Origin: Haplodiscus bocki
Lineage: Eukaryota
Reading direction: 5' to 3'
Length of the DNA: 64,000 nt
Assembly: GCA_965655095.1 (NCBI GenBank)
Contig: OZ296652.1
Coordinates: 10,912,001-10,976,000 of the forward strand
Part shown: one piece after another, positions 1 through 64,000 of the stretch
Layout of the letters: each line of letters begins with the position of its first letter
How positions within the stretch are numbered: the first letter of the stretch is position 1
Made by a program: the position numbers and the translations under genes
The notes under the pieces: model-generated
The model's input: only the letters and a program-made list of their open reading frames with translations
Database searches by the model: none
What the model was told of the DNA's origin: nothing

Positions 1-1
1 A

Positions 2-1140
2 GTTTGCATTTCGATTGTTGGAGGAGATTCTAGCCAACTTCACACTTACTCAGTGTGTCAATCCATGCCTATGGGACTATTTACAAAAGTCAGCGTTCGA
101 TTCAGATTTTCAGAAAACTAACATTCGTCACAAATTAATTTAAAGCTTCGAAAACAAGGTCTTGGGGTGTTTTCAACGATTGCGACTGGATTGAATAAAT
201 GAGACCTTCCACTTTCCATCAAGAAATAATTGGTTTTTTTTCAAAACAGATGGTTTTTCTGTGGATTACCTATTTTGATACATTAGGTTCCTCACCCCCT
301 GGCTGACTTGTTACTTACATACTACTACAACGAACCCCATTCTTCTTATCTAAACTTGCAAAGATCAATCGCCCATCTTCTGAAAATGATTCTGTTGACT
401 CCAGCAAACACACACTCTAATGCTATTGCAAAACAGTGACCCCTGGTTTTGACATACGATCCGACTAGTGTCTTTCACCCTTCAAGACCAATGTTGTTTA
501 TTGCCGGAGAACCAATCATTGTAGGTTTCTTCATCCTGCACTTCGCCAACTTGAGGAAGTAAAAACCTAATAAACTTTGCAGAAAAGGCTTTTCAAAACT
601 GACAAGTACGAAAAATTAGAAAAGGTTGCCGACTCAATTTTTTTACCACTAGCAGGGAAAAATTTTTACCAAAAAATACAAACTGAGGAAAAACAAGAAT
701 GCACACTGTTGCATGGCAAAAACTTTAATGATATGTTCACAGCAGTTGCTTGAAGTTTTCATCCGCGGATTTTCCGTGCCAGACACATATAAAATTTATG
801 ATAAAGAAAGCCCGGATTGTTCCCGGAAGATATATCATGCTCTGGATTTGTGTGTTTGTGTATTAAGATGAACTGCTGTTACAACTCTCTAATCAACAAG
901 TATAAATTAATCAACCTGAAACTGAACAAGCAAAAAGTTGAAGTCAGTGGATATGGACCCATGGAGAAATGTAGAAAAATATTTGTGAAAACAGCAGAAG
1001 TAAATTCTAAAAACCGCGGATTTCTCACACAAAATCGTAGTATCGCAACCTGCTAGCAGACAAGGAAAAGAGTCTCGTTTTTTCAATCCGGAGAGTAAAG
1101 TTGAAGCAGACGGATTCAATACTCTTCTGTTGAAATTTTG
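2..1140 (+). pseudogene. Degenerate Polinton/Maverick protein-primed DNA polymerase B fragment (motif A to C-terminus, internally deleted)
   Basis: Manual translation: VCISIVGGDSSQLHTYSVCQSMPMGLFTK (decayed motif A, cf. GIDASQLYPYSMCQPMPTG), EPIIVGFFILHFA, decayed motif C region (EKVADSIFLPLA), PGLFPEDISCSGFVCLCIKMNCC, KNRGFLTQNRSIATC, KVEADGFNT. Many stops and frameshifts. Confidence 0.75.
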
Positions 1141-1699
1141 GATATCCACAATAACGAGATATTTGTATCGGTATTGAAACTTGTGCAGGCGTATGAAGCC
1201 ATCCGCAGCCGTTGTAATTAAATGCGGTTGTAATGATTGGTTTGATGACTATAATAGAGAAGAATGCTGAAGTGACAACTTTCCTTGAGTACCAAAATTG
1301 GGAGAAAATTGGAAAACGTTTTCTCTTTCTCAGGTAATTATAAAAGCATTCAAGACCGGACAAACGTTCGTGAATTCAAAGGAAACTGAAAAAATTGTAG
1401 TCGCCCGGTTCAGTCACACCCATGTTTTTATCAGTTTTCAGTCAGTACTCCTTTGCAATCTCAAACAGATCTTCTTAGCCGGCACATTAGGTTCAAAAAA
1501 AAGCCGCTATAGTGGTGTTTTATCTTTCTTTTTCGTAAAAAAGGAAAGAAGATATTGAGCTGATAGTTTTCAAAAGAATTGGGCAAACTGATCAATGTGA
1601 CGGCTTCGACGACGAAAATGTATTATTGCTTCCATGATGTTCAAAATTCAAACTGAACCGTGATACCACTTTTGCATTTACTGATTTTTTTAATTTTCA

Positions 1700-1835
1700 T
1701 GTAGCCCAGTGTTTATGACAAAAGGGTGCTCGTTTAAACCACAAATTGCGACTTCGAACCTCGGTAGTGATTGGATTTTTTAAACTTCGTCTAGCCCAGT
1801 GAGTCGGACAACAAGCGCTCTGAAGCTAAAGATGT
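1700..1835 (+). repeat. Degenerate tandem tRNA-like (A box/B box) cassette fragment
   Basis: tagcccagtg...gacaaaagggt...ttcgaacctcgg followed by a second tagcccagtg; resembles the cassettes at 33810-33960. Confidence 0.5.
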
Positions 1836-1899
1836 ATATTGGAAATCTTGTCTGGGCAAAAGTGTTTCACAATATAAACCGCAAACCCTAAACCAATCT

Positions 1900-3700
1900 A
1901 TCTATTTTTGGAAGAACTTTGCAGATTTGCTCCAGTTTTTCTCGTCGAAAATTTTTATAAAAATTGTTCACATGTCATTTGGTGCTACTGAAGTTTTTCT
2001 ACGTAGACAATTGTGTCAAGTTCAATGGAGGTTTCCAGTTGCTTGCCTATGTTCTTGAAACTCATAAAATTTTTCATTTCGAAGCTATTGGGACGTTTCC
2101 TGCTTTTTGGACGCAACTCAAGATATAGGTTCGGTGAAAATACATATGACTCAGGGAAACTTTCTCCGTTTCCGTTCTCGATTCAGGAATGTGATCAAAA
2201 TGGTTCCGAATGTTTTTAGCCAATAATCCACGAGTTGTTCAAAAACTTATAGCAAGTCAAGTGACAAAAAAAAGATGAAGATAAATCTACCTCAATTGAA
2301 TGTATGTTGGATGCGGAGCGACTGCAAGGTAAGAAATTAGAATCGATCGCCAAAAAGGAGGTGTATCTACGCAAGCTTAATTTTGCACTGATAAGATCGG
2401 ATAAAACTAGATGCATTTCACAGCAGAGGATTTCCTGCAGTAACTGTTGAAAATCAGATCCGAAACCATCCCCACTTTTTGAGTTGGTTCAGTAACTTGT
2501 TGAGTGAAGTTGTTAGTGATAGAAAAGACCGTGTTACTGGAAACTTTTTTTTAATCACTAACGGCAAGAAAACGAGCCCAATCTTCAACTGGAAATTGAA
2601 ATCACCCATAAAAAGCACCTTTTGAATTGACTGTTACCCAAATACTGAGCAGAAGGAGGATAAACAGCCAAGTATAGATTCGTCTGAAATACGATGCTCA
2701 CTGACATACGGATGGTTTTACAAAACAAAGCACCATGGTTTTCAAGTGAGATTCAGCTGCAAAATCTTCTCGTAAGTCCTTCTGTTGTAGTAGCTGGAAT
2801 ATCTTTTTTAACTGAGTTAGCCTCAGCTCCTTGCTGATCAATTAGATGCCCAGATCTGGCTATGATTGAAAAGGCCGGCCTGAGGAGAGTAATTTTCGAA
2901 AAAAATTTCATCGCACCAAGGTTTGGTTAGGCAGAGTATCTCCGGCAGTCTCGATTGAAGGTTATCGGAGAGGTGCAGTCTTTTCTCCGGAGAAAAAACT
3001 ACGACATTTGAAAATGATGATATGATAGAGATTTTCCTATTGCTCGGATCATTTCACTTCTGCAAGCTCATCATCTTTGTACAGCTCCAGTTTTTTATTT
3101 TCAGACGGCTGCGATTTTTGCTACTTCTGATTACCTTATAGCGCTTTGCAAGCATTTTTTTCCTGAACAAATACTTTGAGGACATCTCAGCGGTAATCAA
3201 AATGCGTTTAAGGTGGAAGAACTGGCGGTTAAATTTAGTTTTTGAAGTGACTTTTCGGGAATCCAAGACAGATCCAAACGTTACAAGTCTGTTTCTTATT
3301 CATTTTTGTCTGTCAAAATTACCGAAGCGCTGCGTTTCAATGACCTTCCCATTGCAATTCAAAACTGTCAAATTTTACCCTCATTTTCTATCATGAACAT
3401 GTCGATCGCTGAAAATTCTTGAGTCTGGTTCAGCTCGTCCCGATATTATGATTTTGTAATCATAAGTTTTATCTGCAATATCAGACCTCAACGGAACTTT
3501 GGAAGCTTGTTGTTTTGATCTGTTGGTTTTTTGGCATCTTGTTCGGTAGTTCTTGTTTGGGGATAATTTCAACATTTTAGTCTTTTCAGTTTGAGTTCGT
3601 CCATGGACGATTCTTTCATATTGTCGAAAAATGATCTATTGTTTACACAGGAATCACAAAACTAAGAAATATTTTTGAACGAATATTGAAAAAACCAACA
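1900..3700 (-). mobile_element. Old degenerate CR1/L2-like LINE (ORF1 plus APE endonuclease part of ORF2; RT absent)
   Basis: Minus-strand remnants: ORF1 (YKIIISGRAEPDS; LAKRYKVIRSSKNRSRLKIK) and APE motifs (IIFKCRS, PEILCLTKPW, VLFMGDFNF, QQVTEPTQK...DLIFNS). Boundaries approximate. Confidence 0.7.
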
Positions 3701-3939
3701 CTTCCTTCGGTTTTTTTGAGGCACTGGGAAAGAAGGCAGAATAAACACTTTTGACTTTGTAACATGTCCGCTGTTTTTTGAGATCCTTGGCAGAGTCCAT
3801 GAACCACAACGTGTTGCCCCAGTTATCCATCCGTTGAAAGTGGCTCATCGTACCCACTGTTGAAAGTAGAGACTGCTGCGCTTCTTGTGAGAACCATCAT
3901 AAATTTTTCATTTAACCGGAATTTATTTAATTTGTTTTA

Positions 3940-3949
3940 TTATTTTTAA

Positions 3950-3982
<33 letters not shown>
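3940..3982 (-). repeat. (TAA)n microsatellite 3' tail of the LINE
   Basis: (TAT)n run on + strand, ~50 bp beyond the ORF2 stop. Confidence 0.85.
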
Positions 3983-3983
<1 letters not shown>

Positions 3984-4030
3984 ATGGATTTGGTTATGGG
4001 AGTGATCCCATTGAATGTTTAAGTCAATAA

Positions 4031-6938
4031 CTAAAATTGTTTGGGGTTCAGCTTGCATGACACACAACCACAGTTGGGGTACCACGTGCAAGTGTTGTTG
4101 ATATCATAATGGTCGTTGTAAAATTTCCATAAACATTTCGATAGTCTGCCTTTCAGTCCTCGAGTGTCCATGAAGTTCAAATGTTTTTCCATTCTGTTCA
4201 CTATTTTGCAGGTTCTGTAAACGAAGTCGCTTTGCTGGGACTCTTTAGTGATAGTGTGCAGATGGAATAAGGTACCTCTAGTATTTGTAATGGATGTTGA
4301 CTGATTCAGTTTGCAGTGGCTCTGCCAGTCTAGTTCAAATTCGTTGTTTAATATTCGGGATAATGTTAGACAGTCCATTAGCACCATATAATAAGGCAGA
4401 GCTACGACCATCAAAATAATTAATGCGGACTGGTAATCGTGGGATGGCAGAATCCATGTTATTATCCTTTGATGGAACTTTTCGAGTTCGGTAAAACTGC
4501 TTTTTGATGGACACCAGCATTGGCTGGCATAGCAAACTGTAGGTAGTATAGAGGTTTTAAAAACATTTTGTTTGCTTCTGGGTGGCAGAGATGGTGAGAA
4601 ACTTCGTCGAATAAGTTGGTATGCTCTGTTTGCTTTAGTAATGGAATGTTTTATGTGAGTTTCCCAGTTGAGGTTCGATTCAATTTCTAGGCCTAGGTCG
4701 TTTACTAGGCGAGAAGGAGTTACAGTTTTGGTATCCAGTACAATTGGTTCATGACGCGAAGTTAAAAGCGGGAGGAACTGACATTTGGATATGTTTAACT
4801 GCATTTGGTTTGTCGAAATCCTTTCCATAATAGAATCGATGTCCTGACTAAGATCTGGTCTGTCTGATTCAACTGTCAAAATATAGAGTTTCAGGTCATG
4901 CGCGAAGACGTATGCAGTCGAAAAGAAGGTTGAATCAGGTAAATCAATGACGAAAATAAGAAAAAGTATGGGTCCAAGAAGTGACCCTTGAGGAACACCA
5001 CTAAGAACGTGCGCCCACGAGGAAATTTGGTCATTGATTCTGACGGCCTGGCGTCGATTTTGTAAATAGTTGGTGATAACTGCAAACATAGACTTTTGCA
5101 CTCCAAGTGATGATAGTTTGGCCACGAAAATTTTGTAGTTTACTTTATCAAATGCCTTGGCGAAGTCAAAGAATAATAGACTTTTTTTGCTGTTGTCAAT
5201 ATCAAAATGTATATGATGGAGGCAGGTTAAAAGTTGAATAAAGGTTGATTTACGGGACTGAAAGCCAAATTGCTGTGATGACACAAACTTCATGAAATGA
5301 TTATATAGTGGGATGTATTTACATCTCTCATGGATTTTGCCAGCAATGTCTAGCAATGTTACAGGACGGTAGTTTTCTACCTTTGATTTGCTGCCTTTTT
5401 TGAATAAGGGAGTGACAATCCCATTTTTCCATTTCGTCGGGTACTTGCCAAGGCGCTTGATGTTGTTGCAGATATTGTGTAATGAAGAAACTATTGCCTC
5501 CGCTGTCTCTTTAAAAACAATTGGAGGCACATTATCGGGTCCACGACTTTTCTGGTGTTGATATCTTTGAAAACTTTGGCAATCGTACTTTTCTCGATGC
5601 AGTATTCGCTGATGGTACATGTCTGTGAGGGGATTGTGATTGTATGGTTTGAGTCAGCACCGTTTGGATTTACAAAGACAGATACACAAAATTCATTAAG
5701 GATGTCAGCCTTCTCTCTATCGGTGACGGCGCTTTTACCATTGTTTAAAAGTGTAGGAAGAGCTGATCTGTCGGATTTCATAAAGTTGATGTATTTTAAT
5801 ATTGTATCAAGATTTCGACTATCAGAGGGCGATATTTCGTATTCTCTTTTGTCGTTGGTTACTGCTTGTTCTAACTCTTGCGAAAGCTTTCGTACTTTGA
5901 GTATTAAATCTGACGAAGGACGGACGCCACGATTCAGTTTCTCTTTTGCAGTTTCTTTTCTTTTCATAAGATTGGATGTTGAAGGACTAATCCAAGGTGG
6001 TAAGGACTGTCGGTGCTTTGTTCTGATTGGGACGCTTTTCTGAAGTAGATCAATTAACCAGGAAAACCACTCGTCGATCATTACGTCTATGTTACTATAA
6101 CAGTTCGGGGTGAAGGGGGTTTCAGTCATGAGGTTTCGTAGGAGAGAATAGTCACCACGACAGAAACTGAACGCTTTTACTATGCTGGTTTTTGATTCAT
6201 ACTCTTTTTTGCAACTTACGTCAATCATGATTGGAATATGGTCACTTAAGTAACGGTTGCCAGTTGATGCAAAGTGGTTCTTGAAAGCTTCTGAAATTTT
6301 CAGAGAGATTACTGATTCGGGTGAGTTCGTAAAGACAACATCTAACGTATTCTTTCCCACAGTAGGAAAATCAATTAGTTGTGTCCAAATTAAAGATGAA
6401 AAAGTCTGAGCAATTTTGTCTTCGTATTCGTCTGGGCTGCTAAGAGACTCCCAGTCCATGTTCGGGAGGTTGAGATCCCCAAGAATATAACAAGGTTGAT
6501 GGGGTTTTGTATTGCTAATTTACTGAAAAATGTCGTTAAGTTCGTTCTGAGGGATACGATACTTGCTATTGGCTGGAGGGTTGTAAAGACAACAGATGTT
6601 AAGTTCACTATCTTTAATTTCTATGGAGACCCAAAGGAAAGATTCGCTGATTGTTGAGGGAAACTGAGACAAGTCATGCACTGAAAATTGAATTCAGATG
6701 ATATCCCAATGAGGACACCTCCGTGTCTTGACGAGGAATTATTAGAAGTACGTTCTGCTCGTTTTATCGTATATCGAGGAAGGAAATATTCGGAAGAAGA
6801 GACGTTGCTCGTGAGCCAAGTTTCAGTCACACAGAAAATTTTTGGATTAGAAATAAGGATGGCAATGGCAAAAGCTTGACGTCGTTCAAGTCGTAGTAAG
6901 CTTCTGGCATTTATCACCAGAATATTTAGTGGAGTTAG
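4031..6938 (-). pseudogene. LINE ORF2: APE endonuclease plus reverse transcriptase, frameshifted
   Basis: INARS, FCVTETWL, RHGGVLI, NTLDVVFTN, SDHIPI (APE); NYRPVTLL, QFGFQ, FDFAKAFDKV, SGVPQGSLLGPILF, FAHD (active-site FADD with D>H), DLG; C-terminal CTWYPNCGCVSC. Split over ORFs 6621-6917, 5491-6459 and 4031-5620. Confidence 0.93.
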
Positions 6939-7756
6939 TCATTCGGAAACTTGGTATGTGTCCTCTTCCAGAAGCACTTCTTTTGAATCTACGAAGAGTT
7001 TAAAGGATCTGATCTTTATCTTGCTTCGCACTACACCTTTTTCTATAAGCTCACGTCGTTTACGGATGATTTTGTTGTTTCTGTTTATTTCGTCATCCGT
7101 CAGTCCCCGAGATAAGTAGATAGTTCTACCAGCGTAGTCTTTCAATTTTTTTGATTTAGATAGTATTTTGCGAGCGTCCCAATTTGACTTCAGAGTAAGA
7201 AGCAGTGTACGGGGTCGAGCGTTATCGTCAGGTCGTGTTTTCCCAAGTCTTCGCAGTGATTCGATAGGTGGGGTTTCTTCAAGGAAGTTTAGAACCTCCC
7301 TTAATTCTTTTTCCTCGTGGTGGTCAATTTCTGCACGTTTGTTCGATTTTGATTCAGGTATACCATCTATGCGTACCTGGTACAAATGTTGGTTTTTGAC
7401 AGGTTTAGTTTGGATGGGGCAGTTGTGGCAGCAGTTTGCTGTGACGGTGCAGTTGTCATAACAGAATGTACAGTATCTTGAGTTTTGACGGAGTTTTCAT
7501 TAAGCTCCTGGACTTGTTTCGTCAAAGCACTCATCTCACTCTTGGAATTTAACAGAATGTTGTTCATTTTTTTAGATTCGCGGAATTGTGATAGCATTTC
7601 ACGGAAAAGACACAGGACGGATTCTTTGTTCATCTTGTTTAAATGTTTATTCACAGCTTCATCGTCATTTGCCAGAATTTCAGCGACCGTGGGGAAGTAG
7701 TCTTTGGACTGGGAGTCTAGTTGTCGGGGTAAATCTGTTGGGTCCATGTTCACCAA
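6939..7756 (-). pseudogene. LINE ORF1 (coiled coil plus RNA-binding-like domain), one frameshift near 7370-7385
   Basis: ORFs 7367-7756 (heptad-like SEMSALTKQVQELNE) and 6939-7385 (VRIDGIPES, RRLGK, RPRTLLL, IYLSRGLT), typical of LINE ORF1. Confidence 0.8.
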
Positions 7757-8640
7757 ATTCGAAAGGATTCAATTGATGAAGTTATTAGACTGCAAGCGCC
7801 AGTAGTACCTAAGAAGGCACTGGGGAGAAAGAGAAGAACTACTACTTTGACACTAATAACACAAATTAGTATCACAACAATTATTAATTATTGTCTCGTG
7901 GCGAAAACCATATAGGCCGAAGTTGCCATAAATCATTTAAACTTGGCTTGATCGACCAGCTGATTGAACCATTCACACACTCAATGCATCTTTCACTTGC
8001 CAGTTCAGTGTCCTTTCGAGCAATGGTTATCGAGAAATTGTGAGTCAAGCCTTCGCTACCTAATAATTTTAAACTGGTGTACAATGCAACAAGCAGTGAG
8101 AAGCCAAGCAGCTGAAAATTTTCATTTTTGCCCGGAAGCTGCCCTTTGTTAAAAATGCAAGCAATTGTTGTGGCTGTCTTTTTCATTCCAGTGCGGCTCA
8201 TGCTGCAAAAATACGGTACTAATGCGTCTGTAGCAACCACTAAGTTTATTCAAGTCTAGACGGATTGCTTGGAAATCAGAGTTGTGATGTAATAGTCAGC
8301 TTGGTAGATCGTGACTTGGAAGAATAGGTTCGAATCCTTTTAGCTTTCTTTGCTTTAGTGTCTAGATAGTAGTGGCGGGCTGTGTTGACTGAAGTTGACG
8401 GAAATCTCATTTCACAGTTGGTAAGCAGAAGTTGAGCCTCGTCAACTTTTGGATAGTTCTGTCATGCATAGAAATCGAACCGAAGTTCTAGTAAAAGTAC
8501 GTACTGAAATGAATATTTGGCTGGTATATAACTAATGTCAAAAATTGAGATTTACCCCTCGACTACGTTTTTTACTGGAATATAGTATTCTTGTCCAAGA
8601 CGGAGTTTTGTCTTATGTAAGCTTTTAGTGACATTTGGGG

Positions 8641-9587
8641 ATGGATTTTAATTGTAACAGTGTTAATTTCAGACCAATTGCTATGCATAAAGAATTTTTC
8701 CGGACGCGTAATGGATTTACATCTACTCAATCGTCCCATGTTTCGAATGAATGGCCCAATTTGAGTATTTTGTCGAGGAAGAGACGTTCGGAAGATGGCG
8801 AGACACTTCCTAATAAAAGGCAATTGACGGACAGTGAATTTCGGGCTGGTATCTATTTCTTTATTTGATTTTTGAGATTGTTTGGATCGTAAAAATCAAA
8901 GAATGAAAAATGATTTTGGATGATTCCAATCAGCTTTAAAGTTTCTTATTTCTCTACAAGTTTCATCCATCAATCCTGAAATAAATGAAGCAAATCAGCC
9001 TTAAAGTTGGGTAATGCGTAAGCACACAAATCGCCGCGTTTTCTAGATAGTTTGTTTCTGTTCTAGAGTTTTCCAATCTTTGCATTGATACGATTGCCAG
9101 GGACGCAGCAAAGAATCATGATCAACCCTCATCGGAATGCAAACATTCATTGATAAAAAATGAAGAAACAATTCCAAAGGATTCCGTTGGAAGTGAGGAT
9201 CGCGAAATGGACGAACAATCCGGCTCGGACTTTGGATGGATCATTTCAGAACCTCTGAAGCAACAGTTGAAGAAAGACTTCGAAGCTTTAATAAAAAATT
9301 CGGTGTCTAAAACTAGTTTTACTGAAGCAATTCAACCTCAATTGTCAACGTCACTAGCTCTTGTTCCATATATGCCCCCGTTAGAACGAATTCTTAAAGT
9401 CATGGGAGACACTGAAAATACTAATGCAGGGGCGACTTCTTCATCCAGTTCTAGTGATGAAGCTGGTTCGAACAACGGTGCTGTTGAAAAGCCGGGTAAA
9501 GATTCGGCATATTCTACTGATTCAGAGGATGAAGATGAGATGATAAATTTATTGACCACTGGGGTCGAAAGAATGGACTGCTGCTGA
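8641..9587 (+). CDS. Two-exon host gene, CCDC117-like (exons 8641-8848 and 9067-9587; 242 aa)
   Basis: ATG 8641, GT donor 8849, TTCTAG acceptor ending 9066; the phase-1 join gives an uninterrupted frame: RKRRSED...KRQLTDSEFRAEFSNLCI...IISEPLKQQLKKDFE...SLALVPYMPP, acidic tail. The CCDC117 resemblance is recognised by eye. Confidence 0.6.
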
Positions 9588-11822
9588 TTTGTTTTGTTGA
9601 AATTGAAACTTATGTGCCTGCTGAATAGGACCATGAAATTTTAATACGAAATAGTTTACTGGATTTTATACAAGTTTGTTATATAAAAAACATCCTCTGT
9701 TCAAGTTTAAAGCCTAAGCTAAAAACGGTACCAACTTCAAATCGAAATCGAGATTAATTAACCCAGACAATTTTGTGGAATTCGGCAAAGATGAAAAAAA
9801 AATCAAAGTTGAATTTCTCCACAATTACACATTTCTGGGAGATAAATTAGAGCGCTTTTGAAAGGTATTTTATGGAACTTTCATTTTTGTTTGGTGAGTG
9901 TTTTCACCGGGGGCTCTTCTCCAGATGGGTGCGTAATAATTTAGGGTTATCGTCTGATACGCGGCAAGCATTTGGAGAAAAATGTCTTGTGCTACAGAGT
10001 GAATTTGGAAGCAAAAACCGGCATGTTTAATTGACGGGCATAACGGTCCAGCTCCGAACATTAATTCTGTTTGAGTTAGACAAAATGAGAACAGAATGTG
10101 AGAAATCTGACGTGCTAAAGAATATTGGTTTGTGGAAAATTCATTCAGAAGTTAAAAATAAGTAGGCTGTGTTTAAGCAACGGTATGTCAAATAGGGTTA
10201 AGATCACGTTGAACTTCTCCGAACGAAAATACAGAGAGAACAACCTATGCAGCTGGGCATTCATGTGACTTTGGATAAACAGTCGTGCCAACGCAATGAT
10301 AGAACCTGGGAGCGAACTTTTCTGGGTCTTTGACCTGAGGTCTCTATAAGAATGATAGCATCTGTGCATGAATACATGTATCGAGCTTTCCTTATTGTCG
10401 TAAAATTTTGTGAGTTAATCGTAAAAGTAATTAATCCTACAACGAAAAATAGTAATTCTCTTAGTGTAAGCACGCAGGAATACTTGGGGTTTCATAATTC
10501 TCATTTATTTTCTAACAGCGGTGTATCGAAAATCGATGAATTTTTTGGAATGTTCTTCAAATTTCCGCTTCCAAATGCTTCCATTTGTAAAACTTGGATT
10601 CATGTGTTGTTGGCATGAAGAGTACAATAATCTCTGGATTGTCAAATTTTGGCTGTTGTCCGATTATTTAATCACAAGGAGGAAGCCGTTGACTGCAGTG
10701 CTTTGAAAATTCATCCTTCTCCCCTCTTTCCTCCCGGAGCCTTTCGACCGAATCGCTGTACTTTGAACTCATGAAGTATGGGAAAACTAGTATACGGATT
10801 TCTATAGCTTTTAGAGGCACTAGCGAGCAGCAAAATGTAACAACGACTTCGGACACAGGAAAGGAAGTTACCCAAACTCTAAATAGTTAGTCAACGATGG
10901 GCGTGCTGCTCAACTGAAAGCATTATATCTTATCTCAGGCAGTGCTTGTCTGGTTTCGCGTGCAGCAACAAGACGACTGATTCACATGTTTTCCGGCAGA
11001 GGCACTTAATTATATCTCGTAACCTCAAGCACTTTGCTCTGAGGAAAAAAGTTTTCATGGAACCCTACAAGTAGTATAGGTTGGGGAGGGGTTACAGAAC
11101 ACTTTCGTGCTCCCTACAGTATTATAGCAATTCGATGTTCCTATTCTATCTCTGTGGAACCATTTCACGGTCACAGTGTTTATTTTCATTTCTCCTTGAT
11201 ATTGTATTACAAATGAAATACTGTGTGAATACTTAATGTTTATATAGCCGCTACATAAGCCATAAAGATATTCTTTGTGATTGCAGTTCATTTATTTTCC
11301 TTCATACGCTATTCTACCTAATACAGTTGAGCTATTAAACGGTGCTGTTACCCAGATGAGCTGTATATATAATCGATTAGTTTCATTTCAAATCAATGGT
11401 TCCTGTAGTCTCGTGGTTTATTCCACTGGGATTTCATGTAAGTCGCGAATTCTGGACTAGATGGTTTTGCGCGGTAGAACTGGCGCGTTTCCTAAGCAAA
11501 ATTGGAAGGGATTTTGAACTTCTGAATTTTTCTGCCTGTTTCATTTTCGCATCCATTGAGCCTTATTCTCGAATTTCAGCTCCGAAACTAAATTGAAATT
11601 CAACTCTTTGCATTTCAGAGGATCAAAACCAACCGATGTCATAAAATACTACTTTTGTTCTCATTACTTTTTCGCAATCCCTTTTCAGTTCAACGGCTCT
11701 TCTCTCAATTTTTCAACAATAACTTTTACTAATTCGAATTTTCTCGCCAGAAAAAGACAGTTTTATCTCATAAATTAATATTCGGTATTTTTGAAATGAA
11801 ATGAGATGTTATGTATAGACCA

Positions 11823-12230
11823 TTAACCAACTTCAATATAATCAGAATTATAAATAGTGGAACTTCTAACAATAAATTTGATTGAATTGTTCATTCCAAG
11901 AGAGAGACGACTTCTGTCTCTGACTGCGATTGCTCGTTTCTCTGACTTGATGCGAGACAGAGGCGCTTCTTCTTCATCGGTGATGTTCTCTTCACCCGCT
12001 TCCCTCTTGCATGCATTTTTTGATATTTGTTCAGTTGAACTTGATAAACCTTGTTGCGGCTGAATATGTTGGATACGATCTAGATATCTGTTATAATCCA
12101 TGACAATTTTCATTATTTCACAGTGGTGTATCGTCATGCCCTCGCCGTCTCTTTCGAATGTCCCATTTTGTTTGTTCGTCTTGTATTTTCGCAGTGTAAT
12201 GTACACGGCCTTTCGAATGTGTACATTTGA
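11823..12230 (-). other. Open frame with a possible helix-loop-helix-like segment
   Basis: IRKAVYITLRKY...HCEIMKIVMDYNRYLDR resembles HLH helix 1/helix 2; no clear start or splice sites. Confidence 0.25.
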
Positions 12231-12391
12231 ATTATATACGTACACATACACGGAAAGCTGTATTCGTAGCTGAAACAAATATCCAAATTAAAACTTTTAA
12301 TTGCCTCGCAAACATTCGTTTCCATTGCAAATCTAACAAACATAGTTAATACATCCAGATTTCAATGAGTGGTCTTATTAATAAGTTAATA

Positions 12392-12724
12392 CTAACTTTG
12401 CTGGTTGAGAATGATTGACTCAAATCGAGAATCATTCAATAGTCCTGAATCCTCGTTCGCTCTCAGCGGCACCAAGACGTCTCGTGGGGCGATGTTGTTC
12501 CCCAGCAAGCTGAAGATTATTCTTTTCCAGTTCAGTTGGGTCAACTTTGTGGAATGTTGGCCGTTGATTACCATATCTTGCCTGCCTGTATCCGACATTT
12601 CGCCAAATTCGTCGAAACGCTTCTTCGTCAAAGCCAGATGGGCTTTTCTGGCAAACATCCGCAACCTCAGCTCTCGCGCTTCGTGCAGTATCATTGTTGA
12701 GAAGTTTTCATTGTTTTGAGCCAT
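12392..12724 (-). CDS. Hypothetical 110-aa ORF, probable Polinton accessory gene
   Basis: ATG-initiated intact ORF at the left edge of the Polinton; no recognisable motif. Confidence 0.4.
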   Translation of the reverse strand: MAQNNENFSTMILHEARELRLRMFARKAHLALTKKRFDEFGEMSDTGRQDMVINGQHSTKLTQLNWKRIIFSLLGNNIAPRDVLVPLRANEDSGLLNDSRFESIILNQQS

Positions 12725-12954
12725 GGCGATTATGAACCAGAAATTTTAAAAAATTATGGGAAGAAATTAGATGTCTATTTGATGCCTAAGCTAGTTTGAG
12801 AATTACTTGTTGAGTTTTCCCTTCGATTCCCTTTCGATAACTCCCTGCTGTTAGATAAAACTTATCGCCGGCTGACCACCGACTTTTACTGTCATACCAT
12901 GGATGTTTTGAAGGTAAGACTATTGATGTTGGGGAAAAGTTCCATTGTATTGAT

Positions 12955-13450
12955 AGCTATCCAATTAATTAGTGCCTTCTTGTGTGAAAAGTGTCGGTAA
13001 TAAATTTGGTCTCTCGCTTTTTTGGGACATTGCCCTGATGAGTAGAGGTCCTTTGGCTTGACGGGCTAGTCATTAGGTAAATGATAACATAAAACCTTAC
13101 TCAATTCAATTGGTCCCAAACTTTCAATACTTACTGTATCTTCAAGTCCAAACTTGGAGAGTATTTTAGACATCTCAACTATCGAAGAATTTTGTTGGCA
13201 TGGAAACGCAGATAAAATGATAAGTCCATCTACGTTGCTTTCATGTTTCCACCCCTGGTGAAAATGGTTTAGAAATGTTTCCATCCCAACTGGTACTGTT
13301 TTCAGCAACAATATCAGCTGTTCGATAATCTCCTTTTTGGTTGGCATGTTAGATCTTTCCAAAAAATGCCGCTCTTTAACGATTATTTAAGGATTCGACA
13401 CAAAACGACAACTTTATAAACAAGTCCGACTGATCCACGAAAAAACCCGA
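12955..13450 (-). pseudogene. Polinton accessory gene, possible DEDD-type exonuclease-like protein
   Basis: Remnants IIVKERHF, FLNHFHQGWKHE and C-terminal CPK...RHFSHKKALINW resemble the exonuclease-like ORF of invertebrate Polintons; divergent from pPolB. Confidence 0.4.
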
Positions 13451-13588
13451 TCCCTTGCAACTTCGAATCTGAGCACTGTCATCAAATGTTTACGCGTTTC
13501 AACAATCTTTTCAGATATTTGCGCCCATTTCAGAAGTTTTCCAACTTCCAATGTAAAGTTTAAGCTCAGCTTTTAGTTCGCAATCATC

Positions 13589-16500
13589 ATGAATTATCAT
13601 AATGATTTTTTTCATCTGGAGTTGGAAACTGAAGACGTCCACGGCGCTCCATTTAGAACTCCGGTATTTTTACTTCATGAAAGCGCTGTTATGAATTCTT
13701 TTTTCCAAGTTTTTCGCATAGCCATCGCAGAAGATCTTGTTGATCCTTTCGCCTTTTTGCTGGATAAAAAGGATCATCTGAAAACTTAGGTGAAAAAATT
13801 CAGATGTAGGGACATTCGAGAGAGGGTTTATGCCTCCAAGTGCAATTGATGAAACCCGTCGATCAACAAAGTGTTACTCGGTAATTCAATTCTAGCCTAT
13901 TGCGTGTTTTTGGCATATTTGATGATGATTGGTTTGAAACTATTGAGCCAGTAGTTTTCCAAATCAATATTTTTTGCGCAAGTGGATCTGGATAGGTAGT
14001 GCAGAAGCTGATTAATGTTGACTTGAAAATTGGCGAAGGCAGAGCCGTCTCATATATTCCAACACCTCCGAAGGTGGAGAATTTGAAAAAATTTTTTACT
14101 GAATATCAAAAACGTTTACGATGACTTTTGTTTCATCTACTGTGTTGCTGCAGCCTTGTTCACTCACAGTGACACATAATCGATGCCGTGCAAGTAATTA
14201 CTCGAGCCGTCTGCCTGAACTTATATTCCATCCGGACAACATGCCTATGAAAATCGAGCACATTCCTGAATTTTAGCAGGATATTAATCTCCCTCACAGT
14301 GCTCCACTACCGAGAAGATGGCGTTCTCACAACATGCTATTGGAGGAAGAGGAAAATGTTCGGAAGAAGATCAACCTTGTGCTGTTGACTAACGCAGAAA
14401 CGTCTCACTATTGTCTCGTCACCAACATTCAGATTTTCATGCACAAAATGTGTACTTCCTATTAGAGGAGCATGAAGGAAAATAGAACGAAAGTTTGTGC
14501 GAACTGCAAGCAGTCCGTGTTGAGGAAAATTTCAACGATCACAACAGATCTTCTTCCGAGAATACACCTTTGCAAATTGAAATGCCCTCTCCGGAAACGA
14601 AATTATTTTTCTGCAATTGGCAGAAAACAGCGTTGAATCTTTACTGTGTACGCTGATTTGGAAGCACTGCTAGTCCCCGAGCAAAAAAAGCATAGGTTGG
14701 TCGACAATCGTTTACGAGAATCAGTTTGCAGCCAGTTTTGGTGCAATACTTGTTGGCTCCCGATCAAATAGTGTTGTCAAGAGTCTATCGTGGGGAGAAC
14801 AGTGTCAACAAACTGTTTGGTTGCCTCAGAAGATGGTTGAAATTTTATGATGGAGAAAATCAAAATTATCGTGATATGAAGAAAGTCTTGGGCACAAAAA
14901 AACGGGAGCAGCTTCTACGGTCCAGTGCGAAGAAATGTTGTGTATGCAAGAGCGAAATTGAAAGTGATGCGGTCATCCATTAAAATCAAGCCACAAGCGA
15001 GGTGTATGGACTCGCTCACTCGAAATGTAAATTAAAATCAAGAACCGTTAAATACTTGTCCGTTTTCCTCCACAACCTGGCTACGTATGATGCCTTTACA
15101 TCCTGAAATACCTTCACTTACGACCCAACGAAATCTTTTCAGCAATAGCACGTACCAGAGAAATTTTTATATCTTTCAGTGAAAAAATTCAAACATCGGA
15201 GTACACTACAAAACAAGGCGTCAAAAAGCCTATCTACAGTGAAATACGATTGTTGGACAATTTCCAGTTCATGTCCAAAGGACTGGATGGCCTAGCTAAA
15301 ACGATGGAATTGGGTGTCTAAAGCATTTACGATCAAATTTCAGCTATTTGGAGGACGAAAATTTTTCAAAACTTAGGGGTAAATCAGCCTTTCTTTTTTG
15401 TTATCTTGATAGTCTAACAAAATTTTCCGCCTCATTTCTTTCTTTTGGAAACGATTGGAAAAATAGTATCTCGGGTGGAATAGATGTCGATGCAAAAGAC
15501 TACGAAAGAGCGATTGAAATTTACCATCTTTTCCCCTGTACAACTTTCGAAAAGTACATGATATTTACCTGACTCCTGATGTCTACCTCGTAGCTGTTAT
15601 TTTTGAGAAGTTTCGAAATGTTTGTATGTCAATCTACAAACTTGATCCTAATCATTTTTTCTCTGGTCCCAATCTAAGTTGGGAGGCGATGTTGATCACA
15701 CCGAAAGTCGAAATCGAGTTATGTCCGGACATCGATATGCTTCTGTTCTGTGAAAATGCTATTCGCGGTGGCCTCAATGGAATAGGCGCGCTTTGGACCT
15801 TCAGCGCAAACAACAAGTATATGCAAAACTATACAGCAAAACGAGAGTCAGTGTTTGAGGCTTTCTTCGAAGTAACATCTTTGTTTGTGGGAACTACGGA
15901 GCAACCGCTTCCTCCGGGCGATTACCTTTGGAGATCTGAACTCACCCTAAATGATATTTTTTCTGCTGACCCTTTCGGTGATATTGGATCAATAGTTGAA
16001 ATAGACTTACATTATCATTCTTATCTCCATTCTCCGCACAACGATCTACCCCTCGCGCCCCAAAAACGTCAAATTATTCAGGATTGGCTGTCATCCTATG
16101 CGTTGTCTTTTGGCCTAAAACCTTCTAGTACCGCTGAACTAGTGGAAACTATTCGACAAACTGAACTATGTTTGCCATTTCCGAAATTTACAGTTTTTTG
16201 TTCAGAAAGGTTGACAGAAAAAAGCTCTCCAAAAAGTGTTACAATTCAAACAAAGCAGTTAGCTAGGAAAATAGATTTTTAAAAGCACTTCAACGAGGAA
16301 GGGCGCAACCTCAGGTTTCGAGAAAAACTAAAAATTAAAGTCCAATGCGTGTTTCGGGAAAACTATGGAGAGTCTCAGGAATCGACGCGTCATCTAGTTC
16401 GTTGTGAATGAGATGCAGGCCAAAAAGTCACCTTCAAACCCAACTTCAAGTCATTCAACATCATCAATCAAGATCTAGTATCCGTGCACCTCACAAATAC

Positions 16501-17100
16501 TTCCATTGTATGGAACAAACTTACGCCAGCTGGAGCTTCAATTTTGGATTCGTCAAAGCTCGTTTTATATAAATTCTACTACTGTGAAGTGAAACCCAGA
16601 TTTGGGGATTCTATGACTGTTGTTCAAAAGACACCAACTCACTACTGTATCGTATAGAAACCGATGAATTGTATGTCGATAAGAAAAACTTTGCTCATCT
16701 ACTGGACGTGTCTAAATACCCAAAGAATCACAAAAATTTTGACCCGACAAGTAAAAAAAGTTCCTTTGACAATGAAAGATGAGCTTAATGGCTTTATACT
16801 GGAAGTTGTTTGCCTCAGAACGAAGTTTTATAGTTTCAAGTTCAGTGGTGGGGTCAAGCAGTGTGCCAAAGGTGTTCAGCGCTCGGTGAAAAAGATTTTG
16901 AACCATGATTAGTTCCAACATGTTTTACACTCTCGCACTAGCATTCACAAGCAACTGACCCAGATGAGATCGTTGAATCATCAACTTTTTGCCGCTCAAG
17001 TGAAGAAGGTTGCTCTCAGTGCCTTTGATGACAAACAATTTTTACTCGACTGTGGGATAAAGTCTTTGGCGTTTGATCATTCGAGCCTCCAGCAAAAATG
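13589..17100 (+). pseudogene. Polinton pPolB with N-terminal vOTU-like and Endonuclease VII-like domains
   Basis: ASGSG*VV; DDFCFIYCVAAAL and SHYCLV (vOTU Cys/His); CCVC...HSKC (EndoVII-like); VFLHNLATYDA; LLDNFQFMSKGLDGL; LDPNHFFSGPNLSWEAML; AIRGG; FEVTSLF (decayed motif A); HNDLPLAP; KLKSNACFGKTME (motif B); KDTNSLLY (decayed motif C); MKDEL; AKGV; KVALSAFDDK. Confidence 0.93.
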
Positions 17101-17362
17101 TAATCACTTTCCCTTGCTGTTTCACCTGTTCCGTCTTGTTTAGTAACTGAAAGGCGGACAAAAGACTGTATTTAGCCTCTATTTAATCCCTTAGCCGTTT
17201 TATTTCTTTAGTTTTTCTGCCTGATATCAAGATTTTTTCAATTAACCCAACATTTTGTCACAAAACTAGCGTGCTTTCGGAAAATGAGGACGCCGACGAG
17301 AATCAAACGCTTGACGAGTATGCAGACTAACTTTTTAGCGATGATCGCAGCCTAGACTGTCC

Positions 17363-17695
17363 GTGTTCGTCAACATCGGGTGTTTCGATGCACTCAAAAT
17401 ATACAATGGACAATTACGGTTGATTTTTTTACTTCTGCATCCAAGAATCTGGTTTGGAAAAGTTTCAAATGATAATGACTCTATTGAATTTTTTTCAGCT
17501 TCAACTGAACTCGGTTTTATTCCTCGCTCTGAGGACAACACTGCGGACATGGACACATCAGAACATTGCGATTTCTATAAACTAACAGATTTTTATGAGG
17601 GTAGTGGAGATGAACAGCAGCGTCAAAACACAAACGTCAATTGTCTCTTTATTGACTTTGAAGCAATTGAAGAATCCACTACTTCTACGCGTTAA
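17363..17695 (+). CDS. Acidic hypothetical ORF between pPolB and the protease
   Basis: Open frame with acidic C-terminus ending FIDFEAIEES; start uncertain. Confidence 0.35.
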   Translation: MFVNIGCFDALKIYNGQLRLIFLLLHPRIWFGKVSNDNDSIEFFSASTELGFIPRSEDNTADMDTSEHCDFYKLTDFYEGSGDEQQRQNTNVNCLFIDFEAIEESTTSTR

Positions 17696-17774
17696 TATTA
17701 CAGCACTGGAGATTAACTAATGCTATTTCTGTGGCTCGAAAAGTTTCGAAATAATAGATTTTTTGAATTAACAG

Positions 17775-18412
17775 CTAGTTTATTTTATACAAAAGGTTAG
17801 TATTGCAGTGCTCATTGCAAAATAAAACCAAATTTATGTCCTGTAAAATCTTTAGTGGTGGAAAAACAGAAAAAAGGAAGCAATCCAAGTCGCAGTAACG
17901 TACTGATTTTTGTTCAATTTTCTGAACCCAATATTGCCCCTTGTAGAGGCAATAGGGACCACAACTGTTCGAATGTGGAGACTGGATTGGTAATCTAACG
18001 TTGCGAATTATTTCAATTTCTGTTTTTTCCGATAATTTCATCAAGTGATCAAAGAATAAATGATAGCGTTCTACGGACTGGCCCAACGGATCCCAAACAC
18101 AAAAAAAGAACACCTTGCCTCTCGACAGTTGCTCTGTTGTTGTTGTTGTTGTTGCTGGTGATCAAATAAAAGAAGCCAATGTACTCCAGCAGGTCCAGCA
18201 CTCGAGGTGTTTACAATATAAAAAGTTTGAACATGTAGAATTGAATCATGTTCGCTTTTTTCTTGTTTGTTTTGCTGCTTCGTGAAAGTTTGTCGATGTG
18301 GTGGCAAGGAGAAAAGCAATGCAAAATTTTCGGCTGACCATACTCCGCCATACTTTGCCCTCGAAGAAGCACAACACGTTTGGGCTACTTCAGCTGAGCA
18401 TATGTTATTCAT
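17775..18412 (-). pseudogene. Adenain-type cysteine protease (Polinton PRO)
   Basis: YGGVWSAENF, IVNTS, GVHWLLL (His), WDPLG (Asp), IQSPHSNSCGPYCLY (Gln, Cys); frameshift near 18110. Confidence 0.88.
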
Positions 18413-19775
18413 TGATCAGACTGTTTTTGGAAATGTTGCGCGTGGCGTCAATAAAGATTTGGCTGAAGCATTCACCAACTAAAAGGAATTCTACGGGATG
18501 AGTCAGGGCTTCTGTAAAACTCAACTTCAATGTATTACCGGCTCCTGTAAGCTCTGGAAATAAAGTGAGGGCTTTAACGGCCTCCCTTGACGAAATCAAA
18601 TCGAATACTAGAAAGTAGAGTTTTTCTTGATAATCACTCATTCATATACCGTTGCTACCTTTTATGAAACCAAGAGCACAATTTGTGTTGTAAAGCAAAC
18701 GAGTGTTGTTGGTCGTGTCAATTGGTGTTCCGGCAATTGGAACGCTATTGCCCCGCTGAATTTCAGTTTTACTCAATTGGAACATCTGGTAATGGAAAGG
18801 CGTGCATTCAATTGTTGATCCGCGAAAAAACTTGTTTCTTACCGTCCAAAGAGTTAATCTACGCACAGGTTCGATGCCGAAAATATTTTCCTTGAAAAAA
18901 CTGTTTTGTCCAGCCTGAATGACAAACTTTTTAGACTTTCAAGATATAGGCAAACCGCTGGGCTTTTTGTCAAGGCTCTTTCAATGCTGACTTTGACTGG
19001 TGACAGCATACTTTGCTGACAAACGAAAAGGCTCTTTCAATTACTACTGCATACGGTGTCTGGTTAACTCGTTTGATGTCTGCTGCTTCCCACGTTCCCA
19101 CCCTCCTGACTGCGCAGTTGTTTGGTGATCAATAAAAGCTCAAATGGAGTGTAACACCCGGCAACAAAAGCCGTTTGCAGTCCAAAAGGTCTACGTGTGG
19201 TGCTCCATAAAATTCAAGATTGAATTGTTCGCCCTTTCTGAAATCGCTCAGCTCCTTCTGTTTTGTTTCTGCATATGCCTTGTCATTCGGTTTACGCCTG
19301 TAACCTTGACAGGGGACCCACGTTAGTTTACTGGCAATGTCTGTTGTCAGTTCGGTTTCAATAAATGTTGAGTGATGATAGTTGTTGTTGCTGCTAGAAA
19401 TCAATTTCCCATTCAGGAACATCTCTACGTGTGAAAACAAAAATGTAACGTCTCGTTTGCAAATGTCAGCTCTACATCTGCTGGTTTGACTTTTTCTGTG
19501 CCATCAGGTTGGTATAGGCACACTTCTAGAGATAGGCAAATTCGGTTCAAATCAATACTGTCCTTGTTTTCTGTGGTCACAAAAAAACCCAACGTGTCCG
19601 CGGCAACCCACATGGGGAAAAACTTCTCGATCAAAAAGCCTTCGGAATTGAACAAAACACTTAGTTTCTCGAAAAAATCAAGCGCACTATGTGTCATCGG
19701 ACTGGCAATCTCTGTTGATCGACTGAATAAAGCTGGTGCATTGTTATTGTTGTTGTTGTTGCTACTCGTTGCCAC
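18405..19775 (-). pseudogene. Polinton major capsid protein (double jelly-roll, PY)
   Basis: HSALDFFEK, FSHVEMFLNGKLISSSNNNY, PHVDLLDCKRLLLPGV, KENIFG, PFHYQ, FLVFDL, LKLSFTEAL...IFIDATRNI; several frameshifts. Confidence 0.88.
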
Positions 19776-20018
19776 GGTGCCAACTCCGGTTAGTCCTTCT
19801 TATTTTTATTACACCATCCACTAAAGTTTATTTTGGATAATGTATCAGACCGACTTCTCCTGGCGGAAATCTTTTTCAGAATGACTTTTTTGCGGCAGAA
19901 CGGTGGTGGTGGGGCACGACAACATAGACTAGTGAAGATTTCACACTCGTTTAACGTTTTCTAGCCGGGGTGCCCACCCAGCCGGCCGCCCGCAGCGTTT
20001 CGCACGCTCGCCCGCCGC

Positions 20019-20370
20019 TCAGGTGGTACCGGCGACAACCACTCCGGCGCCCACCTCGGCGAGACAGCGCATCCAGGTAGCCTTGGCGTTGGTTTTGGTA
20101 GCTGAATTTTTCAAATTTTCTTGGACAGCTTTACGAGTTCTCTTCTTGCCAGAAACAATGTTCGCCGATTCGGGAACAAAGGAAGAGACCAAATATCTGC
20201 CAAACTCTTTGGTCGAGGGCAAAACATATTTTTTCATCAGAAGCATCGCCACTTGGCCCATTCGCATAGCAAGCGCACCCATTCCACCAGAGCAAAACTG
20301 TCGCGCTGGTCCGTGGAATGTTGATGGCTGTTGTTGCTGTCGAATTTGAAAATCATAATGAGCATCCATT
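20019..20370 (-). CDS. Small basic Gly-motif virion protein typical upstream of the Polinton MCP
   Basis: FHGPARQFCSGGMGALAMRMGQVAMLLMKKYV (QxGxG-like motif plus amphipathic helix), Lys/Arg-rich tail. Confidence 0.65.
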
Positions 20371-20549
20371 TGACAAATAGTAGTAGTAGTGGTAGTAGAT
20401 TCAGTAGCAGCAGCAGTAACCAGTAACACCTTTTTTGCGACTGTTTTGCTGATTAGCTTTGCGAAAGAATGATGATGATGCTGCTCTTGGTACTGACACG
20501 TTTTGGTTGGTGACGACAAAAATGGTGATGCAAGAGAGTGTTGTTTAGC

Positions 20550-21485
20550 CTAATGCTCTATGCATTGTCGGAAGTGTAAAGTAAGATTAGTCGGACCGCG
20601 ACTGAGAAACGGAACCATTTGACCAGTTTCGTTGCGAAGCGATACTGAAATAGACTCTATGCCAGACTTTACAATGCGGCGCCATTGGAAGTTGTTAAAT
20701 GTCCGATAATTCTGTTGTTGCTGGTTCCCACTAGTTGATCGTTCTGTCAGTAGAATGACTATCAGCAAGGCAGTATGCCTATCTCCCAAGATTTCATTTT
20801 GCACCAAATCGCAAATCAGAGAAACTGTGTTCCAACCACCACTGAGGTCTGTTGGAAACTTTCGCACGGTCTTTGATATAACCCGCCTATTGTTGCCCTG
20901 TTTTGTTGATTTGTCGTTTTCAGAGCAGTCAATGTATATTTTCATGCCGAAAACGTTCTGCAAGTCTTGGGATATGGTTTTCAAAAACATAAATTCTTGC
21001 TTGTTGCCTTCATAGTAAACTTTCAGAGCTTCTGATGGGGCATCCAATTTCCACGAGAGGGGAAACTTGTCGCCCACGGTTCCTACGAAAATTTTCTTGC
21101 AAATCGAATGATAAATTCGATCAACGCTAAGATAGACACCGGGTTTGATATTTGTAAAATTATCGACAAACGTCTCCTAAACAGATCGTATTGGTGGCTG
21201 GTACAATCTAATCAATCCGTAGGGCCTTTCGCTTAGATGTTTTTTCGATTTTCCGAGCTATCGCCACCGCCATAACTTTTAATTCTTCCGCTGCGAGAGG
21301 ATACTTGAACTGGCCATATGTTATGTTTTCAATTGCGGCGGGCCAGGCGTTTTGGGCCACTGCCACTTCCCAAAAACCAGATAGGTTAAGTTGTTGAGGT
21401 AAAAGAGTTGTGAACTGGGACAATGTGTTTTCGCAAAATGTGGTCATAGATGCGTTGGATACCAAATTTATAGGGAATTCCCTAA
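20550..21485 (-). pseudogene. Polinton minor capsid protein (penton, PX)
   Basis: EFPINLVSNASM...NTLSQFTTLLPQQLNLSGFWEVAV; IKPGVY; CDLVQNEILGD...LL; ESISVSLRNETGQMVPF...LTLHFR. Confidence 0.87.
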
Positions 21486-21489
21486 AATT

Positions 21490-22722
21490 CGAAACTAATT
21501 TGGAAGGGAGTCAATTCGGCTTAGTAAAATTTGCCCAGAATCAATTGATTGTTGGCGTCTTTCATGGTGTATGTGGTCGGGATCCGTGTTTGAACTGCGG
21601 CAATGGTGAACACCTCCTCGGTAAACTGAATTCGGTAACCCCGATGATTTGTTTCAAATTTTCGTTTTATTCTCACTTGCTGGCCCATTTCGTAATTGGG
21701 CTGGCGAATTGGATTGAAACACTGAAATGAAATCAAATAGAGAACATCATTTCTTCCAACGTCTTTTAGCGCTAACTTTGTGATCCGATTCACTCTGCAA
21801 TTTTTCACATATACCGATTGCTGCAAATTTTCAATATGCGTATGTGTGTTGTTTTCGAGCAGACATTTGAAATCTATTGCCCTCAAAGATCGGATGTTTT
21901 GTTCCGCAATCGCCGCTTTGGTTTCGCTATGTAATGAATACAGACCGATGTCATTTTCTTGGAAAAAATGAGAAAATTCGCCGGCGAACTCTCGAGCTTT
22001 ATCCCCCCAAATCTTTTCCGTTTTGGGAAGAGAATTTTACCTGGACCAACAAAACATTGGTTTTATCATCATCATCATTGTCTTTGAACTGACTCTTTTT
22101 GAAAGAATTGATTCCATGATTTTCCGCAACGCATCTTTACATTCTGCGCCAGTCTTTTTTTCAATGGTAACGCCCAAAAAAAGCGGCTCGGTTCGTCTGC
22201 GACAAAAATGAAATTGATTCCTTGGTTGTATCGAGACAAATTTTGCATATCTGCCAAATCAATAGACCAAAATTCATTTAATCGAAAACTCTGAACCTTC
22301 AGTCTAGGAAAGCGGTTTCTGGTTTGTTCAAATTTAGTGTAAGTCTCGCTGCGATTTAGATAATTGTGGGCTCGTCGGTAACTGCAATTCGACGCTTTCT
22401 TGAGGGCATTCCTACCGGCAAACGCAGCCGGATTGTTGCAAGATGTATGCATTGTATGTGTTTTGCTGTAGGCTAAGGACTACGCTGTGGGATTGACAAT
22501 ATTTCCTGTAACCGGACATTTTGAACAGAAAAACTCTGCGGATTTTTTGTAATCATCGATGCGTTTAAGACCACTGCAGGTAATGTGTACCCAACCACAA
22601 ATGTTGCACCATATCGAAGGTTTCTTACGTGAACCTTTCCCCAAGACCTTGGCTCAATTGCCACACTGGTATTTTGGTTTGCGTTTGACTTTTGAGTTCC
22701 CACCAATTTTTCTGTGCTTCAT
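21490..22722 (-). pseudogene. Polinton retroviral-like integrase with in-frame N-terminal PHD finger
   Basis: ATG 22722; PHD at 22665-22516; NPAAFAG, YTKF...RFPRL, WSIDLADM (D), IWGDKAREF (D), KAAIAEQ (E), GQQVRI, RGY...FTEEVF, GKFY*AEL. In-frame stops and a frameshift near 22150. Confidence 0.9.
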
Positions 22723-22759
22723 TCTTGTATCCCCGAAACAAGCAACTGTTTAAGAAAGA

Positions 22760-23462
22760 TTGCCTTGTGGTAAATGAATTTCCAACAAGTATCTGATTCG
22801 CTCAGTGTAGTTGCAGCCAGTTCATTGGAGAGCAACTTCCAGTTTCCTCTTTGTCATTGCTGTCATACGTCGTCACTTCTGTTGCTACGCACTTTGCATA
22901 TGTGTTTGCGAGTAAAAAGTTTGGCAGTTTCAACCGTCTCACTAGACCTAGCGTTCCTTCGTTCAAGTTCTCTGTGGTTCATTGTAAGTCATTCAAAAAG
23001 TCAAAAACCGTCAGACCGAGATCTTGGTTAAGAAGCATCAGTCGACCGGAGTTACCATCGATCGATACGACACTGCATTTATCAAACTTCTGAAGGATTT
23101 GCCTTGCCCGCTCAACTTTGCGTCCAGAAACTCCCGCGGACATTAAATTGCGGACTATTTTATCAGTCTTCGCTATTGTTTTGGTTCGGTCGGCAAGCTT
23201 GTCATCGGCAGTTGCGTCTTTCGGACTTTGCGCTGTAAGTCGTGAATTCAAGTTTAATTGGATGCAAAGTTTCTTGTTGTCGGTCTCGGAATAATTTTTG
23301 TCTTGCGTAATAAATTGAGAGTTCCTGATGTTTTCTGATTTTGTGCCTGGTACCAATGTGTCCTTTGATTCCGAACCCAATTGTTTTTTCGTGGTTGAAT
23401 GAATTTCTGGAGGAAGGGAGAGACGTGAATTCGTGCAACGTTATCAACACAAACTTTTTCAT
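22760..23462 (-). pseudogene. Uncharacterised Polinton ORF between ATPase and integrase
   Basis: MKKFVLI start; ILQKFD...GRLMLLNQDLGLTVFDFLNDLQ; position typical of a Polinton core ORF; frameshifted. Confidence 0.55.
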
Positions 23463-23519
23463 GCTACTGTTTGATGTCGAGTCGTTTCCTCAAATGATTG
23501 AGAACAGAAGGCTCGATGA

Positions 23520-23801
23520 CCTTCACAAGCTTGATACCATTCATGGTTGGTAGAAGTTGACGTTTTCTCCTAATCCTACTTTTTTCCTCTACAAAAGGGT
23601 TTCATTATTGGATTGATGCTTCTTCAGTTTTTTCACCGATACGTTCGCAGTCATTCTATTTCCACCATGTACAACATTAAACAGACAGTTGCAGAAAAAT
23701 TTAATTAGCTCAGTGGGACAATGTAAAAAAGAAGACTCTTTCAAAATTGGTTTAACTTTACCGGAAAGCTCAAGAGTATAAAAGTCGCGTTGACTCATCA
23801 A
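23520..23801 (-). pseudogene. Small basic Polinton protein downstream of the ATPase
   Basis: LIKFFCNCLFNVVHG...KKLKKH matches the conserved LIxxxCEC(a)LNvlxG-type small Polinton ORF. Confidence 0.65.
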
Positions 23802-23849
23802 TCAAAATCTCTCTTGTTTGAGTTATAGAGATATAAAAAAACACTAGGT

Positions 23850-24510
23850 TGGGAGCTGCTACAATTTGAACAGGGTTTCAATTTTTGGTGTGTTTGTGGA
23901 TCCAGATCTATCAATAAATGACCAAAAGGTTTTCGCGTAGTTCATTTATGGGCCTCTGAAAGGAGTTTTCTGTCCCTCAGTTATCTACCTAACACTCCAA
24001 TTTGTTCGACATCTCGAGGACTTTTGAAAAGAATCATCTGCATTACGTTGAGATCAATCGTTTTCGTATTTTTGGGGCGGGTTGGTATAAATTATGTCTC
24101 AGAGTCATCAGATGTATCTTTCGATGCCTTCCAGCAACAACCAAGTTGAAAAACATTCCATTTCACAAGCATCCTGGTGCAGGTCGTCAATAACCACGAG
24201 TGTTTTTAGCTTCTCGGCTTCGCTCCTGTCCACTGTTGCTCATTGAAGTCGTTGATAAAACTCATTTGGTAGTTTTTCTTGCGTGCATCCCAACAAAAGC
24301 GATTCGTAATCAGATTGGAAATGCTTATGAAAGTACAGAATTTTCTCGAAGCAAGGTCTGGATTTGATCTTTTGATTCAGAATTATTTGAGAAACCAGTT
24401 TAGTTTTTATGCATCCACCAGGACGATTGATCGATTTGAAGCATTGTGGATCGGTACTTTTTGTTCCTGCTTTTGGACCAGGAATGATATATCTAATGCA
24501 AGCCGATAGT
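23850..24510 (-). pseudogene. A32/FtsK-like packaging ATPase
   Basis: Decayed Walker A (INRPGGCIKTKLV), FEKILYFH, Walker B KTLVVIDDL, AGRHRKIH...HNLYQ, LFKSPRDVEQIGVLGR, KPFGHLLIDLDP. Confidence 0.88.
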
Positions 24511-24945
24511 AACGTTGGGACACCGAATTGATAGTTAGTTTGAGAACTGAAAGTCAAGAAACCAATACTGATTGAAACCAAGACAAAAATGATTGAATAG
24601 TGCAATGTCAAAAAGAAAAACGCTCTGTTGCATGTAATCCTTTTGAGGCAGCATAAGTTAGCTTCGAAAGCGGATCTCCCTTCTGCTGATCAAAAATAAC
24701 GTTTTCAATGCTGATCGAAACAGGCAAACCGTCAGTGCTGACACGCGCTGTCATAATTGTTGATCTAGGCTGGACTGATAACCCGCCAAATATGATAAAA
24801 CACTGAGAATTCGGTGAAGCCGTTGAAGTTCAGTCAGATCCAATCTGATTCGATTTCGGTTGTATCGATTTTTCGAAGTGGGAAGTGTTGCCTGCTCTAA
24901 ACAGACCACAGTTGTTTTGGGATTCACTCGAACAGTGAGGTAGTG

Positions 24946-38040: not shown

Positions 38041-39045
38041 GTGAGTACTGTACTATATGATGAAGTGAGGTTCAAATCCCAATAACAACCTCAATTTTTG
38101 TGCTTATCTTGGCATGAAATATCTCACTCAGGTTTTGCTTGACATAATGTGTGAACTGAACATTTGTATAATTGTTTCCCGTCAATTTATGTATGCTCAT
38201 TCATGGTGGATTACCTACATCCTTAACATAGAGAATAGAATTTAGCTAGGAAAATGTATTCATAAACTTAGAAGAACTCTTCTTTCTGGCTTTAGCAAAG
38301 TGCCTTTAAGTGATTCCCAAAGTTATTAACCTGAACTGACTAAGCAATTTTTGTCGACTTCAATAAATAAGTACCAGTTTGCTTCCAAGAACTTGTTTCA
38401 ACGGTGTATATTTCATTGAAATATTTTGTCTACGCTTAATGAGCAATATACATTACTGGTTCTCCTCAAACATCCATGGGAATAACGTGAAATAACAGAC
38501 TGGCTGCAAATGCTCTAAAATGATTTCTTCTTTTCACAAATCTTTTTTGAAGCTATCTGTTTGTGATCCTTTTGACTTTGTTTTCGTTTCTTGTGTCAAC
38601 ATAGGCTGCCATGAACCAACTAACCATCCAACTGCTGTTGAGACTACCACTACTGTTTCTGTCTTGGCCATGGTGGCACTACTCTTGGCGTGGGTGGGCT
38701 TTGTGCTCAGTTTCATATTGCAGCTTATTTGTTCTGACAGCCAAAACTCTCCTTTTAAAGATTTCTTCTTCACGCTCTACTGCACATTCCTCATACGTCA
38801 ACAATTCCAATTAAATTTTCTTAATCGAAAACCAATGACATTTATTAGTTAAACGTCCTAAATAAAAATTGTGTTGTGTAGTTTGATTTTCGTCGATTTT
38901 TAGTTTTATTTTGATCCTAATTTATCCAAATTTGACTCTTATAAAAGAAGGGACTTTAATCGGTCATATTTTAAATTACAGTTGTAGTTTGGTTTTTTGT
39001 TATATTTTGTAGGGTCATTATTGCAGTTAATGTGCTTCGTTTCAG

Positions 39046-39175
39046 AGTATCCAAAGCGGCAATGTTACCTTGTTACTCAAGCGAGAGTTAAGTTTGAGTC
39101 ACCTCAACAGTTCTTTACAAGACAGTCCTTCCAAAGCTGATCATCAGCAGCTGTCTGAAGCGAAACTTCATAACG
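39046..39175 (+). CDS. PDZ-domain gene, exon C
   Basis: TTTCAG acceptor, GTGAGT donor; SIQSGNVTLLLKRE completes the last PDZ strand; phase 0 in, phase 1 out. Confidence 0.85.
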
Positions 39176-39215
39176 GTGAGTTGATTATGTTAATTCTCTG
39201 AGAAAAAAATGTTAT

Positions 39216-40394
39216 TATTTTCCGCCCATATTTATAATATTGAAGGAAAATCATCCACTGAGAGAGGTGCGTTTCTTTGTTTTACTTTGCAATTATCCGG
39301 GCAGAATGCCCAACTTCTGAATAGAAACTTTTTATTCACCAAATTATAGCAAAGTTGCCGTAGAATGCGACAAATAGTAAGATTTCTCAAGTACGTACGA
39401 AATTTGGGTTTTTTTAGAAAAATAGATGTTTTTTTTTAAAAAAGATTGATTTTTTTTACAAAATTGGTAAATATGGCAATATTGCTATAGAATGCGTATG
39501 AAATGATATTATTTCTTAAAAATGGCTTTTACACATTCTGACTGAAAGGAGGAATGCGTGTTGGAAACCGGCTTATGCATAGTTTTTTTATCCTGTCCAA
39601 GACTTGCATTTTGTGACATCATCAGTGTCTAATCGGCTAAACAGTCAAAAAGGGCCCTTTTCGAAACATCTTGGCCAGTACTTGTTTATTTTCGTGTTCT
39701 GAAAAGTGCAAATTTTTTTTTTGAAAAATGAACAACAGTTCTGAAAGGTAATGTTTCACATAACAATGTTTTGAAGTGTGGGCTGTGTATTGAGTGTCCC
39801 CAAATATACGTTACATGTACAAATTTTGAGCTCTAAAAATCGTTAATATTTGTAAACAAGACATCGGCGATGAAAGAAAAACTTTGAAGTTGTATTGTTC
39901 ATACTCATACAGTACAGTATTGTTCATTTTTTGGCGTTGTTTGCTGTGTAGCTCTCTCTACACATTGGGCTGCAATGTAGCGAATCTAAACAGCCATTAC
40001 TGACAGATCAACTTCTGGAGCATCAGACACTGATACAGGTTCTTATTTCATTCCCTCTTTTTCAAACAAACTTTTGCAGACACCTGGGTGTAGTATTTCT
40101 AAAAGCGTCAATCATGCATCCGAAGGTTCAATAGCTCTCAGGGCCTTTGATTTGTTCAAGATCTTTGATCTCAACCGATAAGTTAGAATGTGTTGCAAAG
40201 TTCTGTGTCGCCTCTGTGTCCACCTTAATTGTGAATTTTTTTTGCAAAAAAAAGTTTATATTTGGAAGAATTAGACAATATATGAAGACAGCGTATTTTT
40301 TTTTGGAAAAAAAACAGTTTTCATCCTTTTACAAAGCATCTTTAACAAAATTAGAGGGTGGAAAATATGCCGGTGGCAGCCAGCTAACTTGTTT
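39216..40394 (+). mobile_element. DINE-1/HINE-like element interrupted by a nested insertion
   Basis: subTIRs tattttccgccc (39216-27) and gggtggaaaata (40356-67), decayed hairpin gccggtggcagccagc, terminal cttgttt; internal ttgc(c/t)(g/a)tagaatgcg repeats. Confidence 0.7.
39531..40219. mobile_element. Nested non-autonomous element with asymmetric inverted repeat
   Basis: acacattctgact at the left end versus agttagaatgtgt ~27 bp inside the right end (12/13 match); host reads ggctttt|ccaccttaattgtg across it. Confidence 0.5.
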
Positions 40395-41575
40395 CATTTG
40401 AAGTCAGATATATTGACCGAATTTTTTGACAGTTCTGTCCTACCATGTCAAATGCTGTATCAAACCTTGATCGTGAATAATTGTTTGAAAAAAGTTTGAA
40501 ATACGTCAGCTACAAAGTTTCTTACAATTCTAGTTTACAATGTTCTGCTTATATCTTCATGGCTACCATTGCAAATGTTGGAGATATCAATTTTCCCATG
40601 ATTTTGTTGCCGATTAGTCTTTTTCATATCGAAGGCGAAAGATATTATAGGTACGCTGACTTTTCCGGACCACCACCCTTTGTCGCGGATACCTCGCTAA
40701 GTGAGGTTATGTGACTTGTTCAGGTACATTTGAATTTAAGTACATATTAAGTATTATGTTTATTTGCGCAACGTGCTTTTTGTACATTGTGAGTTCCACG
40801 TTTCGCCGAGAATCCGTTTGAAGATAGTTTTTGCTATTGCTGAAAATAAGGATTTTTCCGGTTAATACAGAAACGTTACAACTTTTAGGCTCTACTCTCG
40901 TTATATTAAATGTAGGTTGCAGTCCGAATATCTTTCGACTTGTTTTCTTATGGAAGAAGCTTGAAAATCTAGGTATTCTTCGCTGTTCGAAAATACTTAG
41001 GCAGTTTTAAGCACTAAATCCAATCTCTCCGATTTACCTAACTTTTTCGTCGACATAAAATAGAAGCTCCAATCGATCACATACTAAATTTTGGTTGCGG
41101 TGCAGTACTTCTACAAGTTTTTTTGGTGGAAGAATCTTGGAAGTTGAGCTATTTTTCGTTTTAAGGAAATATTCCGCTTTTTTGGTTTCTTTTGAACTTT
41201 GTCTTGAATATCTCAGACTGCTTTAAAAAGGCAATGAAATTCCGGAGTTTCGTGTGCACTCTAGTTTTCCCCTTCATTTTTTCAACACTACTTGAGGAAT
41301 TTGTTATTGCGTTGAAGATTGAATTGAGCAACCTCAGAAAAGTTTTTCATTTCGTAAAATTGAAGTCTCGGAAAGATGCAACCTTCACTTCCAGTTCACA
41401 TCTGAATGGAGAATTTCCGGAAGTAGTGTTAGAAATAATCGTAAAAAATTTACTTCGCGGATCAATTGGAAGCAAATTAATAAAATATGGATGGTTAGAA
41501 ACAGTCATTATCAATGAATATTAATATTATTAATGGAAAGAGCATCAATTTCGACAACTAGTACAATGACATTCT

Positions 41576-41615
41576 AACAAGCCGAGAAAGGCGAAAGTCA
41601 GAGACGGCCGTAAGG
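41576..41615 (-). repeat. HINE-like terminus
   Basis: aacaagccgagaaaggc: AACAAG plus a short hairpin, as in other family members. Confidence 0.45.
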
Positions 41616-42961
41616 CTAAAAATGTCCTTGGGGAGACTGCTAGTTTGAAAGAATTGGCATTTTTTGACGCATACGTTAGTAAATTTTTTTATGCTGGACG
41701 TTTTTGCGGTAATTATGGTTTATGGAAGGCCCTAAGTTTTTCCAATTATAGAATTGTTATGGTCGAATTTTTTGAAGGATGACCTTAGTGGTTGAATTTT
41801 TGTATAGTTTTTTGCATCTGCGAGAACTATCTGTAGGGTATCAGGAGAAAATTTTGGAACTAAGGTCCAAAATTTCCCAATTTTTTTGTTTGGTCTTCGA
41901 CTTTTTGAGATTTTTCTGTTTTTGCCTCAGCGAATTTCTTGGTGGTACTGTTGTATGTTATCTGGCAGGTTTTTGGTACGTTCTACAGCTATGGGGTACG
42001 CCAGTAGTCAAGCCGTAAAGATTTGGCGCAACGAAGAAATGTCGTATGCAGTCAGTTTTTCCGTCAAGGAAAACTTAGACTCAATAGTTCAAAAATCGAT
42101 AATAGTCGGGCTTTTCAGTGAAATTGTGAAATTACTAAAGCGCCTATTGAAAAACTACAGGAAACATTCAAAGCCAAGTTTTCTCAAAGACCGTCAAACG
42201 AACGATAAATTTCTTTTTAAAGAAATCCAAGGTCGAGTTGAAAATAACCAGGCCAATTTTGGAAGTTAATTGCTCATTTTCACAAAAATAGCTGGCATGC
42301 TACCGACATTTGTTGCATTCAGATACGAAGCCGAGAGCGGCCAATTTCATCTTTCCTTCGAGAATTTTCCGTCACAGAACCAGATCATTCTTCGAGAGTT
42401 AATAGCAGATTGGAACAGGATTCAATCCTAATTATGGCGTGCACGCAAGCTCTCTCATTTGTATTACTGTTGAAACACCACTTCAGGCAGGTAATTTGAA
42501 GTCTATTTATGTTTTAAAGCTACAAATAGATGGACTCCAAACTGAAGTATTGAGAGAATTATTTTTTTAATTGAGTAAACACTTGTTTAGTAGATTTATG
42601 GAGCAGGGAAGAAATCTTTTCATGAAATGTAATATCATGGTACATTTCAATATTTGTTTCGATATGCAGCTATCTCAAGAAAAAAATTCTCAATTTTTCC
42701 ATCATTCATTTCGTCAGTTGCGGTTTTGTCATTCAGGAAGCTCTTGGCTTCAAGTTCGAAGTTTTTGGACCATAAGTGTAATATTTTCATTTTTTCATCA
42801 TGAAAGTGCATTCCATTTTTCGGTGGTTAACGTGGATAAAATTAAAGAATCAAACTCATTCGTGATTGATACGGGGGGGGGGGGCGCTATAATGATATTA
42901 CTTTGAGATCCCTTGGCATAGAGGAAGTAGTTTGGGTATTCGACATGGTCGCAAAGCCCCT

Positions 42962-43210
42962 TCATGACATCATAAAGAGCAATTGTCCCAAAGCGATACC
43001 TTGCTCTACGTCGGAGGTAACTCGTGATATCTCTGACAATCTATTGTTGAGTTTGACGCATTGAAATCTGTTGCTCAAGTAACTTTGCAGAATTGTTAAA
43101 AATATAACTTGGAGGGAAAACTTGAGTCTACATGAAACTCTTGGTGATTTTTTTCCATTTTTGAGAAACTTTTTCGAAAAAGCCAACGTGAAGAATCTTG
43201 GAGTCAATGC
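42962..43210 (-). pseudogene. LINE reverse transcriptase fragment
   Basis: ILQSYLSNRFQCVKLN...VTSDVEQGIALGQLLF, a decayed SGVPQGSxLGPLLF. Confidence 0.75.
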
Positions 43211-43303
43211 ATTTTAATTGGAACTCTAAGGTTTCCAGAATTCAATTTTATGTCTTGACTAGTCTGACTAACGTATGTCTTCACCGTACTTGAAGTATGA
43301 GAG

Positions 43304-44494
43304 AACAAGTCGGCCGGCTAGCACCGGCATATTTTTCGCCCAACTACAAATATTTTGATCAACTTTTGCAAACGGTTAAAAACAAAACAACTGTTTTGAT
43401 ATTAGTTTTCAAAGAGTTTTTACAAACATCAATTCGACCACTGATTTCTGTACTTTATGCAAAAGGCTATCACGATTTTCCGTTGAAAAATTTTTGTCTC
43501 TGTACCAAAAAATTTCGTCGAGGAACCTTTCTGTGTTTCAGAAAATTTCTGGTACCGAAAAAGGTTAGGGATAAGAGAGGGGGCGGGTATCACGATTTTC
43601 TGTCAAAATTGTTTTGTCTCACAGTACCGAAAAACTTCGTAGGGGAACCCTTCTGTGCTGTGTTTCAGAAAATTTCCGGTAGCGAAAAAGTTTATGGATA
43701 AGAAGGGGGGAGTATCAAGATTTTCCGTCGAAAATTTTTTGTCTCACAGTGCCAAAAATTTTCGTAGGGGAACCCTTCTATTCTGTGTTTCAGAAAATTT
43801 CCGGTGGCCAAAAAGTTTATGGATAAGAGGGGGGAGTATCAAGATTTTCCGTCGAAAATTTTTTGTCTCACAGTGCCGAAAAATTTCGTAGGGGAACTCT
43901 TTAGGGTGTCACAGATTTCGGGTATCGAACAATTTTATGCTTTAGAAGGTTATGTCACGATTTTCCGTCGAAAATTTTTTGTCTCACAGTGCCGAAAAAT
44001 GCCGTAGGGGAACCCTTTAGTCTTTCATTAATTTCGGGCATCGAAAAAGTTTGGATTGGGGGGGGAGTGTCAAGATTTTCCGTCGAAAATTTCTTGTCTC
44101 ACAGTGCCGAAAAATTTCTAGGGGAACCCTTCTGTGCTTTGTTTCAGAAAATGTCCGGTAGCGAAAAAGTTTATGGATAAGAGGGGGGGGGGAGTATCAA
44201 GATTTTCCGTCGAAAATTTTTTGTCTCGCAGTGCCAAAAGTTTTCGTAGGAACCCCGTAGTGTTTCACTAGTTTCGGGTATCGAAAAATGTTAGGGATAA
44301 ATCGTAAAATTTTTTGGCAGGGCAGTTACTCGAACCCCGAACCTACTGCTTGAGAACCTTGTTGTCACACGCCTACCGCTGTCATTTATTTTTGAATAAA
44401 AAGAGTTGGCAGTTTTGGTCAGATAAAAAAAACGAAAAACGACCCTACTGAATGAATAATCTTTCTTGTATATTTTATATACGTCGAAAAATAA
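43304..44494 (-). mobile_element. Complete DINE-1/HINE-like element with ~7 x ~120-bp tandem repeats and a tRNA-like cassette
   Basis: aacaag 43304, hairpin gccgg-ctagca-ccggc 43313-28, subTIR tatttttcg inverted against cgaaaaata at 44485-93; satellite core gattttccgtcgaaaattttttgtctcacagtgccgaaaa; minus-strand B box-like ggttcgag near 44330. Confidence 0.78.
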
Positions 44495-46410
44495 TAATGT
44501 AGTAATCGGTCAACGTGTGCTTCATTGTTGATATTGATATTAATGGAGAAGACGCTAACGTTTAAATTTTTTTCGAACCATCAAACTACGTCGCCGAAAC
44601 TTCTGCCTCACTTCACTTAGTGAGGTTACGTCAGCTTATTAGCTCATTATTGCGTAAATTCATACTTCACTTGTACGGACAGTCATACTTTACACACTGT
44701 CCGGCAAAAATAACTGTCAGTTACATTTCGGGAAGAGTGAATTTCGAAATCCCAAGTTTTGTCTAGAAACTTCTTCGAATAGTAAATTTTTCTGAGAATT
44801 TAAAGTCGTTTATATTGATGTTTCATTTGAGAGCGATGCAATTATTTGAGCTGTTATGCTGCCCTCGTTTTAACTGGTTTTCGAACGTTTATTTTTCGCC
44901 GAGAATCTGTTCACATACAGGACAGATCGGAACCCTTTATTGCAGTTATGAATCCCTAAAACTTGTAACTCTCTTGGATATCTCCAAAAAAGGAACGGTT
45001 GAATAGCTATGGAACCTAATGTAAACTGAAAATTTGTGATATACTTTATCTTTGTTCATGGAGACTGAGTTGTCAATTCAATTCGTGTTTCACAGTTTTC
45101 ATGATTTTGATGGATTCGGTTTTCCGGAATTTTAGCTTTCAAATACGTTAACGTTATGGTTTACAGTGATTTGAAATTCGAACTCAGGTAAGAGCCTTTT
45201 CTGTCATACTTGAATCGCTCTCGGAAATACTTTACCGGAACCATGGAATGAATATTGACTAAATGCCATTCTTATTGCATCCATTGTTAGGTTCAACTGT
45301 GCTTTATTGTGATGGTAAAATTTCAATATACGACATTATAGATTATATGTTACTGCAACATACCTAGCATAATTACGTCATATGCAATCTTATGTAATCT
45401 TCTTTTGACATGTGCATGATGTAAGGTACATTATTTTTAATCCGGTTTTCCACATAGCGGGACCTCGAAGGAACGGGGTTGCGTAAGACCCCATCGATTT
45501 ATGCACTGTTGAAATTTTGGCTCTTGGTAGAATTTACTTCAAAATGAATCGTTACTTTTTCACTAGCAGTCTAGAAATGAATCTGTCGAGAATTGAGACT
45601 CCTTTCGGAATGCTTTCTGTCTGGAATTGTGGCGCTTCAGCATTGCGTGAATTCTGTCAAATCTTGCGTTCCAGCTTCAGTAGATATTTTATACTCTACC
45701 AAAAATTTGCTCTAAATACATCCTCGATTATTGAGAGAAAGTTTATAAGTAAAGCTGAATGGGTTTACATTATTGCACCATGGTACAATTGTCCTATTTT
45801 GCATCCTGTGCAATCACTGAGTAAGTTAAACAATAAGCGACGTTAATTACAAACACACCTAGCCAAACGTTTATATCGCTAATTCACATATCGGACTGAT
45901 CAAAACATTCTCTGCTAATGCACCGTAATCTTACCAATACTGTATTTTTGCACGATGAATCACGCTCGCCGCCAGAAAAGAAGTTACAAATAGCGAATAA
46001 TTTGAATATTGCTGCTAAACAAAAAACATTGAAAAGCGCCGCATTTTTGTTAGCTATTTATTATTGGTCATCGGTTCAAAGGACAATACATCTCTTTAGT
46101 TCATGTTGAAAAATTGCATCTTAGCTGTCATCGTCAAAATTTGCGTCAAATTTTAGACAAGTTATTTTGATCAAGTTATGAGATTATTTTAATGAATTAT
46201 TGTCTTCAAATAGACGCGACGAAAACGTGTTGAATTATTTTATTTCTCTTTGAGTTGAGTGTCAGCAAGTCAAGTTATCAATAACTCCACTCCGATCGTT
46301 ATTAATCGGGTTTTTCGGGGCTTGTTGTAATCAGATTTATTCCATTCGTGCCTGATAATCCGTTCCAGTAAGTTCATTCTTTGATTTTTTGTTTTCACCT
46401 CTTGAGAAGG

Positions 46411-46930
46411 AAACAAGAGGCGCAGCAGCACTGCGATATAATTGCAAAATATGGGCATCCTATGGTGCGAAGAGGCACCCTCTTACCACAGTTACTACAA
46501 TTTTGGACAAAACTGGTATTCTCAAAAATGATTTTCAGACGACTATTGGTAGAAAAAGGTTCTGTAAAATTTATAATTTTCGGGACTTTTAGCAAAATAT
46601 TTTCGGCAGTGTGTTCAAAACTGCATTCTGCGTCTCCAGAGGAACTCTTGCGATTTTTTTGGAAACATATAAGTTTATATTTTCCTCGGATTTTGAGCCT
46701 AAAATTTTTGACAGGGTCTTCAAAACTGCATTCCACATGTCCAGAGGAACATTTTGGGGGAAAAATCCCAAAATTATTTTTTCATACTGTCAGCGCAAAA
46801 TTTTCCAAATTTGAGCGTAAAAATTGGACTTCTTTAACATTACTGTATTGTACGTGTCCAGAGGAACATTTTAAGGAAGAAATCTTTCGGAATATATTCA
46901 CTAAAATTCGTACCAAGGTATTTTTTTCTA
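46411..46930 (-). mobile_element. HINE-like element of another subfamily with three tandem units
   Basis: aaacaagagg plus hairpin cgcag-cagca-ctgcg; repeated caaaactgcattc...tccagaggaac near 46617, 46721 and 46845. Confidence 0.6.
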
Positions 46931-47819
46931 GTGCTCAGATATATCGATAATGCATTCTGTTGCTATCCTAAACGAGCCATTGTCCCGTGTATGGAGCATA
47001 TTTTTTTTTCAATTTTGATGTGATATCTTTGGACTGCAAAATACACTGGAGCTCCGTATTACTTTGTTGCGAGCTGGCATGTTTCCGGCCGTTGCAAATT
47101 TGAAAACTATTTGGACAGTGCTGTCATTTACGTGTTTTATGATACGTCTGAGTTGAGTGAAAATTTATGAAATTTGCCCATGAAAATTCGTTCGCTCATT
47201 TCTGAGCATGAGATCTAAAGTAACTGATCTCACCTGCACCAAGTGTTACCGACAAATCTAATGCGTTAGAATCCAATAGTACCACACTTACTACGCGAAG
47301 CCAAAGACCTCCAGAAAAAGACTAACACTCTGAAGGAGACGCATGGCTACATGGGCTCATCAGACCAAAAGGATAGCTTGTCAATAGACTTTTCAAAGTC
47401 GCTGTAGTCTTTGAGAGAATTAAGCTTCAAACATTTTTCCCTCATTTTTTAGATTTTCTCGAAAAGAGATTGACCTATTAAGGGTTAAGAGGACCGGATA
47501 TATATCAGATCATCCGAAGTATACTTACTTTTAGAACTTTACATGCCATGACGCGTATCAATGAGCCCGATTATTGGTAACTTATCGCTTTTTTGAATCC
47601 GTGTGAAAAAAGATTTGATCGGTTTCAGTGGCTTCTGAAATCAGCAAATGTTTCTGTAACTATGAGACTCTTGCACGGCAACCGCAAATTTTTCGGCAAT
47701 ATGAGACAAAGAAACAAGTGAGTAAAAAAGTGATTTTTTTGTACATAAGGATTATTAGCGCCAACCAAAGCTTTCAATATGTCAAAGGCCTACGCCAAAA
47801 ATTATTTATAAGACGTAAG

Positions 47820-47853
47820 GACCGGGCCGACACCTGCCGTTCTCGGTTGGTTA
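47820..47853 (+). repeat. HINE-like 3' terminus (decayed)
   Basis: gccgacacctgccgttctcggttggtt resembles the subTIR-hairpin-cttgtt end. Confidence 0.4.
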
Positions 47854-50800
47854 TTCGGTATTTGTTTTAGTTGCTTGAACTTTTTTCGCTCACAGGAACA
47901 TAACAACGACCAGAGTGAGAGTAGTCTAGATACTTAATTTTTGGGGCCTCCTGATGTGCTTAACATTCTTCCCGAATATTTTTGCTTAACAAATATCGTC
48001 TCTATTAGTATTCGATCACCAACGGTAGATGCTAAGTAATTTATTTTCTCTTCAATAATGCTAAGTAACTCAATTGACTTTTCTATAGATGTAATGTGAA
48101 GGAAATTTTGCTTCCCAGTTCATATTTTGTTACAACGTCATTTTGCGTCAGTTTTTAACATCAATATAAATGTTCTAATTGTTCTAACACCGGCTTCGTA
48201 GGCTACGCAGCGTCCTAAATAGTTGCGAACGTCTACTTAATAGGCTCCAATCGCCGCCACCCGCTTCCAGCTGTTCAGACCCATACACCTCCACGGCTTG
48301 AAATCAGAGGCCGAAAATCGCCATTTATTCGCCGAAAGACATTTATATCCCGTAACTGACTGTATATATCAAAAAACCGAGCACATCATGATGAATTACT
48401 TTTAAAAATTTTTCCAACCTTTTTACAAAGATGTATGGGCCAACATTTTTAGGTGAAAAAGTGCGTGTTATAATTTTGAGCAAAAAAAAAAGAAGTACCT
48501 TTTTTTCTCCAATTTTCGAAGTCTCATTTCTCCATGAATAGTGCACAATCCAGGTTTAATTTTTACCGCACCAAACCCTGGTTATGGTCAATCTATGTTG
48601 ACAATTTCATGGCAATCGGATCAATAGAGCAGATTTTAGAGAGTTTTGTTGCAGGGTGATTCCTGTTTTTCAAATAATTCCAAACATCAGAAATTCATAT
48701 TTAATCAGCAAATAGATCAATTCGGATGGTTGAGGGCTTGAACGAAAGCTATGAATGAGATCTTTCAGCTTGTCGAGCCTGAGCTTGATCGCATTTGGAA
48801 AAGTGAAGTGCCAAAAGGAACATTTGTTCACTGAAATACCAGAAAGCCGGTTTCTCAGAAAATCTTCCGGACTTTAACCCACCCACCCCCCCCCCCAATG
48901 ATTGTATTGGGAGTTTCAGGGAGACTCAGCTCACTAATGTGAACTAGATGATACGTTCCAAAAAGTGATCGACCAAATTATTGATATCGGTCCTCATTTT
49001 TGAGAAATGGGCATTTGATCTCCGGTTATACCAGAAAATCATTGCTTCCGAAAATGGCCCCAAAAGTACTTCAAATTGACGGGAAAAATCCAACACCCCA
49101 ATTATTGCTTGTATTCGCCAGGAACAAATTGTCAGCTTTTAGAAAATGAAACCCGAAGCTTCTAGGTGGCTTGGAAGTGCAGAAAATTGATTTTACTTGA
49201 GTTAGTAACTATGAGATGAGGAAAAATGTCAAAATCTTGTCTTTTCAACCACAAATTTCTGGGTGATCTCCATGTCATGTCAGAGAATATTGGTCTCTCA
49301 AAATTCAAACACTGCATGAGCATGTCCAGGCAGTCGTAGTCTTCTTTTGCGATTTATTCGATCAAAAAATGTCAGCTCATTGAATTTTTAATTAGACAGG
49401 GAGTCAAAAAATGGACCGATAAACTCGAAACAGCAATGCGAACTCTTAGTCACTTTTTTTTACTTTTTGAGGCTCGAAAACAAAAGAGACTATCTAATGA
49501 GCTCTTTGGAGGGGAAGGAAGCATGATAAGTGACAAATGTGACAACCCCTCAAAAGGAAACAAAATCCCAGGTGTTCAACATGCTCTGTTTATTTTAACC
49601 ACAAAACTAATCAATTCTGGTCAATTTTCCCATTTTAAAAACGTTTTTCAGCGATTTCGTTCAATTAGAAGGGATTTTCTCCCCGCCAAGCTGACAGTTT
49701 TATTGACTTTTCGATATCTCTGAGTGGTCTGTCGTTTTTATGATACTCGCATGCATGTAACGATGAGTGATTTTAAAAAACGCAACCGCAACCTTCTGGG
49801 TGATCAAAGCACAATTTATATAATTGAGTCACGTGTGCGTGCGTGAGCAAACCATGGAAAGGGAACGTATGATTTAGAGAGGGGACAACGTGCTTCTGGA
49901 CGGTCGGTTCAATAACGAAGGAAAACCGTGTCTTTGCCGCACTTTTTTCGTTTCTCAATTTCATTGAATTTATTTTATCCTCTCACTGATAAAGGAAATT
50001 CAATAAAACTAAGTTTTTGCTGAGTTTTGAAGAAATTCCAGTTGCTTTTGGACTAGAAGTTCAGGGAGCGATCTTTGGAACATGGAGTTTTCGTTGAAGT
50101 TTATCTTGAGTTTGTTGCTCCTTATCAGACTGGTAAAATGAATCCAGTATAAGAAAGCATAAATTTGGGATCTACTACACCTTTCTGATATTCTTCTAGT
50201 GTGCCCAGCTCGCTCCAGTGAGGAATCTTCTGAGAAAGTTGCAAAGGATACCTCTGTAGAACCTGTATTCTGGAAATAGTTTGGAGAACCAGCGCGAGAA
50301 AAAGAGCAGATAGCAGTTTCATAGAAAATTTATGTTCGCATGTAATTTGCTGTTTATTTTGTTCCACCGTGTATTCTTTTGCAGTAATGATATGGAGAAG
50401 AACTAGTTCTTTGTAAAGATGGCAGAACAAAAGGTATAAATTGAAGTTTTTGGTCAAAACTGGTGGAGTTTTTGTCTAGTAGCTTGAAAAGAATTGGATT
50501 TTGCAATGAGAGCAACAAAAGCAACAAGGTCCTGCCTGGTTTAGGAGATAACCAAGTTCTGATCTTGTCAGAAAGCCAATCAATGGTACGCGATAGGACC
50601 CATCAAACCTATTCAGTGTATAACTTTTCTGTTGATCACCTGGCCTCCCTTCTACCTGGTGTCGGAGGTGTGTACGCACTTAATTGGGTGAGTTTGAGGA
50701 AGGCGTAGTTGCAAAAATGCAGATTTTTAAAACAACACCTTAATTGAAGCCAAATTTTGTACACTGTGATTCAAAGTGATTCAATTGTTTGCATAATATT

Positions 50801-51060
50801 TTCTGCCTTGAATCTATATAGCGTATTTGATAGAAATGTATCCGCGATCGAATTGAAGCTGCAATCGAATTCAAGCCGCAGAAAAAGTCGTTAGAAAATC
50901 TCAGAGGCCGCACACGAATGAAAGCCGTGACCAAAACTTGGTTTGAGACAGTTGAATTCCGCCCCCAAAGTGTTGAATAGTCATAGAATGCAATACTTGA
51001 AACATGACTTCGCATTAACGGTTATTAATTGTAATCTTGACGTAGTCAAAGCGGATTCAT

Positions 51061-51172
51061 TTAACCCCGGTGAAATTTTCCATGAGGTGGTGTAGTTAGA
51101 TACCCTAGGTTTTTGCGACTGACCGCATTCGATTTAAACTTTGGTGCCAAAAATACTACAAGCCGGGGTTAA
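51061..51172. mobile_element. piggyBac-like MITE (104 bp between TTAA sites)
   Basis: TTAA|ccccgg ... ccgggg|TTAA, with an internal imperfect inverted repeat tgtagt/actaca. Confidence 0.6.
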
Positions 51173-51544
51173 AATTCGCGTAAATGCGGTGTTAAGTCTG
51201 TTTACGTGAAAGTTTTCGACTGGACTACTTACTTAACGCTAGCATCCTTCAAACCTGTATGTTTTAGCCGGTACTTTTTATGTATACTTACTATGAAATT
51301 ACCAAATGTTCATGCATCAATTAAATTCAGGACCAGGAATGCGAAAGCAACGTTCAATAAGAAATATTTGAACTTTTGAGTTTCACAGGCAGTGCTTATT
51401 GTAGCAGAGGGCACCGTACAAAATTTTGGGCACTGAGAACTTCTTGACAGATGAAACATATCCTTGATGTGTTCTGTTTTCGTTGCGGAAATCAAATCTT
51501 TTCTCATAGCAAGAGGTCATCTATGCATATTTATGTCTTACGGG

Positions 51545-51576
51545 AGGCGCCAACTTGGTTCGTTCCTGGCTTGTTT
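51545..51576 (+). repeat. HINE-like 3' terminus
   Basis: ggcgccaacttggttcgttcctggcttgttt, same subTIR as 34335. Confidence 0.55.
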
Positions 51577-52344
51577 TACGTTTACATGTCTACAGTTGTA
51601 CACAACACTAAAAAGTCCCTTCTCGAACCGTTTAATATACGCTCGATGTTGCGTTTTTCCTTGCATCCAAACTTGCTTAATATACTTTTGCAAACGTTCA
51701 AAAAACGAGAATACTCTTTTGAATCTAGTTTTCAGAGGTTTTCCACAGACATCAATTCAACCACTGATTTCTGCAATTCTTGGCATTATCGATTTATCAG
51801 GGTTCCGAAGCAAAGTACTGAGCCCGAAGTATTTTTCTGAATCACGTTCTGAAAATTTGAAACTATCTTGAGATGTTGATACTGGAAACCCAGCCAGTAC
51901 TTTGAGAAGAGTTTGACTATGGAGAAAAGCCACTAAAAGTGGCACTTTTGCCCATTTCAGCCTATAAAAGTACGAATGTAGGGAATATATTTCGGAATAT
52001 GTTCATCTAGTAATCTTATACACAGATAAAATTGTCCAATGAGAAGTCGAGGCGGTAGTTGTGGAGACAGATGAGTAGGAATCACCAGAGGAATCACTTG
52101 CATATGCAAGTTTTGGAATTCTCAGCCAATCAATTTTCCGCTGAGAGCAATAAAATTTGAAATTTTTCATTTCAAAACTTAAAACTTGTCGATTGACATC
52201 TTGATGAAGAAATGGAGCCAGAAGCTGTAGAAAAAATTAGTTCTAATACAAAGAGTCATCATACCTATACAAAATTCTTGGAAATTCAGGTATATCAAAT
52301 ATTCAAACAAAGGGTGAAAGAAGAATTATCGGTACTGAATCATC

Positions 52345-53910
52345 TTATACAATAACGTAATTGTGAATTGAGTCCTTGACGGAAAAAATCCTGACAGTTG
52401 CTGCTTCGAGTGAAACCGAGTTTGAATAACGACGAGTCAGCCCAAAAGTCATTTTTTGGCTAGTTTGGCCCATCAGGTTTCCGTTGCGAGTAACTAAATG
52501 AATTGCTTGGCGATCGGGTAACGTTTTACGCGTAGAAAAATGTCGATTGATACCCTGATGGACGAAATACAACCAGTAGTTTTTGGAGAATAAAAGGTGT
52601 GATTCTCCGGCAAAATCGAAAACTTTTGCAGTTGCTGGCTATTTTGGTCCTGAATGTTTCCAATGTAGGAAACGTTTCCCACAATGATATTTTTGAATAA
52701 TGCTATTACAATTGCAAAATTGTTGAATATGACCTGGCTGCGAGAAATTCTACCGGTGTTTTGAAAAGAATCAAACTTGAATATCCAGCCAAATCATACG
52801 AAAATGTTTTTTTTCGGCATTTTCCTATCAATTTTGAGTTTTGAGGAACCGAACGCAATATGTAGCGTTCCCGTGTGTTTTCACAAGTATTTATAAAAGC
52901 CAATAGCTACTTTGCGGAATGAAATGCAGCCACTGGTTTTTAAGAGGCAGTGTTTATAAACGGGAAAATCGGACCAATTTCACATTTTGGCTCTATCGGC
53001 CCATAAACTTTCCGTTGCCAGATTTTTCAGAAACATTATCCTTGAGCAGTGTCCTGGAGTCAAAACTTGTTGATTCAGACCATGATCGGAGATATTGAGA
53101 AGAATCGAGTCTGTTTATCAAAATCAATCATACAAATATTGACAATTTCCGCACCTTAAGTTTCCGGTCGGACAAACCACACTCGATATTGGACAGTCGA
53201 GAAGCTTTTTAAAAATAGAAAAAGGTCGACTGAGACATTGATTGAAGTAATGTATGTAGCCGGTATTTCTGGGGAAATTTTGGCTTGTATTTCAAAATCA
53301 TTTCATGCATTTTTGGCAAAATCAATACGAAAAGGTTACCATGGAAGAACCGGCATGGAAGACAATTTTGTTGAACCACGTTTTGAGAAGTAAAAAAAGT
53401 ATCTTGTGCGCACTTTTCGGCTAATTCCTTCCATGAAGGTTCCGATGCAATAAATCATACCAAAGATATTGTTGCTGGAGGATGTTTTGCAAATTAGAGT
53501 TGTCGGTTGAGACATTGACGGAAGTGGTATAGGTGGTAGTTTTGAAGAAAGTTCAATTTGAATCTCGTGGGTGATCATACGTAAACGGAGGTATTACTAA
53601 CTTCTGTCAAAGGAGATTCTTCTGGAAAGCCCAAATCACCTAAAAAAATAACAATTTTCTGAGCACCTTTTCGAATGGTGACAATAATCGAGTGAGACGT
53701 TGACGAATGAAAATTAGCAGATAGTTCCGAACAAAATTTGGTTTCAATTTCGATGTAGAGAATTACCTGTCTAATATTTTTTCTAGCATCAATGATCCTT
53801 GTTTCAGATGCCAGGTATTCAAACCGAAATACTCCGATAAAGACGGACCTTCTACAAGTGGAAAATTGTCGGCTGTGGCCTTGATAGAAGGTCAGCCGGT
53901 TTCTCGGCAA
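52345..53910 (-). pseudogene. Very old Polinton capsid-module relic (penton C-terminus then MCP remnants)
   Basis: SVFIGVFRFEYL...HSIIVTIRKGAQKIVIFLG parallels penton SISVSLRNETGQMVPFL; KFSILPENHTFYS...IRVSI parallels MCP KFVIQAGQNSFFK...VRRLT; same order and strand as in the large element. Confidence 0.45.
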
Positions 53911-54518
53911 AAAATGATTTAAATATCGAGAATGATAATTACTTTAATGTTTTTTCAACCTGGTATGACTCTGAGGACTATACCACGTACAAAACGACGC
54001 ATTGCTGGAAAAATGTTAAATGCGTCTGGTCTTTTGAGGGCCTGATGAGAAAATAATGCACAGGCACTCGAGGACTCTTTTCTGGAAAAACAACTCAAAT
54101 TTTTAAAATGGAATTCATTTTACAAAATCAAGATATAATTTTCGGATAGTTGAAACTTATCGAAAGTTCCGAAATGTCTCCAAAAATTTGGGACAGGTTG
54201 GCCTTATTCCTTTGTATAGAAAAAGGTACTCTTTTCTAAGAAACAGGAGAAGCCGTAAGTATCTCGAAGAGAAAACTGTATTGTGGGACAAAAAGTCAAT
54301 GAATGTATAATAGTTTCAGGAAACATAAAACCAGCTTCTAAGAGTTTGGATGCTAAAAGTTGGGCTACCTATCTGCGGTGACACTGCATATAAGTTTTGT
54401 AGAAGAGGCTATTAAATCAACAAGAAATTTGCGTGACTTTCGCAAACTCTGGAAAAAGAAAAAACTGCACCGCTGAAATTACTACTTTGGTTTTGGAAAT
54501 TTTGTGAACGGAAACTGA

Positions 54519-55592
54519 AACAAGCTGAAAACAGGTAAACTTCTACGCTGCTCATTTGTCCGGCGCGAAAGCTTCGGTAAATCATCGGAGCGTATCACCA
54601 AAAACTGGAAAATTTTTTGTCTCACAGTACCTAAAAATTAGTAAGGGGCCATTTTTGTGTTTTCGGAAATCTCTGGTGTCTCTGAAAGTTTCTGTTCCTT
54701 CCCAATTGTCGCTTGCGAAAATTTATGTGAACCAAAGAGTGGGAAATCACAAAAAGTTGTCGAACTCTTTTTGTCTCAAGAAAATTTTCTTTAGGGGGTT
54801 CTTCCGGTGTTTCAGAAAATTTCTGGTATCCGAAAACTATGCTTGACGGGGGTATCACGTTTTTCGACAAATTTGTTTTGTCTCATAAGTGCGAAAAGTG
54901 TCGTAGAGGGAACGCCTTTGTTTCTAAAAGTTTTGGGCATCGAAAATTTTTTAGCGTAAAAGGGGGTATCACGATTTTCCGTCGATTTTTTTTTGTCTCA
55001 ACAACTGAAATTTTTCGTAGAAGGGACATTCGTTGAAGTTTACGAGTACTTGCCTGTTCTTCGCATAAACTGCCGTTGCATGCATCAAATTATTATGCCG
55101 GGAAAAACAATTAGGAAATAAGTGGGAACTTTCTTGTGATCTGGAAAAGAAACAGAATGAAGGGAAAAAAAGTACCTACAAAAGTCAGCTTTTTAATTCA
55201 TTAAGCACCGACTAAAAATCGGCGGAAAATAATAATTTTGATTGGATTAGAAAAAAAAAGAATCCAGGAAAATTCAAAATCGTATTAATGAAATGAAGAA
55301 ATATAGGTAAATGTTGATATTCGAACCCGTACCTCGCTGTTCAGATTTGTTGTCTCACCAACTGTCATGGGAACCATTGGAATTTCTGACCAATGTCAGT
55401 GAAATCATAAAAATATATGGCCCAACAGAGATTGGAACCCGGACCTACTGCTTGAGAATTTTTTTCCTCACCGCACTGCCGAGACCATTTGTTTGAAAAT
55501 GAAAATAGTTGGCAAAAATTCACTGATAAAAAAACGACCGTTCTGATTGATTAAATTTTCTTGCTTATTTAAATATGTGATGAAAAATTATA
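54519..55592 (-). mobile_element. Decayed HINE-like element with satellite units and two tRNA-like cassettes
   Basis: aacaagctgaaaacag start; same ~120-bp unit at 54610-55020; ttcgaacccg 55320 and ggaacccggacctactgcttgagaa 55434; distal end similar to 44400-44494. Confidence 0.62.
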
Positions 55593-56589
55593 TGTCTTTC
55601 TCCTCCTTGAAATATTAAAGATGATCAATTAGTCTCCATGAAATATCAAGTAATTGTTTAACTTACAAAGTCAAATGTGCCTTGTCTGCAATAGAGGAGT
55701 GTACATATGTAAAAATGTGTCTTAGAATTACTCGTAAAAACGCTTTACATTCTAAACGATGGTATTGATCTTTTTCCAATCAATAAAAAGGTGATCAATT
55801 CAGTGAAGCGCGTTTAATCGAACCTTAGAATATAGAGTGATTTGAAAGGAAAGAACTAAGAAAATTGCTTAAGCAATACATGTACACGATAGTATGTACA
55901 TCTCGCTTGATGTAGCAAAAATGTCTGCTGTTTAAAAATTTGGCATGAGACCTCTTTGTATATATAGTCTGTCTGATCACTTACTTCCTGCATAATTGAC
56001 CGACTTAGCATTACTTATTACGTCTTCTGATTACGTAACATGTCGGCTTTCGGTGCTGTGGATGATAATGGTGATGATGATTTGGAATATTACTCTGCAA
56101 TCATCAAGTGGAAAAGTGCAAAATGTACTATTGTGTATCACAAAAGTTAGTTTTCTCTCCTTTGAACCCAAAATATGACCGAACTTAGAGCTTTTTCTAC
56201 GCGTGGGTGGCTAATTTTTTTGGCTTTCAAGTTTAGTTTCTGAATTATTGAAGTAATGAAAACGTAAAAGGTTTCTTTAAGCGAGTTTTCAGTGAAATTG
56301 AGGGATCAGAGTTCAATCATTAGGCTCTTGGAGTAAACTTTTTAAAATGCTCTTGAATGCGCATGATTTCAAAATGCTCTCCGGCATGTTTGAAAAACGA
56401 AACATTTGATTATCATGGCATCTGCTGCGATTTTATTGATACAACAATTTGACATTTCAGTGTAGATTTTGGATCAGCTGAAGAAGCTAAAAGTTTGTTT
56501 CAGACCCACAGGTGTGTTATCGAGATCGGCAGCGGCGCTGTTTGTAGGAAACTGCCAGGTTAAAAGCGATCTCCGTTAGCGAATAAAAT

Positions 56590-57032
56590 ACAAGACGGCC
56601 GGCTAGCACCGGCCTATATTTTTCGCCTGAATACAAATATTTCGACCAACATTTGCAAACAGTTAAAAACAAGACTACTGTTTAAAATATACTTTTCGAA
56701 GGTTTTCTACAAACGTCAACTCCACCACTGATTTCTATATTTTCTACAAAAGAAGGGGGTATCACGACGTTTCGTTCAAAATTTTTTGTCTCACAGTACC
56801 GAAAAACTTCGTGGGAATCCTTCAATGTGTCTGAAAATTTGGGGTATCGAAAAATTTTATGCTTAATAGGGGGTATCACGATTTTCCGTCGAAATTGTTT
56901 TGTCTCACAGTGCCGAAAAATTTCATAGGGGAACCCTTAAGTGTTTCATTAATTTCGTGTATCGATAAAATTTATACATAAGAGTGGGATATCACGATCT
57001 TCAGTCGAAAATTTGTTTTCTCACAGTACCGA
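56590..57032 (-). mobile_element. Truncated copy of the 43304 HINE-like element
   Basis: acaagacggccgg-ctagca-ccggcc, subTIR tatttttcgcc, three satellite units. Confidence 0.75.
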
Positions 57033-58276
57033 AATCAAATGTGTCATTTTTTATTGGTGTTTTTCTTTTTTTTAATGGGTTAATTGTTGAAAGTTATTCC
57101 TAACCAGATTTTGTCTATTTTTGACAAATTTTGTGGTTTTTCTCGAAAATGTCGTAATTTACAAGAAATACAGGGAAACGCTCAGATAAATTTTTGTAGC
57201 TTTGCATCTCTCTCAAAGCCTTTGATTTTTTTAAATTTTCAGGACAATAAAATACCTAAAAGGTTACGCTTCTTTGCTGAAGTGAGTTTTCTATACATTC
57301 AGTTATAATTTTTCGTCTTTGGAGTTCAGCTTTCAGAAAATTGTTGGGTCAAAAATTTTTTTAGGAGAGGTTGAAGTTTGTAGAACGGTGCGTGCGCTGC
57401 GTACTGTGTTTTTCTACCTTTTTCGCGGATTGAGATTTTGAATTTTTAAAAGCAGAGATAACAAGACATCACAAACTTGGAAGAACGAGAGGTTAAAATG
57501 TGGCTCAAATTTGCTTATCATGGCTTCGGGGAGATTGCAAAGATTCACTGACGTGCATTAGGTTGAAATTATTCATTTGACCATTTAGCCATTCGAAATT
57601 TTCAAAAAGTGCAAAAATGTCGAAAAAAGATGACGAAATTCGGAGGTCTGCTTTTTCAGGTCTTGTCCGATTTCGATGAAATAAAGATTTTGTAATCTTG
57701 TCAAAAATCTGAGAAACTTTTGCTCCTACAACTTTTTTTCAAAACCAATTCCGTTCCGAAATTTCGAGCTTCAAAAACGCCGATTTTTGCTCAAGAGCTC
57801 ACTTAATTAAATTCACTACTGTACACTTTCAGTAGTTAAATAACATTTTTCTAATATTTCATATTTTACTGAACATACATGTAAAACTAGTGATGATAAC
57901 ATAGCAATGTCTCGAAGCAGACATTGGTAGACTCACGTGCCAAAGCTTAGAATTTCGCGCGCCTTATCAAGTTTTCAATGCATGAAAACTTTTTTTTTCC
58001 AGTATAGTTTTAACGAACGGAATCAAATTTTCTATGCTCATATCAAAAAAAATGCAGGTTCCGAAATGTTCTCAGACCAAAGAAATTCCAAATATTTTGA
58101 TTTTTGAGCTATGATTTGCAGTCAAATTACGCAATACGTATCCGAGATTTTAGACAGAGTCAGGAAAGAGCTCAATCCTTCGCCTGCACAACTTGGTCCT
58201 TTCCACCAGTTTTGCCTTAATTTGAACTTCTAAAATTAATTCCTTCTGAGTTTGACTGGTGTCGGCTTCTTTTCAG

Positions 58277-58571
58277 CTACATTCTCCGAGGAAGTGAACC
58301 CCAGACCCTCTTCTTGTAACAATTCAGGGTCATCATCGCTTCGCTCAAACGACCCGCCTCGTTCCTTCAAAGGTGAACAAGAGCAAAAAGCAGCAGCTTC
58401 AACTGGTACAAGCAGTCATCACTCTTTGGCCTTGGGAACTGCTGCTGTTGCTTCTGAGGGGGTCGCTGCAAAAACTTGGGATCCCCCTTCGAGAAACAAC
58501 TCTACATTATCCAACACTTCCGACTTCAGTCTGCCCAACAGTTGTTCTAACGGCACCTCCGACCGGAGCAG
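58277..58571 (+). CDS. Probable exon D of the PDZ gene (Ser-rich, low complexity)
   Basis: TTTTCAG acceptor, AG|GTGTGT donor; phase 1 in matches exon C, phase 2 out matches exon E; stop-free. Confidence 0.7.
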
Positions 58572-59619
58572 GTGTGTTCAAAATTAGTTCAAACTTCTTA
58601 GAAATATTTTAAATTAAAATTACATCTTTCGGCGTCGAACAACCATCACCGTGTCTAAAAAAATACAATTGGAAGAAGCTACTAGGTTCATAATGATAAT
58701 ACTAGAATTCAAATCTTAATATGATACAAGAAACAGTCAACTCTTGAAATAATTCTTAGAATTCTTTATTCTTAAGAAATAGAGAAATACATATTAGGGC
58801 TGCTTCGAGTTAAAGTATACAAGTGCTTTGTAAAAAAATCGTTTCACGCTGCACTTTTGGTTGAATAGCTTGGGTTTCTCGAAAAATAGAGTCCATTTGA
58901 AAAAAAGTGAGAAATCGGCATTTAAATCTAATAAAGGTAAATTTTGCTCTATATAGCATCAACCTTCTTTACAAAGTGTTTCTAACATAGGCCGCTAGTT
59001 GGGGTACGTTAGACCGAGGTTTAACTGTGTAATATACAGTGTATTAATGTTGTACTAGTGCACAGCGTACAGAAGGTTTCTTACACTTTGGGAAGCGAAT
59101 CCTTAACCTCTCATTACATAAGATTCTACACTTATCCAAATATCAGGTATGGCAATTTTTTAGTAGGCGCTTTAGTTATTACTAAAAGACCGATTACAGT
59201 ACTTTTTTAAGATGGCAGAAACTCTTCACACGACGTTTTAACTAACCTTGCATTTTTTTACCTACTCTACCCACAGAATAAGTACCATACATATTTTCAT
59301 TAGTAGAAAGTTCCAAACACTTTCAAAAAAGCTCATACAAAACTTGAATTTTTTTGCGGAGGCGAACATCCAGATAGCAAAACTTTTGTAATGTATTTTC
59401 TTCGAAACTTTGCGGAAAAGGCAAGCCCAAAAACTTTTGTGAAACCCCCCATATGTGTAATTTTCAAGAGAAAAGCACGAAAATTTTTGGGAAAAGCCCC
59501 ATCGTATGTTTTTTTGATAGAAAATTTGTTTGTTATAGGCATTACGTATAACAAATTTTTCCGACAAATTGAAAGTTTTCAAACATCGAAAACTCCCGTC
59601 CTATGAGTATTTTGAGTCT

Positions 59620-59661
59620 TACAGCGACAGTGACGCTGACTTGACTGTCCTCGGCTTGTTT
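59620..59661 (+). repeat. HINE-like 3' terminus
   Basis: gacgctgacttgactgtcctcggcttgttt. Confidence 0.45.
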
Positions 59662-61090
59662 GTTTTTCTTTTAAGTGACAGACCGTGCTCTCTTTAACCG
59701 AACTTTTTACTAACCGACTATTTTAACTAATCGACACATTATATATAGGATACGTAACTAAAATGTGCAAAGCACTATCCAATGCGTTACAAAACACGAA
59801 CCGGAAATTTTTGTAGAAGCAGATACAAAATTTTCCTTCAGCTAAAGCAAATTCCAAAGTTTTTTCACTATTGCACTATTCAATTTAGCGGAGCAGCAAA
59901 AAGCCACTAAAAATTTGATAGCATTGGAAAATTCAGACCCAACAGCCGTGAAGGGGTACGGATACGAAAGTAGAAGGTTACAGACCGATAAGTTATTGGG
60001 ATACTTTAATCCCGTTGGTGGTAAGATGTTAATTAGCTAAAGCGCACTGAGGTAAATCAAGCCTCAATGTTATTACTAAAAAAAGCGGGACTAGTCGGTG
60101 CGCGGCTTTGGAAAGTACCCACTTAATTAAAACCTCTGGTGACGGTGAAAAGTCATCTGAACTTTGTACGATAGAAATCCTTGTAGTCTCTTAGTGATAA
60201 GAACGAGACGTCCAGTTTAAAAGCATGCATTAGCCGTTACTGCAGAACTTGGGGTGTCTACTGGGTTTCCGATAGAAAGATGCTACATTGGTATCTCACC
60301 GACTCTCGGCTCATGGCTTTCAATCAGCCTCTGGCGGAGCCGGACCTGAGCGGAATTTTATTTGATTGGTTTTTGTCCGGGGGTAGATTCAATTTCTCTT
60401 GTTACTCCGAAAGACTTCACTGGTTGCAGTAATGAAAAAGCCTTTGCAAACCGGTTGTTCTGACTAGATCACGACTGAATTATCACTAAAATAGCTTTAT
60501 GCTATGACCCAGGTGCTAGTTTTCCAAATCGCCGAGCAAAATCTTCATTGAAACACAACTAAATGGGCTTTTGATTGGCAAGGCCCGACAATTTCGCTTT
60601 GACTTACAAATGAACCACCCGGGAAAACGAATTTCAATCCCTCTATTTAGCAAAACAAAACCCTCATCAAATATCCGAGTTGAAGGTTACAAAATCTTGG
60701 GTTGCCAAAACTTTCCAATTAAAGACCCGTTCGAATTAATAGTACTCTCCAGCTGAACAAAACATGCTATTTTTCCAAAAAGAAAATGGTTTGGGGTTTG
60801 AAAGGATCCCTATTGGCGAAAATCGAAAATTTTGGGTTTGAAAATCATGAAGCAACACCAGAAATGCAAAGCTGACTCGTAATGGGCATAAAATTCAACG
60901 GCAATTTTTCTTCCACTGGAACTTTTTGTGCTGCTAAGTAGTTTACTAAAAATCCTTTAGACCAATACCCTTTTTGTTTCCTGTGTCTGGTTAGGAAATC
61001 TTGACCCAAATGCACCCGAGTCTCTGTGCCACAGCCTTTTCAGCCTCACTTTAAATCTGCTTTTCAATCAAATTCAAGCGGGTTGACATA

Positions 61091-61348
61091 AGTAGTGTCA
61101 GATATAGTGTTAAACAACCAAAACAAGTAAAATACCACCTTCATCTTTATATTTTCCCTCATTTTTAGCTCATTTACATAAATTTCTCCATTTCTTCATT
61201 ACTATTCATGAATATATGCCTATTTTTGTGTGTCTTGTTGAATATAAGGATGAATTTGAGGAAATATGTAAGAAAATGGAGGAAAATTGAAAAAAAATAA
61301 AGGTGTTATTTTACTTGTTTTGGTTGTTTATCTCTATCTGACACTACT
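61091..61348. mobile_element. 258-bp palindromic element with Polinton-type termini and 6-bp TSD
   Basis: GACATA|AGTAGTgtcagata ... tatctgacACTACT|GACATA; ~50-bp near-perfect TIR extending imperfectly to ~110 bp. Confidence 0.85.
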
Positions 61349-62414
61349 GACATAGTCCGGATAGAGAAAGCTCTGCGAAAACAACATATTCAATTAGAGC
61401 ATGCATACACACTTCCAGACTCAGTTTACTCAAACCTACAGTACAACACCAGACCTCTGAGCCGTTTTCTGCAGTGGCTGTCCAAGATACGAGTTTCCCA
61501 ATTCCAAATGTGCCTTAAAAAAGTCCACGATTTTCAGTTGCTTTCTTGCTAGTCGCTGACTGCTCAAGGTTGTTTCTCCTCTTTGAGTGGGTCGATTTTC
61601 ATCAAAAGTGAGCTTATTTTGGATCGCCTTGCTGTTCTAAATTGCATGTGCCATACTAAATTTTCAACAAATGTCGGGAACATCAACTAAACTTCAGTTC
61701 TTTTGACCAATTGCCTGGACGATTCAGAATTCTAATATTTGATTACTCTGTGTCTCTTTCAGAGTTTAATTAGTTTATACAGATAGACTGAGCGGATGCG
61801 AACTCAACGAAATCAAAGATTTTGTCAAGCTGGATAATATACTCAATGCCATTTTTGAAAGTCCCCCCCCCCCAATTTAGGGTTTTTTGAAAACATGGCT
61901 GAACTCAATTTTACCTTAATTGGTTGTTGTTAAATTTATGGTTTCCCAAATTTGGCGTTATTTGGCGTGATATTCGTCCAATTGGTAACAACTTTGGATG
62001 ATTTTTGGCTTGTTCACTTGTTACACTTCTCCTAATCAAAAAAACATCAAGCAAACAAATACCAATTATTTTGTCTGATATCCCTCCTTTCTTTGGGAAA
62101 AAAGATATTTGGTGTAAGATTTTTCTCTCATGCTATATACTTTGCACCACCGGAAAGTTTGAATTTTCGGTTGGAATTTTTCGTGCAAACCCCCCCACTA
62201 CACACACACGCACAAACATACTCTTTCGCATATTCCGTTTTTCTTGCAACTGAGGTTCCCACGGATCACATTGGTGAGAAAGAGCACCCTGAAAAAATGT
62301 TTCCGCGCTCTGAGAGAGTTTCTCGAGAAAATTACGATACTATATTGAATTTTTCAAAAAAAAAAGTAGAAATTCTCCAAACGTCAAAGGCCCCACCCTC
62401 GATTATTTTACGTG

Positions 62415-62444
62415 TGACGCCGTCTTAGCTGTTTTCGGCTTGTT
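62415..62444 (+). repeat. HINE-like 3' terminus
   Basis: gacgccgtcttagctgttttcggcttgtt. Confidence 0.45.
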
Positions 62445-63142
62445 ACGACTTTTACCTACCATGTGGTTGAACGTGGAGGTTAAACATAGGTGTTTCAACT
62501 TGTTCTCGGCTAGCGTAAATGATAATTCCCAAGCCGTTTTGGTGAACGTGCATTCCTTGTTCTTGGAAACGCCGACGGAAAATATTTGTCCTAGTATTTT
62601 CTTTCATTTTTTTTCACGCAAGCAGCAAAATACCGGTAGTTGTTATCATATACTTTTCTAAACATAATGCTGAAGAACTGGTAATTTTTTTGATGTTGCT
62701 AAATTATTGAAGCTACGTAGATACGAAACTTTCGTTTGGAAATGCATTTGTATCCGAATGGCGATAATACATTAGTCAACGTTCAGTGATGTCCATCTTT
62801 TTGATGATTCATGGCCTAAAAAAATTTTCCGGTCTAGACTATTTCTAACTCAGTCTTTTAATGCGCTTTTTCTGCATTAGTCGAAGACCTTTTTTGACTG
62901 CTGAAACTTGTATTAAGTTTTGCTTCTCATTGAATATCCAAAAACAGCAATGACATGATTTTTTTCTCAATTGTTTGAAAGTAATCGTCAAGGAACCATT
63001 TTATATTAAAATAAAAAAAAGTGGCATATGAAAGTTTTCCACTCAGTTTTGTTTCTTTTTTTGACTGCCTATCACTTTACATGCAGATATTAGTATTTTG
63101 TATAAGAGATTTAATTATAACTTTGAATATGTTTTGTCACAG

Positions 63143-63676
63143 TCCTCCGATACCTGTGCCTCTCCCTACTCTTACCAGCTGGAAAAGTCAAGACGAGTTG
63201 AACCAACTTACCAATATCTCTTTCACCCTAACTCCAATCAGAAATCCTCTGTACAGTGACGAACAAACAGACGCCACAAAGTCTTCTAACAACTGTTTGG
63301 AGGAAGAATTGGCTAATGATCAGAACAAGTATCAGCGAAAGTACAAGAAAAGAGTCGAAACGGAATTTAGCAACTCTTTGAGAAAAGACAGATGCGCAAA
63401 TCTCTCTGTGCAATCGTTGATACACGATTCTTCTCCAGGTATTGAAGACTCGACTACCTTAGATTTTGATTTGACAGGCAGAAGTCGAAATTACCCAGAA
63501 TTTTCATCGATACTTCCGACTTCAAAAAAAGGGAGCGACCAAAATATGTACGGCCAAAGCGACGTTGATTTCCTGCTCACTTCGGAGCCAGTTGTTTCCA
63601 GACAACTTTTCCTAGATGCAATCAATGCTGACAAGAGATCTTACAATGGCGTGTCACACAAACCCAAAAATTCAAG
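63143..63676 (+). CDS. Probable exon E of the PDZ gene; gene continues beyond the window
   Basis: GTCACAG acceptor, AG|GTAAG donor; 534-nt stop-free frame (S)PPIPVPLPTL...KPKNS; phase 2 in. Confidence 0.75.
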
Positions 63677-64000
63677 GTAAGGATGCGCGGATTGACTTTT
63701 TTGTTTAGGTGTAAATGGTCAGTCAGATTGAAAAATCTGTCTGTTGTTTACTGGGAACAGGAATAAGACGTAAAATCTTTCCGGGCATAAAATTTTACAT
63801 TCTCAGGCTTAAGTGTTCCGAATAAGAAAGTGTCGTACCAGTTTATCCACATTAAGGGACTCTTGGAGTTACTTCACGATTCCAGTCTTTGAAAAAAAAC
63901 ATTAAAAGAACGGGAAAAGTTGATGGACTCGCGGGTTTACCACTCCAGGTATGACTTACTATGGCGCATCCCTACACCCGAGCCACATCATGGCCAAAAC

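What the first reader, a model, noticed from the sequence alone, without database searches (positions are those of the whole stretch)
61085..61354. MITE-sized non-autonomous Polinton-like element (258 bp)
Seen: exact 6-bp direct repeat GACATA (61085-90, 61349-54) flanking an almost wholly palindromic element that starts AGTAGT and ends ACTACT, with 14-bp and 24-bp identical TIR blocks. Known: 6-bp TSDs and 5'-AG...CT-3' termini with short reiterations are Polinton hallmarks (integrase plus protein-primed initiation). Inference: a minimal TIR-only parasite mobilised in trans by Polinton enzymes. It sits in a host intron. Its TIR does not match the candidate end of the large Polinton here, so the helper would be another family.
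Basis: partly seen in the sequence, partly recalled or inferred. Interest (0 to 1): 0.75.

Follow-up and report, generated by a model that had tools for sequence, protein, structure and literature searches.

The report
Miniature Polinton-type terminal-repeat element
A 258-base non-coding insertion has the same end motif and 6-base target duplication as Polinton/Maverick virus-like transposons, so it is probably a stripped-down hitch-hiker of one, but I found only one copy, so a mobile family is not shown.

Summary
GACATA sits at 61085-61090 and 61349-61354. It flanks a 258-bp, 27.5% G+C element (61091-61348) that starts AGTAGT and ends ACTACT, with exact 14-nt and 24-nt blocks shared by its two arms. 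No simulated window reproduced this combination (0 of 200).

The ends and the 6-bp duplication match the published hallmark of vertebrate Mavericks, 5'-(AGT)2//(ACT)2-3' with 6-bp duplications (PMC8097293). The same window holds a decayed 16,086-bp Polinton-like element (11070-27155). It has the same end hexamer, a 5/6 6-bp duplication, terminal repeats of about 108 nt and a broken protein-primed polymerase gene. The two elements share only their first 6-8 nt, so they are different families.

The Polinton-derivative reading is therefore the best one. Three points remain unproven:
- Only one copy was found, in about 172 kb of the same assembly.
- No autonomous partner was identified.
- The host-intron claim could not be tested.

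Other families with 6-bp duplications (IS3EU/GingerRoot, Ginger2) have different termini. Non-autonomous Polinton families are already catalogued, so this is a new, very small member of a known kind. Interest is moderate to low. I left out fetching other Polinton copies, because of the bar on fetching animal viruses.

The parts
61085..61090 (.). Left copy of the 6-bp target-site duplication (GACATA)
   Evidence: Read. One search confirms an exact 6/6 match with 61349-61354.
61091..61348 (.). The 258-bp non-coding element, 27.5% G+C, with ends (AGT)2 and (ACT)2
   Evidence: No ORF of 55 aa or more overlaps it.
61091..61150 (+). Left terminal inverted repeat, well-conserved part. It includes the exact 14-nt terminus 61091-61104 and the exact 24-nt block 61111-61134. 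Weaker complementarity runs to about 61185.
61289..61348 (-). Right terminal inverted repeat, well-conserved part. It includes the exact 14-nt terminus 61335-61348 and the exact 24-nt block 61307-61330. Weaker complementarity runs from about 61254.
61186..61253 (.). A+T-rich central core without significant palindromy
   Evidence: positions 96-129 of the arms: 78 of 1000 shuffles score as well. It forms the hairpin loop region.
61349..61354 (.). Right copy of the 6-bp target-site duplication (GACATA)
11070..27155 (+). Context, not part of the small element: a decayed 16,086-bp Polinton/Maverick-like element. Both ends start AGTAGT. Terminal inverted repeats are about 108 nt. The flanking 6-mers CCTACA (11064-11069) and CTTACA (27156-27161) match at 5 of 6.
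14924..16918 (+). [quoted passage not shown] It is broken: the matched stretches fall in all three forward frames, so there are at least two frameshifts. Stops were not counted. The bounds are a minimum, because all comparators were fragments.
   Evidence: 96 relatives, the best non-self at 74% identity and E 1.5e-88, many with PF03175; outer bounds and frame count.

Best explanation
The element is a non-autonomous, repeat-only derivative of a Polinton/Maverick-type virus-like transposon. It is two imperfect terminal repeats of about 60-95 nt around a short A+T-rich core, with no genes.

Shown: the structure, the (AGT)2/(ACT)2 ends and the perfect 6-bp target duplication.

Inferred:
1. It was inserted at GACATA by a retrovirus-like (rve-type) integrase supplied by a coding Polinton of another family. 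Strand transfer staggered by 6 bp and gap repair then produced the duplication.
2. The inserted copy was made by that helper's protein-primed polymerase. The trinucleotide reiteration at each end would let the primed complex jump back to recover the terminal bases, as described for adenovirus ends.
3. The self-complementary arms let a single strand fold into a hairpin, as in the stem-loop intermediate proposed for Polinton replication.
4. It belongs to a family of such copies elsewhere in the genome.
For: - Exact 6-bp duplication and exact 14-nt termini.
- The combination was absent from 200 simulated windows.
- In a survey of vertebrate Mavericks, 5'-(AGT)2//(ACT)2-3' is the commonest end motif and comes with 6-bp duplications. 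The authors tie the reiteration to jumping back in protein-primed replication (PMC8097293). PMC5175343 gives the mechanism for adenovirus and phages.
- The 6-bp duplication is the length characteristic of Polinton among integrase-related elements (PMC10045372).
- The same window holds a 16,086-bp element with the same end hexamer, a 5/6 6-bp duplication, terminal repeats and a polymerase remnant related to PF03175 proteins. So Polintons with this end type have lived in this genome.
- Strong hairpin, z = -9.6.
- G+C is 27.5% against about 38% around it, as expected for foreign DNA.
- No small-RNA gene lies at the target, and no Rfam family reaches threshold.
- The stem-loop model of Polinton replication is summarised in PMC4046053.
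Against: - Only one copy was found: in the window, in 9.7 kb beyond it and in five further loci of the same assembly. That is about 172 kb in all, a tiny share of a genome.
- No coding element with matching repeats was found. The large element shares only its first 6-8 nt.
- No integrase domain was detected in the window's ORF pieces.
- Two other short inverted-repeat elements in locus L042 also start AGTAGTGAT but have no 6-bp flanking repeat. In this genome, then, the hexamer alone does not imply a 6-bp duplication.
- The published motif survey covers vertebrates. This genome looks like a marine invertebrate's.
- None of the papers I could search describes a Polinton derivative this small.
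Confidence: 0.55

Rival explanations
1. Collapse in place. A full-length Polinton inserted at GACATA and made the duplication. A later internal deletion removed everything except about 130 bp at each end. On this reading the element never moved as a small unit and is single-copy.
For: Only one copy was found. Published Maverick terminal repeats average about 400 bp, so a deletion keeping about 95 nt of repeat on each side is possible. The non-palindromic core could be leftover internal sequence.
Against: A single deletion would need both breakpoints within about 130 bp of the ends of an element of about 16 kb, which is a very small share of possible deletions (inference). The sampled sequence is too small to call the element single-copy. 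The decayed large element in the same window kept its 16 kb.
Confidence: 0.12
2. It is a miniature element of a cut-and-paste superfamily that also makes 6-bp (or 6-7-bp) duplications, such as IS3EU/GingerRoot, Ginger2/TDD, Dada or an undescribed family. A DDE transposase would move it by excision and reinsertion.
For: IS3EU/GingerRoot usually make 6-bp duplications. One paper reports 6-bp A+T-rich targets for Ginger2. Other AGTAGTGAT-ended short elements without 6-bp duplications exist in L042, so this end type may not be exclusive to Polintons here. Invertebrate genomes hold many unclassified families (my own knowledge).
Against: IS3EU/GingerRoot termini are TA..TA, occasionally TG..CA. Ginger2 termini follow TGTNR with target RTATAY. 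Here the termini are AG..CT and the target is GACATA, and no shift of the boundaries gives those termini with a duplication. Dada elements target small-RNA genes (my own knowledge), and none is at this site. No transposase domain turned up in the window's ORFs.
Confidence: 0.15
3. It is a non-mobile hairpin: a local inverted duplication or a structured RNA gene whose flanking repeat is a coincidence.
For: The hairpin is very stable. There are sub-threshold resemblances to long-hairpin microRNA precursor models (34.6 bits against a gathering score of 200).
Against: The exact 6-bp repeat sits precisely at the ends of the inverted repeat, and 0 of 200 simulations reproduced this. No Rfam family reaches its threshold. 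The composition differs from the flanks.
Confidence: 0.03

Closest known systems
Polinton/Maverick virus-like transposons, in particular the (AGT)2-ended vertebrate Mavericks surveyed by Barreat and Katzourakis 2021 (PMC8097293)
   Same: 6-bp target duplication, terminal inverted repeats, and the 5'-(AGT)2//(ACT)2-3' end motif.
   Different: 258 bp against 12.7-24.6 kb. It has no genes at all. The host is probably an invertebrate. No sequence similarity to a coding element beyond the first 6-8 nt has been shown.
Catalogued non-autonomous Polinton families of Repbase (names seen in papers: Polinton-1N1_DR; Polinton-N1A_NV)
   Same: Dependent derivatives of Polintons that lack part of the gene set.
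   Different: Polinton-N1A_NV still carries a capsid gene, so it is large. The size of Polinton-1N1_DR could not be checked here. The present element is reduced to the terminal repeats.
[quoted passage not shown]
   Same: A few hundred bp, non-coding, A+T-rich, terminal inverted repeats, hairpin-forming, flanked by a target duplication, dependent on enzymes supplied in trans.
   Different: The duplication length and termini point to an integrase-type insertion. The presumed helper copies its DNA with its own protein-primed polymerase rather than by excision (inference).
IS3EU/GingerRoot and Ginger2/TDD DNA transposons
   Same: Integrase-related transposases. IS3EU/GingerRoot make 6-bp duplications, and one report gives 6-bp targets for Ginger2.
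   Different: Their termini are TA..TA or TG..CA, and TGTNR, against AG..CT here. The Ginger2 target RTATAY differs from GACATA here.

Membership tests
Polinton/Maverick (as a non-autonomous derivative) | 6-bp target-site duplication | tested here: met
   GACATA on both sides, 6 of 6.
Polinton/Maverick (as a non-autonomous derivative) | Terminal inverted repeats ending in a short reiterated motif, (AGT)2//(ACT)2 or (AG)3//(CT)3 | tested here: met
   AGTAGT at 61091-61096 and ACTACT at 61343-61348, with an exact 14-nt repeat. The motif definition comes from PMC8097293, a survey of vertebrates only.
Polinton/Maverick (as a non-autonomous derivative) | Terminal repeats homologous to those of a coding element with protein-primed polymerase and integrase | tested here: not met
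   Within the window, the only Polinton-like element shares just 6-8 terminal nt. A genome-wide test was not possible, and fetching other copies was left out (see referred steps).
Polinton/Maverick (as a non-autonomous derivative) | Several copies at different sites, each with its own 6-bp duplication | tested here: inconclusive
   One copy in about 172 kb of the same assembly. None in the metagenome or prokaryote genome collections.
Polinton/Maverick (the large element 11070-27155) | [quoted passage not shown] | tested here: met
   A broken remnant. Its longest open piece has 96 relatives, many carrying PF03175. Direct Pfam scans of the pieces were negative.
Polinton/Maverick (the large element 11070-27155) | Retrovirus-like (rve) integrase gene | tested here: inconclusive
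   No rve match among 75 ORF pieces of 50 aa or more. The element is heavily decayed, so absence is not shown.
Polinton/Maverick (the large element 11070-27155) | Size 12.7-24.6 kb, terminal repeats of 46-1447 bp, 6-bp duplication, (AGT)2 ends | tested here: met
   16,086 bp, repeats of about 108 nt, flanks matching 5 of 6, AGTAGT at both ends.
Polinton/Maverick (the large element 11070-27155) | Capsid, packaging ATPase and cysteine protease genes | tested here: inconclusive
   Only one weak Ulp1-type protease match, E = 0.078. Nothing else was found.
IS3EU/GingerRoot | TA..TA (occasionally TG..CA) termini with 6-bp duplication | tested here: not met
   The termini are AG..CT, and no boundary shift gives TA..TA with a flanking repeat.
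Ginger2/TDD | TGTNR termini, target RTATAY | tested here: not met
   The termini start AGTAG and the target is GACATA.
Dada | Insertion into multicopy small-RNA genes (my own knowledge) | tested here: not met
   No Rfam family reaches threshold in the window. Only sub-threshold hairpin-like matches lie inside the element itself.
MITE (structural class) | Under about 800 bp, non-coding, terminal inverted repeats, target duplication, high copy number | tested here: inconclusive
   The first four features are met. Copy number is not established.

The most novel reading that the evidence does not exclude
The element is one member of an amplified family of repeat-only mini-Polintons in an invertebrate genome. 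If so, natural copies would show that about 60-95 nt of terminal sequence, including the (AGT)2 reiteration, carries everything needed in cis for copying and integration by Polinton enzymes. They would also show that these virus-like elements support MITE-like parasites, which none of the papers I could search describes.
Probability: 0.35. Interest if true: 0.55.

Novelty: new member of a known kind. Interest (0 to 1): 0.35.

Why it matters
How Polintons/Mavericks copy and insert themselves has been inferred almost entirely from their genes and ends. A family of natural derivatives reduced to the terminal repeats would mark out, from sequence alone, which part of the ends is conserved and presumably required. 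It would also add a hyperparasite layer to a group now treated as viruses. With a single copy and no identified partner, the present case is a well-formed example and a lead, not a demonstration. It also suggests that the (AGT)2 end type with 6-bp duplications, documented for vertebrate Mavericks, occurs in what looks like a marine invertebrate genome.

Tried and rejected
- **Second copy in the window:** none, using the terminal 14-mer with up to 2 mismatches, the 22-mer with up to 3, and blastn with word size 7. A similar 14-mer at 41422 (2 mismatches) has no partner end.
- **Collection scans:** both ends at MITE spacing gave 0 hits in metagenome contigs and in genome contigs. A 20-nt block from the arms gave 39 loci. 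All are chance matches to an A-rich word, with no terminal motif and no extended similarity.
- **Sampling the source genome through LINE reverse-transcriptase relatives:** five loci from the same assembly and three from other assemblies hold no copy.
- **Paralogous empty site:** the 600-bp flanks are unique in the 194 kb I held.
- **Pfam scans of 128 ORF pieces across the window:** only the LINE reverse transcriptases were recognised. No integrase, transposase, capsid or ATPase was found.
- **Host-intron test:** the 219-aa ORF at 63021-63680 has no Pfam family and no relatives except itself, so there is no evidence either way.
- **Kapitonov and Jurka 2006** is not held in the library. Its content is cited only through later papers.
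- **Rejected on duplication length alone (my own knowledge of typical lengths):** Tc1/mariner, PIF/Harbinger, piggyBac and hAT readings. No boundary shift gives a 2-, 3-, 4- or 8-bp duplication with symmetric ends.

Full report
**Observation.** GACATA occurs at 61085-61090 and again at 61349-61354. Between the two lies a 258-bp element, 61091-61348. It starts AGTAGTGTCAGATA and ends with the exact reverse complement of those 14 nt. A 24-nt block is identical in both arms, at 61111-61134 and 61307-61330. The element is 27.5% G+C in a window of about 38%.

As single-stranded DNA it folds into one long hairpin of -52.5 kcal/mol, z = -9.6 against shuffles. The palindromy is strong in the outer 60 nt (52 of 62 columns), weaker to about position 95 and not significant in the central 70 nt or so. 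The element is therefore two imperfect terminal inverted repeats around a short core, not a complete palindrome. A 7-bp duplication is possible only if the ends are taken as asymmetric.

**Chance.** I scanned every AGTAGT...ACTACT pair 60-30000 bp apart. In the real window two pairs stand out: this element (flanks 6/6) and a 16,086-bp element (flanks 5/6). Of 200 Markov-simulated windows, one had an exact 6-bp flanking repeat and none combined that with a matching inverted repeat.

**The large neighbour.** The inverted repeats found extend outward to 11070 and 27155.
- Both ends start AGTAGT, and the repeats run for about 108 nt.
- The flanking hexamers are CCTACA and CTTACA.
- Inside, the longest open piece (218 aa) has 96 relatives. 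The best non-self relative is 74% identical, and many carry PF03175, the organellar and viral family B polymerase domain.
- Relatives map to 14924-16918 on the + strand in all three frames. The polymerase gene is therefore broken by at least two frameshifts. I did not count stops.
- Pfam found no integrase, capsid or ATPase in the pieces, only a weak Ulp1-type protease match.

Size, repeats, duplication, end motif and polymerase together make it a decayed Polinton/Maverick. The small element and this one share only their first 6 nt (left end) or 8 nt (right end), so they belong to different families.

**What is known.** Barreat and Katzourakis (PMC8097293) report the following for vertebrate Mavericks:
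- 6-bp duplications;
- terminal repeats of 46-1447 bp;
- sizes of 12.7-24.6 kb;
- conserved 6-bp end motifs, the commonest being 5'-(AGT)2//(ACT)2-3'.

They attribute the reiteration to the jumping-back step of protein-primed replication. That step is documented for adenovirus and phages in PMC5175343. PMC10045372 gives 6 bp as the characteristic duplication of Polinton among integrase-related elements. The small element meets each of these end criteria.

**Rival families.** IS3EU/GingerRoot make 6-bp duplications but end TA..TA, rarely TG..CA. Ginger2 ends follow TGTNR with target RTATAY. Neither fits. No small-RNA gene lies at the target, and no Rfam family reaches threshold. That speaks against a Dada-type insertion; the targeting habit of Dada is my own knowledge.

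**Copies.** None was found in any of these:
- the window;
- 9.7 kb beyond its end;
- five loci of the same assembly, reached through relatives of a LINE reverse transcriptase;
- three loci from other assemblies;
- the metagenome and prokaryote genome collections.

That makes one copy in about 172 kb of the same assembly. The contigs differ in read depth (25x to 82x), so they may not all come from one haplotype or organism. This neither shows nor excludes a family. The flanks are unique in the sequence I held, so no paralogous empty site exists there.

**A caveat from the sampled loci.** L042 is a host region holding the start of a polymerase zeta (REV3-like) gene. It contains two other short inverted-repeat elements that start AGTAGTGAT, at 3918-4689 and 13214-13906, with no 6-bp flanking repeat. 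The first has a 72%-identical copy in L043. In this genome, then, the hexamer alone does not guarantee a Polinton-type insertion. For the element under study it is the combination with the exact duplication that counts.

**Source.** The window corresponds to part of a 264,436-bp contig of an ENA metagenome assembly (ERZ26859043). Both reverse transcriptases in the window are of the LINE type. Their named relatives, at 30-35% identity, come from an octocoral and a bivalve. A marine invertebrate is likely but not shown. I took no contig for human.

**Mechanism.**
- Shown: structure, ends, duplication.
- Inferred from the family's established features: insertion by an rve-type integrase with a 6-bp stagger; copying by a helper's protein-primed polymerase that starts on the reiterated trinucleotide; a hairpin-forming single strand, as in the stem-loop model summarised in PMC4046053.
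- The helper must be another family than the decayed neighbour.
- The main rival is collapse in place of a full-length insertion. I rate it lower because both breakpoints of one deletion would have to fall within about 130 bp of the ends.

**Novelty.** Non-autonomous Polinton families exist in Repbase: Polinton-1N1_DR and Polinton-N1A_NV, which still has a capsid gene. None of the papers found in six full-text searches of the held library, nor those I then read, describes a repeat-only derivative of MITE size (searches; paper read). I file it as a new, extreme member of a known kind.

- I did not scan the viral collection with the terminal pattern.
- I did not look up the polymerase relatives to fetch other Polinton copies.

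1. While reasoning about the 218-aa piece and about other transposon superfamilies, I recalled from memory short motif strings: one of protein-primed polymerases and some terminal motifs of other superfamilies. The identification rests, and the family comparisons rest.
2. An earlier count gave the coordinates of the open polymerase piece I used as a query, which implicitly marks a break.

Noticed in passing
window 11070-27155: Decayed 16,086-bp Polinton/Maverick-like element with AGTAGT ends, terminal repeats of about 108 nt, a 5/6 6-bp duplication and a broken protein-primed polymerase gene. A run of ORFs of 70-175 aa on the minus strand between about 17.8 and 25.3 kb may be the remains of the morphogenesis module, but Pfam recognises none of them.
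   Followed up: partly
window 4031-6459 (-) and 30658-31935 (+): Two LINE-type retrotransposon remnants with reverse-transcriptase domains. The nearest solved structures are LINE-1 ORF2p and R2. Relatives at 74-88% identity lie on other contigs of the same assembly.
   Followed up: partly
L042 3918-4689 and 13214-13906; L043 about 14076-14812: Two further short inverted-repeat elements (772 and 693 bp) whose repeats start AGTAGTGAT but which lack a 6-bp flanking repeat. The first has a 72%-identical copy in L043. The second contains internal tandem-like repeats that also occur about 8 kb beyond the window's end. Their class is unresolved.
   Followed up: partly
window 41422-41441: A solitary stretch starting AGTAGTGTTAGAAA, 12 of 14 identical to the terminus of the small element, with no partner end in the window. 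It may be chance or an orphan end.
   Followed up: partly
window 20379-20390: Four tandem AGT units inside the large element, found by the hexamer scan.
   Followed up: no
window 40356-40393 and 43304-43341: A 38-nt inverted repeat pair (82% complementary) 2.9 kb apart, G+C-rich. It could mark the ends of another transposon.
   Followed up: no
window 43859-44117, 47686-47713, 56899-56923: A motif of about 25 nt (TTTGTCTCACAGTGCCGAAAAATTT and variants) recurs at least five times in both orientations, suggesting a dispersed or partly tandem repeat family.
   Followed up: no
window about 58812, 59877 and 59907, compared with L040: The window and the ENA record of the same contig differ by three small indels (8 bp, 9 bp and 1 bp) that cancel out in length, with no substitutions over 10.9 kb. 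The studied element is identical in both. The cause is unknown; it could be a different polishing version.
   Followed up: partly
window 63021-63680 (+): A 219-aa ORF, the longest near the element, with no Pfam family and no relatives in the 5.8-billion-protein search except itself. It is either lineage-specific coding sequence or not a gene.
   Followed up: yes
L042 1-1631 (-): The start of a large gene with polymerase zeta and delta N-terminal domains (REV3-like). This shows that the LINE-sampled contigs are host nuclear DNA.
   Followed up: partly
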